64,000 bases of DNA from Setoptus koraiensis (taxonomy: Eukaryota > Animalia > Arthropoda). Each line of letters opens with the position of its first letter. Position 1 is the stretch's first letter. The DNA is taken from contig CM106585.1 in NCBI GenBank assembly GCA_048013815.1, positions 19,716,001 to 19,780,000 of the forward strand, written 5' to 3'. This document shows positions 1 to 64,000 of this stretch, piece by piece. Below the pieces are notes generated by a model, which did not search any database, had not been told where the DNA came from, and saw only the letters and a list, made by a program, of their open reading frames with translations. The translations under genes and the position numbers were made by a program.

Positions 1-2
1 AC

Positions 3-1658
3 ATACCAACAATTCTCATTAAACCAGTGCAACGATTGGCAAAATACCCCCTGTTACTTAATGAACTATCTAAAGCCACAGACGACTCTCATCCGGATAA
101 GCGGGACTTAGAAGAAGCGTTCAAACTGGTTACGGAAGCAGCGACAAGTATAAATGAACTGAGGAATAGATCGGAAATTAATTCATCCAATTACCACAAC
201 AACAGTAGACAGCAACAGCAGCGGAGATCAATATTGTCAATGCCAGGTGATATTGGTGAAATAGCAATCAATTCAGACAAGCAAAACAAAGGCTGGCTAT
301 CGTCGAGATTCAGCCTTCATACGGTGAAGAAAAAGACGGCTCGTTTGTCCACTAGAATAACTGCTAGTTTGGGCTTAGTTTCTCTAACTCGTGACGAAGA
401 ATTTGAGAGGCTCCATGAAACGTTCAAATTGATAGAGAAAACCATCAAAACATTTCTGAAAGATTTGATTCAATTCGTGGACCATTTTGAACATTTTCTT
501 CTTTCATTGCAGCAGGCTTCAGAGAACATTGCCTCGTTTTACAGGGATCAATCGTGTCAGAGAGAATTGGAAGAATTGAAAAAGAACACTAAAGCGTGTA
601 TGAATGACCACTTTCACGAGTTCAGGCGTGTCGTCGATAGGCAAGTGATCAATGTGATAAGTCAACTGTTACAAAAATTTCAATCGCCAAAACAATTGGT
701 CAGCAAGAGAGCTGACAAATTGTTAGATTACGACACCAAAACTAAAAAAATGGAATCTTGCAAGGATGTGGAGAAAAGACTTTTATTGCGCGAGCAACAA
801 ATTATAGCCAAGGACCTATATGAAACATTGAATAGACAATTAATAGACCAACTGCCACTATTCAATACCTATGCAGTAGATATACTCAGAAATTGCATTC
901 TGGTATTCTTAAAATGTCGCCGTACTTTGATATCGCGTTATGCTAGACAATCGAGTTCTCTATTGGACACACCATTGATGATGGGGACATGCATTCAAGA
1001 CTTACATAATGAAAATTTTATTGAAGCATTTAAGGCTAACTGTGATGTGGCTCGTTCTGGTAGGAGTTCGGCCCAATCAACATTTGAGAGTTCCGAGGCC
1101 GACAGTGGAAGCCGTTGCGCTTCTGGCGCTCTAGATGGAAATTTTGGTCCATTCAATGCACCCACCTCTGCTAGTACTCCGCTTAAAATGACGTCAGGCA
1201 TGCTGAATCACATGGCCAATCAACAGTCTGGCGCTAGTAGAAACTTAAATCTACCTTACGACACAGTGGATATTGTGAGACCTCTATCTGTGGCGAGCGA
1301 GCTCAGCGCTGAATTCGATCCACTGAGACCGACATCTGTTGCCTCATCTCAAGGCACAAAGTCAGGCGGCGGACATATGTCGCCTGGGTCCTCTTCAGAT
1401 GCTAATGTCGCGCCATCAACATCAACAACAACAAATGTTGATGGATCACAACAGAAGCTGTATGTCGCATCGTGGCCCTATAAGGCATTGGGACCCAATC
1501 AACTGGATATGAATTGTAATGAAACACTGAGGTTGGTTAAAGATTGTGACGAGCGTGGCAACAAGGAATGGTCGCTGGTGCAAACCACCAACGGTCGATC
1601 AGGTTATGTTCCATCCTCTTACATAAGGCTGGTAGATGGTCAACAGCAAACACCATGA
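3..1658 (+). CDS. DNMBP: DH-BAR-SH3 RhoGEF, dynamin-binding protein/Tuba (ARHGEF37/38) family; 5' end lies outside the window
   Basis: The frame is open from base 3. It carries the end of a DH domain (ILIKPVQRLAKYPLLL), a BAR-like helical region (KRADKLLDYD...LYETLNRQLIDQLPLF) and a C-terminal SH3 (YVASWPY...EWSLVQTTNGRSGYVPSSYI). Confidence 0.8.
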   Translation: MPTILIKPVQRLAKYPLLLNELSKATDDSHPDKRDLEEAFKLVTEAATSINELRNRSEINSSNYHNNSRQQQQRRSILSMPGDIGEIAINSDKQNKGWLSSRFSLHTVKKKTARLSTRITASLGLVSLTRDEEFERLHETFKLIEKTIKTFLKDLIQFVDHFEHFLLSLQQASENIASFYRDQSCQRELEELKKNTKACMNDHFHEFRRVVDRQVINVISQLLQKFQSPKQLVSKRADKLLDYDTKTKKMESCKDVEKRLLLREQQIIAKDLYETLNRQLIDQLPLFNTYAVDILRNCILVFLKCRRTLISRYARQSSSLLDTPLMMGTCIQDLHNENFIEAFKANCDVARSGRSSAQSTFESSEADSGSRCASGALDGNFGPFNAPTSASTPLKMTSGMLNHMANQQSGASRNLNLPYDTVDIVRPLSVASELSAEFDPLRPTSVASSQGTKSGGGHMSPGSSSDANVAPSTSTTTNVDGSQQKLYVASWPYKALGPNQLDMNCNETLRLVKDCDERGNKEWSLVQTTNGRSGYVPSSYIRLVDGQQQTP

Positions 1659-4083
1659 GTTACACTTTGACCGATAGTAACTCATTTGAAGATAATTACA
1701 GTTATAATGATTCGTTGTTGTGATACAAGCACTCATTCGATGGATAGTCTCTATTATTATTAAAATGCCCATAACGATGCGCACAATTTATAACTTCGCC
1801 TACGATTACACAGATTGTCTTGCCGGAACACAGTTTATCTAGATTATTGTATTATCACTTTCACATTTGTCCATGTCTGATATCATTGTCTCTAGCATGT
1901 GGTTACAAGTGACGAACATACGTGTGTTCCTCTGTTACAGGCACGTCCAAATAAATTGTCACAATTCTATACTCATAAGTCTGAAAACCGCACAGTAAAA
2001 TGTGTGGCTCAAAGGAAGGCTCTGACTGGGTCAGTTATTTGGTGATTGGCATGATTATTTAGGATCTAACACAACTGCCGATGAATTGAAATAACACAAT
2101 GTCTATTAATATACTTGTATATATCGGCACTGTATATTGATTGCAACAACATGGACTGACTCACACTAGGGCTGTTGGACTGGATATGAATTTGTTTTGT
2201 TTTTTCGCGACAACATTATTTCAATTAAACAATGAAGGTCAATAAAGTTTGTCAAGCTGTGAAATATTTGCAAGCTTCGCGAAGCGCACAAAGTGCACCT
2301 AGTTACAGTCGCAGTTCAACTTATCTCTCATCTAGTATCTCAATGGACCATTCAGCGTTAGCGTTTGACAAGGTCAACAACGCTTCGGCACACTGTTAAC
2401 ATACTGTTGGCAGCAGTTGTATTGTCAATCTAGTTAACTCGCCAGCGTCATCGAGAATTTCTCTGGCAGTCCTAGATAAGTTCTTGCAACATTTATTTAG
2501 TTTTTGCGAGGATTATGCGCACTGGATAGTTGTTTGTTCATGGTTGTTTGTTGTAGCTGTTGTTTTCGTTGCCAGTGGTTGTTACGTGGAAGTGAACGGT
2601 CATTGTGAAAACCAGGGGTGTGCGAAATAGAGTTGAATGAATGAAGAATTTCCTGGTCATACTACAGCATACTACTACGTATAGCATATCAATACAGTAC
2701 ATGCATTCGGACAAGCATGAGAGCTAGAGGGAATTTATTTTAGGCGTTAGAATCATTTGAACAACCATTATGGCCATGTGGGCTTAAGCCAACTTGGTGT
2801 TTCTTTATGGCATGTGACGCACACAACGAATATATATACAAACCTCTCTCCGTAATCCGTGTATATTGGCAAAAACAAACAGTAAACAAACTGCCGTCTG
2901 CTCGATATTTCCATATCTATGGCAGAATGTTCTTTTGATTGCGCCAATAACCAGATTGTTTTCTTCGAGCAACTTTGCACCGAAGTAAAATTGAATTGTG
3001 TGTCTGTGTGTATGTTTGCGCTGGTGATATATCCAATATTGGATTTATCGTGGCATAGAGATTTAGAAATTGAGCAAGTATGGCCACCCTCTATTTTCGT
3101 GTTAAAAACCCATTTCGATATTGTTGCCCATATGCTGGCTCGACGATGTTGCCGGCGGCAGCGGCGCCGCCACCGGATCTCTAGTGCTCACAAATTGAGC
3201 GGGTGGGGGTCGGGGGATCCGGCAAGCAGAGAAAGCGTTATACGCGCTATTTCTTAATGACGCTCACACACAAAACGGTCACGAGCAGAGCGTTATATTG
3301 AGAGCTCAAAATTGCATTTCACGAAGTCACCACTACTAGTATAATGCAAGTGAGGAGCTGTCGGCAGAGCGAGGTAACAAACTAACTCTGTTAATACCTT
3401 TATGCACTGCTAAAGTAGTGCCCGACAGCCAGAGACGTCAAGCAATTAACATCCTGTCCATCGCGCACCAGGATAGGGGTGCTTCGAAATGGCATTTGAG
3501 ATGTCTCGTTTGCGTTTGCAACTTGTATTCGCGGAGAAGTGTTCGCTGATCAGCCAGTGGCGCTCTTTTTCTTCTTAGTTGGCTTCTTCGGTGCAAGGCT
3601 TCCTTGAATGAGCAAGTCGTTACCGGCGCCCCTTTCTTGGGCCCCCTTGTATTGGATGCAACTTGGGCTACAGATTGCACGCGACCCGAGAGATGCGGAT
3701 CGATCAATGGCACGACTGTTCAATGTCGCTTGCAGAAAGAAAGCATCCATTGTGGGCCGACGGACTGTCGGACAATTCATTCGGACCGAATGATTCGACA
3801 GACAGTATTCAAACAGTATAGACAGAATCGGCACGACATCGTTCATTTGGCAGTCACGAGCAGCATGCGCGAGAGTAGGCGAGAAATTTGAAAAGGATTC
3901 TTGAATGGGGCAATTTGGCAAGGTTTTCTGTTTAATTGTGATCACCAAATCGGTTTGTTACACACTTTGTCTGGCGCTGTTTGTTTGTTGGTCCGCTTGT
4001 TGGTGAAATATGAGGTGGCCATAGACAAATAGAGCAAAAACAGCACTCTTTTTTGGCCACTCGTGTTCGTATGGCCGGCCAGC

Positions 4084-5071
4084 TCATTCGTTTCTTGTTA
4101 ACCACCAGCGAACGGCCACAAAGTTGGCCAGGAATTTTGCTATAATTGGCAAATATATTATCATTGCCAGATTTGTCAATGGTTCTATTATAACATCGAG
4201 GCAAGACCTTGATTTGGAGTCGGGCAATTTGCACAGCAATAGGTTGGTATTGACCTCTACTGGATTTGGGCAACAAGATTTTGGAAATTTCCGCTCATTA
4301 TTATTCTGACTATTGTTACTATTATTGATACCTTTGGTCATAATAAAACGCGACCAATCCGTGGCGTTGGGAGCAAAGCCGCAACATTTGCCCTTGTTTT
4401 GTATTTTGTCCCAAATTCTCGTGGCGTTTTGCCTAACACTTAATGGACCATTGTTAGCCATTGAATGCTTATTATTATTATTATTGCCATTCCAGACTGT
4501 ATTGTCGTGCCAATCATATATCTTTTGTGCCTTATCTAGCTTGTTTGAGTATTTCTCTGTTACAATTTCGTCTTCGGGTATCAACAGCAAAGCACAAATA
4601 TATAGCAATAGACATATGGCTCCGATTGACCAAGACTATCATTGATGAGACGATTGAATGTTGAAGATTTAAAATTGAAAATTGAGAATTGAAATGGAAT
4701 GGAATGAATGAATTTCGATGCGAGTTAAAATCATTTATTATATAGTTTATGCTTGGTGCAACTTTTGAAAGACTTTCTGAGCACACGCAAATCACAAATC
4801 CTACCCAATATATTGTGTTTCTGCTGTTTTCAGTGTAAATTGTGTATAATGCAAACGCTGTAAATATAGCTAGACAGATCGGACACACGATCATCCAACC
4901 GATACTTTGCGAAATTTCATCACCATCTATATCGGAATAGTAATACTTGATGTAATTTATGTAATATATCGACCACAGAGCTACGATAAATGTTGCAAGG
5001 CAGGCAACAATAGACAGGAACTTGCAGATTTTTGCGCATTTCTTACAGGACGATTGCTGTTGATCGGGCAT
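4084..5071 (-). CDS. Tetraspanin, 2 exons: join(4805..5071, 4084..4635), about 272 aa
   Basis: Three N-terminal hydrophobic segments, a large extracellular loop with CCG and PKSCC motifs, and a final TM helix. A GT-AG intron at 4636-4804 joins TIYW to SWSIGAICLL in frame. Confidence 0.85.
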
Positions 5072-5435
5072 CGTTTGTGTCTTGACTAACTTTTGTTGTA
5101 TTTTGTACTTCTTGCTGGAATCTTTGCTAATATGATGTAATGGCTGACGACAATCGCGTCATAGAGTACACTCACGTAATTAAATTGTTTTGATGTTGCT
5201 GACAGGTGGCGGGCTTTCAATGTGAGCCTAGTGTCGAGTTGCCACTTATAAAATCGATAAAGGGCATTCGATACGTTCAAAAGGATCAGTATGTGCATTT
5301 GCGCTAACTGACCTATAAAACCTATAAACCGTTAAACTGAAATTCGCCTCATATTGAACATTTCGCCGATAGTTGTTTGCAAAACTTTGCCAACAATTTG
5401 CCACTGGCATATGTCGCGCCTGATGTCAGAGAAAT

Positions 5436-5509
5436 GAGCGCCGCTGCACCTAGCGACTTGTGAGCAGCCGCTGTAGGCCGCTCACAAGTCGCTAGGTGCA
5501 GTACCGCTC
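5436..5509. other. 74-nt foldback hairpin with a stem of about 34 bp and a 6-nt loop
   Basis: CTGCACCTAGCGACTTGTGAGC (5444-5465) is the exact reverse complement of GCTCACAAGTCGCTAGGTGCAG (5480-5501). Further pairing extends on both sides. Confidence 0.9.
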
Positions 5510-5867
5510 CAGTATGGATAGACCATTGCGCGCATTATTCGAACGGGCTTCGCTTCGAAAACGTTTTCAGCAAGGAGTCTCGCAGTTGCAGGTACCCTGT
5601 CACTTAACTTTGTAAAATGAGGGTCCCAGACGGCCTCATACGACCAGCAAAACTTGCATTATTCAATCGAAAATGTCGGACATGGTCAATCTTGGCGCAT
5701 TTCTGGTACAGAGTCCACTGCATAAACTGACCGCATTATTGCGGTTAGTAAACGCGTGAAGTGGAATTTTATTAGAGCATAAGTACTTCAGTGTCAACAA
5801 CAAACAGAATTGTCGTGGTGAGAAGTCAGCCTCGATGCTGATTGAATAACAACTAATTAGCTTTTGT

Positions 5868-7190
5868 TTACCCAAGCAGGCTCTCGGCGCGTTGCAGCAT
5901 TGTCGTATGCAAAATATTGAGCCTGCCGTCTTGCTCGTAACAGGGCTCATCGTAATTGTCCGAGTTCAAATTCCAGGTCATGTAACCGGCCAGGCCCATA
6001 TTGATCGCATATTCTACCTTTTCGCCGACACTCTTTTCATTCTCGTAGCTTATCCAAGTCGTTTTGTCCTGCGTGATCATGTACGGAGTACGTGCTTTCT
6101 CGTCGAAATGCTCAAAACTCCCCTGTCGTAGTAATTTGCACACCTCAGTGAAATCCAGATACTCATCTGTCTTGCCGCCAACCTTTTTAGCGGCCAACAT
6201 AAACGATTTTGGCATTGGTCTATCGGCCTTTGTCTTGCAACGAAGTTGATAGGCTCTAGCGTAGGTCGGTATACCCATAACTATTTTCTCTCTTGGCACG
6301 CCCGAACTGATGTATTTTCGTATGGTCCAATCGATGGATAAATCGCGCAATATCGGAACGACTCTGGACGTTATTGAGTACAATGGTGCATTTGGTCCCG
6401 TGAAAGGTGTGTAACTTTTGTATAAATAAAAATCGTATGTCATCACGTTGAGCCAATTGGCTGACTCTGCCAATTTGTCCAATTCATAGCTGGCTTTGAC
6501 GACGAGATTTTGAGCTGCAACCGCCACTGTCAATAGATATTTTGTACCGAATGCCTTTCTCATGGCTCGCACTATTTCTGTCAAGCCTTGTTTCTCTCTA
6601 GCTTTGCTTTTGCCTATTAGTGGTACCTGGGGAAAGTTTGGAAATTCCCAATCGCAATCCATGCCATCTAGGCCGTACTTATCCATGAACTCGATCGCCG
6701 ATTTGGCCAATCTGCGTTGTTTTTTTTCATAATTTTTAAAACACAAAAATAAACACTTGTAAATTCAATAGTAACACATGCTCCACAAATCAAAACAATT
6801 GACTCACCTTTCTCTGACTTCACTACTTTTGGAAGCAGCTACGAATCCGTTAAATTCACTCTCATTGTACAGAGACACGAGCACTTTCAAATGGGGATAT
6901 TTTAACTTCAATTTCGTCACTTGTCTCAAATATTTATCGTCTGTTTCAGCACCAAGAACTACATTGCCATGACCATCAATGCGACAGAAAGCGAAGATAA
7001 TGTGAGTGCAAAGATTTCCATCGATTTGTGGCACGTCCAGGGAGAGCGTTGGATCCATTCGAAAATAGCATACTCTCCTGAAGTCTCTCCAGAGAACATG
7101 TCGAAATTTCGCTGTTCCATCGACGACGGAAGTCTCAAACAGGCAAAAAGAAATTAAAAAAAATATCGCTGTTACAGTGGCAACGTGCAT
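5868..7190 (-). CDS. GH18 chitinase with a signal peptide and no chitin-binding domain: join(6808..7190, 5868..6711), about 408 aa
   Basis: RRVCYF and CTHIIFAF motifs, an intact catalytic DGMDCDWEFP, NVMTYD and GYMTWNL. A 96-bp GT-AG intron (6712-6807) joins EVRER to LAKSA. Confidence 0.92.
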
Positions 7191-8643
7191 TTCAGATGGA
7201 TGATTGATACTATTGCTATTATCCGATGACCAAAGCAAACCCGATAGAAACGGTAAAAGATCAGGAGGCAAATAGTCGGCAAGTTAGAAATAATGTATAA
7301 TGTATTCTACCATAGAATGGCACAAAAACTTTTTGAGTTAGTTTATCATTCAAATAGATTCGTAGCTCACTGAAAATAAACCATGAAAAAAGGTTCGAAA
7401 ATAGATTTTCGCGAAACAGTCTGCACTGTCGCAAGTTTCTCGCAGGACATGATCAGTCTAGACAAACATATTGTTCTCGCAGGCATACATCATGCAACTA
7501 CTGATGCGCGAATCACCGTTGCAGAACGATGCAATTGAGCATAAATTGATATTTCTGCCCATTGCGATGAGTCGTTTCGCAATGAACCATCTTTTTAGAA
7601 ATTTCTTACAATTGTTTGGAGCATAGCAGCCTTGTGACAAGTTGCACAATCATAGGAACTAATTCTGCCGTCTCGTGCCCTCGATACTGACATTCTAATG
7701 AGAAACAAGGAACCGGAACATGGAGAGTGGGCGCCCACTATTGAAAGTGTTTCCGTGACTTATGTCAACTTGGTTGGCCTGAATTTGTCGTGCGCTCCCT
7801 ATACAGGGGTAAATTAAATTATGGGTTATATTTCCGATATCGTCAGAGATCATATCACTTTTCTGTGACTGCTTCGGCAGGAGTCTTTTTGGGTGAACTT
7901 AACCGGCGAATTTCTTCACTTACACCAGGAACTTGTGACCGTTGTTCCGTAATCGATCACAAATATACAAATACAAAATGTACTAATTAGAGCATTTGCC
8001 AAGACAGCCTAACTTTTCTATAGATGTTTCTGCACCCGCGAAAAGTGACAATTTCCATATGTGCGCGTTTCGCAAACCGAAAGAGTACAATCTGTGCAAA
8101 TTTTGTACGCGCCTAAGTCTTCGCCCGCAAACCAATAGTGCTTACTGGGCCGAGTCGACTGCACAATATTCAACGTTTTGGGCACATTACGTGCGTTTTG
8201 CTGGCCAGTGGAACAGAGGCTGCGAATGAAATTTCCGCACACAAGCACCCGTTGGAGGCAGCGGTTCAACGTGAGTGAGGTGAAACAGAATTGTGTGCGC
8301 ACATTATTTGAAATTTCCTCTCGGAAAAGCATGGGAAAGGGGACAGCTTTTTCGTTTTGTGTGCGCCCAAATTTCACCCAACTGCAGGTTGCATTTGTAT
8401 ATTTTGTGCCGCATACCTACACATGCACACACGCATACACAAGCACTCACTGGACGGAGTGGCACGATTCGGCAAAGTGTGCGACTTGCTTGCAAGGGTG
8501 TCCGGATCAAGTCGTCCATTTCCTATTGATTATTGTGCGATGCCTGTGGCAGTGCATTTCGTGCGCAGCAAAGTGCATTGTTTAGCCTGGTCGGAGTGTT
8601 TTATAGCTTGAGGGCTTGATCGAAGGCACCCTGTCTGTGAAAG

Positions 8644-8668
8644 CACACACACACACACACACACACAC
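8644..8668. repeat. (CA)n microsatellite
   Basis: Visible directly in the sequence. Confidence 0.95.
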
Positions 8669-8936
8669 GCCATATCAGCCATACAAGCTGTCGCGCGACG
8701 CGTTATGTCGCGCGGGACGGCGCGGGTACTGACAGCGGCACGCAACGATGGGTATTTGTGAGTGTGCAGTCGTTTGGGGATTGTCTCGAGCCTACTTGTT
8801 GTGTTTGTCGCTGCTGGTGCACATAGTGACTGGTTGTGTAGTATTACAGTAGTTTGGCTATTTTGTAGCAGTTCTCATGCATCATTATTATGTTAATTAT
8901 GCGCCATTACGATTGAATAATAATAACAGTTTATAG

Positions 8937-9179
8937 TTGGCTATCACACTGTATCTCATACAACATCCAGATTGTCTAGGTGAGGTACATCGAAGCGACT
9001 CGATTGTAGATAAACAGAGAAGGAGAGAAAGTTTGCTCTGTATTAATGCCAGCGTACGGCAATCGTTTAACAGCAACCACCAACAATTCGAAAGCGGCCT
9101 GGGTACTCGTGGGCATCGGTGGCAGTACCTAAAGGCAAAGTGGATTCTATGGTGCCACTCGATGACCACAATCATAGAG
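8937..9179 (+). promoter_or_regulatory. Candidate eIF5 5' leader exon with three upstream AUGs
   Basis: Flanked by TTATAG and GTAGGC splice-like sites, with a downstream acceptor TTTTCAG at 9758. ATGs at 9046, 9149 and 9162 all have T at -3. Confidence 0.45.
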
Positions 9180-9800
9180 GTAGGCGTGTAACCTCCGGTC
9201 TAGATTAGATTTGCTAGCGAGCTTGTACAGACAACAAGCAGACAACAAATAAAATTTATTCATTTTTCATCAGCCGTTCGACGTACTATATACCATCATA
9301 TCTCGACGTTATAACAACGATATATATCTGAACGATCGACCAACTACGACGACATTTGTTAATGTATCATTATCACTATTATTATCATTATTAATATTAT
9401 TATTACCATAATCTTTATTATTATTACTACTACGATAAATCTGCTCCACAGCATTATTCTAGCATCTCCATACGAGCAGCAGCTGCATCCCAATTGATAC
9501 CAACGCATCACTATTGTCATTATCTATTCTTGTAATCGACGCCAACAGACTATTCTATTATTATTACTAATTGTTATTACTATTGATATCATTATAAATT
9601 AGATACCGTCTCGCTCGGAGATTACAACATTTGGACGCACACTCACACACACCAATACAATAATAGGCAAATCACCAAAAACAACAACAACAACAATCCA
9701 TACATAAATATTAAGATAGATGTGATTATTTAATTTATTTAAAACACCTTCTTTTCAGCCATCATTGCAACCACACAGTAGGACAGGCAAAAGCAGGACA

Positions 9801-11279
9801 ATGACTACCGTTAACATCAATCGCAATCTTAGCGATCAATTCTATCGCTATAAGATGCCAAAACTTGTGGCCAAGGTTGAGGGCAAAGGCAACGGAATCA
9901 AAACAGTTATAGTTAATATGGTTGAGGTTGCTAAATCATTAAATAGGCCGCCTATGTACCCAACAAAGTATTTTGGTTGTGTCTTAGGAGCTCAAGTCAA
10001 TTTTGATAACAAGAGCGAACGTTACATTGTCAATGGCGCTCATGATGCCGCTAAATTGCAGGATCTATTAGATGGTTTCATACAAAAGTATGTGCTATGT
10101 CAATCGTGCGAAAATCCAGAAACAATATTATCTGTTAATAAGAAAAAAGAAGTTATTGGTACAAATTGTATGGCATGCGGTTATGCTGGCACCATACCGG
10201 GAGTCAATGACAGATTAGCCTCTTATATATTGAAGAATCCACCCCCAAAACCAGCGCCAGTTACAGCACCCACTGCTGCCGCAGCGGCCGCCGCCGCCGC
10301 TGCTGCAGGTGGATCAACCCCGACCAATGATAATAGTGCTACATCAAATCATAAATCACACAACAGTAAATCTAATAAGTCTTCAAAGTCCAATAAACGC
10401 TCTTCGGAACAAGCAAGCCAATCAACAAATAACAATTCAACATTAGATAATCATCAATTATCTATCAATGATAATAGCGCATCATTTGATCATAATGATG
10501 AAACTGGTGATAACGATGATGATGATGAAGACTGGGGTGAAGAGACTGACGCGGATGCTGTCAGAAAAAGAATGGATCTTTTGAGTGCCGGTGCTAAAAG
10601 TCTTATGCTCAATGATGATTTAGAAAAGAGCCAAGAAGAACGATCGCAAATATTTTTTGAATACGTGGAAAAGAAGTTTAAAGAATCAGACCTCACTTCG
10701 GCCGAACATCAGAAGGCAATCAAGACGGAGGCCGAACGACTCGACATAAGTGATAAAGCAGTTATAGTCCTTTGCGAAATTCTATTTAGAGAAAACCTTC
10801 CAGAGAACGCAAAACTCTACAAAAATTTGTTCCTAAGATTTACTCTTCAAAACCTTAAAGCTCAGCGTTACCTTCTTAAAGGTCTAGAATTGACAATTAC
10901 ACAACAGCGAGATCAATTGATGCCCAGAGTAACGCCAATATTTCATTTATTTTATGAGCTTGAAATTATAGTAGAAGAGGTGTTCTTGGAATGGTATGCC
11001 AAAGGCCAAAAGAAAAGTAACAAACTCGATGAAGTGTCGCATGAGATTATCGAGAAGTCCTTGCCCTTTATAAAATGGTTGAAAGAAGCTCCAGAGGAGT
11101 CTGATGATGAAACGGATGAAGATGATAAGGTTGATATAGATTTTGACGATAGAATAGTGGGTGATGCTATTAGAGTTGAAGAAGAAAAACGACCCGAATC
11201 AACATCAGGCACAACAAAACAGTTAACAGCCACAGGGAACAAAAAGCCAGAAGATGATATTGATATTGATGCAATTTAA
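9801..11279 (+). CDS. EIF5: Eukaryotic translation initiation factor 5, intronless CDS, 492 aa
   Basis: N-terminal DQFYRYKMPKLVAKVEGKGNGIKTVIVNM, a zinc-ribbon CQSCENPET...CMACG, and a C-terminal W2 domain (FIKWLKEAPEESDDE). Confidence 0.97.
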   Translation: MTTVNINRNLSDQFYRYKMPKLVAKVEGKGNGIKTVIVNMVEVAKSLNRPPMYPTKYFGCVLGAQVNFDNKSERYIVNGAHDAAKLQDLLDGFIQKYVLCQSCENPETILSVNKKKEVIGTNCMACGYAGTIPGVNDRLASYILKNPPPKPAPVTAPTAAAAAAAAAAAGGSTPTNDNSATSNHKSHNSKSNKSSKSNKRSSEQASQSTNNNSTLDNHQLSINDNSASFDHNDETGDNDDDDEDWGEETDADAVRKRMDLLSAGAKSLMLNDDLEKSQEERSQIFFEYVEKKFKESDLTSAEHQKAIKTEAERLDISDKAVIVLCEILFRENLPENAKLYKNLFLRFTLQNLKAQRYLLKGLELTITQQRDQLMPRVTPIFHLFYELEIIVEEVFLEWYAKGQKKSNKLDEVSHEIIEKSLPFIKWLKEAPEESDDETDEDDKVDIDFDDRIVGDAIRVEEEKRPESTSGTTKQLTATGNKKPEDDIDIDAI

Positions 11280-11423
11280 TAATATGAAATTCTATAAATC
11301 ATGATCCACTTTAACAACTCTCCTTTTATCATCTTTCTAAGTTAGTTAAATCAAGTTGATTCTAATCATTTTGTTTGACGAGATTCATTGGTACAACATA
11401 CTGTTGTGCCGCGTGATCTCATC

Positions 11424-12616
11424 TCAACTGCGACTCACTTCTATCTCACTCAAATCTATGTGAAATAACATCTGAGCTAGAATCTGTGAGGACTCTGAAC
11501 CAAAAGACAATTCTGCCTTAATCAAGTCAACGAAATTGTTATACGTTCCAAGCCATTTCTTGTCACCATGACTCACTACACGTTCTCTCAAACATTGAAA
11601 TATGTCAAACAATTTTGTCTGGAATTCATTCTCATTCATAAGGTCAAAGAAGTACTTCGTCACGCACGCGGTGTCTTCATCTGTGATGCCTTCAGGACAG
11701 CCTACCCATTCTGAAATTAGACTGCAGATACTGTCCAGATCGGTAACACCGCAGATATTTGCACGCCCAGTGGGTTCGTTGAGCATTATTGGTTTGCAAT
11801 TAGAGGTGTCAAATTTGGCCTCGTTGGTGGCAACTTTCGTTGAATCGTTGCTCAACTCTGAAGAGATTGCTTCAGGTTGCTTCTTGGAAGTGCTTGGCAT
11901 AATTTGAAGGTCCTTAGTAGTTTTAGTGAACATGTTTCTGATATCTCTTGACTTTGGAGGTTCTTTGTGGAGGATTGACTTATTTTTCTTAGAATTTTGT
12001 TTCCGATACTGTCTTCTCAATTGATTGCTTGCTTCCTCTTCTGATATCTCAAAACCATCAAGAGAGGATGTATTTGTTTCTAGTTCAATGACAGAGGATT
12101 TGCCTCTTGGTTGATCGGAAAAAATTTGATATTCTTTATATGGCAAAAGTCTCTTTTGAGCAACGGACTCAGTAATCCATTCTGGCCTAACAATCCTGTC
12201 GTCTGGCCTAAGTTGTTTTATTTTAGCAAATGATAGGCTAGTGGCAATCATAAATTTAGTTGTTTGATATCTATAGTATGGATGGTATTCGCCGCCATTT
12301 AATAGGACTAACCGCTTTAATTCATCTGCAGTCGGTTTTGTGCGTCCATTCACATTGATAGAAACTCCATTGAAGATATCAGTTTTCATGGATTTGTGTC
12401 TGTGTTTGAGAACTTCACGTATTTCTTCATTTTGGTCTGCAAGCTTGTGCTTCTTTGCCTGCATGTAACCTGAGTATTGACAAAAAACAAAAGAGTTAGT
12501 ATTCATGCATTGTTGTAATATGTGTGCACTCTCTAATTTTGAGAAAATTGCTCACCCTTTCCATCCATAAAACCATTGGTTCTGTTAAAAGTGTTTAGTC
12601 CGGACCTATCTCCCAT
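11424..12616 (-). CDS. REV1: REV1 homolog reduced to BRCT plus the C-terminal polymerase-interaction domain: join(12556..12616, 11424..12469), about 368 aa
   Basis: The N-terminal GYMQAKKHKL and BRCT (IFNGVSINVNGRTKPTADELKRLVLLNGG...TTKFMIATSL...IVRPEWITESV) match REV1. The C-terminus (NICGVTDLDSICSLISEWV...EDTACVTKYFFDLM) resembles the REV1 CTD. An 86-bp GT-AG intron lies at 12470-12555. Confidence 0.88.
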
Positions 12617-12934
12617 GGTTCGATAGTGTTGTCCGTAGGCCTTGCATTACCGAAATTAGTAGCTGATCATTGGGTGATCAGTAAATAAAAATGGTGCGAT
12701 TGCTCCCTGTGTTATGACAATGAATTGTTTGCAATCTATGCAATCTATAATCTTTAGTTATTATTTTACTATAACTAAAGATTTTACTGATGGATAGATA
12801 ATGTGGGATTTATAAAAATAATATGCATAGATGGATATTTGCTATCGCAGTGTTGCTCATTAAACGCACTGTGTGAGAGCGTTGGGACAGCCCAACAGCA
12901 GTATCAGGTGGTGCCCAATGAAAACAAACGGCGA

Positions 12935-12997
12935 AAACAACAACAACGGCAACAACGGCAACAACTGCAACAACAGCAACAACAGCAACAACAGCAG
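12935..12997. repeat. CAA/CAG trinucleotide repeat
   Basis: Visible directly, between the REV1 and DRAM start codons. Confidence 0.9.
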
Positions 12998-13771
12998 CGG
13001 CGCCTACAAGAGAAACGTATTTTGTGTCACACACAAGCACCATTGTACCACTGGCATTACATGTATGATTATTCTGCTTCCAATATACTGTTAATGTTGA
13101 CACTGACGAATGCTAACAATAGTTTGAGTATTACCATTATTATTACCATTGCATTTATTATCACCTAAACAAATCTAATCAAAATCAATTATTATTATTC
13201 ATCATCATTGATATCATCAGCGATCTTGATTGATCACGATTGAAAAAATTCTCACTAATAAGGTGGCTATTTTCAAACCACATTACGTCATTGATAAATA
13301 AACACTGGGTGGTGGTGGTGGCGGCGGACCAACAGCCAGACAATATCGAACAATCAAAGAATAAGAAGAAGCAGCCAATGTCTTTACATATACATCTATT
13401 AGCTATCGGCCATTGTTATTATTATTAGATCCCACCAATAGAGAAATTACGACATCCATTATAAAAACCTGATGGAAATATCTCACAATCAGAAAAAAAT
13501 ATATCAATCTATCAGTCAGTTCACGGTGCACACCTTTTAATACATCGGCAATAACAAGCATGAGTTATCTTTGTTACCTGTCGATTAACCATAACATTAG
13601 CAACGTTCCCTTTGTTTGGACTTGAGCACAGTCTATCATCATTATTAAATAACACTGCTATTACACATAAAACATAATAGCTACTTAACCACCCTTCATC
13701 ATACAAATAGAGGCTTTTGTGATCAATATTTGAGTCAATTGAACCCAAGCAATCTCTAGATCACAGTCAAC

Positions 13772-14786
13772 ATGTTGAGCAAAGTGCATTATTTACCTAT
13801 TATCACCTTCATATTGATGCCGTCCAGTTTCATCATCACGTAAGTGCCATACTCATAACAACAGGCCAAAACACTTATCAAACAACGAGCCTATCTAATG
13901 CCCATCTCACTAACACTATCTTCCATCGTATTCAACCCGTGTTAACAAAACCATTGTTTTCCTCTTGTCTACTTGTCAATCTATGCACATCAGTTATCTG
14001 ATATCTATCTTTTTGGGGCATGTTGAGGTGACATTTCCCTACATATCGGACACTGGCGTACATGTACCAGAGAGTTGTATATTTAGTCAATTATTTAACA
14101 TTGTGTCCTTCCTAATGGCGGCCAACATTTATATTAGATACAAACAAGTGGAACAACAATGTAGAGATCATCTATTGCCAGACACAAATAGAGTGCTGTC
14201 AAGGAACAGACTTGCATTATTTGTTGGACTATTATCGTGTCTTGGACTATCGATAGTGGCCAACTTTCAAGAATTACAACTATTCACTATCCACATAATT
14301 GGCGGCTTCTCAGCATTTGGCTTTGGCCTCGTTTATTTGTGGCTACAAACTCACTCCTCCTACATGATGTATCCCATAGTCAAATCAGGTTTATTCGTTG
14401 CTAGAATTCGACTAGCACTCAGTATTATATTGACATGTACTTTTATCGTTAGCGGTGTGCTGGGCCCACTCTCTATGAGATACTTTCATGGTCGAGATCC
14501 AACAAAATGGCAACCAGACGATGGTGGTTACCTGTTTCATGTGATAAGCTCCATCAGTGAATGGTTGTCGGCTTTTGCGATTGACTTTTTTATTTTGAGT
14601 TTCGCCCATGAGTTCAAATATATGAGTATAAGCTCTCCAAAGTTCTACATTCTATCTACTGTTATTAACATTGAGGAGCGAAGGTCGATTGACTCGAATT
14701 ACGGCATCAATGTTGTCACATCCGATATCAGCAGAAGTCAGAGGGCATCCAGACAGACAAGGAATAGAGATCTAATGACAAGGTAG
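13772..14786 (+). CDS. DRAM: DRAM/Frag1/Sfk1-family membrane protein: join(13772..13839, 13994..14786), about 286 aa
   Basis: Exon 1 (MLSKVHYLPIITFILMPSSFII) ends at GTAAGT. Exon 2 contains FPYISDTG..PESCIFSQLFN, IVANFQE and SEW, with six hydrophobic segments. Confidence 0.88.
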
Positions 14787-16160
14787 GTTCTTGATGACTG
14801 CTGATGGAACCATTTTCTAGTATTGTTATCTCTCTAATTATGATTCCATCCTAACCCCACTCGTCTTTCTCTAATTTCAACTCACAATTCAGATCAATGT
14901 CTGAGGCGGATCAAGTTATAGGTTAAGAATGAATTAACAGTCAACAAGAGTGTCCACTCCCACACTATTGTACCCGACAATCAATCATGAATAAAAAAAG
15001 AGTCTATGATTTTCAGCTACTCTCTAGAATGATCTTCTCATCACTTCTGACCGCATTGAATTTGGGTTTAAATGCACCTTTGCGCATAATCTATTACATA
15101 GACTACCGCAGTGAGTGCAACATCACTTCGTCAACTAGTTTACTTTGTTGTTGGAGTGATGTTACATGCCAGTAGATAACAGTATCGCAATTATCGAGTT
15201 TGTCCGAATGTACTATACAATCTGAACCCGCTCTCACCCTGTGCTTAATTGTGAAATTTGCATATCTACTGTGCACTACGAATTTCACAAATTCTGCACA
15301 AGGGAAGAGAGAGCAACGAAAGTTGTTGTACTATTTGCGACCATGTCTAATCGCAATCGCGATCTCTAGAGTGGGCGATGGTCTTTCGCTTGCTAGAGAG
15401 GACGTTGACAACATGTCGCAAACACACTCACATACAGACTGTATGATATTGGTGAGGATTTGCAACATGGAGAGAGGATTCTAGATTTGCCAAGACTTTT
15501 CTGCGCAGACCGCACAAATGCGTGACTTATGCGGCTTTGTGGTGCACATTATCCCGATCGATTTATACGGCATGATGATGTTCGCGTGTGGAAGCGCATA
15601 GAAACGCTCAGAAAGATCGTACTCTATCTGTCATACACAGTCAGTCTCTATGTCCTTTTCACGTTGCATCTGGATGACAGCAAGAGTTGGTGTAAATGTG
15701 AAAATTGTTATGTCAACCGCTCCTCCCCCCCATGCACAATTATGACTGTTGCACATTTACGCAATAATGGGAATTTCGCTAATTATGCATGATTGAATTG
15801 GCAGCATTTTTTGGGCCAAATCTCGATGCAACATGTTGTCGGAATTGGCAGGTGCATAGCGAATTTGTAAATGTTATTGTGGTGCAAACGCAAGTGCACC
15901 ATGCGCAACCATGTGAGATATGTACGTTGAATTGCATTCAACAATTGCGCACATGGGGACTGATGGGGGAAAAGGGGTGTATTCGACCGACGAGATCTAG
16001 AAAATTTATTGAATTTATCATTCAGTGCACATCTATATATATGCGTGACAACAATGACAAACACCAATACCAATCATTATATATGATTGATATTATTTGA
16101 ATATTAGTCCTCACAACGTCACCACAATACAATATCGGAATCTGATCGGAATAGAGAACA

Positions 16161-19100
16161 ATGGATCAGCCAGTAGTGAAGATTCTCACGTTGGAGGCAG
16201 GACAAAATCACGACACAGACTTGCTAAATTTCGATAAAGGTTCCTCAGTGAAAATAGTGCCAGGCGCCAGCTTATTTGAGTATGATAAAATCAAAATCTG
16301 GACAAATTATCCCGTCAAGGGCAAAGAATTTGTTCGTGCCAACTATACAGAATTGACGCTCAATTATGGCGGCGACGTCAAAAACAACATCGTGGGCCGC
16401 TGCATGAACTGGTCGGCAAGTATAAAATTCACCATTCCAGGCAGTTACCATTATTATTTTGGACCGGCCAACGGCTCAAATAACAATCAACAGATACTTG
16501 GCTCGGGCTATTTTCAAGTGAGGCCCAAACTGAGCCTGCCCCTGGACTGCATTCAATGTCAAACAGTGCTGAGCAAAAATCTCGGCACCATCGACACTTG
16601 GCGCGACGTGCTCGCTGTCAGCTATCAATCAGGCTACAACATGGTCCATTTCACGCCCGTTCAAGTGCTAGGCGGCAGCAATTCTGCCTACTCCATAGCG
16701 AATCAGCTCGACATTAATCCAACTTTTGCGCCCGCCTCATCAAAGTCTGCCTCGTCCAAGTCGCTCGTGGACGAAGTGGCCAAAGTCGTCAAATTCATGA
16801 ATGACGAATGGAAAATGCTGTCCATTACGGATATTGTGTTGAATCACACAGCCAACGAGAGCAACTGGCTCTTGGATCATCCCGAGTCCGCTTACAATTG
16901 CCTCAATTCGCCACATTTAAGGCCGGCCTATTTGTTGGACAGGGCCGTGTACGCGCTCACCTACGACATGATGAATTTGCGCTGGCTAACCACTCATTCT
17001 TTGGGCAACCATGTGACCAGTGAGAACGATGTTAGATTAGTCAGACTTCTGCTCACCTCTTTTTATTTGCCCCAGCTCAGGTTGTACGAAATGTTCATGG
17101 TGGACGTCAATGAGGCAGTGGCTCAGTTCACGCTGTCCACAACAGGTACTACCAACACATCCGATGGTCCTTTAATTGTCCAAGATAGGCTGTACAGGCG
17201 CTTCAAATCTCAGGTGAACATGAGTGTTGCCCTGGCAAGGACAAGAGATGTTGATGAGTTCAGAAGTATTGTTGAAGAGGAGAATCGACGCATCAAGCGA
17301 ACGGTCGAAGACCACTTGGCCGCTGCTCTGGATAACATTTTCTCGGCCATTAGATACGAACGTCTGGATGACAACGGACCCAAGCTGAATGTTGTCTCAT
17401 TGTCAACGCCACTCGTTGCGCCCTACTTTCAGAACCTCAAACATTCTGGAAGCCGTGTTGTGTTGAGCGAAGAGGAAACCATGATGTATGAACAGGGCCA
17501 ATATTTGATGGCTCACAATGGCTGGGTTATGGGCTTTGATTCATTGAAGGATTTTGCCGCTGAGGGCAGTCTCATATATTTGCGACGCGAGCTCATCGCC
17601 TGGGGCGACTCAATAAAGTTACGTTATGGAGATAAACCCGAGGATTGCCCTTATCTGTGGGATCACATGAAAAAATACGTCCAACAACAGGCCAAGATTT
17701 TCCACGGCATAAGATTGGACAATTGTCACTCGACGCCCATACACGTCGCCCAGTACATGCTTGACGCAGCTAGATCAGTGAGGCCCGATTTGTACATTAT
17801 TGCGGAACTGTTTACTTCGTCAGAGCAAACTGACAATATTTTCATCAACAAATTGGGCATTACCTCACTTGTTAGAGAGTCCATGTCAGCGTCAAATTGT
17901 CGGGAATTAGGCCGACTGATGTATCGATTTGGCGGCGAAGCGGTGGGAGCTTTCCATCATGCGCCTGGCAGTCAGCCTTTGAGACCATCAATTGCTCACG
18001 CAATATTTTATGATCAGACTCACGACAACGAGTCTCCATTGATCAGGAGGACTCCCTATGATAGTCAAGCCACCAGCTCAATAGTGTCGATGGCGTGTTG
18101 CGCCTCCGGAACAAACCGAGGCTATGATGAGCTTGTGCCACATCATATTAGTGTTGTTGGCGAGAAAAGACTGTATCAATCGTGGACCAAGGACCCGAAA
18201 GTGGCCGTGTTGGGCGATGGTGAGGTGAATTTCGACACAGGAATCATCTCACTGAGGTATCTCATTAATGAATTGCATTCGCGGCTATATTCTGAGGGTT
18301 TTTCAGAGATATTCGTTGACCAGGTGGATGAAAATGTTTTGGCCATCACTAGGCACAATCCACATACATGTCGATCGATAATTCTTGTTGCCAGAACTGC
18401 CTTTGATAAAGCAGAAGATCCAAACATTGTCGGGCCCACAATACGCTCTATATTTGTGCCGGGAACTATCAAAAAGGTACTGTTTGAGTCTGTTATGATT
18501 GGAGATCCTGCCGATTACAAACGCAATGATAAATATATCAACGGACTGAGCTCGTTCCAATCTAAAATACTCAACGAGCACGTTGCTCCCGAACAAGCTA
18601 AACTGGTGCAGATAGATTTGTCGCAGGCGAACCAGGCCGAGGTTATATTCAACAAATTTGTTCCATCGTCTGTCTTGGCGCTGGAGTCGCACGCCAGCAT
18701 AAGCCAATCGGATGCCCTGATTAAGATCAACAATTGGCTCAATCAGCATATGCAAACCAATGGCAATACTGTTGTCATTCCACAAGTGATAAAAAACTTG
18801 ACAATGGCCGACATTAACTACATTTTGTACAGATGCGAGGGCGAGCAGGACGACGATCACGTTTATGATCTGCCAAATCATGGCAAATTCCCATATTGTG
18901 GATTCCAAGGATTCATGTTCACGTTGTCGCATGTGCACGATCAACAAGACCAGGCCCATCCGTTGTGCTGCAACTTGCGAGCGGGCAATTGGCTGATAGA
19001 TCACACTTTGGATCGACTGTCACGACGTAAATCACTGGAGAAATTTCACGAATTCTTGGAGGAACCCCTAGAGGCGGTGAAATTGTTGCCCAGGTCAATT

Positions 19101-20711
19101 GTGCCCAAATACTTTGATATGGTCATAATGAGCGTATATAATCTAATTGTCGATCACAAGTTGCCAGGCGAAATGGGTCAATTCGTGGCCACTGGACCAA
19201 GATTTGTCAAGCGATTGGCTCTGTCTAGTGTGGCCCTGGTGGGACAGTCCACGAGTGCCCCATTGGCCCCATGGAAGCAGGAAAAAGTTATCGTGAATGG
19301 CAATGCAGGCGCCATCGCTGAATCTTCGTTGCCGTTGCAATTTCCTACGTGCGTTTCCATTGCAGCGGGTCTGCCTCATTTTGCCAACGGATACATGAGA
19401 AATTGGGGCCGTGACACATTCATCGCCATGCGAGGACTAATGTTATTGACGGGTCGCTTTGACGATGCACGAAACATTATATTGTCGTTTGCGGCCACAC
19501 TTCGCCACGGTCTAATACCGAACTTGCTCGACAGGGGCTCCAACGCCCGTTACAATTGTCGCGATGCTGTCTGGTGGTGGCTGTACTGCATCAAAGAATA
19601 CATCGAGTTGTCGCCCAACGGGCAGGGTCTGGCACTACTCGAGGAACAAGTTCGTCGCTTGTATCCGTATGATTATAGCCAGCCCGATTTGGTGGCCGAT
19701 GTTACCGGCAGAGTGCAGCCATTGTGTGGCATCATGCAAGAGGCCATTGAGCGACACTTCGACGGAATAGATTTCGTCGAAAGAAACGCCGGAAAAGCCA
19801 TAGACGAGCACATGACAGAGCCCGGTTTCCATGTTTGTATAGATGTGGATAGAAGCACGGGCTTTGTGCACGGTGGCAATCAGTGGAACTGCGGCACTTG
19901 GATGGACAAAATGGGCAGCTCCGAGAAAGCAAACACCAAGGGCAGGCCCGCTTCGCCGCGAGATGGAGCCGCCGTGGAGATTGTGGGCCTCAGTTATGCC
20001 GTCATCAAGTGGCTCTCGAAATTGGCAAGTAAAGGAAAGTACCGCTACAAGGGGGTCGTTTCGAAGAAGAACAACGTCAAATGGTCTTGGGCAGAATGGT
20101 CCGCTAAAATCGAAAACAACTTTGAGAAGGAATTCTGGATTGAAGGAAAGGCGGCCCAGGCCCGAACTAATGTCTACAAAGATTTATGGAAATGTGAAAA
20201 CGAAACGCACGCCTACATGTTCCGGCCCAATTTCCTAGTGGCAATGGTGGTCGCACCGGAACTGTTCAGCGCCGATAAGGCCCGTCAATGCCTAGAGACA
20301 ACCAGGCAATTTCTTGTGGGACCTCTCGGAATGAAGACTTTGGACCCCGAATCGGCCCATTACTGTGGCGACTACGACAATTCTAATGACGGCCACGATT
20401 CCATGACGGCCCACGGATACAATTATCATCAGGGGCCCGAGTGGCTCTGGTTGACTGGTTATTATCTGAGGGCTCAATTGAAATTCAACGCCAAGGACAA
20501 TAAAGTGAAATTTCAGGAGAATGTCAAACACGTTAAGCAATTGCTGGCCAATCATTACAAACACCTCGAGCAGAATGCATGGTTTGGTTTGCCTGAGCTA
20601 ACTAACTCGAATGGCCAATTTTGCAAGGACAGTTGTCCAATTCAGGCCTGGTCAATCGGCACCATAATGGAGGCGGTGTACGAGCTGTCCAAAATGAAGG
20701 CGATCGCCTGA
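16161..20711 (+). CDS. AGL: Glycogen debranching enzyme (4-alpha-glucanotransferase/amylo-1,6-glucosidase), intronless, 1516 aa
   Basis: [61 protein letters not shown] and QAWS motifs. Confidence 0.98.
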   Translation: MDQPVVKILTLEAGQNHDTDLLNFDKGSSVKIVPGASLFEYDKIKIWTNYPVKGKEFVRANYTELTLNYGGDVKNNIVGRCMNWSASIKFTIPGSYHYYFGPANGSNNNQQILGSGYFQVRPKLSLPLDCIQCQTVLSKNLGTIDTWRDVLAVSYQSGYNMVHFTPVQVLGGSNSAYSIANQLDINPTFAPASSKSASSKSLVDEVAKVVKFMNDEWKMLSITDIVLNHTANESNWLLDHPESAYNCLNSPHLRPAYLLDRAVYALTYDMMNLRWLTTHSLGNHVTSENDVRLVRLLLTSFYLPQLRLYEMFMVDVNEAVAQFTLSTTGTTNTSDGPLIVQDRLYRRFKSQVNMSVALARTRDVDEFRSIVEEENRRIKRTVEDHLAAALDNIFSAIRYERLDDNGPKLNVVSLSTPLVAPYFQNLKHSGSRVVLSEEETMMYEQGQYLMAHNGWVMGFDSLKDFAAEGSLIYLRRELIAWGDSIKLRYGDKPEDCPYLWDHMKKYVQQQAKIFHGIRLDNCHSTPIHVAQYMLDAARSVRPDLYIIAELFTSSEQTDNIFINKLGITSLVRESMSASNCRELGRLMYRFGGEAVGAFHHAPGSQPLRPSIAHAIFYDQTHDNESPLIRRTPYDSQATSSIVSMACCASGTNRGYDELVPHHISVVGEKRLYQSWTKDPKVAVLGDGEVNFDTGIISLRYLINELHSRLYSEGFSEIFVDQVDENVLAITRHNPHTCRSIILVARTAFDKAEDPNIVGPTIRSIFVPGTIKKVLFESVMIGDPADYKRNDKYINGLSSFQSKILNEHVAPEQAKLVQIDLSQANQAEVIFNKFVPSSVLALESHASISQSDALIKINNWLNQHMQTNGNTVVIPQVIKNLTMADINYILYRCEGEQDDDHVYDLPNHGKFPYCGFQGFMFTLSHVHDQQDQAHPLCCNLRAGNWLIDHTLDRLSRRKSLEKFHEFLEEPLEAVKLLPRSIVPKYFDMVIMSVYNLIVDHKLPGEMGQFVATGPRFVKRLALSSVALVGQSTSAPLAPWKQEKVIVNGNAGAIAESSLPLQFPTCVSIAAGLPHFANGYMRNWGRDTFIAMRGLMLLTGRFDDARNIILSFAATLRHGLIPNLLDRGSNARYNCRDAVWWWLYCIKEYIELSPNGQGLALLEEQVRRLYPYDYSQPDLVADVTGRVQPLCGIMQEAIERHFDGIDFVERNAGKAIDEHMTEPGFHVCIDVDRSTGFVHGGNQWNCGTWMDKMGSSEKANTKGRPASPRDGAAVEIVGLSYAVIKWLSKLASKGKYRYKGVVSKKNNVKWSWAEWSAKIENNFEKEFWIEGKAAQARTNVYKDLWKCENETHAYMFRPNFLVAMVVAPELFSADKARQCLETTRQFLVGPLGMKTLDPESAHYCGDYDNSNDGHDSMTAHGYNYHQGPEWLWLTGYYLRAQLKFNAKDNKVKFQENVKHVKQLLANHYKHLEQNAWFGLPELTNSNGQFCKDSCPIQAWSIGTIMEAVYELSKMKAIA

Positions 20712-20980
20712 TTATTATTGCGCAAACTGTTATGTATGCGCTAACCGATTTATTATTGTTATTTGCTACATCTTTTTATGGAGATTATTTAGTTTAGAAT
20801 ATTTAGTCAGCGTGTGTCTATCAGATACTATAAAACTCATTCAAATAAATCATCAATGTTGTTGGGCCTAGCAGTGCTATAGCCAGTAAAGGAAAAATAA
20901 TTAGCCTTTGATTGTGTAATATAATTATAATTGTTATAATTGACTTAATTTAGCATCGCCGACTGAATTGATCAATACAA

Positions 20981-21955
20981 TCAAGTCTGATGGGCTGAAT
21001 ATTTCGCCATTGAATTGATGAGGCTCTTGAAGGTGAACAAGAGCTGCTCGTTGTTGATCAACGGACTCAACTGGCTGAATAGGCTCTCCGACAGGCTCGT
21101 CTGACGCTTCTTTCGACCATTGACCGTTGTAGACGAGCTTGGTCCCGTTAGACTGACCGCTCCCTGCTGACCCGGCTGGCCTAGTCCGCTGTTCATATTC
21201 ATCATGAACAGGTAGAGCAATATGAATGGTCCGCCTAAAACTATAGCGCCAATAACAACAGCAACTGCCACACAAACTATCTCACTGATACCAAAACCAC
21301 TGCTCAATAAGGGAAAACTGCTCGACCAAGAGGGCGATGTGGCCGCCGCCATCGACGACCCATAATAAGCCGGGTGACCGGCGCTACCATAGGCACTGCT
21401 AGAGTGCATGCTAGGGTAACCGGCCGGATGTGTGTCCAGGGTGTTGTAGCCGGCAGAAGTTGGATAAACGCCGGCGGTTCCCAGTTGTTGATTGCCGTAG
21501 CCCAATTCTAGTTGTTGGCCGTAACTCGTTTGAGCCGAGTCGTACTGGCGCCCGTTACGGCCACCGGTGCGATTGTGCTGTTGATTGGCTGTCTTTTTCT
21601 TCTTAGACGACTGGTGCTTTACCTGTTGTTGTTGCTGATTTTGGAGCGCCATCGATGATTTGTTGGTTGCGTCATCTTGAGCGACCACGGTCTCATTGAC
21701 GCCGCTCACCTGATGTTGGAGATAATTGTTTATTGAGCCGCTTGCATTTGAATTGTCTGCTTCACCGATTGCGGACACTGCATCTACAAGTGGCGCGGAA
21801 TGTGTTGCTGTGGCCAATTGATCGACGAAAGACGAAGATTGTTGCTGTTGTTGTTGTGATATGTTGTCGCTGCTGTTTGCTGATATTTCGTTGATGGCAA
21901 ACGAGGCCAGTATCAACAACATGCAGGCTGTGAATGCCAGAGACGACGACCACAT
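20981..21955 (-). CDS. Uncharacterised secreted/membrane protein (the ORF is open up to 22162)
   Basis: A signal-like MWSSSLAFTACMLLILASFA, a Q/S/G/Y-rich ectodomain, a hydrophobic stretch (IVCVAVAVVIGAIVLGGPFILLYLF) and an RKKR furin-type site. No family could be named. Confidence 0.7.
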   Translation of the reverse strand: MWSSSLAFTACMLLILASFAINEISANSSDNISQQQQQQSSSFVDQLATATHSAPLVDAVSAIGEADNSNASGSINNYLQHQVSGVNETVVAQDDATNKSSMALQNQQQQQVKHQSSKKKKTANQQHNRTGGRNGRQYDSAQTSYGQQLELGYGNQQLGTAGVYPTSAGYNTLDTHPAGYPSMHSSSAYGSAGHPAYYGSSMAAATSPSWSSSFPLLSSGFGISEIVCVAVAVVIGAIVLGGPFILLYLFMMNMNSGLGQPGQQGAVSLTGPSSSTTVNGRKKRQTSLSESLFSQLSPLINNEQLLFTFKSLINSMAKYSAHQT

Positions 21956-22814
21956 AATTGATGGTCTCTTATTGACTTGATCTTGTTGCTGTTGCTTGTT
22001 TGTTGTCATTAGACACACTGTTGTCCACTTGTTGAATATTGAGGATTTCATTGCACGCGGACGGATAGGAGGATAGGTGCTGGAAATTGGTTGGATTGGC
22101 CGAAGTGCAATCATGAAGCGACGAAAAGGATAAATGGACAGTCGAGCAGCTAGCGATCGCATTTTTATCGTGTCAGTGAGAGGCTCGTCTGATTTTGACG
22201 GCTCTCTGACATAGGTCTGGAAGACACAGGTAGGCAGGTTAGGCTTAGGGAAAGTGTCCAGTGGAAACGGGGACGCATTTTACTTTCACTAAACGCTGTC
22301 ACTTAAAACGCTAAACGTCTGCCATTTAACTTAATTTGCCATTCGATTTTACGGTTAGGTAATGCATTCATGGCCCTACTGACGACGATGTCTCATTTAT
22401 TCTATCTGATGATTGCTGGCTGCGGCATTGTGCCAGCGGTTAAAGACTCCAACAACAACAATTGACCATTGTTGTCAAGACCCGAGACAGACAGTGGTGA
22501 CAGCTTGCAACAGTTACTTGCTCTCATCCATCTTGGCAAGCGAGCGTCACGACGAGCCAGTTTATTGGGTGTTGTTGTTTATTTGTAACGTTTTATTTGT
22601 AATGTTTCATGTTGCAAACAAATTCATAAATGCAAACAGCAAATTAAATATAGACATGATGCAGTGGACAGTGGCGCCAGTAGAGACGTCATTTCACTAT
22701 TCTTACTATTGCATCAGTGTTACCTTATCCCGACTAAGTATATGAAAGTGATGAGTTGTGTAATTGTAATGTCATTTGTCATTTACTACTGTATATATTG
22801 TATTATATAGTGTA

Positions 22815-23698
22815 TTACAGTCCACACACCATATTGCGCGGCACGGCAACGTCTATTTATACGGCAGTCGATAGGCAAGATATTATATAATAATAAATAA
22901 ATAAATAAATATATCAGACAACAATTATTATTGTTATGGTAACATAATTGTCTGATTGCGTCACTACTCACCTATCATCTTTGGTTTGTCTAAATTCAAA
23001 TTGTCCATTATGGCCACAAATTCATCTTGTGTCTTTGTGAGGCGCGCATTAAACTTTATTTCTTCGCCAATGGTGGACACAGTTTTGCCTTTGTAATCGT
23101 GAGCTGGATACACAGCGTACTCTGGTGGCAGTGTGAACAATTTAGTGTGAACTGATTGATACAATTTAATTGCCGATCCCTCCTGAAAATCCGTCCTGCC
23201 GCAGCCCCTAATTAGCAATGTGTCCCCAGTGAACAAGAGTTTGTGTTCGTGATCAACTATGCTCATACAGCCGTTTGTGTGTCCTGGTGTGAGTAAAAAA
23301 TTCAATGTGACACTCTGGCCCAATTGTAATTTGGAGCCCTCGTCAACGTAAATATCCGCCTTGGCACCGCTACTTTTGGACACAACACTCTCAAGTTGTT
23401 GCTGCTTCGATGGCTGCTCATCGCTCGTTGATTGTGCCCTGTTGATGATCGCTTTCAATTTGGAATTTCCCGTTACGTGATCCGCGTGAACGTGGCTACT
23501 AATGCAATATTTTAGTTTCAATTGAAGCTCTTGCACATACTGAATATCGCGTTCCACTTGCTCCAACACACAATCAATTATTGCCGCCTCGCCAGTGGTC
23601 GCATCGGCCAACAGGTAGGTGTAAGTGGACGACACCTTGTCGAAGAGCTGCCTAAATAACAGGCCGGCGCCGCGTGATGTTGCCATGTTGCTGGCCAT
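22815..23698 (-). CDS. ETHE1: Persulfide dioxygenase (metallo-beta-lactamase fold): join(22972..23698, 22815..22852)
   Basis: LLFRQLFD..SSTYTYLLAD, HVHADHVTG, TPGHTNGC, GCGRTDFQ and PAHDY motifs. A 119-bp intron (22853-22971) leads to the expected DVAVPRNMVCGL end. Confidence 0.95.
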
Positions 23699-25884
23699 TT
23701 TTTCACTGATTAATACTGATTATTCAATTTATTAATTACTTACATAAAATTGTTACATATGAAACTGGTGTGATTGTCAGCGAATGCTTGTGTGCACGCT
23801 AATCTGACAATTGAGCTGACTGGCAATTATTGAGTAAATATGACAGAAATTGTAGACAGCAAAATAAAATGCATAAAGCACAATACTGATGAGTGTCTAT
23901 CGATCATTAGGATCAATGAATATTCAAATCAGCAATGACTCGTGACGTCGTTTGCTGTTGCTGTTGTCGCCTTAACAGTCTACGGCAACAACAACAACAA
24001 CACATTTGCACAATGTGTAATGGTAAATACACAATTTCCTGTCAGCTGTTGGTGGCGCACGCAGATGCCTGGCCAAGATAAGCTTGTCAGCTTTGCAGCT
24101 TTTTGTTGGCGTTGATTGCCTGTTTGCCGTTGTCTGGTGCGAGGACTGATTGTTGTTGCGAGTGAACATTGGCTCGCTTGTCGCCACCGGTTGCCACCAG
24201 CGGCGGATCCGTTCGAGCGGCCCGTTCGAGCGGCCCATTGGCACTCGAATAGACAAACAACAGACGGGACGGCCCGCTGTGTGTTGTTGTTGTGGTTGTT
24301 GTTGTTGGTGTGTGATTAGCTTGTATAATGGGCCAATTGCTGCGAAAGGGTGCAACTAATCAACTCAAACAACTTTCATCGTCATCAGAGAAGCTCGCTC
24401 AAAACTTCACCTCATCAGTGATTCATCGAGTGCTGCTGGCTAGCAGCAGCAGCAGCAGCAGATAAAACAAAATTTTCCATTTGCGCAAAGTATCGAATGG
24501 CTACATAAATAAATCTTATCTCATGTAGTAAGTTAGTCGCGGTAGTAAGTGTGTTTCGCTTCGGGGGTTAATATAATTAAGTTTATCATCTTAGCCAGCA
24601 TCGTAATGGTCGCAAAGGGCGCCACACTCAGCACCGGCAGCGGCGGCGGCAGCACGCCAGCCTCGCCAACAACGACACGCCAGCAGCGCCAACAAAAACA
24701 TGCCAGCAGCGCCATAAGTGGCCGAGGTGGCTCGGCCCGAGCCGCTGCCCGGACCGAGCCGTGCCATGGCGAGCTTGCCAGCTCTAAGCGAGCACTAATG
24801 TGGCGCTTGTGGCGCTAGTGGCTGCAAAGTGCGCCAGCGAGGCCAAACTGCAGCGAGAGCAAACTGCAGCGAGTGCAAACTCAGTGCAGTGGTCAACTGG
24901 TCAGTCAAGTGGTCAACAAACTGTTTGCGTTGCTGCGAGGGAGCGAGTGAGCGAGAGTTGCGGCTCCGTTAGTTTGCTGCGTTGCGTTATACAGGGCGCA
25001 CACATATGTGCATCTCGCCATATCTTGCGCTGACTGCGTGAGCGAGGTTGCCTGTTTTAAACAGGCTAAACAAACTACATAAACTAGCGGCCGGCCGCTA
25101 ATGGCGGCCAGTTGTTTGCCGACGACGACGACACGCTTGCGATATACATATATATTTATATATAAATAGTTGTTGTATACGCTGCGGTAGTGCGCTCATC
25201 AACGGCCGTTACGGCCAAAGTAACGGGCGGAGTTAATTGGCAAGTGGCAACACTCAACACTTTCACTCACTCACGCTTGTTGTTGTTGTTGCTGTGGTTG
25301 CCGGCAAGCTCGCAGCTACCTGTACGGGCGCTTGCACAGGTAGCTGCCACTGTCGCGACTTGCTGCCGGAGACTGGCTCTGCCTAATGGCCGATGCGCGA
25401 CAGGTTCACCAACGCCGGCCATTGCGAAGCCAATGGATGTATCGACGCGCACAGTTGATAGATTTGTGTCGAGCCATCGGCAGTAGCAACAACAACAACA
25501 GCAACTCTTACAACGGCAACACTATAGAAAACGCATAATAGAGGCCGCAGTCGCAACCGGAAGTAACTAGCAAAAGTTCCAGCCACGTGCCAGCCGGTGA
25601 CAACAGTGACAAGCCACTATCAATGTCATCACAGCAGCAACAACAACGACAGCAACAATTCCGTCTGCAATTCGCCCAGCCAGCTCAACGACCTCAGTGA
25701 AATGAATGGAGGCGACCTCAGAAGGCGACACGCTTCTCATATCTCATATCAAACAGCAACCATAACACACACACACACAAGTGCCAAATCATCAAGTCAA
25801 ACAAATCATCGCAATCAATTGAATTCAATTGATTAATTAATCCAATAATTAAATTCTCTCATCAATTTCTACTACTCTCACGCC

Positions 25885-28800
25885 ATGTGGTCGCAAAATG
25901 TGCTCGACCTGTGGCTGTTGTCGTTGCCCACCTTGGTGCCTTACATGGTGCTCATGTCAATGAAGATGATGGAACGCAAGACGCCATTCACAAGTGAAAC
26001 GTTTCTCTCAGAATACGACTACATCGTGGGTGAGTACACAACTTTGCCAACAACAAAAGCATGATTTTCTCACATGAATTTACAAAAATTGCTCGTGTAT
26101 CGCACGCGTTTGTCTATACGATCAGTGAGAATTTTGAGGCCTTAGTGAGTCGTTGTGCGCTGAAGTGAGCTGGTCAGAGGCCTGATTGTTATAGCCTCAG
26201 ACATTCGATGACAGACTGACAATCAATAATAATAGTAATAGTAGCAATGATAATAAGCAATATAATGCGAGTAATGGATCAACATCAAATATCTCACACG
26301 AATCAAGAGATCAAAACAAAATTCCAAGCAACAGACTGAAGTCAAACCAGCATCGCAGAATTTGAATACTCGCTATATCCTTTTGCTCAGAGAAATAGAT
26401 GCATCAACTTCAGAAGAAGAGGTCAAAGGAATATTCAAAAGCGAGGGATGTCCCTGTCTTCCCATACAATGTGATTATGGCCACAATTACAGCTGGTATG
26501 TTACATTTAAAAATGATGTTGATGCCAAGCTAGCTCTCCACTACATTCGAACGAATGTAACCGTTTTCAAAGGCAAACCCATAATGGCCATGTAACTCAA
26601 AATATTAATACCGCTCCCACGGGACCCGTAGTCAGCGCTCCTAATCACTCTAATGCCAACGTGGTAATGACCAGTATTGTACCATCAACTATAGCGCACA
26701 CATCTACTACAAGTGCTTCATATTCGCCACCGGAACAAACCGAGGCTGTGATGAGCTTGTGCCACATCATATTAGTGTTGTTGGCGAGAAAAGACTGTAT
26801 CAATCGTGGACCAAGGACCCGAAAGTGGCCGTGTTGGGCGATGGTGAGGTGAATTTCGACACAGGAATCATCTCACTGAGGTATCTCATTAATGAATTGC
26901 ATTCGCGGCTATATTCTGAGGGTTTTTCAGAGATATTCGTTGACCAGGTGGATGAAAATGTTTTGGCCATCACTAGGCACAATCCACATACATGTCGATC
27001 GATAATTCTTGTTGCCAGAACTGCCTTTGATAAAGCAGAAGATCCAAACATTGTCGGGCCCACAATACGCTCTATATTTGTGCCGGGAACTATCAAAAAG
27101 GTACTGTTTGAGTCTGTTATGATTGGAGATCCTCAACGACGATCAACAACTGGCTCAATCAGCATATGCAAACCAATGGCAATACTGTTGTCATTCCACA
27201 AGTGATAAAAAACTTGACAATGGCCGACATTAACTACATTTTGTACAGATGCGAGGGCGACGTTTATGATCTGCCAAATCATGGCAAATTCCCATATTGT
27301 GGATTCCAAGGATTCATGTTCACGTTGTCGCATGTGCACGATCAACAAGACCAGGCCCATCCGTTGTGCTGCAACTTGCGAGCGGGCAATTGGCTGATAG
27401 ATCACACTTTGGATCGACTGTCACGACGTAAATCACTGGAGAAATTTCACGAATTCTTGGAGGAACCTCTAGAGGCGGTGAAATTGTTGCCCAGGTCAAT
27501 TGTACCCAAATACTTTGATATGGTCATAATGAGCGGCACTTGGATGGACAAAATGGGCAGCTCTGAGAAAGCAAACACCAAGGGCAGGCCCGCTTCGCCG
27601 CGAGATGGAGCCGCCGTGGAGATTGTGGGCCTCAGTTATGCCGTCATTTAAGAATGATGTTGATGCCAAGCTAGCTCTCCACTACATTCGAACGAATGTA
27701 ACCGTTTTCAAAGGCAAACCCATAATGGCCAGGTTCAAAACTGTAATCCCAAATATTAATACCGCTCCCACGGACATAACAGCCACGCTCAACAGCAACA
27801 GGTAAACCCGATGATCTAACAGCAGCAACAAATTCTACAATGCCAAATCAAGATAATCAAAGCACTAAGACAACTCACAATCAGCATCCTATGTCAAGAA
27901 TGGTTTCAGATAACTCCTCTCCAGGAGATTCACATACAGGTGATTCTATACACGTTTGCTTCCATGAGAACATCATACAATTCTAGTGGAAGACGATCTG
28001 ACTTGTCAGTTATGAGTAGGAATAACCCTCGTAGCCATAATCGGTCGCAACTGAAGGAATTGAATAGCAACTCTATCGATAAACCCAACGATACTAAACA
28101 AAACACTTTGTCACCAGGGATAAAAAACAGTAACAGTGAACCAGCTGGAACTGAGAGCCTTCTCAATTGCAATCTATCAAAAGCGTCACCTTCGACCACG
28201 ACCAATTTAAATATTGATGTTAACGATAAGAATAACAATAATAGGAAGCAAACCAACAGCCAGGTTACACCAAATCAACAACCAGATAATCATATTTCTT
28301 CACGGGCCAAGTCCTCAGCCGGTGACCACCCAGCTTCTCGCTCAGCAAACATCAACCAGTATCACCCATCATCATCATCATCTGCTACTAATAACATACA
28401 GCAGTTACACCATCCTATCTGGGTCATGGAGGTGTAACTCGCTGTCTACTAGGCTGATTGTTGCAACTTAAAGTGACTTGAATTGTGTGCATTTATTCAA
28501 CAGATGATAATATTTACTGTATTCGTCTGACATATGGGTGATGACAACAGTGGACTTATGCGCCATTCGAGCATAAGTGACACTGACATAACAAGTGACA
28601 TAATGGCTGCGAATGATGCAAGCGACGCAAGTGAGTGACAGGAAAAGGAAGAGTGTAGCGGGCGCCCATCGCTCATGATATTCATAACAGTGTTTATGGC
28701 AAGCTCGAGTGGCGCTCAACAGTGGCTGTCGCTCAACAGGGGCTGTCAGATTGTTGAGCGTTGCGTCTCGCAGAGGAGCTGCAAACAAGCTAAAGGCGAC

Positions 28801-31800
28801 GTACAGGTGACGCGAATTCCTGAAAGTTTTCCAATGGCGCCGGTCAGCGCCGACCAACGCCGAGTTTCCTATTGACCATGCGGCACCGCACCGCATCTCG
28901 GCCAGCCACCACTTAACACTGCTGCCCGGCTACCTGACTGATTGAGCTAGCTCGCCGGCTGGTGCATGTCGGTCGTTGCCCATGCCGGCAATTCATTTTA
29001 GATGAACATAGAGAGAGAGAGAGTCAACGGTATTATTATTATTATTGCCTCTACTGAGCGCCGCTGTGCGATGTTATTATTTGACCCCGACACACACACA
29101 CACAGAGTTGGCTGAGTAGTTGCTTGCAGCGACTACTCAGGCAAATTTGACGCGACTTTTATAGCGGCGACGATGACGCTTTCAAGTTATATTTACGCAA
29201 CAATGATTGCACCGTTGCATCAAACAAGAGTGATTCTGGCCGGTTCGGCCGGCCAGCGGTTGCATAAAACAAACAACGACGGCACACAATTCGGCTTGTT
29301 GGCTCTCTCTCTCTCATCTTGTTCCTCGTCGCTCTTCGCACAGTCGCTCTTCGCATGGCGCCGTACACTGCAAGACTGCGATGGCCACTTAGGCCATCGG
29401 CTGCGCTGATAACATATTCAGCGAGCACACAAAATTGGTTGGCATCTTGCCATTTAGCTTGCCAACTTGTCCAGTGGCGACCGTTTTACACAGCGGCGAG
29501 ACACTGGACACAGCAATTGCGATACAACAATTGCGATACAACCGTAACCGTACACAACCGCTGCGGTGCAATTGTTGGCTTACAAGCGCTGTTAGCGAAG
29601 GGCCGAGATGCGACGCGACACAAAACGGCTAATTGATTGGCTCATTTTGGCAAATCACCTCATTTTCGTCTCATGCAACATTTTTATTTATTTTGTGCCT
29701 GCTTTGTGAGGCAAAAACGGCTGGCGTGCCACAGCGCCGTTATGACCAATGCAGGCTCCATCTGTCAGTCGGTGTCTGTCCGTCTCTATCTGTCCGTCTC
29801 TATTTGTCAGTCGGCGACCGTCAGCCGGCAACCGGCAGTCGGCCCGTTGTGTGCGATACGCTGTCGGTGGCACTGCGCGTCGTCGTCGCATAATGACAGT
29901 TACGTAAGATAGTAATAGTTATTTAAGATGCGTATAATAGCGCAAGTTACATCGAGCCACTCGACTCGAGTGGCCTCACAATCTGAGCCTTAGATGCGCC
30001 TGGCATGCAATCTGCGGCCAGCCATCGCGGCCAAATCTTGGCCAGCAATGGCCGGCAATAGGCACCGGCGAGCTGGCCAATGCCAATTACCGGCCAATAT
30101 CAATTGCTGGCCCATGCCAATTGCCAATGGCCATTGAGCCGGCAAAACAATATCGAGCCGCTAAGCGTCCGCGGCTAACGCGCTTCCACATGCGGAATCC
30201 ACATTGTGGATTCCGCATGCGCCCCGTCGGAGCCGGCGACACTGTCGGCCGGGCCTCACTCCATGTACATAGGCCGCATGTACACATGACATGTGTGCAT
30301 GCCGTATTAGGCGACGCTGGCCGTATTTGGCCAGCAAGTCGTACATAATCATAATCATCATCATTATCATATATGATTAGTATTAGTGAGTGTGTGTGTG
30401 TGACGCAACATGACGCTAATTATGGTCCATCGGGCACTCCACTAGGCGTAACGGCGCACAGGCCGCTAATTCGCACTAATAACTGCATGCCACTCTATGC
30501 TAATTGTTCGCCATGCCATCAAACGCGACATATCCGGATATGCTGCGGCCATAAGCGGCCCATCCAGACATATGCTATAGCGATCCCATGCGCTCTTGTC
30601 ACGACACACAATCTGTTCATACGACTAATTAATATCTCCTTGCCACGCCATTCCCGTCTGACGCTGTCACTTGGTCCCGCCGCTTAATGCCGCTCGGTCC
30701 CGCCGCTCAATGCCGCTCGGTCCCGCCGCTTAATTCCGGCCATCGGCCCGCGCGCAAATACGCGACCGCCGCGTAACATGCAACCGGCGCTAATGTCACC
30801 GGCTCACTGGCGGACACGCACATAATCCGGACGGACACACATAATGCGGACACACATGATCCGGACGGACACACAATTATACGGATACGCAATGCGGACA
30901 CACACAATTCACATTATAAGTGGGCGCGGGCTCGGCCGGCGCCGTGGTCGCCAACCGGCTCAGCGAGAACCCCAACGTCAAGGTGCTGCTACTAGAGGCG
31001 GGCGGCTACGAGAACTGGCAGTCGGAAATACCCATCATGGCGTCCCGGTTGCAGGTGACCGCCCAAGACTGGCAGTACTACACGGAACCCCAAAAGCACG
31101 CCTGTTTCGCCATGAAGGAAAACCGGTCTAGGTGGCCCCGCGGCAAGGTGCTGGGCGGCTCGTCCACGCTCAACTACATGCTGTACGTGCGCGGCAATAA
31201 GCGCGACTACGACCTGTGGGCCTCATTGGGCAACACAGGCTGGTCCTGGGACGACGTGTTTCCCTATTTCGTCAAGTCGGAGGACAACCGCGACCCGGAC
31301 ATCATCAAGAACGGCTACCACGGTGAGTCGGTCATTATGCAACCCTTGCTGCCCCCACTGCCCCCGCTACCTCATGTCGGCGGCTCTGTTTGCATTCCTG
31401 GTGCCCCCATGATTTATTTGCACTGTCGACTAACCGTTCAGTTGTTTCGTTTCATCGCACGCGTCGCTAATTGGCGCTAATTATCTCATCGGTGCCCCCG
31501 TTTGTGTCGCTCGCAATCGGTGGTCCGACCCGCGACGGCTCCCGCTGGCTCCCACCGGCTCCCTATTGGAATAACCGGAATCACTGGAATAACCGGAATC
31601 ACTGGAATGACTGAACTAATCGCGACAATGCGGATCGTCAGGCCACGGCGGGCCGCTCACCGTCTCGACGCCCCACTACACCACGCCCATCGGCGGCGCC
31701 TTCATCGAGGCGGGCAAGATCTACGGGTACCCCAATGTCGACATCAACGGCCAGCAGCAGGCCGGATTTGCCATACCGCAGGGCACCATAAGGCGGGGCG

Positions 31801-33038
31801 CGCGCTGCTCTACCTCGAAGGCGTACTTGCGCGACGTGCGCGGCAAGCGACCCAACCTGCACGTGGTCATTTGGGCCATGGTCACCAGGGTACTGTTCAA
31901 TCAGCAGAAGCGGGCCATTGGCGTTGAGTTTGACCGGCGCGGATTGCGCCACAAGGTGCTCGCCAGGCACGAGGTCATACTGTCAGCGGGCGCCGTCAAC
32001 TCGCCCCAATTGCTCATGCTGTCGGGCATTGGGCCCGCCGAGCATCTGCTTCAGCTGGGCCTGCCCGTGGTGCATCATTCGCCGGGCGTTGGTCAAAATC
32101 TGCAGGATCACATAGGTACGGGCGGCTTGCACTTTCTCACTGAGGCGCCCGTCACGGTGGTAATGCCGCGCGTGTATGTGGCCAAATCGTTTACGCAATT
32201 CTCCACGCTGGGCATTGGTCCGCTCACCATGTTGGGCGGCCTGGACGGGCTGGGCTTCATCAATACGCGGTACGCAAATCACAGCGACGATTGGCCCGAC
32301 GTAGAGATACATTTCATACCGTCGTGTCCGTCGTCGGACGGCGGCGAAGCGGTGCGCAAGGCCATGGGTATGCGCGACGAGGTGTTCAATCACGCCTACA
32401 TGCCCCACTTGTACGACGACGCGTACAGTTATTATCCGGTGCTGCTGAGGCCCAAATCTACAGGTTGGATCAAGTTGCGCAGCTCGAACCCATACGACAT
32501 GCCCGTCATACAGCCCAATTATTTGTCGCATCCGGACGACGTGGCCGTACTGGTGGACTCGCTCAAGTTGTCCATTGCGATGGGCAAATCGGACCCATTC
32601 AAGAAGTTCAATCCGAAAATTTGGGACAGATTGTGGTACGGATGCGAAAAGTATCCGCCCTACGGCGACCTGTATCTAGAATGTCTAACCCGGTCATACA
32701 CGGCCACTATTTATCATCCGGTGGGCACGGCCAAAATGGGTTTGCCCGACGACGAGTACGCGGTTGTAGATCCGCAATTGCGCGTGTACGGCGTTACGGG
32801 ATTGCGCGTCATAGACGCCAGCATCATGCCAAAGATTGTGTCAGGCAACACAAATGCGCCCATCATTATGATTGGCGAAAAGGGCGCCGATCTCATTAAG
32901 GGCCACCTCAGGTACCCCGATGCGTCGCTGAAGCCAGGCAAGGCCAAGTTGCCCTACTATTTGACGCTACCCGAGCACGAGCAGGCAAAGTACGCAAGCG
33001 GACCCATGGGCAAGCTGGGCAAACTGTTCTCGGGTTGA
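25885..33038 (+). CDS. GMC oxidoreductase (glucose dehydrogenase [FAD]-like): join(25885..26029, 30921..31322, 31642..33038), about 647 aa
   Basis: Exon 1 ends at SEYDYIV and splices across a 4.9-kb intron into [16 protein letters not shown]. Also [30 protein letters not shown] and [16 protein letters not shown]. All junctions are GT-AG and in frame. Confidence 0.93.
26220..26740 (+). pseudogene. LARP4-derived fragment (RRM region) with stops and deletions; left part of the mosaic
   Basis: [26 protein letters not shown]...[34 protein letters not shown] matches the LARP4 RRM. It is bounded by in-frame stops. Confidence 0.8.
26730..27647 (+). pseudogene. Deleted copy of AGL segments 18106-18509, 18725-18844, 18860-19134 and 19891-20005
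   Basis: Direct nucleotide identity to the AGL gene in this window, with about five substitutions counted by eye. Confidence 0.97.
27645..28440 (+). pseudogene. Second LARP4-derived block: repeats the RRM second half, then a low-complexity 3' region
   Basis: 27645-27770 repeats 26504-26620 with different deletions. The downstream N/S/Q-rich coding-like sequence is assigned to LARP4 only by continuity. Confidence 0.65.
30189..30219. repeat. Perfect 15-1-15 palindrome
   Basis: CATGCGGAATCCACA-T-TGTGGATTCCGCATG. Confidence 0.95.
30673..30734. repeat. 23-bp minisatellite, about 2.7 copies (GGTCCCGCCGCTYAATGCCGCTC)
   Basis: Units start at 30673, 30696 and 30719. Confidence 0.9.
30812..30910. 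repeat. Degenerate GGACACACA(T)AAT/CCGGAC repeats immediately upstream of the GMC exon 2 acceptor
   Basis: Visible directly in the sequence. Confidence 0.75.
31568..31612. repeat. 9/18-bp tandem repeat (GGAATAACC GGAATCACT) in GMC intron 2
   Basis: Visible directly in the sequence. Confidence 0.9.
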
Positions 33039-33337
33039 GGCGCCGCCGCGGGCCAAACAAAACAACGCAAACAGCTCAAACAAAAGCAACAACAACAAAA
33101 AATAACAACCAACGAATGCGATTATCACTATTACTGTTATTATTTTTATTATTATTATTATTGTTATTATTATTGTACGAATGCGATTATTGTTGTGCAC
33201 AACGAGTGTACGAAAATAACAACAAAATGACACACACACACAATGCCCACACGGACGTCTGGTTCACTGGGGCCCCAGTTCAGGGCCGAAGTCGACACAG
33301 CATCATGTATTAAGTATTGTATGGTATAAATAGAGCA

Positions 33338-33340
<3 letters not shown>

Positions 33341-33369
<29 letters not shown>
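33341..33369. repeat. (GA)n microsatellite
   Basis: Visible directly in the sequence. Confidence 0.95.
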
Positions 33370-33373
<4 letters not shown>

Positions 33374-34200
33374 AGACGTCAACAATGACAGCGCAAACAC
33401 ACAAACAATCACACGACATGACAACGGCGACAGCAACACTCAAAACTGGCGGCCCAATGATCCCAATCGGTGCGCCCTCACCTGGGGCCTCATTTGTCGC
33501 GGGCTCAAGCGAGCCCGGCGGCCCGAAATAGCTGCTGCGGTCGAGCATGCTGCAGAATGTTCTTGACATGTCCGAGCAAGTGCAAGCTGTTACAGCGGAT
33601 TCCAGATGCCAGCATGCCACAAGATGTCGGCCAGTTAAAATCGTCCAGCCAGCAAACACAATTTTGTGTGGGCATGAACTTGAACGCCTTTGCCTTTGCC
33701 AATATGCCAATATTTGTTAAATATTTATAATGTGATACTCGTACACCGCCAGCCAGAGTATTATTCAAGTGCCAAACCATTACGAGCCATTCTGACAGGC
33801 CGAGCTTGTACGGGTGCCCGGGAGAAAACTAAAGGACGCTTTAAAAACTGTGAACCGCAGCAAATTTGCTTGCTACGCTATTACTTGCCGTCGCTTGCTG
33901 TTGGTTGCGCCGATACGACCACCACTGCCGCGAACACACTGACGCGGGCCCCATTTTCAAGTGCAACCCAACAATTGTGTGTGTGTGTGTGTGTGTGTAA
34001 ACAGGCAGTATCATTGCATTGGTCGTTGTGAAGGTCGTTATGCGGCGGCGATATATCGCCACCGCCTAGCTACCAGACAGCGAGGCGGTCTAGACAGTGG
34101 CGCCGAGCCAGCAGCCACGCTGATAGGAATTTTAAAGGAACGGATATCGCTCGCGAAGCCCTAACAGCCGTCTAAGATCTTTGGGTTCGAAGTTGGAACC

Positions 34201-34243
34201 GGCGGCCAACAGTGGATGGCGGCCCACAGTGGATGGCGGCCAC
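34201..34243. repeat. 17-bp tandem repeat, about 2.5 copies (GGCGGCCMACAGTGGAT)
   Basis: Units start at 34201, 34218 and 34235. Confidence 0.85.
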
Positions 34244-35815
34244 GTCATCATGACTATCACTAGGCAAACCATTGTTGTGTTACATAACTCTGTATATAGC
34301 CCTGTATTGTTGAGTGCGCGTGTGTGTATCTAGAAGTAATTGTACATTAGAGTGTAAATATTTATCAGACTTATAAGAGCGGCATGCAAACATAGATTGA
34401 TATATAATAAACGTCATGCAAATCATTTTATCTATTTCGTTTATCTACTTCATCCGGCTTGTGGATGCGCGAATGGGACCCAGATGGCGCTATGTGGTCG
34501 CAAGTGTGGTGTAACGATACTTACCGAGTGGGCTTCACTCGTCGGGTATGTTTCGGGTGTGACAACACGCGCCACGGTCTGGTATGGCAGTGTCACGGAG
34601 CCCCAATCGAGATGGCGCTAGCGAGCGATTTCGTTGACCGCGGTCCAATTTCAGAGCATCGAATGTAAGATGAGCGTGGCAATATGTAGCTTTTTGGCGA
34701 CAATATCGCTCCGTTCAGAGACAGAGAAACCGAGATAGCGGCCAAAAGCAGTGTAGCGTGTCCGCCATGTTGTTATAGGATGTATTGTGGTGTGGTTCCG
34801 TTAGACATTAGTTATGTGATTCCGATAGCCGGACAGTTATCTTTTGTCGATCTTGTGTAAATAATTCGCGCCTATGTGTGCGTGTGTATCATGCGTGTGT
34901 GTCGTGCGTGTGTGTCGTGTCAGGGGGCCGTGTAATCTTGCCAGCGCGCCGGTAGAGTGTCTGCTGGTTCGTTGCTCTCGTTGCCGTTCTTCCGTAGCTA
35001 ATTTAGCCCTTCGGTGCCTCGTCGCGCCAAATGGCGCTTTCATTCCGAGAGTCTAGACCGAGTGTCTAGCAAAGTGAGTGTGAGCTGTCGACGGAACAAA
35101 GTCATTAAAAACCTGTCGTCTCAACAATCGCCCACGAGCCTTTCGATTAGCGGGCCACTTATCGATTACAGCGAGCTCAAGGAGCGGCCTCCATTGGTTT
35201 TAATTTGTGACTCGACACTCTCTAAAAGAGAGAAACGGGCTCAATTCTTGAGAGAGAGTATCCGCGAAAAGGAAAAGTGCCTCGCACGATTATTAGCACT
35301 TTGCTCAACACACTGTTGTTGCGTTGGCTCGCTCGCCAGAGGGTTCGCCAACGTGGAGTGGGCCAGCCTCCGGTTGAACTTGGATGGGCCTCTTTAGCCG
35401 AGAGGACGCGCGGTTCCCCTCTCGGGCCCGGCAGGAAGGAACAGCCCGGCGCACAGAAACAGCTCAGCGATAACAACTGGCGACACTAGCAGCCACTTAC
35501 AAACGAACGAGAAACCACATGTTAATAGAAGGTGAAACAGGAGCATCGATCCACGGATAAAGACAGCGCGAGGGGGCCGCAAAAAAGAGCTCGCAGCCAG
35601 CCACACATGTGACTGCATTGCGAGCTGCGTTTTGTGTGTGCTCTGTGCCGATGCGCATGTGATACAGGCTCTGCGAACACGTCCGAACGAATATCCTCGG
35701 GCCCCCGTGTTTTATATACACTATTTTATATACGGTATTTTATATATGGCATTTTATATACAGTATCTCATATGCGGCCTGTACATGATACAGGGGCCCG
35801 TGCGTGCGGGCCACA

Positions 35816-35860
35816 CAATCTATGCGACTATCAATATATGCGACTATCAATCTATGCGAC
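35816..35860. repeat. 16-bp tandem repeat, about 2.8 copies (CAATMTATGCGACTAT)
   Basis: Units start at 35816, 35832 and 35848. Confidence 0.85.
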
Positions 35861-38122
35861 GGGCACGCGGTGGGGGAAGGGGGCACAGGGGTGCGCAAAA
35901 GCACAAATGTGCCCATTTAGTTCGCAACGCGCGTTTGTGTGCATTTTGGGGCACACACAAGCAGCGATGAACTGGCCCTAAAGCACCGCGCGCTTCCCAA
36001 TCATCTGATGCGAGCGCCCGTGCTAAGTGCCTCAAAATGCAATTGCACCGATATGGCCTCCCCCCGCTGCCAGCGAACACTTATCGGGCAGTGAGTCCAT
36101 GTGTGTGACCCCACAGTGTGTGCACACACTAGTGTTCGCTGGTACAGTAGTGTATGGGCACATTTTACAGTCAGCACACACATATTATATATATTTGGCC
36201 CATTATATTCGCCCTATCGTAGAAGCAGCATCAAATTGCCAGGGACCCCCAAAAAGAGAGACAAAGAGAGAGAAAGACCACAAAATCTTGGCAATCATAG
36301 GGAGGGGCGTGCAAAAATAAATTCCAGGTAATGCGCTGTCACTTTGAATATTTGCCAGTTTAATATTATGATCGGTGACTGAGTCGCCAGTTGACACAAA
36401 CAAGATTTCATTCTACAATTCGCACAATTTTCTGTCCAAATTTCCACCGCCACCTTTGGACCACGCAACACTCATACTATGACCACAATACAAGCTACAC
36501 AACCACAGAAATCATCTTATCACAGGCTTTGTGACACCCAGCAACATGAAAGACACGCGATTTTCAATTCTCAAATGATGCATCAGCATTTGTTATTCCA
36601 TGTCGGGCATATGATGCGCCTATTACAAAAGCCATCTATATAGCTATCTAACATCTGCCAGATAGCCAGCTAAAGAATCAACAACCACATCGATATAATC
36701 AAGAGCATTCGGCAAGTGCAAAATTCACCTAGTCTTATTATTAGACACACACACAAAGGTTGTATACATTTCAAAGCACCACAACAATACAACCAACAAA
36801 ATCACACGCGCTGCAATTCATCACATATCGCACACTCCATTGAGGCCCCTATTCTCATCCCATTATTCCCTATAGCAACATCGACCATATTTTATCTGTG
36901 TCTCATGTGTGTGTGTGCACCACCGAAAGCTGCTAAAACATACGTTAGCAATAACAGGCATGATAAATTATAATAAAATAATGCTTATATGCCCCCACGA
37001 TTACAACATATGAGTTCCCAACTGTCTGCTCATCACAGTCGAATAACAGATAATATAAACACGCATAATATATATAACGGTGATAATATACAACAGAAAG
37101 CGGGACGGCGCTCATACTAAGCCACAACAAGCTACAACCACAGAGAGATAGGCTAACAATTCGACAGAGACATTAGAGGCCCACTCTTTAATCTCGTTCT
37201 ATCGTGACTCAGTAAAAGATCTAGATACAAACAAACACTGGCTGTACAAGTTAATCATTCTATCCATCATAAATAACCAATAGTGAACACATTTTATACT
37301 ATTACTACCAACATAGCTAGTCAACTATTATAAAACTCGAATGAAAATCGAACAAATACTATTGCCAAAGCAGAGCTCTCATTTAAAGGTCTCAGTAGGC
37401 GATTGATAAGAAATGAATGTCTAGAATGGTAATAATAAATCTTTCAAAATATCTCGTTCATGCACTCGAGATTCGATGATTCTTTCTCTTTGATAAGACA
37501 CGTAGATGAATATAGAAACATATATTTTAATTGAACAAGAAGTATTCATCGGAGATTATTAACAATGCAATAATATCATACAACTATATATTTTATAAAC
37601 TTGTAAAAAATCTAGATTGTCAACTGACTCAACATAACAGATGAAAAAATTTTGAGCAAGTTTGATTAACTTCATGAGCTAGAGTACTAAAGCAAGTCTA
37701 ACAGTTACTAGGTCATACATGCTAACCTTACTAATGATATCAGATATAAGATTTACTGGATGCGAACGTTCATAAACTCAAACAAAGCAAAAAACCACAA
37801 TGTATTGAATTTATGTCTAAACAACGACTCGCAGATTGAATGCTCGTAAATTTAGTACAGCTATTTCGAAAAGAATACAGTCCAACAAGCGAGATCGTAA
37901 CTAAACCAAAGGCTGAATTAGTTGATGCTCACTTATGTAACTGCAATAAGTATCCAAAAAGGCAAAATTTTCTGTAACCAATCAAAGTACTCAGAGGAAC
38001 ATCGAAGAATCGATCTCAAGATGTGATAGAGCGAATATTTTCATATATCCAACTCAACAGAAAAGTATCTCTCGTCAGATGTCTTCATTTCAAATCGATC
38101 TCACATAGATAGCAACATTAAC

Positions 38123-41100
38123 ATGGATTCGTGCCACTTTCTCAACTTTTTCTTCGGTCAAAAGAAAGCAACTACTGAGATAAGTAAATGCATAAATAGT
38201 TTAACTAACCTGAAAGGCAATAAGAAATTCAAAGTCAGGGATACTTCTAGCGGTAGCTACAAAATAAAAGATATCGATGATTGTGCGGAAAATCAACCTT
38301 CATCCTCAAATCATCTATCGCCAATTAAACAACTCAAGTCGAGATTCTTCAGTAACAATCAAAATGTTCAGCCCACAAGCAATCAACGCTCCTCAATTTC
38401 AACGGAACAATATGAACAGCCTCCAGCCCTGAGCGATAATATAGAAGATGCCAAGCGCAATTCGGATCCTCGAAGATTGTCGGCAAAAAGTGAAGGTGGT
38501 GCGAATTTAGAGGATGCGGCAAACAACATTTCAACTATTTCGGTTATCGATAATGGAGCCCAAGCAAAAGGAACACACTCAACCATAATGGTCTCCAGCA
38601 ATCCGCAAGCCAATGCAAAAACTAGCGTCGTCTATGTGAATCCTCCTGTATCATCAATCGTTGTAATCTGTCCATCAAAGTCACCTCCAGATCTAGAAAG
38701 CAGGTGTGATAAAGAAAAAAGTCCTAAGTCTGAGGCTAAGGACGCTGAATATATTGAAAATTCTAGTATACAAAGTCCAACAAAACCAGCTCCCAAGATT
38801 GGCCGGAAGAAACAGCAACAGCAAATAATCTATGATGACAGTCTGGATAAGAATCTTGAAAAACCCATAGCAACTGCAATAGTGTGCGACATAATCTCCG
38901 AGAACAGGAAATTATATGCAGACAGAAAATTTAGTTTACAAGACTTAAGTTTGCTCCCGAACTTATCGCATAGTGATGGTGATGAGAATGAACAAATTCA
39001 ACAAGATGAGAACAAGTCCAGCAAATTTGTTGATAAGTTTTTGCTTGAAGGTAAAAATTCAAATGGGGTTAAAGTAAGGAGTATTTGTGAATCCTTGAGG
39101 AGATCTTCAGAGGGAAACAACAGAGTTGATTTTGCTTGTATCCAAGATTCATCCTTACAAAGTAAACGACATATGATATCGACATCCAAGCCTACAACTA
39201 TCGTGAAGCCATTGCCACCAAAAACTCCGCCCAAAAGCTCCAAAGCTCGATATTTAAATTACCAATTGAGCTTGAATTCCATTACAAAAATACAGGATCT
39301 CTTCAAAGATGAGAATTTCATCAGAAAGTTCTTCGATTACTTCGAACCCATCGATTATTGCACACTAGCTCAAGTTTGCAAGATATGGAGAAAAACATTA
39401 TATAGTAATCACAAATATTGGACAGGTATAATTAATGTCATTGATTGCAATCAACTCAGGCGTGAATGTTTGGTGGATCGTGCCACTCAAAATACCAAAC
39501 AAGAGTCTGAAGTGAATAAATTTTCAATCATGCAATCTATTGATGAAAACAATAATGAATCAGATTGGTACACAAACAAAAACGCGCAATCACCCAATGA
39601 TTGGCCATCACCACCGTCTCCATTACCAGTACCACAACAATCGATTTGTAGTCCACTAAGCCTGGAGAAGACTGTTCAAAGTAATTCATTCAGTGGGTCA
39701 GAGGAACAAAAGAAACAAGTGAATTTCGAATGCCGTGAAGAGGTTATAGTCAGATCAGACACAAACGACGTTAATGTTCCAAACGAACAGACTTACCCAA
39801 CTCCATCGAAGTCGTGCTCTATACAATCTCAAATATCGACGTCTTCCAGTGGATTATCACTTTTATCGGAGTCTAGTAAATTTGAATCGGTCAAAACTAA
39901 ATTATATAGTTCTATAGATAAAAGGGGATTCGATGCCATTTGTTTATTCGGTGAGTCTACATGTCAATGAATGCGATCTATCAATCAAAACGATATCATG
40001 AACTTTCCTAACAGATTTTCTATCTCAAAACATCGAATATTATACAGGAGCGAATGACGAGGACATACTTGATTTGGTTAATAGACTACCCCCGAGGGTT
40101 CTATCGAGAATAAAAGTGGCTCGCCTCAATAATTCAGTAAGTAGTACTTCCTCACTGTCGGTGATTTCATCTACAAAGTCGATTTATATTAATTAGAAAT
40201 ATACCTTACCATTCATTTTACCTCAGAGCATAAGTAACAAGGGTCTGGAGTCTTTCATGGCCGCCATGACGAATATAAATGAATTAGAATTATCAGGTTG
40301 CAATGAGCTAACTAACAATATCAATCTTGCACCATTGAAGAGGCTAACAAAATTAATATTCACAGATTGTATCAATATTGCTGACGGGTTTGCACCAAAA
40401 TTGAGTAATATATTCGGCCAGTTAACAGATTTTACCATACAAGCTTACCATATCACGGATGCATTTTTTGACTATTTACAATCCAACGTGACCGGGGAGA
40501 AACTCACAGTGTTGGAGCTCCCTAATTGCAAGGAGCTTTCCAATCAAAGTCTAAGGATCATAGCTAGATTCTTTCCCAATCTAAAAGTTCTTTCATTGTC
40601 TGGCTCCAGCAAGGTAATCATTTATTTTTATCGCAGTATTCTTTCTCGAGTTTGAATTCAAACTTTATATTAGAGACAAAAATCTTATTCTCAACTAACG
40701 TTAACATTTTATGCCTCCATATGAAATTTGTCAAATGCCCGCGCTTGAATAGATAAGTGATGAAGGAATAGAGATAATAGCGGAACAATCGCGCTGCTTG
40801 AATAAGTTGGATATAAGCTGGTGTACACGGGTAACAGATGCTGCTCTTGAATGCATGGCGTGCGATCTTAGCGAAAGCCTCACGGATCTAGTTTTAGATA
40901 GGTAAATCTCAATGACTTTTATTCTCATTTTTAATGAAATTCGGGCATTACTAATCGATTTTTCAACATTCTGTCCTTCAACTTCTTCATAGGTGCATAC
41001 ACATAACTGATTTAGGCTTGGGACACATTGCAACAATGACTCGTCTAAGTTCTTTGGAGATCCGATGGTGTCCACAAGTATCCGACCAAGGATTGGAAAC

Positions 41101-41287
41101 AATTATCACCATGCGTTCTTTAAGGAACCTTTCAATCGCAGGATGCCATCAGATAACAATGCGCAGTCTACTATGCCTGGTCAGATCTCAATTGATTGAA
41201 CTAGAGTTGACCAATTGCCCCTCTGTTAGTTCAGATTTAGTTAGCTATTTAAGGAAAAGTCTGCCCAGTTGCAAAATAATCTTCTGA
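38123..41287 (+). CDS. FBXL16: F-box/LRR protein 16: join(38123..39950, 40048..40136, 40227..40613, 40753..40901, 40993..41287)
   Basis: An F-box (DENFIRKFFDYF...LAQVCKIWRKTLY) and FBXL16-typical LRRs (LELSGCN, DCINIAD, QAYHITD, LDISWCTRVTD, RWCPQVSD, LELTNCP). Four in-frame GT-AG introns. Confidence 0.92.
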
Positions 41288-41986
41288 TTCAATAGCTTCA
41301 ATAATAATAAGCAGATTTATATTTTTCATAGCTATCGAACAAGTTTAGCCGCTTGGTGGTTATAATTTTATAATTGTCGTCAAGAAATTAGATGTATATT
41401 CCGTTCTCGATAGAGGATCTTTGTGCTAGACGAGATTGTATTAAGATATGTGTTTTTAAGGTTTCGATACTTTTAGGTATCGATCGCCATTTATCATCCA
41501 TGGTTTTTACAAGCTGCAATTCATTGAGAATGCAGTCTTGCATTCATACTTACAGTCATTTACCTCTACGTATGCGTTATGACTGCTTATTTCTTAGACC
41601 GTGTCTGTCGTTCACCATGCATGATAACTTTAATGTTTTATGACAGTGATAGGCTCAGCTTTGGAAAGCAACAATTAGGTGTGATATGTCCACAAATATT
41701 CTGATGAGACAGTTCCAATTTAGAGTATTTAATTTTGGCTTATGAACTTTTCCGTCTCTGTGAGACAAATATGATTTACTTATTCAATTCATTACCGTAG
41801 TTTAGGTATGGTTGTGTAAAAGCAAGTGATGACAAGCCTTCTCTCGTGGATTAAACTGTGTTCTAGGATGATAAGTTCTCTCAAATTAAGCTACCTTGCT
41901 CATTTGATCGAAACAGTACTTTATGATATTCTTGTGCTAGGTTCTTTCTTTTGTTGGGAATGCCACTCTCTAACTAAGAAACCATT

Positions 41987-44026
41987 TCAAAAGCGACCTG
42001 ACGAAAACGATGTACTCTGATGAGTGTCAGGATATATCTGTCCATTTAATGGGTGTCGCCTAGAGGGAGTATTTTGGAAACTAGGATTTTGGAATGATTC
42101 TATATTCTGGGTCGCATTGTTTTGAGACCGCATGTTGGGACGAACGCTGATTCCTGCCTTTTGGATGACATCAAAAGCTGAATTTATCATGCTGTCAATA
42201 TTCGAACCATTGACTGCTTGATTGCTTGCATTTTGACTAGGTTTATTCGCTATCTTTTCCTGTAATATAAGAGGCTCATCACTTTGCTCTTCTTTCACAG
42301 TAACTTGATGTTGCTGCTGTCTGATAGGATCGGCAAAGTTTGAGATTATGCCAGCTTGCGAAAGAATATTGAAAGCATTTGTTAATGGAGCATTGCTGGT
42401 GTCTTGGATATTAGTTTTAATATCCGTTTTCGACTCTTCTTTAACTCTAGGATTGTTAATCTGTTGTTTTAGAATTACTTTTTGGTTTTGGAGATAATGG
42501 ATGATGGATTGTAATTGAATTTCTGACATCGAACGACAATGGCCTTGTTCCAAGATTAATCGCAACGACAATTCAACATCTTTCGGCATCCTCCCCTCAT
42601 TGTTCCCTAGAGATTCTGATCGCTGCGCGTTTGTGTAAACAAAAGTTTTAGCATCCAAATTAGGCTTAGTCTCAGATTTGATATCCGGGCAACTACCTTG
42701 CGACAAATTGAATCCGAATGCGTTGTCTGCTCGTGAATATTTCATATCTACTGATGAATTGTCATACAATGGTTTGGTTTCTTCCAATTTGTATCCTCCA
42801 AGTCTCGCCTGAATGTTCGGGCCAGGATTTCTCGCGTAGGGTTCATTAGATGGTTGAGAAATTTGAGGCAGTTGAGCAAAAGCTCCGACGGGAGGACGTG
42901 AAAATTGCTCATTACGAAAGGAGGGTGGTTGTCCGTGATAAGTGCTCTGATAATCAAGGCTTATCGTTTGTATCACCTCGTCGAGACTTGTATATTTGGG
43001 AGCTAATGTTTTCAGCAACAAATGAAAGTATCCCAATAAATTTCATGTATTATCTAATCTCGAATCTCACGAGCAATGTAGAGCTCGTAACTTTAAAAAC
43101 CCTTTCAACAACAGAAGAGCTTGAGCTTATACGTTGTTTCGACTGGATGTTCACCCAATAGAGAATCTTCCAACAAGATACATAGAACAATTTTTTCCAG
43201 AAGGAATTTACTTACCTGATGTGTTCCTGATCAAATAGAGAGTTGCAGTTAGATTGATTGGATCAAGAGGACCAACAACGATGGCATACAACGTTTTTTT
43301 CTGGTATAGATCATTGAGTAGAGCGGGCAATTGATCTGATATTTCATATTGATTTCTTAAGAGAATTGTATCTACCGTTCGAATGTTGGTATCAGTTCTA
43401 ACTCTATATTCAATTCTTTGTGCATATTTCCTGTAAGTACAAATTATTCGAGGAAGAGTATTATGATATAGGTTAGAAGAGTCTCAACGCTATATGTCGA
43501 AACGATCTGGCACATATTGTATTATGACTTACTCTATGTTAGCGTCGGGAGTGGGCTCCCAGACTATCACCTCAACCTCATTACCAATGCCACCGTCTGT
43601 TTGAGGGAGGTTAGATGGGGCACGATTGGGAGCGGAAAACTCATTCGGTACACTAGCACCCCAATCATCATAATTGACTCTATTTCTCAAAGGAGGCGGA
43701 CTCCTACTTCGATCCTTCTGAAAAGTTTTTGACTTCTTTCCTGGAGGTGGTTTGTCTGTTCTATAGGCTCTTACACCAATGGTGCTCCCCAATATTTTCG
43801 TTTTGTCCTCCACGACTGCACTCAATGCCTCCTTTGGTCGAGAATACTGCAAAAATGCATAACCTGCCTTGATCGCCATCCCTTCAATTTTTCCATGCTT
43901 TTCAAATTTTTCCCTCAAGTCTGCCAATGTACAATTTTTAGGAATTTGGCCTATGAATAATCTCCTATTCTCACCTTCAGGCGAGGTTGTATCCCCCCAA
44001 ACAGTACCTGGTCTCGGCTCTGCCAT
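41987..44026 (-). CDS. NCOA5: Nuclear receptor coactivator 5/Neosin-like RRM protein: join(43533..44026, 43216..43430, 41987..43002)
   Basis: An N-terminal RRM (RLFIGQIP...GYAFLQY) followed by an NCOA5-type anticodon-binding-like domain (VEVIV...YAQRIE...VDTILL...YAIVV). Two in-frame GT-AG introns. Confidence 0.78.
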
Positions 44027-44760
44027 ATCGGTGAAAACGAACTAGGCTTTCAAACAATAATGGAGGTGTATACTCTATGTTCTAGCTGGAAGATCGAGAT
44101 CAAAAAGGTTCTACTATAGTGTATGAAAATTCTATGAGAATAAAAATTAACTAAAGGGCAAAATACTTGGAGGTAATTCTTGGAGTTAATAACATTTATT
44201 AAACGGTCAGTGGTTATTTGTAGTGTGATTCTCGATACCGATTTGCTATGTTATTGTTCTCATCATCTCAAATTTGTCTCTTTTATTGTCATTAGGATTG
44301 AATCCACAATCGAACGCAGATTTCCACCGCTAGGTGGCAACTTATCGGCGGCCATTTTGAATATTTCGAAAACTCAGATTTCAGAATCGATGGGGGACTG
44401 CCGACCTACAGTAGCAGTGAAAAGATGGGAGACGTTCTACCGAGGAGATTTTTCCGACGGTAGCGCTCGTCCCTTTTTTACCATTTTTTGCCGATTCTTG
44501 AAAAGAAAAATCAGACGGGAGACTGGTGAAAAACTTGGGACAAGCAGCGCTTTCGTAAGTAGGATCAAACTTGAGAACCCGTGGCCCGAACATTAAAGGA
44601 GAAATGCAAATTTGACGAGCTCAAGCCATTTCAAGACAATGCATCGGTGGGTATGATGTGTTCAAAGGCAGACTAGGCATTTGGATTCAATTTGCCATTG
44701 GGTGGTTGCCCGGATATCAAATGTAAAGATAAAAGATAATTTAGATCAAGCAACATTTTA

Positions 44761-46285
44761 AAATTATAACCACCAAGCGGCTAAACTTGTTCGATAGCTA
44801 TGAAAAATATAAATCTGCTTATTATTATTGAAGCTATTGAATCAGAAGATTATTTTGCAACTGGGCAGACTTTTCCTTAAATAGCTAACTAAATCTGAAC
44901 TAACAGAGGGGCAATTGGTCAACTCTAGTTCAATTAATTGAGATCTGACCAGGCATAGTAGACTGCGCATTGTTATCTGATGGCATCCTGCGATTGAAAG
45001 GTTCCTTAAAGAACGCATGGTGATAATTGTTTCCAATCCTTGGTCGGATACTTGTGGACACCATCGGATCTCCAAAGAACTTAGACGAGTCATTGTTGCA
45101 ATGTGTCCCAAGCCTAAATCAGTTATGTGTATGCACCTATGAAGAAGTTGAAGGACAGAATGTTGAAAAATCGATTAGTAATGCCCGAATTTCATTAAAA
45201 ATGAGAATAAAAGTCATTGAGATTTACCTGCCGAAAAATGCGTCCGTGATGGTGAAATTCGTTACACGGCCAAACATATCATTTAATTTCGGTGCAAACC
45301 CGTCAGCAATATTGATACAATCTGTGAATATTAATTTTGTTAGCCTCTTCAATGGTGCAAGATTGATATTGTTAGTTAGCTCATTGCAACCTGATAATTC
45401 TAATTCATTTATATTCGTCATGGCGGCCATGAAAGACTCCAGACCCTTGTTACTTATGCTCTGAGGTAAAATGAATGGTAAGGTATATTTCTAATTAATA
45501 TAAATCGACTTTGTAGATGAAATCACCGACAGTGAGGAAGTACTACTTACTGAATTATTGAGGCGAGCCACTTTTATTCTCGATAGAACCCTCGGGGGTA
45601 GTCTATTAACCAAATCAAGTATGTCCTCGTCATTCGCTCCTGTATAATATTCGATGTTTTGAGATAGAAAATCTGTTAGGAAAGTTCATGATATCGTTTT
45701 GATTGATAGATCGCATTCATTGACATGTAGACTCACCGAATAAACAAATGGCATCGAATCCCCTTTTATCTATAGAACTATATAATTTAGTTTTGACCGA
45801 TTCAAATTTACTAGACTACGATAAATGTGATGAATCACTGGAAGATGTCGATATTTGAGATTACATAACTTTCTGATGAATTCTCATCTTTAAATCTGAT
45901 ATCCTGTATTTTTGTTACGGAATCTAAGTTCATTTGGTAATTTGACTATCGAGCTTCGGAGCTTCTGGGCGGAGTCTTTGGTGGCAATGGCTTCACAGTA
46001 GTTGCAGGATGTCAGTATCAGATGCCGTTGTGAGTTTCTGCATCATCCCGAGGATCTGGATCTTGGCACCCTCGATTCTATCTTTTGGAGTAAACGGATG
46101 TTCATTAATGTCCCTATTGTGACGGAAACTAGGAGAATTGATTGCTAGTGGGTTGAACATTTTGATTGTTACTGAAGAATCTTGACTTGAGTTATTTTAA
46201 TTGCGATAGATTATTTGAAGATAGAGGTTGTTTTACCGCCTGATCATTAATATCTTTTATTTTGTAGCTGCCGCTAGAAGTATCC
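44761..46285 (-). pseudogene. Inverted, internally deleted copy of FBXL16 (parent span 38238-41369)
   Basis: Reverse-complement identity to the parent 3' UTR, exons and introns. The 5' part is diverged and contains stops. Confidence 0.95.
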
Positions 46286-48883
46286 GAATGAGTGAGTCGG
46301 CGGTCGAAAGGGGGGAACTGCATAGGGTGAAGGTTGGATGGGGTTTGTCAAACGAGTTGGATTAAATTGTGGCAAGCTAGAGAAAGCTCTATTGTAGAGA
46401 ATGCTCGAGTCTACCGCGGCAGCTGTAGCGGCAGCTTTGTAACGTGCGAGTTCCAATGCGTATGGATCCAGCATGGATGAAGAACCAAAGGGATATCCAC
46501 CAAGGTGACTCGTGGCCTCTCTCGGGCCCAAGTTGGGGGGATACAAGTTATGATGCTGATTATAAGGTGACGGTAATGGTTGTGCTATCGGGTGCATCCC
46601 CATATCGACGCTCATGTTAGAAATTGCATCAAATCTACTCGTGGCAGTTTGAGAGACCATGGAACCACCATGGAAGCCCATAGCTCCAGTAGGCGGAGCT
46701 GGGATGATACTTGTCGTAGAATGTCTGCTGATAGTATCCCTGTGTATTTGATCGGATCAGAATGAACAAATTTATCGATGGTATATCAGTGTTAGTAGTA
46801 GGTGGGCTAACGAGTCAAGTATGAAGACACTGTCACCATGTACTTACGTTATACAGATAGATGGTTGGCCGTTGAATGCAGGGCTTATCAAAGAACTGTG
46901 GTGCTGTTGATATGCACCTGGATGTATGCTTGCAGTAGTAGCGTATGATGGTAGATTCGCCGCAAATTTTTCCATCTGGTTAGCTAAAAATCTCTCACCC
47001 AATTCTCTCTTTACATCGGAATGAGACGCCAAAGATGGATTGGGTTCAACTCGAGTACTTGGTATATAATCGGACAGTATTGGTGAATGATAACTAGGGC
47101 CGTTCGAAAAAGTTGGTATTGATGGATATCCGTTAAGTTGAGGTGACTGATGAATGTTGCCGCTTGTGATCGGTCGGGCAGGCTCATTTCTAATAGGTGA
47201 TATTTGATGTATCGGATTGCTTTTTTGCTTGTTTCTACTACTAATATTAGGTGAGAAATGTGAAATCGAACTAGGAACGGTCAAATGAGGAGTATTGGTG
47301 GATGTCTGCGGAGTATTCCACGATTTGCATGGAACCGGTCCAAACGATTGTAGAGGTGCTATTGGCGGTCTTGTATGTTGCATACTAGAATTATTGTGGT
47401 TATAACTACGACCATCTTGCATAGGTATATGACTATCTTTTCTAGACCGTAGTTCTTCAAGTCTGAAGAACTCTTGATGAGTTTTATTCGATGTAGATGT
47501 TGATGTTGTATGTGCAGTTGATGAATGTCCAGAGAAGGAAGGGGGTAATATTGGATACTGTTGTGGGTTGAAACTGTTTCCTATGTTGGTCACCGGAATA
47601 TGTCTTCTTGCAACAGTTTCATCTTCTCTGTAACTGTTATTATGAGATTGCATAGGTATAGATTGCATTTTTGTTGTCATGGCTTTGCTTGTCATGGATT
47701 GCGAGGCAGTCAAAGTGGCAGTATTCGTAGGAATTCTTGAGACAGTAGAACCTGTTGGAGTACCAGTAGCCCTGCCAGTAACTTTGGTAGTTTTCATCAC
47801 GGTGCTAGATTCGTTCGTTATAGTAACCATGTTCGAATTGACCGGAGATTGGGCCCTAGAACCGACAGAACAACAAGGTCGAGTAGAAGTCCTAGAAGAA
47901 ATTACAGGTGATGGATGTTGGGGTAGATTTGTTTCGTTTAGTACTATTGGAGGTGAGGGGAGGGGCGGGCTGTGATTCTTAGAAGAGGATATATTAGAAT
48001 CTATAACTGTTGCAGCATTCGTAGTGGTAGTGGCCGTTGTTGCAGATGTCGAAGTTGTCGTAGTTGTTGAAGTGCATTTTGGTTCAGATGACGAATGTTG
48101 CGAAGGAGTTTCCGAAAGTGGTTGGTTCAAGATCGAGATTGAACTTCGACTCGTCGAAGAAGTGTGATTCGACACTTTGCAGGACTTTGTTGTAGTTGAA
48201 GTCTTAATAGTTACAACAGTAGATGATGATATTGAACCGGTGGATATAGTACTAGAGACTTGAAGCTCGTGGTCGTCGCTTTTAGATTCCCCATCATTTA
48301 TTTCTTCGTTGGTGCAAGAGTCATTAGATGCTGTTTCACTTCTAGAAGACGATGTAGAAGGTTCTTTCTTAGGTTTCTTTCGCTTTGGTTGATGATCACT
48401 ACAACATTCATCCTTGATTGTTTTTGACTTGTTATGCTTGTGCTCACGTTTAAGTTTCGATTTTTCTTTCGATGATGATTTGTTCAAAGTTTTGGTTTTT
48501 CTGAGAATCTCGTTCGAGTCCTTTGTCGACGACTTATGCTTTTCTTTGAGATCAACATCCTTGTCAGGTTTCTTCTTACTAGAAGAACATGGAGGTGAGA
48601 GCAACTTCTTTTTCGACTTTGCCTTTTGGAGGGCATCATCAGAGGTTGTTTTATGCTTATCTTTGAGATCGACATCTTTATCGGATTCCTTCCCGCTGGA
48701 AGAACAAGGAGGATAGGGCAGCTTCTTTTTCGATTTTATTTTGTGAGGTATAGCTTCTTCAATATCCTCTTCCGATGGTAGAGATGATATTGAGGCTGCT
48801 TGTAAGTCGTCCCATGTTTTGAATGCGCATATGGCGAAATCGTCTATTATTTTCTCCTCGAAGTTCTTTTGCTTCCTGACCAT
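46274..48883 (-). CDS. AUTS2/FBRSL1/tay-like protein: large exon ending at 46848 spliced to 46274..46739; 5' exons unresolved
   Basis: FEEKIIDDFAICAFKTWDDL resembles the AUTS2/tay EEDIIDGFAI motif, and VKRELGERFLANQ resembles RQELNTRFLASQ. A GTAAGT...ACACAG intron (46740-46847) keeps the frame. Confidence 0.75.
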
Positions 48884-50385
48884 TTTTAAATCATTGAAAA
48901 AAATAATAATAATAGATAGAGAGATTTTAAATGCTGATGTGCAGTTGATCCATCTTTAAATTTCCTTGGTGTAATGTGACAAGTAGCTTTGGTTGTGGTC
49001 TTTAATTGACATCTGATGTGATGAATTTCTCTAATAAATGGAAATTTCGCGAACAATTCTAGTTTTAATCCTTGAATACTACAATTATAGGGTATAGATT
49101 GCGACAAAACCAGACAATATCTTCTTAGTTAATGGGAACAAGAAAGGTTTTGTCAATTGAGGCCTGGTCATGCTAATAACAATGAATCTATATTGATGAG
49201 TGCAGTGGACCTGACTTACCCGGAGGATAGTAAGAACAACGTAAAGAGATATGTCGACTAGCGCAACCAATGCAACAATAACTTGTGTCACAATTCCCGG
49301 ATAATGGTCAAAATAAATTGAGAGATTAGATTATATCCATGGAGTTTAATAATAATAATTATGCAAGTGATGATGATGCTTGCAATACTGTGAATTCTAT
49401 TACGGTAAGTGTGTGTGTCTGTGTGTGTGTGTGTTCTTGCGTTGTTGTTGGTCAGTCGGGCTTTTTTTCGTTTGTGTGTGCTTTTGTATTACATCGAATC
49501 GAGAATGTGGATGCGTGTGTTATACATTTTCGCCCTCGCCAAAGGCACGATCTCGTGTGTGTATGTGTGTGTGTGTGTGCGATGTGTGTGTATTTGTAAC
49601 CACCAAGTGTATGTGTGCAGGGCTGGTGCTGCTGTTGCGAATTGTGTGTGCCTTCGCCAAGCCATCGAAGAAAAAGGTCTCACCCGATGTGGAGATGCAT
49701 GGGCTTCTTCGGCGACTCAGATGGTGATCATCAGAGTGATTGCATACAGTACAAACGGTACAAACGCATTCATATGAGCGCATATACGCATGTTGGACAG
49801 ACGCAGACAATTCTTCTCAAGCTGGACACTCGAACACAAGAGCGCTTTAAAGCCTAGGGCATTTCTATATAGGCTAAGAATGAAAAAAACAAGGTGCAGA
49901 GAAAAGAGAGGAACGGTCCACTCTTCGTGCGGTCATTGCATATAGTTTTATCTGAATGAATCGCACACACACACACACAAACAGCACAAGCGATTGGGTG
50001 ATTCGATCATCTTGGTAGGTTTCTGCTGCTTGTGTTGTATCCTGCCTTTCTCAATGCATTTTTCAACTGACTGCTCTGATGCACATTGTACTAGTGGTGC
50101 ACCATCCTGCACATATGAAGCATATGCATTCGCTGACGCCGGCCACGGATGCAAACACACTGTGCGGTAGTCCAAAATGTACTAGCGTCTCATTATAGGG
50201 TAGCTAATAATGATCAATTGTCGATAATTTCCACTTTTGTTCTACATTGTTTGTAGAATTTTACCGTATTGTTGTTTCTAGTTATCCCGTCGAGAGAATA
50301 TCACTGAACGATTGAGCCGGGATATCTCTCTATTGAATATAACCAACAAAATCAACCACACAACTCGTCAACAAGTGCCAACCCC

Positions 50386-52060
50386 ATGGATGTCAAGCCT
50401 AAAATAAATCCTCATTGTCCCAGGAGCATTGCAATCCTGGCACATATCAGCATATATATACTCATTTTCTTTGGATACATTCGAGATTTTCTGCGATATT
50501 TAGGTCTTGATGACACTGCATTTAAAGAAAAAAATAGGGAGGTAATGTAACGAGAATAGAAAGAAAACAGCTGGAATCGATTTACAGGTCCTAGTGCCTA
50601 GAGCATATCGTAGCTAATGTTTGCTCTCGTCTTTTAACACTGTTATAGGGATATCCTTCACTATATAGAAGCTTCGAAAGTTTTTACATAAGAAATATTT
50701 ACATGCGCATACGTGATGGCTGGAACAATCCTATCCGCTCATTGCCCGGACCCATGATTGAAATTATTGACAGAACAACCGCTAATAGAATCACATATGA
50801 GATGCCTGGAACGATTACAAAAGCCATCAACATGGGCTCATACAACTATTTGGGCTTCGCTGAAAACTCGGGCCCACGTGTTAAATTAGTAGCGAATGAA
50901 ATTAGTCGATATGGTTGTAGCACTTTAAGCTGTCGTTCTGAACTAGGTTAGTGTTAGTTTTAATTACCTTATTCCATGGATAGACCTGCATCCTAGCTGA
51001 CTCCAGGTGTTCAATTATTATGATTCTAAATCTCCCGTCTCACTGTTCAGGAACTACCGAAACTTTAATTGAGCTGGAAGAAAAAGTGTCTAAATTCCTT
51101 GGTGCCGAAGCGGCCATTGTTACGGGCATGGGATTTGCAACCAACTCTAATAATTTACCTGCCATAGCCGGAGGAGAAGGGACTTTGATATTAAGTGATG
51201 AATATAACCACACATCTATCATTTTGGGTTGTAAGCTATCCGGTGCCAAAGTTAGAGTATTTAAACATAATGACACGGTCAGCTTGGAAAAAAAAGTCCG
51301 TGAGGCCATTTTAGAGGGACAACCTAGCAATGATGCCAATAGATCTTACATTCCATGGTCCAAAATCATTATTGTTGTGGAAGGAATATTTAGTATGGAG
51401 GGTACAATAGTTAACTTGCCTGAAGTAATTAGGATTAAAAAACTTTATAAAACATACCTTTATCTGGACGAAGCACACAGCGTGGGTGCGCTCGGGAAAG
51501 GAGTGGTCTTCTACCATGATTGCGATCCTCGTGATGTCGATATCATGATGGGAACATTCACTAAAAGCTTTGGTGCTGCGGGCGGCTACATAGCCGGTAG
51601 TCGTGATATGATTAACTACCTAAAAGTCAAATCCCACTCATCGTGTTACGCGACATCAATGGCTCCTGCGATAGCAAGACAAATTATATCTGTTATTGAT
51701 TGCCTTTCAACGAGTGAAGGTTTGAAGCGACTGACAACGTTGAGAGAGAACACACAATACTTTCGCTCTAACCTGAAAAGCAAAGGCTTCATAGTTTACG
51801 GTGATGAAAACTCACCAGTAGTACCATTGATTGTCTACAACAACTCCATGGTTGTGGAGTGTATTAGGGCCGCACTAAAGCGCAAAGTCGCAATCGTCGG
51901 AGCAGGTTTCCCTGCGACATCTTTGCTTGAGGCACGCATAAGGTTTTGTTTATCAGCCTCTCATACAAAAGAAATGTTAGATGAAGTTCTTAGTGTTATA
52001 GATGAAATCGGAGAAACCTTGCACTTAAAATTTGCACGTGATTACAATTTGGTTGTTTGA
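50386..52060 (+). CDS. SPTLC2: Serine palmitoyltransferase subunit 2 (LCB2/lace): join(50386..50541, 50649..50946, 51051..52060)
   Basis: NMGSYNYLGF, GMGFATNS, VEGIFSMEG, YLDEAHSVGA, the PLP-lysine motif MGTFTKSFG and RIRFCLSASH. In-frame GT-AG introns. Confidence 0.95.
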
Positions 52061-52214
52061 GTAAATTACATGTGCGGCGATTTTATTGTTCAAATCCAGC
52101 GCCAATTCGAATCAAGTTCTCATCATTCATGAGTGAATATTGATTAAATAAATAATAAAATGGTTATACCCACCAAACCAATGATTAACCAATCCAACTT
52201 ACAAAATCTAGATT

Positions 52215-53207
52215 ATGATGAACTATTTTCCTGGACTTGACGGTTGCCGCAATGTCGATCAATTCAAGATCATCAAAAAAATCCAAGAGGGAACATATGG
52301 AGTTGTGTTTAGTGCCAAAGATATCGACACAGGTGAGACTGTTGCCTTAAAAAAGCTCAAATTGGAGCGAGAAACAGAAGGATTCCCCATTACAAGTTTA
52401 AGAGAGGTGAATACTTTACTCAAATCTCAGCATCCCAATATTGTGAATATCAAAGAGATAGTATTCGGAAACAATCTGAACAAAATCTTCCTCGTTATGG
52501 AATTCATGGAGCACGATCTCAAATCTCTCATGGAAACAATGCAGAGGCCGTTCAAATTTGATGAAGTAAAAACACTAATGTTACAGTTATTGAGGGCTTG
52601 CGCTCACCTGCATGACAATTGGATTTTACATCGCGATCTGAAAACGTCTAATCTGTTAATTAATCATCAAGGTATACTGAAAGTGGCGGATTTTGGTCTT
52701 GCCAGAGAGTATGGTTCACCATTGAAACAGTATACCAAAGTAGTCGTTACTTTATGGTATAGAGCTCCTGAGTTGTTACTGTTATCAGGGAAATACTCTA
52801 CAGCAATCGATATCTGGTCAGTAGGATGTATATTTGGCGAACTTCTAACGATGAAACCGTTATTTCCGGGCACATCTGAATTGCATCAGATAGAGCTGAT
52901 TTTCAAAACTCTTGGAACACCCAACGAGAAAATATGGGAAAATTATGAAAAGAAGGGACGGAAAATTAAGCTGCCTGATTATAAGTTCAATAGATTGCGT
53001 GAGAAGATGAGTTCTGACAAGCTGAAACTTCTTGGCGACACCGCAAGCAAGCACTTACTAGATTTGTGGTACGGATTGTTGACCTATGACCCCGACAAAA
53101 GAATAACCGCAGAGGATGCTCTTGAAAGTAAATTCTTCACTGACGAACCCCTACCGATACAGCCATCATTGTTTCCAACGTGGCCTGCAAAATCTGAAAC
53201 AACCTAA
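52215..53207 (+). CDS. CDK11: CDK11 (PITSLRE) kinase, kinase domain only, 330 aa
   Basis: EGTYGVV, FPITSLRE, HRDLKTSNLL, DFGLAREYGSP and FPTWPAKSE. Confidence 0.92.
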   Translation: MMNYFPGLDGCRNVDQFKIIKKIQEGTYGVVFSAKDIDTGETVALKKLKLERETEGFPITSLREVNTLLKSQHPNIVNIKEIVFGNNLNKIFLVMEFMEHDLKSLMETMQRPFKFDEVKTLMLQLLRACAHLHDNWILHRDLKTSNLLINHQGILKVADFGLAREYGSPLKQYTKVVVTLWYRAPELLLLSGKYSTAIDIWSVGCIFGELLTMKPLFPGTSELHQIELIFKTLGTPNEKIWENYEKKGRKIKLPDYKFNRLREKMSSDKLKLLGDTASKHLLDLWYGLLTYDPDKRITAEDALESKFFTDEPLPIQPSLFPTWPAKSETT

Positions 53208-53219
53208 AGCAAATCTTAT

Positions 53220-53735
53220 TTATTTATTTAATAGCTCTACTGATGGTGGCTTGTATTTGTTGTTTAAACGGCGATAGAGAAAATTAATTCTTTGCTGCAT
53301 TAAATTCCACTTATGAGGTTTAGTCCATCTCCAATGATCGAAAACTTTTCTCTTTTTCATTAATACAGAATACTCAGTTCCTTTTTGTCCCCTCATCCAT
53401 TCGGGGACATTTGTAAGCAAATCACCCGGCTTAATCGTTTCATCACCCAGTATATGAATGAAGTCGTTCTGACCCATAAGCGCGTCACGCTTATTCCAGC
53501 CATCGTCCGCAATTGTTGTGGGCATGGTCATTAATTTGGCCTCCTTCACTTTTAATCGAGGCAGCGTTCCTTTGGCGTGAAAGTGGGGTTCATAGCCGAA
53601 TCGTTTTAATTTTTGTCCATGATACTTGGGATCGGCATGAGGTTGATCCTTTAGCGAATGGGTCCAACGAGCCGCAGGGCGAATTATATAGCGACAAGCA
53701 TCTGAGAAAATGCCCGCTCTTAAATTGAGGGCCAT
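53220..53735 (-). CDS. MRPL51: Mitochondrial ribosomal protein mL51
   Basis: W.KRDALMGQNDFIHILG, PEWMRG.KGTE and RINFLYRRLN match the mL51 pattern. The N-terminus is presequence-like. Confidence 0.85.
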   Translation of the reverse strand: MALNLRAGIFSDACRYIIRPAARWTHSLKDQPHADPKYHGQKLKRFGYEPHFHAKGTLPRLKVKEAKLMTMPTTIADDGWNKRDALMGQNDFIHILGDETIKPGDLLTNVPEWMRGQKGTEYSVLMKKRKVFDHWRWTKPHKWNLMQQRINFLYRRLNNKYKPPSVELLNK

Positions 53736-56502
53736 TACTGAGGTTTTTAACGGGCGTTTGCAACAACTGGCAGAAAATCTGGCAAGACGGATTGTGCCTA
53801 TTTATTGCGTGCTGATGATGTTGATAATACATAGATTTTCATTATTTATTTATGTTTTGACTAGGCTTGAAGCGAACCACGCAGTGGAAGGCTGCGCTCA
53901 TTTGTGCGCTCTATACCATGCGTTTTGCCTGTGTCGGGCCATGGTCTAGCAGAGAATGGGCGTGCGTGATTCATGTCATGAACTTCACGAACGCAGGATT
54001 GGCGTTTGCAGGCAACATGTGACACTGGCGTCAATTTACAACCAGGAGTTACCAACCAATAAATATTGACAATGTATAAAAGATTTCAACGGGCTGAGGT
54101 TATATTATTCCAATCGATTCTACTTAGCCACGAAAAATCACCTTCGAATATCGGTAGCAAGAACGAGGGACAACTGTACCGAAAACCAGGATCGATAATA
54201 GAGCACAGGGAATCCCTGTCAGGGATCAGAATCTTAAAGTTATCGATCTATAACGCGTTCTCGACACGTCTCCAGAAGAAGTTGAGTTCGATACCTCTGG
54301 CAGTAAAATAGTAGTCAGTGATATTTGGCTGATAACTGATAAATTGGATAGCCTTGGCATAAGCGCCATCATAGAGAAACCTAATTTATATCATCATGAC
54401 GAAGATGGTGCCAAACCAAAGCATTCAAGAGACCACGATTGACCGAAACGAGTTGGTACTCAAAAGCCAGCAGGTGCATATATGGAAATCGGAATTCCAA
54501 CCAGTGAGAAAACGGCCTATCGAATAGAGATGGAGAAAGAGATGACGAATCAACCAAGAAATGAGTGATCCATTCCTGATGTGATTGGCCAGGTTTTTAG
54601 TGAGGCCAACAGAGTTCCTAAAGGAAGGAGAAGATCCAACGTGCTGAGATCAGCACGTTAGATATAAAGGGTCCTGTCCGTTGAGAGCTGAAGGTAGCTA
54701 ATCCCACATCCCAGGACGACGTTGATAGATCAATTCGACAGTTAGCCTCGCTATATCACGCATGATGTGCGATACTAAACGGCGAATGTGTCTATACGGA
54801 ATTGTTGTTCTGTTAATCAATTGAATGTAGTTGAAATATTGGCGCCATTGTGGTTCTGTTACAAAGGGTAACATGAACCGTTCGAAAATTGTCTAAACTT
54901 GCAAGGGTTTATCATGGGTAAGGCGGGTATGCGGATTCCGAGTGGGTGTGCACGATGATGCAGCGGTTGTGGTTGATGTCGGGCGATGTCTAGACAGCGA
55001 ACGCGAGAGTTGTTTATAGGAATAATTAGGCAAATAGTAGGTTGTGTCTTGTCTCAAGGCTAGTGTAAGAGTGATCTCTGTCGGTCTGTGTTGCATAATA
55101 GTGTGTAACAGGAAGTGTGCTATGATGATTTATGTCGTGTTTGTGTAGTGGAGGGAGGTGCATGTCGGTGGGATAGTGCAGGTGCATGGATAGTGGCGGT
55201 TCAGAGCCGGTCGTCACGATGAGCAGGATGCCACGACACCTGTTGGAGCAGGTTGCAAGCTGCTTTTTCGCTAGTCCGCCAGAGCTGCGCACTCACAAGT
55301 TGTCAGTGTCTCATTTATGCAGTGTACTGTACAGTAAGCGATTGGCGGCTAATGTTGCATAGTGCTTGTCTGCAGATTCGCGCCCCTGATATTATACGAA
55401 CAGCGGATGCGCCACCTCGCGTCGAAAAGTGCGTACCCCGAATCATTCGGGCCGAATGTGCTAAAATGTATGCTAAATAGAATCAAAATAAATAAACATT
55501 TATGGTAACACTTGATGACTGTACATGTGCATCGCAAGAAGCCCGCTGTGCCCCTGGCGGAGAAAAAGCTAAGCAGCAGCAGAGAAGCCATTGGCAAAAG
55601 CTCACGCACACACTGTGCACAGTGCATGCGAGTTTCATTAGCAAAGTAAGTTGCAGTTGGCCACCCATAACACTGTTAACAGAGCGGTGGTGATGGTGCT
55701 GCTGCTGGCGTTGCTGCTCGGCGCGACATAAGCTAGCCATACCATCAACACAGACAGAGTAAACAGGGCACCAGGCAAGCGTCTTGTGTCTCACAAACGC
55801 ACAGCCAGCCTTGTATTGTTGTTGTCGTTGTCGCCGTCGAACTAGGAACACTACTCACACAGTTATCGTCGTCTGTCTATATTAATATCACTGCTTTTGT
55901 GTGTTCAATTTAGCCAAGCTCGCTCGGCAGCCAAAACGCAGAATTGTAGCGTCCATAAATATAGCAAATTGGCTAACGTTAACCTATTACCACTACGCCA
56001 GCACTATTATCACTACGCTGTTATTATTATTACTATTATTATAATTCACATAATTGGACGAAAATAAGAATATCGTCGCCATTATAAGCCCTTTGTCGAA
56101 TTGCTATCCACCATTCGAACCCAATAATTTGCCACACAACAACAACAATAATAATAGTAATAACAAAAAACAACAATATTATACGACACGCAATGAACAA
56201 TTTGGGGTCCGTTTCCAGGCTCGCCGTTTCATAAGCTTTGCCGTGAGAGATGGTTTATCACTGATTACTATTGATTATTAATATTATTTATTATTATTAA
56301 TTGTTACAATGTCTGTATTGTTATCGTTCTTGTCTCTATTACTATTATTAGCATTATTAGCATTGGACAGTCCGTGACGGTGCACAATTGGCATTGGTCG
56401 CAGCATCAACGGTAACATAAGCATCAATAATCAATCAACATCGAACTAAGCTAATTACACAACCGAACCAAACTGAATCCAATCGAAATCTGGCCCGGCA
56501 AA

Positions 56503-58200
56503 ATGTCTTACAAACACTATTATAAGAACCACAAGAGACTGTTGGCCAACACAAGCAACCAGCTACCGGGCGCCACAATCAACCAAATCACTACAACACA
56601 TAAAACAACTCACCACAGACACAACCAACAGGAATTTCTTAATCTTACCGAGACCATTTTGGAGGGCCAATACATCTCTTGTTACCTCATCAATAGTGAG
56701 CCACGCTTGTGTTTGTCTCAGCTACTATCGAAAGTTCTCATCAATTTCCCCATTGAACAAATCAGGGACAAATTTTGCGAATTAGGCATTTATTGTAGGC
56801 CCTGCACACCGGCACAGTTACAATTGCTCAAAAGTCACTGCATCCTACCCAAATGGGTCAATTTGTGCGGACTTATTACAAAATCGGACGCCGAAAGACT
56901 CTGCTTGGATTTGTTCAACACTATTATACCAAAAAAGAAGCTCGACATTGAGTCACTGATGCCACATCAACAACAACAAAACAGTAGCTTACCCATTATT
57001 CATAACTACTTTGCTGGCAACGAAAGAAATCACGATGCCTACATTGGCATGCTACTATCGCAAAGGCCAATGACAGGACAATCATTTCGGGACAATCTGA
57101 TGCATACGCCAAGGCAAAAAATAGAACAAGACCAACAAGACAGTCCTATAAACTATACCTCAAAACGTAAATCAGCAGACCATGATGAGAGCGAAAGTAT
57201 TACCAAACCAACTACAAATTGCACATATCAAGTCTGTCGCAGCAGTGACAAGGCTTCAACGCCAATCAAATTAGACTATTTGTTTGGTCCAAATTTCCTG
57301 CAGACCTATAGCGGCAATATTAAAAATTTTTTAATCGAAATCGACAGACATCGAGAATTGGTCAGTATGGCCAGTAACACTTCTACGTTAATGTTATCTA
57401 TAAGAGTTTATCATCGTTGCATTGGAAAATGTACTGGTCTCTACTATCCGGCGTTCTATCATCATCCGAATTCGCAATGTATAGAGTGCACCAATTGTCA
57501 TTATCTATTCTCACCCATGAGATTCATTGGGCATACTCATGGAAGTAAGGAATCAAGAGTATGCCATTGGGGTTTGGATAGCTCCAAATGGAAACATTAC
57601 ATTCGTTTATCGAAAACTCAACCAACAAACAATCTGGAAGAACAAGAGTTAGTCAATATTTTCTATGACATGCAAAACAGATTTGAATACACACAGAGTT
57701 ATACGCAGAGAATGTACACAGAGTTCTATAATAGATATAAGAAGAGTGCTGATAAATACTCCCATACGGACTCTCACAATGCTACTCACTCAAAAGGATA
57801 TCGCGAATATGACCAAATCAGAAAATGCAAGCAAACAACGGCAACATGTAACTCAGCTAATTCTAATGCTCGATATGCAGAAAATTCATGCGGCAATAAA
57901 CGGGTAAAACTCTTGGACCACACAAATTCTACAAATCGATCATCAAGAATGGATTGCAATAGTTTGGTGAGCGGTCACAATTCTCTAAGTCATAATGGAA
58001 CAAATTTCGAAACCTGCCAGGATCTATCATTATTATCAGGTCTAGAAAAGATATTGACTCGGAATGGAGCCAAGTTTGATTTCAAACAAGAGATCATAGA
58101 GGAGGCGCTACTTATTGTGAGTAAAGTTAGAGCGACCACATTGCTCAATAACTTGACCACTCACTTTGGAAGTTTAAACCAACCTAACTATCAGACATGA
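56503..58200 (+). CDS. SKI: Ski/SnoN family transcriptional co-repressor
   Basis: A Dachshund-homology/Ski domain (ETILEG..ISC..INSEPRLCL...CGLITKSDAERLC) and a SAND-like Smad4-binding domain (VYHRCIGKC.G...CIEC..C...FSP.RFIGHTH...CHWG.DSSKW). Confidence 0.92.
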   Translation: MSYKHYYKNHKRLLANTSNQLPGATINQITTTHKTTHHRHNQQEFLNLTETILEGQYISCYLINSEPRLCLSQLLSKVLINFPIEQIRDKFCELGIYCRPCTPAQLQLLKSHCILPKWVNLCGLITKSDAERLCLDLFNTIIPKKKLDIESLMPHQQQQNSSLPIIHNYFAGNERNHDAYIGMLLSQRPMTGQSFRDNLMHTPRQKIEQDQQDSPINYTSKRKSADHDESESITKPTTNCTYQVCRSSDKASTPIKLDYLFGPNFLQTYSGNIKNFLIEIDRHRELVSMASNTSTLMLSIRVYHRCIGKCTGLYYPAFYHHPNSQCIECTNCHYLFSPMRFIGHTHGSKESRVCHWGLDSSKWKHYIRLSKTQPTNNLEEQELVNIFYDMQNRFEYTQSYTQRMYTEFYNRYKKSADKYSHTDSHNATHSKGYREYDQIRKCKQTTATCNSANSNARYAENSCGNKRVKLLDHTNSTNRSSRMDCNSLVSGHNSLSHNGTNFETCQDLSLLSGLEKILTRNGAKFDFKQEIIEEALLIVSKVRATTLLNNLTTHFGSLNQPNYQT

Positions 58201-58709
58201 ATGTTGGAAAACTCATTCAGTAGCTTGATAGCATGCTCAAAAACGTTACAACCCTTCTTTACAATAGATTCGTATGCTCAACCAGAATTTCACTGTTTAT
58301 GGAAAATGATTGATTTGACGTGTAATGGTTGCCACGCGACTTTATCGCAGTCTTTTAAGTAAAGATACTTAGAAGATTGATATTCAAATGATTGCATTAA
58401 GAGCTTCAATAAAACACCTCGCCATCGTATCGACTATTGGAGGTACTGTTGTATAATAGTACCTCTAATAAAGTGATGATGAATCACTCGTCCTTCATTA
58501 GAATGTTAGTTGAGCGACAGGAATAAAACCAACGTAATTATTGTTCAAAAAGCTAGTCTCTGCGTGGACTGCAGAAGAAACGGTTCCAACAGAGGAAACT
58601 CATGTCATCTAAAATTTACGAAAATGCCAGCTCACATGTATGAGTTCAAGTATGTGTTCATTCGCGAATGTTACATACGATATGTATTCTTTAATAATAT
58701 CACAAGAGT

Positions 58710-59837
58710 TCAGTCGTCGAGAAAAGTTATCTGACTGGGTCCACCTTTGCGCATATACCTTCGATATCGTTTAAAACAGGCATTTTGACTAAGAGCTGAC
58801 TTGATTTCATCTTCTTTCCTCTTTCGCCAGCTTTGAAAACTTTCCTCACGCCAGAGCTTTTGCTTGAGCATCCAATCAAGGTCTGTTTTATTGTTAATAT
58901 CGGGCAGCAAATTCGTTAAATACGTTGGAGCTAAACTGCACTCCTCTTGTTGTTTGCAGAATGCCACCAAACCTTTCATGTTTTTCTTAATTAAATATAT
59001 CTGCTCTTCCAAACCATAGGCTTGTTTTTTGATATTGAATTTCCAAATCCATCTTAAAAACCAGATAATGTTGTAGAGCATTAACCACGGTGCAAGCAAC
59101 AGTTGTACCCATAAAATGTTTTTGAAATCGGGTAAAGTAGCATAACCCTCTGAGACGACCATCCCCTCCGAGACGATCACATCCCTAACTGTTTGCTCCT
59201 CCAGAATGCGTAAAAACTTTTTATTTGGCCTCTTCTTACTATTAGTGGTCTCGTGTTTTATATGTGAGCTTGATGGTGGCCATAGACCACGTTTTGTTGC
59301 AAGATCTAAAGCCTGATTTCTGTAACGGGGTATGGTGAGTAGAAAATTAACGGCATCATTATACCTTGTTTCCTGTATCCAGTACTGATATCCGGATATC
59401 AGAGTGATAAGCATTGCCAAAGCAAGACGAGCGTCTACTTTAGCACCATAAGCTCTTTTATAGTATCTATAATAATGTTGATAATAATCTTCAGGGTTTT
59501 CCAGCATGTCATCATAATCTTGCTTTTTGCCGGGATCTTTCAGAGTCTCATAAGCAGAAGCTATTAATCTAAATTTCTCGGTTGCAGTTTCTTTTTCCTT
59601 CTCGCTCTTGAAACGATCAGGATGCCATTTTTTGGCCACGGCACGATACAATTTTGCGATCTCATCTTTGGTTGATTCTCTCGTTGCTCCTAGGACGTCA
59701 TAACAATTATTCAAACCACAATATAAACCGGGTATACCTTCAAATTGTTTGCTATGCACAAAATCAACCGAAATTGTTAAACTAATAAATATGCAACTAA
59801 AGAGTGTAACAAGTATGCTATTTGAAAAGTCTAACAT
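58710..59837 (-). CDS. DNAJC25: DnaJ homolog subfamily C member 25
   Basis: A signal peptide, GLYCG..NCYDVLG, a J-domain with HPD, YYQHYYRYY, TM segments and the C-terminal KRYRRYMRKGGPSQITFLDD. Confidence 0.93.
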   Translation of the reverse strand: MLDFSNSILVTLFSCIFISLTISVDFVHSKQFEGIPGLYCGLNNCYDVLGATRESTKDEIAKLYRAVAKKWHPDRFKSEKEKETATEKFRLIASAYETLKDPGKKQDYDDMLENPEDYYQHYYRYYKRAYGAKVDARLALAMLITLISGYQYWIQETRYNDAVNFLLTIPRYRNQALDLATKRGLWPPSSSHIKHETTNSKKRPNKKFLRILEEQTVRDVIVSEGMVVSEGYATLPDFKNILWVQLLLAPWLMLYNIIWFLRWIWKFNIKKQAYGLEEQIYLIKKNMKGLVAFCKQQEECSLAPTYLTNLLPDINNKTDLDWMLKQKLWREESFQSWRKRKEDEIKSALSQNACFKRYRRYMRKGGPSQITFLDD

Positions 59838-60706
59838 GATGCAATATGAACTATACTTTGAGTTGATTTCGTCGGTTCCAGTATTAGCTATATTTCACTA
59901 TTTGTTTCGGATATTCTGTGGTTACCTTGGACTCAAGTTATTTGGCGGAGCTGATAAAATGACTGAGGCAACGAGAACAAAATTGCGCATCATCAAAGTT
60001 GCGACAATCCATTCCACTTGCACTAGTGGCGGTTCAATCATCCATCATGAAGTTGGAACATTGTCTAAACAATTGCGGTGGTTCAGTTCAATAAATGACC
60101 GCGAGAGACGCTCTCTATCGTCTAACAATGCTATAGTTGCTGGACGTTTCAATGCTCATGTGTCCCACTACTAGAAAAAGTGTATCAATCATGAAACAAG
60201 TGCAAAGTTGAAACGTTGTTCGAAACACCCTACAATTGCGGTCTGTAAATTTAAGTGCGGCACAAACGCCTCTAGCGAACTTTTATCAAACCAAAAGTAA
60301 CTGCGTCGAAAATTGTCCACTGGGCATACGCAATGACGAAAAGAACAACAATGGCAAGTGGATGTAGAGCAAGTGGAACAATGTACCTGCCAACTTTCAG
60401 TCTTACACTTGTAAGAAGAACTAGAAAGTCACGATTGCTGGGATGATCCGTCGAACTACTCCTAGTCGTAATTGGATGTACTTGAATGCGAGATCTACCG
60501 GTAGTACGGAGAGAAACCTCGCCAAGAGTGTCGTAATGCTCTAATCAAAATCAACAGTGACACATATTACCAGAAACAGCTACTCTGACAAAATTTTACA
60601 AGTGTTTCTTCTCATGGTACAAATCATCCCATAGAAGAGTCACACCTCTTAACTAACATTGAGTTCGACTTTATTTGTGCGATAAAAGTGCTGATCATAG
60701 AACGGA

Positions 60707-61500
60707 CTAATTTTCAATTACTGAGCATCCACCAACAAGTTCGCCTTTAGATATCCAAGGTTCTTGCTCACCGGATGTATATGTTTCTTTGTATCCCTTG
60801 GCGTATGCGACGGGGTCATAGAAGTCATCTAATGAGACATTTCTACAGCTTAAACACGAGTGGCAAGAAACGAAATATTGGACTAATAAGATATTATGCT
60901 TCGGTATGGAATGAGGAAATAGATGAGACTGCTGATACTTACCTACACATTTGACATAGTTACTCAATAAAGTTGTTATATCACGTACCTCTGAAAGATA
61001 AGGATATATATCATGCAGCAAAGACTTATTTGGACATTCTGATGTTGGTATATAGAGTAATTCGGCGATTGGTGAGCTCATATTGTCGAAGTTTCTCGCA
61101 TGATCGAACCACATTTCAGGTGTTCTCGTTTTACTATGCTTTCCTGGATACTCTTCATCAGACAATGATGCAGTTTTATTTGATGGTTCGCTACTTTTCG
61201 AAATATCAGTTTCTTTACCATTGAAACTCTCTTAAAAGTTGCAAGCCTCTAGGTCCACGTTCGAATGGCAAATAAAACAAGTCAACCAACAAGGCGAGAT
61301 GGTTAGAGCCCAGTTGCTTGTGCCTTGAAGAGTCTTCAAAAATTCTCTGGGAGTCGATGCACAATGGACAATCTTCGCTGGTCTGTGTCTGATCTCTGAT
61401 TTTCTAATTGTTGATATCCATGGGCTCACTATCTTTCTCTTTGGATGAATCATACGGTGGTTATGAGTGCATTCCTTCATGATCAAAATTAGATTGACCC
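60707..61500 (-). pseudogene. Disrupted O-GlcNAcase (OGA/MGEA5) stalk-region relic
   Basis: [22 protein letters not shown] (61218-61283), W..HARNFDNM...LLHDIYPYL..V and GEQEPW match OGA. There are in-frame stops at 61461-63, 61404-06 and 61215-17, and a frameshift after EFQW. Confidence 0.8.
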
Positions 61501-62120
61501 AATGAGGTTTTACGAGTATCGAACAAACTCTCATCAATGCATTATGGGGGTGTGGTAACGCACGAGACATTCATACAATGGTAAATCCCGCTATGGATAA
61601 TTTTGTTGTGGTAGCGTTTTGTTTGTGTCCATTTATACATGAATCGCGAGTGCGTATAGGATTCACTGCCGTGAATGAACAAATTTTTGAAGCACCCAGT
61701 ACAAAAATCATTTGCGCTGACAAGTTGTGAGTTGTGCATACAGTTGTGTGTATTTGTTTGATTTGTGCAATGGCAAATGCAATGCATTTCTCGGGAATTT
61801 CTCACAATTTGTCAGTGTTTAAATCTTTTTATTGCTGCTCTCTTTGGCGTATCATACATAATTAATATTTGCCAATCTTCGGATCAGATATCATAAGCTA
61901 TGATCGAGTGCGTCAATTGCAGCGTTTAATCGCTCACATAGACAGGCCAACCAAGCAACAAGACTTGCATCCGAGACAGATCTGCATTTGGAAACAATGT
62001 TACCTGCCAACCAAGGCTATCTATTATGAACTTATTATTGGTATTAATTTAAGTAATTATCCAATCATACTACATATAATCCAGGATTAGACATAGCTAA
62101 CCTCATGAGCAACATTGTCG

Positions 62121-63056
62121 ATGGCCACTCAAATGAGCACCCAAGCATCAACCATTGCAGCATGTAGCATTGGTGCAACTGGTATCATGCAGAAATGTAA
62201 TCAATTGCAACCTAATCTTATTTGTACCATTGAGGCATCATTTGATCCATACGATGAGGATAGCTGGTTCTTTGGCTCTATGGGTCGCAATGAAGCAACA
62301 GACCTCTTATTGACAGAGCCGGAAGGAGTTTTTATTGTAAGAGAAAGTACAACAAGTCTCGGTGATCTCGTGTTGAGCGTTAAAGAAAGCGCCGATAAAG
62401 TTAGTCATTACATCATCAATAAGATTACTGTTAAAAAAGATTCCTCCAAAACGCACCAAATTAGATTTAAAATCGGTGATCAATCCTTCCTAGATGTGCC
62501 ATCATTATTAACATTTTATAAAAAACATTTTCTAGATACAACCTCATTGAAGAAACCCGCCAAAGTCAGAGAGAAAAAATCACAAATGTTCATCTGTGAT
62601 TATCTTGAGACATTATCACAAAATTCAAATACTACCACCTCGTCTACGTCAGATGACCAACTGTCACAAAGCCAACAATCTAACAAGAGCCATACAATTA
62701 GTGTTTCACCATTAGATATGAGTGGCCAACTAATTACAACTTCCAATCAGGATACCTTCAATCACCTACCGACTCACTTTGGCATTCATGATAACTTCGA
62801 TCATGCAATCAGTGATCACTCGACCACTTTAAAGAGACACCACAATTTACCTTGTCTTGCACGAGTTATTAGATCAAAGATTCCTAACGCCTACGATAAG
62901 ACCGCTTTAACTTTGAAATTAGGCGACATAATCAAAGTAACCGAGACTCGAGTTAGTGGCCAATGGGAGGGAGAGCTCAACGGTAAAAAAGGCCATTTCC
63001 CCTTCACACATGTTGAATTTAGTGAAGGACCTGAAGTACAGCCCGATGTCTCCTGA
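62121..63056 (+). CDS. CRK: Crk/CrkL adaptor with SH2 and only the C-terminal SH3
   Basis: SFDPYDEDSWFFG...FIVRESTTSLGDLVLSV...VSHYIIN (SH2) and IPNAYDKTALTL..GDIIKVT....SGQWEGELNGKKGHFPFTHV (cSH3). The start codon is uncertain. Confidence 0.88.
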   Translation: MATQMSTQASTIAACSIGATGIMQKCNQLQPNLICTIEASFDPYDEDSWFFGSMGRNEATDLLLTEPEGVFIVRESTTSLGDLVLSVKESADKVSHYIINKITVKKDSSKTHQIRFKIGDQSFLDVPSLLTFYKKHFLDTTSLKKPAKVREKKSQMFICDYLETLSQNSNTTTSSTSDDQLSQSQQSNKSHTISVSPLDMSGQLITTSNQDTFNHLPTHFGIHDNFDHAISDHSTTLKRHHNLPCLARVIRSKIPNAYDKTALTLKLGDIIKVTETRVSGQWEGELNGKKGHFPFTHVEFSEGPEVQPDVS

Positions 63057-63069
63057 ATGCCACCAATTG

Positions 63070-63385
63070 TCCCATCAAAGGTACAATTAGAGACAAAACT
63101 GACTCTTCTGACGATCTTACGTATTCTGTTTCCCATTCCATTTTGAACATGTTTGTGGGATATAGGTGGCCGAATGATCTCTAATGTAATTGTCTAAATT
63201 TCATCGCCAGTAATTGATCATCTTTGCCTGTGCACTGATCACGACGGATTGATAGAATGACAAAATGCTATGAATTGCTGTTAAGTCCGGTCACCAGCTG
63301 ATTCACGAAGTCTTTTTACGAGATTCGAAATGACCTGTGGGCTGGTCACATTCGACATTGACCGATCCGAAGATTTACTGACCAT
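63070..63385 (-). pseudogene. Possible FMC1 (C7orf55)-like relic
   Basis: Manual translation gives ISNLVKRLR..., SATYI, NGK and RSSEES in the order expected for FMC1, broken by stops and frameshifts. The match is weak. Confidence 0.35.
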
Positions 63386-63454
63386 TGGCCGCTATTATCA
63401 ATTCAAATTGTTTGCCATACAATTGACGGAAAGGAAAGAGAAACAAGAGGCGCG

Positions 63455-63697
63455 ATGGACATAACCGATAACAACAAATGCGCCTTTTGTGATGAACCAA
63501 AGAACCAAGCCAAATATCAGTGTCCTAGATGTAATAAGAGATACTGCTCACTAGCTTGCTACAAAAAAGAGACTCATTCTGGTTGCACAGAGTCATTCTA
63601 CAAGGATTGTGTCCAGAAAGAATTAAGGAGCTTGGTTGTAGACAAAAATGCAAGGAGAAAAATGCTTGAAATACTCAGAAGACAAACTGATCAATGA
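63455..63697 (+). CDS. ZNHIT2: ZNHIT2-like protein truncated just after the HIT zinc finger, 80 aa
   Basis: CAFC...KYQCPRCNKRYCSLACYK...HSGCTESFYKDCVQKEL...KMLEILRR. Confidence 0.75.
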   Translation: MDITDNNKCAFCDEPKNQAKYQCPRCNKRYCSLACYKKETHSGCTESFYKDCVQKELRSLVVDKNARRKMLEILRRQTDQ

Positions 63698-63788
63698 CGC
63701 GTCCGAAACGCGATAAAACATCCGTTCCTTGCGAGTATTGGTTGCTGGAAGAATAAATCCACAGTTATTATTTAAAAAACAATAATGA

Positions 63789-64000
63789 TTACATAACTTG
63801 TTCAAGTCTTTCATATAATATGACAAGTTCGCAAAATTCGGTGTGAGGAAATAGATCCACTGCGATAGCTTTTTTTGGAACAAATGGTTGATTCTGGTAT
63901 GCCTTAGATCGCGGACGACACAGGTCAATCAAATTCCTGTTAGTTCTGGCGTCGCAGGCAACGTAGATAATCTTCTTGATCTCGGAGCTTCTCAAAGTCT
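63789..64000 (-). CDS. TRMT2A: tRNA (uracil-5)-methyltransferase TRMT2A, 3' end only
   Basis: IIYVAC...NLIDLCRPRSK...PFVPKKAIAVDLFPHT.FCELVILYER. The ORF runs off the window edge. Confidence 0.88.
   Translation of the reverse strand, partial: TLRSSEIKKIIYVACDARTNRNLIDLCRPRSKAYQNQPFVPKKAIAVDLFPHTEFCELVILYERLEQVM

What the first reader, a model, noticed from the sequence alone, without database searches (positions are those of the whole stretch)
11424..12616. Scaffold-only REV1: BRCT and CTD kept, the whole Y-family polymerase domain gone
Seen: one open, spliceable CDS of about 368 aa in which a REV1-type BRCT is joined to a REV1-type CTD by about 130 aa of low-complexity linker. It has no catalytic motifs and no room for them, and eIF5 lies directly downstream. 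Known: animal REV1 is roughly 1000-1250 aa, with a central deoxycytidyl transferase and UBMs; its CTD recruits Pol eta/iota/kappa and REV7 independently of catalysis. Inference: this is a natural minimal translesion-synthesis adaptor.
Basis: partly seen in the sequence, partly recalled or inferred. Interest (0 to 1): 0.82.

Follow-up and report, generated by a model that had tools for sequence, protein, structure and literature searches.

The report
Polymerase-less REV1 in gall mites
This gall-mite gene is a real, expressed and conserved version of the DNA-damage-tolerance protein REV1 that has lost its whole DNA polymerase part and keeps only its two docking domains, and related mites show the same loss or go further.

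Summary
A two-exon gene on the minus strand (12616..11424, one 86-nt intron) encodes 368 aa. It has a REV1-type N-helix plus BRCT (E 1e-23 to human REV1 BRCT), a 119-aa linker and a REV1 C-terminal domain (profile-profile probability 98.5%; model superposes on human CTD at TM 0.81). No Y-family core and no ubiquitin-binding motif is detectable.

It is not an assembly artefact or a pseudogene. The spliced form occurs in contigs of two runs. dN/dS against an 83%-identical orthologue is 0.125. 26 eriophyoid-mite cluster representatives share the architecture, including Aceria tosichella and Fragariocoptes setiger.

New context:
- An oribatid (Medioppia) and a velvet mite (Dinothrombium) also have polymerase-less REV1, with a UBM. 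Halotydeus keeps a full-length gene.
- Some eriophyoids have also lost the CTD at the syntenic locus, leaving BRCT plus a conserved PIP-like motif.

The most likely function is a non-catalytic scaffold between PCNA or the primer junction and polymerase zeta or RIR-bearing polymerases. That function is inferred, not shown. I could not search the whole genome for a second, full-length REV1. No paper describing this was found. The scan had not noted it on other DNA.

The parts
12556..12616 (-). Exon 1: start codon and the first 20 codons plus 1 nt (MGDRSGL...), the conserved N-terminus of the family
   Evidence: Translation. The same N-terminus occurs in 20 of the 22 aligned orthologues; the other two begin at a later Met because the ORF was called inside exon 2. 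RNA-type contig of X7 reaches 12635.
12470..12555 (-). Intron, 86 nt, GT..AG
   Evidence: Joint 12467->12554 (cut +2, CT..AC on the + strand) in contigs of X17 and X7. It is retained in the DNA-type contig of X1. An 86-nt intron sits at the same codon position in the orthologue L001.
11424..12469 (-). Exon 2: the rest of the CDS with the stop codon (11424-11426)
   Evidence: Open frame. The spliced CDS is 1107 nt and encodes 368 aa.
12117..12467 (-). N-terminal helix plus REV1-type BRCT domain (residues 22-138)
   Evidence: PDB phmmer gives 2ebw at 1.1e-23 and yeast REV1 at 4e-12. Pfam BRCT 3.5e-10. Nearly invariant in 23 orthologues. omega 0.047. The Gly aligned with yeast G193 (the rev1-1 site) is invariant.
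11763..12116 (-). Linker, residues 139-256. It replaces the polymerase core and UBM region of full-length REV1
   Evidence: The spacer is 119 aa against at least 518 aa in full-length REV1s. No polymerase or UBM match. omega 0.18.
11928..11951 (-). Conserved linker motif S194-R-D-I-R-N-M-F201, a PIP-box-like short linear motif (inferred)
   Evidence: The pattern [RKM]D[IV]Rx[MFYL][FLM] occurs in 30 of 45 eriophyoid representatives, with RDIREFF variants. It is absent from 155 non-eriophyoid REV1 relatives.
11496..11762 (-). REV1 C-terminal domain (residues 257-345): beta-hairpin plus four-helix bundle
   Evidence: hhalign 98.5%. PDB hits are REV1 CTD only. pLDDT above 90 and TMt 0.81 to 4gk0_E. 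omega 0.17.
11427..11495 (-). C-terminal tail (residues 346-368), predicted as two short extra helices
   Evidence: Model helices at 325-333 and 339-346 in exon-2 numbering. Partly conserved ('ASQNL.QLI').

Best explanation
The gene is the eriophyoid-mite orthologue of REV1. An internal deletion has removed the deoxycytidyl-transferase (Y-family) core and the ubiquitin-binding motifs. What remains is the N-terminal helix plus BRCT, a 119-aa linker with a PIP-like motif, and the C-terminal four-helix-bundle domain.

Shown:
- the architecture;
- transcription and splicing;
- purifying selection on all three parts;
- conservation of this architecture in 26 eriophyoid cluster representatives;
- orthology with full-length REV1 by phylogeny.

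Inferred:
- The protein works as a non-catalytic translesion-synthesis scaffold.
- The BRCT module, perhaps helped by the PIP-like motif, docks on PCNA or the 5'-phosphorylated primer-template junction.
- The CTD binds REV7 (polymerase zeta) on one face and RIR peptides of inserter polymerases or POLD3 on the other.
- Polymerase switching would therefore survive, while C-insertion opposite abasic sites and G adducts, and the reading of ubiquitinated PCNA by UBMs, would be lost.

My confidence that this is a genuine functional polymerase-less REV1 orthologue is about 0.9. My confidence that its main role is the CTD-mediated adaptor role is about 0.55.
For: Domain identity. Absence of the core and UBM.

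Expression and splicing: the spliced joint is present in contigs of X17 (labelled 'RNA?' by the tool) and X7 (run kind not given), whose contig ends match transcript ends at 11379 and 12635. The intron is retained in the deep DNA-type contig of X1. The Aceria tosichella orthologue P0023 is a complete 457-aa UniRef entry of the same architecture.

Selection: against the orthologue in L001 (83% aa identity, same intron position), dN/dS is 0.125 overall, 0.047 for BRCT, 0.18 for the linker and 0.17 for the CTD, with dS 0.79.

CTD residues: E, W, D, V, K, Y, D and L of the mite CTD are identical to the human residues they align with, and the residue aligned with human L1203 is Phe. By my numbering these are human E1174, W1175, D1186, V1190, K1192, Y1193, D1196 and L1197. 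From my knowledge of the structural literature (the solved REV1 CTD complexes that appear as hits) they lie in or near the RIR pocket, and L1203 lies at the REV7 interface. The E-W pair and the Asp aligned with D1186 are invariant in the eriophyoid CTDs.

Orthology: a concatenated BRCT+CTD tree puts all short forms plus Halotydeus and three unnamed full-length REV1s in one clade (98-99% SH-aLRT). Its internal order resembles the species tree: a trombidiform-like group, an oribatid-like group and the eriophyoids.

Genetic plausibility: in Drosophila, deleting the CTD sensitises flies to MMS, whereas catalytic-dead, BRCT-deleted or UBM-mutant single alleles are not sensitive when TLS is otherwise intact (PMC11309488).
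Against: - No binding partner was examined. I could not check whether REV7, REV3, Pol eta, Pol kappa or POLD3 RIR motifs exist in this genome.
- At least two eriophyoid lineages have lost the CTD at the syntenic locus: P0027 in L007-L009 and P0025 in L010. 19 of 45 eriophyoid representatives have no detectable CTD. The adaptor role is therefore dispensable in close relatives, and the universally kept part is the BRCT plus the PIP-like motif.
- The UBMs, which help recruit REV1 to ubiquitinated PCNA, are missing.
- The second PIP-like motif of other eriophyoids (QxTMxDFV) is degenerate here (KPIMLNEP).
- AlphaFold modelled the BRCT poorly (pLDDT 36-59), although sequence homology is strong.
- A second, full-length REV1 in this genome was not excluded by a direct search.
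Confidence: 0.6

Rival explanations
1. The selected function lies in the BRCT module alone. The protein would be a PCNA-binding or primer-junction-binding factor, formed by the N-helix, the BRCT and the PIP-like motif. The CTD would be a still-constrained but dispensable appendage on its way out, and polymerase bridging would not be the main role.
For: BRCT-only orthologues sit at the same GCV_H/MRCK synteny as CTD-bearing ones, with no CTD-coding sequence within 6 kb. They are scattered among CTD-bearing relatives in the BRCT tree. Their ORFs typically end 10-25 residues after the RDIREMF motif. The BRCT is by far the most constrained part (omega 0.047 against 0.17; near-invariant).
Against: In this lineage the CTD has omega 0.17, well below neutral. 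It keeps the residues aligned to the human RIR pocket and folds with pLDDT above 90. 26 of 45 representatives keep it. Only two BRCT-only loci were verified at the DNA level. Others could be ORFs cut by sequencing errors.
Confidence: 0.2
2. The short gene is one of two REV1 genes. A full-length catalytic REV1 exists elsewhere in the genome, and the short protein acts as a regulator or competitor of it.
For: Full-length REV1s (Halotydeus L011; unnamed P0055, P0072, P0129) fall in the same 98-99% clade as short forms. Making all short forms one clade is not rejected (p-AU 0.79), and that topology is compatible with an old duplication. The whole genome could not be searched.
Against: The exhaustive search of 1.84 billion representatives with this protein returned no full-length REV1 closer than those of distant animals, although it returned 45 eriophyoid-type clusters. 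The internal order of the acariform clade resembles the species tree, as expected for orthologues. Dinothrombium's short gene shares BRCT and CTD intron positions with Halotydeus's full-length gene. A scan of JGI metagenomes with the REV1 core returned none of the four metagenomes that hold long eriophyoid contigs among its best 80 loci. This is weak evidence, because more than 532 matches existed.
Confidence: 0.15
3. It is an assembly or annotation artefact, or a decaying pseudogene. The polymerase exons would have been dropped, hidden in an intron, or lost from a dead copy.
For: None beyond the unusual architecture. Public gene models of relatives are often wrong: Fragariocoptes is fused to a kinase, Medioppia is fused to Mpv17, and Halotydeus is split in three.
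Against: BRCT and CTD lie in one uninterrupted exon. The same sequence is present in independent contigs of X1, X7, X16 and X17. Single-ORF orthologues occur in many assemblies. omega is 0.125. Spliced transcripts exist.
Confidence: 0.02

Closest known systems
Canonical eukaryotic REV1 (human, mouse, yeast, Drosophila; 760-1660 aa in the relatives found here)
   Same: It has the same N-terminal helix plus BRCT: 49% identity to human over 87 aligned columns in the structure match to 2ebw and phmmer E 1.1e-23. It has the same C-terminal four-helix-bundle domain (hhalign 98.5%, TM 0.81). It is orthologous by phylogeny.
   Different: It lacks the whole Y-family core (N-digit, palm, fingers, thumb, PAD) and all UBMs. 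The BRCT-to-CTD spacer is 119 aa instead of at least 518 aa. It carries a lineage-specific PIP-like motif that is absent from 155 other REV1 relatives.
Engineered separation-of-function REV1 alleles, for example the Drosophila Rev1-DTD catalytic-dead, deltaBRCT, UBM and deltaCTD alleles (PMC11309488)
   Same: They embody the same concept. The scaffold role via the CTD can be separated from catalysis, and catalytic-dead flies are not MMS-sensitive when TLS is otherwise intact.
   Different: Those alleles keep the folded polymerase domain and are laboratory constructs. Here the domain is physically deleted in nature and the result has been maintained across a whole mite superfamily. In flies the catalytic activity becomes important when Pol zeta is missing, a back-up that these mites cannot have.
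Short REV1 of other acariform mites (Medioppia subpectinata ORF in L004; Dinothrombium tinctorium L005; metagenomic P0052, P0096, P0127, P0200)
   Same: BRCT and CTD are joined without a polymerase core. In Medioppia both lie in one uninterrupted 311-aa ORF.
   Different: Several of these keep a UBM between BRCT and CTD: P0200 is above the Pfam cut-off, and P0052, P0064, P0096 and P0115 match the UBM region of the REV1 middle HMM. The eriophyoid proteins have none. They also lack the RDIREMF motif.
BRCT-only REV1 remnants of other eriophyoid mites (P0027, P0025 and relatives)
   Same: They are orthologous, with an almost identical N-terminus, BRCT and PIP-like motif, and the same synteny as the CTD-bearing P0019.
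   Different: They have lost the CTD as well, which the window gene keeps.

Membership tests
REV1 (orthologue by descent) | N-terminal REV1-type BRCT with a preceding helix | tested here: met
   PDB phmmer: human REV1 BRCT 1.1e-23 and yeast REV1 4e-12, with XRCC1 far weaker at 6e-4. Pfam BRCT 3.5e-10.
REV1 (orthologue by descent) | C-terminal REV1 CTD (beta-hairpin plus four-helix bundle) | tested here: met
   Pfam REV1_C alone is below its cut-off (14.8 against 26.5 bits). However, hhalign gives 98.5%, E 3.9e-15, PDB hits are REV1 CTD only, and Foldseek gives TMt 0.81 and rmsd 1.9 A to 4gk0_E.
REV1 (orthologue by descent) | Groups with REV1 proteins in a phylogeny | tested here: met
   The eriophyoid clade has 100% support. 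It lies within a 98-99% clade that includes the full-length Halotydeus REV1.
REV1 (functional definition: deoxycytidyl transferase) | Y-family catalytic core (IMS palm/fingers, HhH thumb, IMS_C little finger) | tested here: not met
   No IMS, IMS_C or HhH match at E<=1 in 23 of 23 orthologues. An HMM of 57 REV1 middles (core at positions 128-546) finds nothing in the protein or in six-frame ORFs of the window and L001-L003. The spacer is only 119 aa.
REV1 (functional definition) | Ubiquitin-binding motif(s) (UBM) between the core and the CTD | tested here: not met
   No PF14377 match at E<=1 in 23 of 23 eriophyoid proteins. A UBM is present in P0200 and in the full-length controls P0043, P0044 and P0072.
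REV1 (functional definition) | The CTD binds REV7 and the RIR motifs of Pol eta, iota, kappa and POLD3 | not testable with these tools
   There is indirect evidence only. Residues aligned with the human RIR pocket are identical or conservative. The partners were not located.
Y-family DNA polymerases | Catalytic palm with the conserved acidic residues | tested here: not met
   As above. The protein should not be filed as a polymerase.
PIP-box PCNA-binding proteins | Q-x-x-[ILM]-x-x-[FY]-[FY] or an accepted non-canonical variant, with shown PCNA binding | tested here: inconclusive
   The window protein has S-R-D-I-R-N-M-F (I at position 4, M-F at positions 7-8, no Q). Relatives have RDIREFF. A second motif is the canonical QLSITDFF in P0040. 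It is conserved as a short motif in an otherwise unalignable linker, but binding is untested.

The most novel reading that the evidence does not exclude
REV1 is being dismantled stepwise and repeatedly in acariform mites. The polymerase core is lost at least twice (eriophyoid and oribatid-type lineages; Dinothrombium). The UBM is then lost in eriophyoids, and the CTD is lost in several eriophyoid lineages. The N-helix, the BRCT and a newly evolved PIP-like motif stay almost invariant throughout. On this reading, the indispensable REV1 activity in these animals is neither catalysis nor polymerase bridging but a BRCT-mediated action on PCNA or the primer junction that has not been characterised as a stand-alone function.
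Probability: 0.25. Interest if true: 0.78.

Novelty: new variant of a known kind. Interest (0 to 1): 0.62.

Why it matters
REV1 is the organiser of mutagenic translesion synthesis and a drug target. Whether its polymerase activity or its scaffold role is the essential one has been argued for two decades from engineered alleles.

Here nature has done the experiment. A whole superfamily of mites, and apparently some oribatid and velvet mites, keep a selected, expressed REV1 with the catalytic domain physically removed. Some relatives go down to a BRCT-only protein.

This gives three things:
- a minimal natural scaffold for structural and biochemical work;
- a graded series for asking which REV1 functions animals can live without;
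- a testable link between reduced translesion synthesis, mutation spectra and the extreme genome streamlining of these mites.

The finding is comparative and the mechanism is untested. It is a good lead rather than a surprise that overturns current views.

Tried and rejected
- **Assembly artefact or hidden exons: rejected.** BRCT and CTD are in one exon. Independent contigs and many single-ORF orthologues agree.
- **Pseudogene: rejected.** omega is 0.125 and the gene is spliced and expressed.
- **Relics of the polymerase core or UBM in the linker: none found.** Only insignificant matches to the low-complexity post-UBM part of the REV1 middle HMM.
- **RDIREMF as an ancestral REV1 motif marking the deletion edge: rejected.** It occurs in 0 of 155 non-eriophyoid relatives.
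- **Word-indexed searches with alignments.** The taxonomic spread of short forms therefore rests on a few named proteins.
- **Identity of the three unnamed full-length proteins in the acariform clade (P0055, P0072, P0129).** It could not be established.
- **BRCT-only tree.** It is poorly resolved, so the number of independent CTD losses is uncertain beyond the two loci checked.
- **AlphaFold on the 27-sequence alignment.** It gave a confident CTD but a poor BRCT. I ran no further search on it.
- **Metagenome scan for a REV1 core in eriophyoid-bearing samples.** The result was uninformative to weakly negative, because only the best 80 of more than 532 loci are shown.
- **Literature.** Five full-text searches and one supplement search found nothing on REV1 architecture in mites. 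The Aculops genome paper discusses domain losses in general but not REV1.
- **Earlier scan notes.** They gave no record of Y-family polymerases or Pol zeta in this genome.
Full report
**1. What is there**

The region holds one gene on the minus strand. Exon 1 (12616..12556) starts at an ATG in a CCATGG context and encodes MGDRSGLNTFNRTNGFMDGK plus one base. An 86-nt GT..AG intron follows (12555..12470). Exon 2 (12469..11424) runs uninterrupted to the stop.

The splice junction is observed, not only predicted. Contigs of runs X17 (labelled 'RNA?') and X7 join 12467 to 12554 (cut +2, CT..AC on the plus strand). The deep DNA-type contig of X1 keeps the intron. The X7 contigs end at 11303 (3' end of eIF5), 11379 and 12635, so they look like transcript ends. 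This gives a 3' UTR of about 45 nt and a 5' UTR of at least 19 nt.

eIF5 (9765..11279, plus strand; Pfam eIF-5_eIF-2B 9e-37, W2 4e-17) is the convergent neighbour.

**2. Domain identity**

- **BRCT.** Residues 22-138 are a REV1-type BRCT with its preceding helix. phmmer against PDB gives human REV1 BRCT at 1.1e-23 and yeast REV1 at 4e-12 to 3e-10, whereas XRCC1 reaches only 6e-4. Counting along the yeast chain in that alignment, the second Gly of the HGG motif is G193, which to my knowledge is the site of the classical rev1-1 mutation. The aligned Gly is invariant in all 23 aligned mite proteins.
- **CTD.** Residues 257-345 are a REV1 C-terminal domain. Pfam REV1_C is sub-threshold for this protein alone, although 21 of 23 orthologues match it at E<=1. 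The fragment alone hits only REV1 CTD chains in PDB (E 5e-4 to 4e-3). A profile of nine eriophyoid CTDs aligns with a profile of eleven CTDs of full-length REV1s at probability 98.5%, E 3.9e-15. The AlphaFold model has pLDDT above 90 here, with a hairpin and four helices. It superposes on the human CTD of the REV3-REV7-REV1 complex (4gk0_E) at TMt 0.81 and rmsd 1.9 A, and the top Foldseek hits are almost all REV1.
- **CTD residues.** In the alignment, the mite residues are identical to human E1174, W1175, D1186, V1190, K1192, Y1193, D1196 and L1197. They are conservative at L1159 (Ile), L1172 (Ile) and L1203 (Phe). The numbering is mine, counted from chain 2lsk, which I take to span 1157-1251. 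From my knowledge of the structural papers these residues line the RIR pocket and part of the REV7 face.

**3. What is missing**

The spacer between BRCT and CTD is 119 aa. In 57 full-length REV1 relatives it is 518-1420 aa, and the distribution is cleanly bimodal.

No IMS, IMS_C, HhH or UBM Pfam family matches any of the 23 eriophyoid proteins even at E<=1. Full-length controls show all of these families.

I built an HMM from the middle regions of the 57 full-length proteins (792 positions; core at 128-546, UBMs at about 598-683). It finds nothing significant in this protein, in any six-frame ORF of the 64-kb window, or in the orthologous loci L001-L003.

**4. Is it alive?**

The closest orthologue (P0001, contig L001) shares eIF5 synteny and the same 86-nt intron position. 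Nei-Gojobori estimates over 368 codons are dS 0.79 and dN 0.099, giving omega 0.125. By region, omega is 0.047 for BRCT, 0.18 for the linker and 0.17 for the CTD. This is purifying selection on every part, not neutral decay.

**5. Who else has it**

The first database search returned 24 proteins of 344-457 aa that contain both BRCT and CTD (P0001-P0024). Named ones are:
- Aceria tosichella 'DNA repair protein REV1' (457 aa);
- a Fragariocoptes setiger model mis-fused to a kinase tail and named EGFR;
- an 'Olea europaea' hypothetical protein that nests inside the Aceria-like clade, and so is most likely mite DNA in the olive assembly.

The window protein groups with P0001 and Fragariocoptes at the base of a 100%-supported eriophyoid clade of 26 representatives. 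The source organism is therefore an eriophyoid (gall or rust) mite. This fits the runs that hold the sequence, which include phyllosphere and air metagenomes and plant-labelled runs.

**6. Beyond eriophyoids**

The exhaustive HMMER search also found short BRCT+CTD proteins at 25-35% identity.
- **Medioppia subpectinata (oribatid).** A single uninterrupted 311-aa ORF (L004 5983-6915) holds the BRCT and a complete CTD. The annotated fusion to Mpv17 is a model error.
- **Dinothrombium tinctorium (velvet mite).** BRCT, a UBM region and the CTD lie within about 1.4 kb with no core.
- **Metagenomic single ORFs.** P0052, P0096, P0127 and P0200 cluster with Medioppia. P0200 has a UBM above the Pfam cut-off.
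- **Halotydeus destructor.** It has a complete REV1 (BRCT, IMS, HhH, IMS_C, CTD) split into three gene models. It shares BRCT and CTD intron positions with the short Dinothrombium gene.

A BRCT+CTD tree puts all of these in one clade (98% SH-aLRT). The clade has three parts: a trombidiform-like group that mixes short (Dinothrombium) and full-length (Halotydeus, P0055, P0072, P0129) forms, an all-short oribatid-like group, and the all-short eriophyoids. This resembles the species tree, so the short genes look like orthologues of the single REV1, and the core appears to have been lost more than once. The AU test does not reject a single origin of all short forms (p 0.79), so the number of losses is open. 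[quoted passage not shown]

**7. A further step of reduction**

Nineteen of the 45 eriophyoid cluster representatives are ORFs of 195-315 aa with no detectable CTD.

I checked two of them at the DNA level.
- P0027 (215 aa) is present on six contigs, of which the three fetched (L007-L009) come from three JGI metagenomes.
- P0025 is in L010.

Both sit in the same GCV_H/MRCK-kinase neighbourhood as the CTD-bearing P0019 (L002). GCV_H begins about 40-100 nt after their stop codon, and no CTD-coding sequence exists within 6 kb. They are interleaved with CTD-bearing relatives in the weakly resolved BRCT tree; for example, P0025 sits next to P0010 and P0012. The CTD has therefore been lost again in some lineages, while the N-terminus and BRCT stay almost unchanged.

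**8. The linker is not featureless**

A motif [RKM]-D-[IV]-R-x-[MFYL]-[FLM] occurs in 30 of 45 eriophyoid representatives. It reads SRDIRNMF at residues 194-201 here, and RDIREFF or RDIRDFF in some relatives. The BRCT-only ORFs typically end 10-25 residues after it. It is absent from the 200 residues after the BRCT in all 155 non-eriophyoid relatives.

A second motif, Q-x-[TS]-[MI]-x-x-F-[VFI], is found in 12-20 of 45 representatives. It is the canonical PIP box QLSITDFF in P0040 and is degenerate here (KPIMLNEP).

Both fit the spacing of PCNA-interacting peptides. I read them as PIP-like motifs that may compensate for the lost UBMs. This is inference only.

**9. Mechanism**

Established knowledge of REV1, summarised in PMC11309488, is as follows:
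- the BRCT and its helix bind PCNA and 5'-phosphorylated primer-template junctions;
- the UBMs bind ubiquitinated PCNA;
- the CTD recruits Pol eta, iota, kappa and Pol zeta;
- the core inserts C opposite abasic sites and adducted G.

The mite protein keeps the first and third of these. The most likely mode of action is therefore a non-catalytic bridge between the stalled primer terminus or PCNA and other translesion polymerases.

In Drosophila, loss of the CTD sensitises flies to MMS, whereas catalytic-dead, BRCT-deleted and UBM-mutant single alleles do not. Catalysis matters only when Pol zeta is absent. A catalytic-domain-free REV1 is thus genetically plausible.

The CTD losses in sister lineages caution that the most strongly selected function may reside in the BRCT/PIP-like module.

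**10. What could not be done**

The whole genome could not be searched for a second REV1 core or for REV7, REV3, POLH or POLK. Indirect evidence against a full-length paralogue is as follows.
- No full-length protein closer than those of distant animals appeared among the hits, although 45 eriophyoid clusters were found.
- The four JGI metagenomes that carry long eriophyoid contigs are absent from the best 80 REV1-core loci. This is weak evidence, because more than 532 matches existed.

Earlier notes of this scan on the same genome mention other domain losses, including POLQ with almost no central domain, CHD1 and Crk, and a first-reader hypothesis linking weak translesion synthesis to genome compaction. 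I did not test these.

**11. Novelty**

Full-text searches found no description of a natural polymerase-less REV1, in mites or elsewhere. The Aculops lycopersici genome paper reports domain losses in conserved genes but does not mention REV1 in its text or in the 200 of its 225 supplementary files that were searched. Public entries simply call the short proteins 'DNA repair protein REV1' or mis-model them.

I rate this a new variant of a known kind: a REV1 orthologue that fails the family's defining catalytic feature while keeping its scaffold domains.

Noticed in passing
L007 6001-6648, L008 592-1239, L009 693-1340, L010 187-1134: In other eriophoid species the syntenic REV1 orthologue is BRCT-only (215-315 aa). 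GCV_H begins about 40-100 nt downstream and there is no CTD-coding sequence within 6 kb. P0025 also carries an internal tandem duplication of its linker.
   Followed up: partly
L004 5983-6915 (Medioppia subpectinata, CAJPIZ010002762.1): The annotated protein CAG2105468.1 fuses a short REV1 with an Mpv17/PMP22 exon. The real gene is a single 311-aa ORF with a BRCT and a complete CTD.
   Followed up: yes
L011 8001-11027 (Halotydeus destructor, JAIUWE010000099.1): One full-length REV1 gene is annotated as three separate genes: BRCT+IMS, HhH+IMS_C, and REV1_C.
   Followed up: partly
P0042 (Fragariocoptes setiger KAG9510704.1) and P0022 (Olea europaea CAA3026417.1): The Fragariocoptes 'EGFR' model is a kinase C-terminus fused to the short REV1. 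The olive 'hypothetical protein' on a 36-Mb scaffold nests within the Aceria-like mite clade, so it is probably mite DNA in the olive assembly.
   Followed up: partly
window 12890-13010: There is a CAA/CAG/GGC-rich microsatellite about 300 nt upstream of the REV1 start. Contigs of run X1 break there (12932-13007 were skipped as repeat).
   Followed up: no
window 9765-11279 (+): eIF5 carries a long Ala-, Ser- and Asn-rich and acidic insert between the eIF-5/eIF-2B domain and W2. Its stop codon lies only 144 nt from the stop codon of REV1 on the opposite strand (11280-11423). RNA-type contigs leave about 75 nt between the two 3' ends.
   Followed up: no
window 13965-14786 (+): There is a 273-aa ORF with several hydrophobic stretches, probably a membrane protein, upstream of REV1 on the other strand. 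It was not analysed.
   Followed up: no

Follow-up and report, generated by a model that had tools for sequence, protein, structure and literature searches.

The first intron of a GMC oxidoreductase gene in the acariform mite Setoptus koraiensis harbors a mosaic of ~2.2 kb (26219-28444, + strand) that consists of five segments copied from a LARP4-like gene, four segments copied from the gene for glycogen debranching enzyme (AGL), and a 7-nt filler, as delineated by BLAST and repeat searches. Positions refer to the window, i.e., the whole 64,000-nt stretch of DNA that was analyzed, unless they carry the prefix L010, which denotes the locus of the LARP4-like donor. We favor, with moderate confidence, an origin at the DNA level by microhomology-primed, switch-prone repair synthesis (MM-BIR, FoSTeS, or SDSA together with theta-type joining). 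The mosaic looks like the product of a known kind of error-prone break repair rather than of a new mechanism.

Exon 1 of the GMC gene (25885..26029, + strand) encodes a signal or transmembrane peptide followed by EYDYIV, ends in phase 1 before GTGAGT, and shows 79 to 85% amino acid identity to its counterparts in relatives L032 and L033. Exon 2 (30921..31480, + strand) was recognized from Pfam and from searches with exon sequences; the exons were searched singly. Splicing of exon 1 (end at 26029) to exon 2 (start at 30921) restores the FAD motif DYIVVGAGSAG. The intervening intron 1 (26030..30920, + strand) is 4,891 nt long with GT..AG ends and lies in phase 1; both its position and its phase are conserved in two related species, in which its lengths are ~5.6 kb and ~1.2 kb. 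It is one of the few introns kept in this genome. A preliminary description of this DNA had placed a mosaic inside the GMC intron, and the conserved phase-1 intron with its insert confirms that placement. A search of intron 1 for structured RNAs returned no Rfam family at gathering thresholds, and the other ORFs of the intron had no Pfam matches.

Both donors are chromosomal neighbors of the insert. The AGL donor span (18106..20005, + strand), 6 to 8.6 kb upstream of the mosaic, lies inside an intact, single-exon ORF (16161-20711) that is identified by the Pfam domains hGDE_N, hDGE_amylase, hGDE_central, and GDE_C; the only AGL-like DNA elsewhere in the genome is the mosaic itself. The LARP4-like donor shares chromosome, contig, and strand with the mosaic and was found ~59 to 61 kb downstream, in an intact ORF of 1,109 aa (L010:2081-5410). 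Both loci have remained intact after copying, and, apart from the donors, the pieces of the mosaic and its flanks are unique in the genome. The LARP4-like ORF contains a LARP4-type RRM, which matches human LARP4 (PDB 6i9b, residues 85-165; E = 3.3e-24). Pfam gave no La hit in the 1,109-aa ORF, the PDB alignment comprises the RRM only, and the 460 aa upstream of the RRM are of low complexity; because a La motif was not found beside the RRM, we term this donor LARP4-like. The preliminary description had been right that no LARP4 parent is present in the window, and the parent, which it had proposed to locate, sits outside it. Its reference to “distant” donor genes does not hold, since both donors lie within ~61 to 62 kb on the same strand. 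In a genome of 48.7 Mb, the chance of both donors lying this near the insertion site is about 6e-6 to 6.5e-6.

The mosaic begins with L1 (26219..26323), a copy of L010:3187-3289 with 6 substitutions in 103 nt, and L2 (26321..26735), a copy of L010:3417-3841 that includes the RRM and has a 10-bp deletion relative to the donor. The AGL part follows, with A1 (26730..27133; AGL 18106-18509), the filler (27134..27140), A2 (27141..27260; AGL 18725-18844), A3 (27260..27535; AGL 18859-19134), and A4 (27533..27647; AGL 19891-20005). The mosaic then returns to the LARP4-like gene in L3 (27645..27773), a second copy of L010:3600-3728 and thus a direct repeat of 26504-26622, and closes with L4 (27769..27816; L010:4226-4273) and L5 (27817..28444; L010:4497-5114). 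All of these features, the filler included, lie on the + strand; the nine segments keep the strand of their donors, and their order is ascending except for one 241-nt back-step. The AGL part is bordered on both sides by the same 124 nt of LARP4 sequence (L010:3605-3728), as a direct repeat. This map agrees with the LARP4-AGL-LARP4 order described earlier and with the count of four AGL segments from a compacted parent (1,905 bp of donor in 923 bp of copy), and the LARP4 parts turned out to be skip-copied as well, three stretches of donor (127, 497, and 220 bp) having been passed over.

The outer limits required revision. Donor homology spans 26219-28444 rather than the 26180 to 28462 given in the preliminary description, although those ends do match a weak 9-nt direct repeat (26182..26190, + strand, with 28454-28462). 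The repeat stands apart from the ends of the donor-derived sequence, and 76 of 2,000 shuffles reached 9 nt (p ~0.04); it is possible that it represents a target-site duplication. The outer fillers had no donor match above chance. The product is frame-broken and noncoding, has no evident function, and probably only lengthens the GMC intron. An exact look-up of five mosaic ORFs gave no match, and a homology search with a junction-spanning ORF of 161 aa returned generic AGL fragments only, with no independent support for the junction.

The junctions between segments carry the main evidence for template switching. Microhomology of 3 nt accompanies the 127-bp skip at J1 (L1/L2) and the 757-bp skip at J5 (A3/A4), and the same length is found at J6 (A4/L3), where the copy passes from AGL to LARP4. 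The passage from LARP4 to AGL at J2 (L2/A1) shows 6 nt (CCGGAA), or 11 nt if one mismatch is allowed. J4 (A2/A3; 15-bp skip) has 1 nt, J7 (L3/L4; 497-bp skip) has 4 to 5 nt, and J8 (L4/L5; 220-bp skip) is blunt. Across the seven junctions scored (overlaps of 3, 6, 1, 3, 3, 4-5, and 0 nt), microhomology of at least 3 nt occurs in five, compared with an expectation of 5% per junction (P = 6.5e-6). The median segment is ~120 nt and the median overlap 3 nt, which fits a measured signature. The remaining junction, J3 (A1/A2), combines a 215-bp skip with the 7-nt filler, which is tiled by two snippets of the AGL donor, an 8-mer (18570-18577) and a 10-mer (18850-18859), with overlaps of 2, 4, and 5 nt (Monte Carlo P = 1.7e-4). 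The 10-mer, which occurs just twice in the window, stops where the next breakpoint falls, 18859|18860, at the right edge of J4. Among the parts of the mosaic, the J3 filler alone has the character of a short, TMEJ-type templated insert with priming microhomology; taken whole, the 2.2-kb mosaic is larger than what TMEJ usually produces. The idea that the skipped pieces are introns was rejected, because the skipped donor DNA is in-frame coding sequence without GT..AG ends.

These junctions bear the signature of serial, microhomology-primed template switching and thus support the FoSTeS/MMBIR and Pol theta options among the mechanisms that had been listed for the mosaic. We envisage that a DNA break or a collapsed replication fork in GMC intron 1 was healed by copy synthesis instead of simple rejoining. 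A free 3' end would have found a priming site of a few fortuitously matching bases in the LARP4-like gene ~60 kb downstream, copied tracts of ~100 to 600 nt, dropped off, and reprimed further on. A jump to the AGL gene ~8 kb upstream would have come next, with further skips within that gene and two stepping-stone copies of 6 to 10 nt at J3. Synthesis would then have resumed in the LARP4-like gene, at a point 241 nt upstream of the earlier exit; two more skips there would have been followed by joining to the other break end. By analogy with MM-BIR, FoSTeS, or SDSA, the enzymes may have been a Pol theta-type activity for priming plus a replicative polymerase, with theta-mediated end joining as the last step. 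All of the junctions may well stem from one event, as the reused breakpoint (18859|18860) and the young age of the AGL part suggest; against it stands that AGL and LARP4 parts have diverged to different extents.

The copy differs from its donors by 40 substitutions plus indels, which are unevenly distributed: 5 of 901 sites differ in the AGL parts and 35 of 1,300 in the LARP4 parts, the latter being ~4 to 5 times more diverged (Fisher p = 1e-4, and still p = 0.035 when free evolution of the LARP4 donor is permitted). Polarization by a sister-species outgroup assigned two of the AGL differences to the donor lineage, the copy being ancestral, and three to the copy lineage. Between them, the two copies of the 124-nt LARP4 stretch show 6 substitutions and a 10-bp indel, which exceeds the prediction of the AGL clock (P = 2e-4 to 0.02); a single birth date for the mosaic therefore requires extra help. 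Such help could have come from gene conversion in which the donor, 8 kb away, overwrote the AGL part, from error-prone synthesis, or from different template alleles. Homology-driven recopying of LARP4 at a later break was considered and rejected, given that the LARP4 tracts next to AGL are no cleaner than the distal ones. The same GMC intron lacks the insert in two related species; the insert is lineage specific and of real evolutionary age. The orthologous introns of these two relatives were obtained, and in both only the exons align with the S. koraiensis gene, so that the comparison yielded no empty-site allele from which to read the outer junctions. In one relative, the AGL contig stops before the GMC gene.

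The unequal divergence raises the possibility that the mosaic was assembled sequentially, with a ~1.9-kb LARP4 fragment entering the intron, a ~1.9-kb AGL fragment landing later inside it with a target duplication of ~240 bp, and at least seven independent microhomology- or theta-type deletions (10 to 757 bp) then trimming the whole. The enzymology would be that of the reading we favor, but spread over numerous events, in a streamlined genome with a bias toward deletion. Besides the greater divergence of the LARP4 parts, the ~1.9-kb span of each donor fits such a history, as do the templated snippets at a deletion junction, which are the kind of residue that theta-mediated joining leaves behind (Kamp et al., PMC8654963), and the strongly reduced genomes of eriophyoids (PMC7738191). 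However, the AGL copy has just 3 substitutions of its own and no small indels, yet 52% of its span would have been lost in three skips, and at a steady rate of loss, as fitted to AGL, ~3% of the older LARP4 copy should survive, compared with the >55% observed. If the events were independent, it would also be a coincidence of ~1 in 300 that the 15-bp skip ends at the end of the filler 10-mer. Moreover, sequential assembly would make the LARP4 repeat on either side of the AGL insert no older than that insert, yet the repeat is far more diverged. We therefore regard sequential assembly as a doubtful, if serious, competitor. A rolling-circle or eccDNA origin of the LARP4-AGL-LARP4 order was rejected, as the LARP4 arms exceed any possible repeat unit.

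The other origins that have been raised are less probable. An RNA-mediated origin, in which a reverse transcriptase jumped within and between LARP4 and AGL mRNAs and a break took up the resulting cDNA, could draw on a genome with at least 58 RVT_1 matches and would agree with the RT-mediated intron loss that has been favored to explain the intron poverty of eriophyoids (PMC7738191); RT jumping uses microhomology too. Since both donor spans lie inside single exons, the lack of splicing is no argument against an mRNA template. Nevertheless, such an origin is highly improbable: it leaves the location of both donors within 62 kb of the site to chance (~6.5e-6), neither border has a poly(A) tract or an A-run, the copy ends at L010:5114, 296 nt short of the LARP4-like stop (5410) and without a 3' UTR, and the 9-nt nonadjacent repeat (p ~0.04) does not make a convincing target-site duplication. 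The RT template switching suggested in the preliminary description is thus disfavored, and the same applies to its suggestions of Helitron or Pack-MULE capture and of MDA chimerism. Mosaics of fragments from several genes are, as a matter of general knowledge, typical cargo of Helitrons, Pack-MULEs, and Pack-TIRs. Here, though, donor-derived sequence extends to both ends of the insert, where there is only a 7-nt inverted match; inverted repeats of at least 30 nt are absent from 14000-30000; neither flank (25700-26225 and 28441-30920) recurs elsewhere in the genome; element termini (TIRs, or 5'-TC...CTRR-3' with a hairpin) common to several genomic copies were not found; and the intron contains no transposase-like ORF. 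These observations make capture by a mobile element the least probable of the origins weighed here. It is only marginally easier to credit an artefact of assembly, MDA, or chimeric reads. Nothing in the sequence favors one: reads of the present-day donors, if joined into a chimera, would match those donors almost perfectly, in contrast with the 40 substitutions and indels observed, and the outgroup polarization yields changes in both lineages, including two sites at which the copy keeps the base of the sister species.

The repair-synthesis reading can be set beside what is known of end joining in mites. The genome contains a gene for an A-family polymerase (DNA_pol_A), and a six-frame search of the genome detected no Ku domain, which is a weak negative. 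End joining in the spider mite is mainly driven by Pol theta, and LigIV was found in a few acariform species only, with no eriophyoid among those named (PMC13571142). It is conceivable, if rather unlikely on this evidence, that a switch-prone repair regime in gall-type mites, in which joining of the Ku/LigIV type is apparently missing, yields mosaics of this kind. Self-comparison of 264 kb (the 64-kb window plus 200 kb upstream) revealed one second skip-copy. The earlier proposal of an ongoing process that stitches local and distant genes together gains weak support from this second case, while its distant component falls away with the local position of the donors. If such a regime does exist, the same low-processivity, microhomology-primed synthesis would both stitch chimeras and drive the deletions that miniaturized the genomes of these mites, and, if patches are common here, the repair-gene repertoire (theta-type joining and apparently no Ku) would be tied to gain and loss of DNA in these mites. 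A single locus such as this one provides a further example and does not establish a principle. Yet the ~10 consecutive template switches, fixed in an animal germ line, have left a natural trace that is unusually easy to read: with both donors still present and datable, the sequence directly reveals processivity, the use of microhomology, and the choice of template.

Among known systems, the closest parallel is with MM-BIR/FoSTeS chains, as in chromoanasynthesis-type rearrangements and in mitotic MM-BIR in human cells (PMC13065848). Both anneal serially at microhomologies of 0 to 6 nt, copy tracts of ~50 to 600 nt, leave their donors intact, return repeatedly to one template, and include some junctions that are blunt and some that bear filler; the mosaic may plausibly have formed independently of LIG4-type joining. 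In contrast with those chains, the mosaic is a fixed germ line event in a mite intron with only ~10 switches, its donors are strictly local (6 to 61 kb away, on the same strand) rather than genome-wide, and it brought no large gain in copy number. The “patchwork” insertions of TMEJ, or synthesis-dependent MMEJ (Kamp et al., PMC8654963), resemble the J3 filler, with its snippets of 6 to 10 nt from nearby and overlaps of 2 to 5 nt. TMEJ and the mosaic also have in common microhomology at most junctions and, where over-extended repair intermediates are joined, flanking duplications. Typical TMEJ inserts, however, measure tens of nucleotides and come from within a few hundred base pairs, whereas the tracts here are mostly 100 to 600 nt long and come from 6 to 61 kb away. 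Templated insertions of the TMEJ or synthesis-dependent MMEJ type were reportedly described by Schimmel et al. in 2019 and by Yu and McVey in 2010. Filler DNA patches in plants are said to have been documented by Wicker et al. in 2010, and abortive gap repair leading to internally deleted P, Ac, and Ds elements by Rubin and Levy in 1997. Plant filler DNA and abortive gap repair likewise involve patching by unrelated DNA, composite fillers, and skip-copies at microhomologies; the mosaic differs in taxon, in interleaving two ordinary neighboring genes, and in having more switches per kilobase than usual. With chimeric retrocopies made by RT template switching, finally, it shares the fusion of two genes in sense orientation, but it has no poly(A), mRNA 3' end, or clear target-site duplication, and its donors are neighbors on the chromosome.

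In the window, G000:C1:19716001-19780000, BLAST and repeat searches confirmed a LARP4-AGL-LARP4 mosaic in intron 1 of the GMC oxidoreductase gene; positions 26219-28444 (+ strand throughout) comprise nine segments of donor origin plus one filler. The mosaic begins with LARP4-like segments L1 (26221-26323, from L010:3187-3289) and L2 (26321-26735, from L010:3417-3841), L010 being a 10-kb piece of the same contig and strand (G000:C1:19800001-19810000). Four segments of AGL (glycogen debranching enzyme) follow, A1 (26730-27133, from 18106-18509), A2 (27141-27260, from 18725-18844), A3 (27260-27535, from 18859-19134), and A4 (27533-27647, from 19891-20005), with the 7-nt filler (27134-27140) at J3, the junction between A1 and A2. 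LARP4 then resumes in L3 (27645-27773, from L010:3600-3728), L4 (27769-27816, from L010:4226-4273), and L5 (27817-28444, from L010:4497-5114). Copied tracts are 48 to 624 nt long (median, about 120), and every segment keeps donor orientation and ascending order except for one 241-nt back-step at the return from AGL to LARP4; because of this back-step, a 124-nt direct repeat flanks the AGL part. Reading frames differ between successive segments and stops are frequent; thus, no protein is maintained, and the mosaic ORFs are absent from the protein collections searched.

The AGL donor, at 16161-20711, is an intact ORF of 1,516 codons in which all four glycogen-debranching-enzyme Pfam domains were recognized; its protein is 83% identical to that of one Logan assembly and 46 to 49% identical to those of acariform mites (Halotydeus, Aceria tosichella, and Leptotrombidium among them), which identifies the source as an acariform mite. 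The LARP4 parent, absent from the window, was located on the same contig at L010:2081-5410 (G000:C1:19802081-19805410), so that neither donor is more than 62 kb from the insertion site and the earlier mention of a distant donor does not apply. This one-exon, 1,109-codon ORF has an RRM matching human LARP4 (PDB 6i9b; E = 3e-24); no La motif was detected in it, and the 460 residues N-terminal of the RRM are low-complexity and N/T/S-rich. The donor spans are nearly equal (18106-20005, 1,900 bp; L010:3187-5114, 1,928 bp). In the host gene, exon 1 (25885-26029, +) is followed by GTGAGT, and exon 2 (+), preceded by AG, begins at 30921; read by eye across the splice, the exons, which were searched separately, give the canonical DYIVVGAGSAG dinucleotide-binding motif. 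The position and phase of this intron are conserved in two relatives (contigs L032 and L033), where it measures about 5.6 and 1.2 kb, respectively, and no AGL or LARP4 similarity was found in either orthologous intron; the intron is thus old and the 2.2-kb mosaic within it a lineage-specific gain. The L032 intron (L032:1780-7425) contains an antisense 653-aa cathepsin-like gene (Inhibitor_I29 and Peptidase_C1), and in that species GMC exons 2 and 3 are fused into one 580-aa ORF, intron 2 having been lost.

Between neighboring segments, 127, 497, and 220 bp of LARP4 and 215, 15, and 757 bp of AGL were skipped. Splicing was ruled out as the cause, since the skipped pieces are in-frame coding sequence without GT..AG ends. 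Junctions J1, J2, J4, J5, J6, J7, and J8 show overlaps of 3, 6, 1, 3, 3, 4-5, and 0 nt, respectively (those near J6 and J7 corrected by eye for adjoining substitutions); five of these seven overlap by at least 3 nt, versus 5% expected per junction (P = 6.5e-6). The filler is fully tiled by an 8-mer (18570-18577) from within the skipped 215 bp of AGL and a 10-mer (18850-18859), snippets chained by 2-, 4-, and 5-nt overlaps; random fillers were tiled likewise in 1.7e-4 of trials, and an 11-mer at 18937 is a weaker alternative source for two filler bases. The last base of the 10-mer, 18859, coincides exactly with the point at which A3 resumes past the 15-bp skip; one breakpoint was therefore used twice, which suggests a joint origin of J3 and J4.

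Copy and donors differ at 40 positions. When the relative's AGL serves as outgroup, three of the AGL differences map to the copy and two, both synonymous, to the donor, the copy keeping the ancestral base. The AGL parts have diverged by 0.55% and the LARP4 parts by 2.7% (p = 1e-4; p = 0.035 even with the LARP4 donor free to evolve). The two flanking LARP4 repeats are six substitutions and a 10-bp indel apart and share only one derived change. A stretch of about 20 nt (L010:3686-3705) holds five of these substitutions as well as the indel, and at 27953-27958 L5 carries a clustered multi-base change with an indel relative to its donor; a local hotspot of mutation, or else error-prone synthesis, may explain such clusters.

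Of the mechanisms listed in the preliminary description, template switching was supported, whereas reverse transcription, Helitron capture, and MDA chimerism were not, given the missing poly(A) and element ends, the local donors, and the 40 differences. No poly(A) was found at the mosaic, and the copy ends 296 nt short of the LARP4-like stop codon. Were templates drawn at random genome-wide, as expected of free mRNAs, both donors would lie so close with a probability of about 6.5e-6. Terminal inverted repeats, Helitron ends, transposase ORFs, and Rfam hits were not found at the mosaic or intron; in the genome searched (48.7 Mb, two contigs), the pieces are unique apart from their donors, as are the flanks, and flanking direct repeats are limited to one of 9 nt that does not adjoin the insert (p about 0.04). 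An assembly or amplification chimera was ruled out, as it cannot give ancestral bases retained in the copy beside donor-lineage changes.

From the sequence, we lean toward a single multi-switch event having formed the mosaic. Three points favor it: far fewer steps are needed, one breakpoint was re-used, and the AGL part, with only three substitutions of its own, is already missing 52% of the span of its donor and shows no small indels. Against it stand the unequal divergence of the AGL and LARP4 parts and the differences between the flanking repeats. Nested insertions followed by microhomology deletions seem rather unlikely, and they are equally troubled by the repeat divergence, because a target duplication would likewise be identical at birth. 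A resolution would call for error-prone synthesis, for two different template alleles, or for gene conversion in which the donor, 8 kb away, overwrote the AGL copy.

Self-comparison for similar skip-copies, proposed earlier for the whole genome, covered 264 kb of contiguous sequence and revealed only two young cases, both within the window. Besides the mosaic, an inverted FBXL16-like copy (44573-46285, from 38239-42833) condenses a 4.6-kb region into 1.7 kb in five blocks (73 to 98% identity), its skipped pieces again lacking GT..AG ends. Separately, a cluster of older local duplicates, direct and inverted (74 to 87% identity), lies within 9 kb at 188 to 197 kb upstream of the window start (L011-L012).

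A strong A-family polymerase match (DNA_pol_A) is present in the genome. Six-frame whole-genome searches that readily found DNA_pol_A and RVT_1 did not detect Ku core (PF02735) or Ku_N (PF03731), a weak negative; the classical end-joining pathway may be absent. Spider-mite end joining is mainly theta-mediated, and knockout of LigIV had no effect; among the Acariformes surveyed, which included Eriophyoidea, only a few yielded LigIV, none of those named being eriophyoid, whereas Pol theta is conserved (PMC13571142). This context fits a Pol theta-type or MM-BIR (break-induced replication mediated by microhomology) reading. A 360-aa ORF at 11424-12506 (-) carries a BRCT domain, with no polymerase domain in that ORF.

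The overall pattern matches that expected of MM-BIR with FoSTeS-type template switching, given the intact donors, 48- to 624-nt tracts, median 3-nt overlaps, one blunt and one filler-bearing junction, and a template revisited repeatedly; synthesis would have moved back from AGL to LARP4, re-entering 241 nt upstream. Template-switching repair is a known process, and the mosaic would be a newly added example. Tract length and overlap agree quantitatively with mitotic MM-BIR in human cells, where the median insert is 155 to 234 bp and the median overlap 2 to 3 bp (PMC13065848), and the stepping-stone filler at J3 is what abortive Pol theta cycles classically leave behind (PMC8654963).
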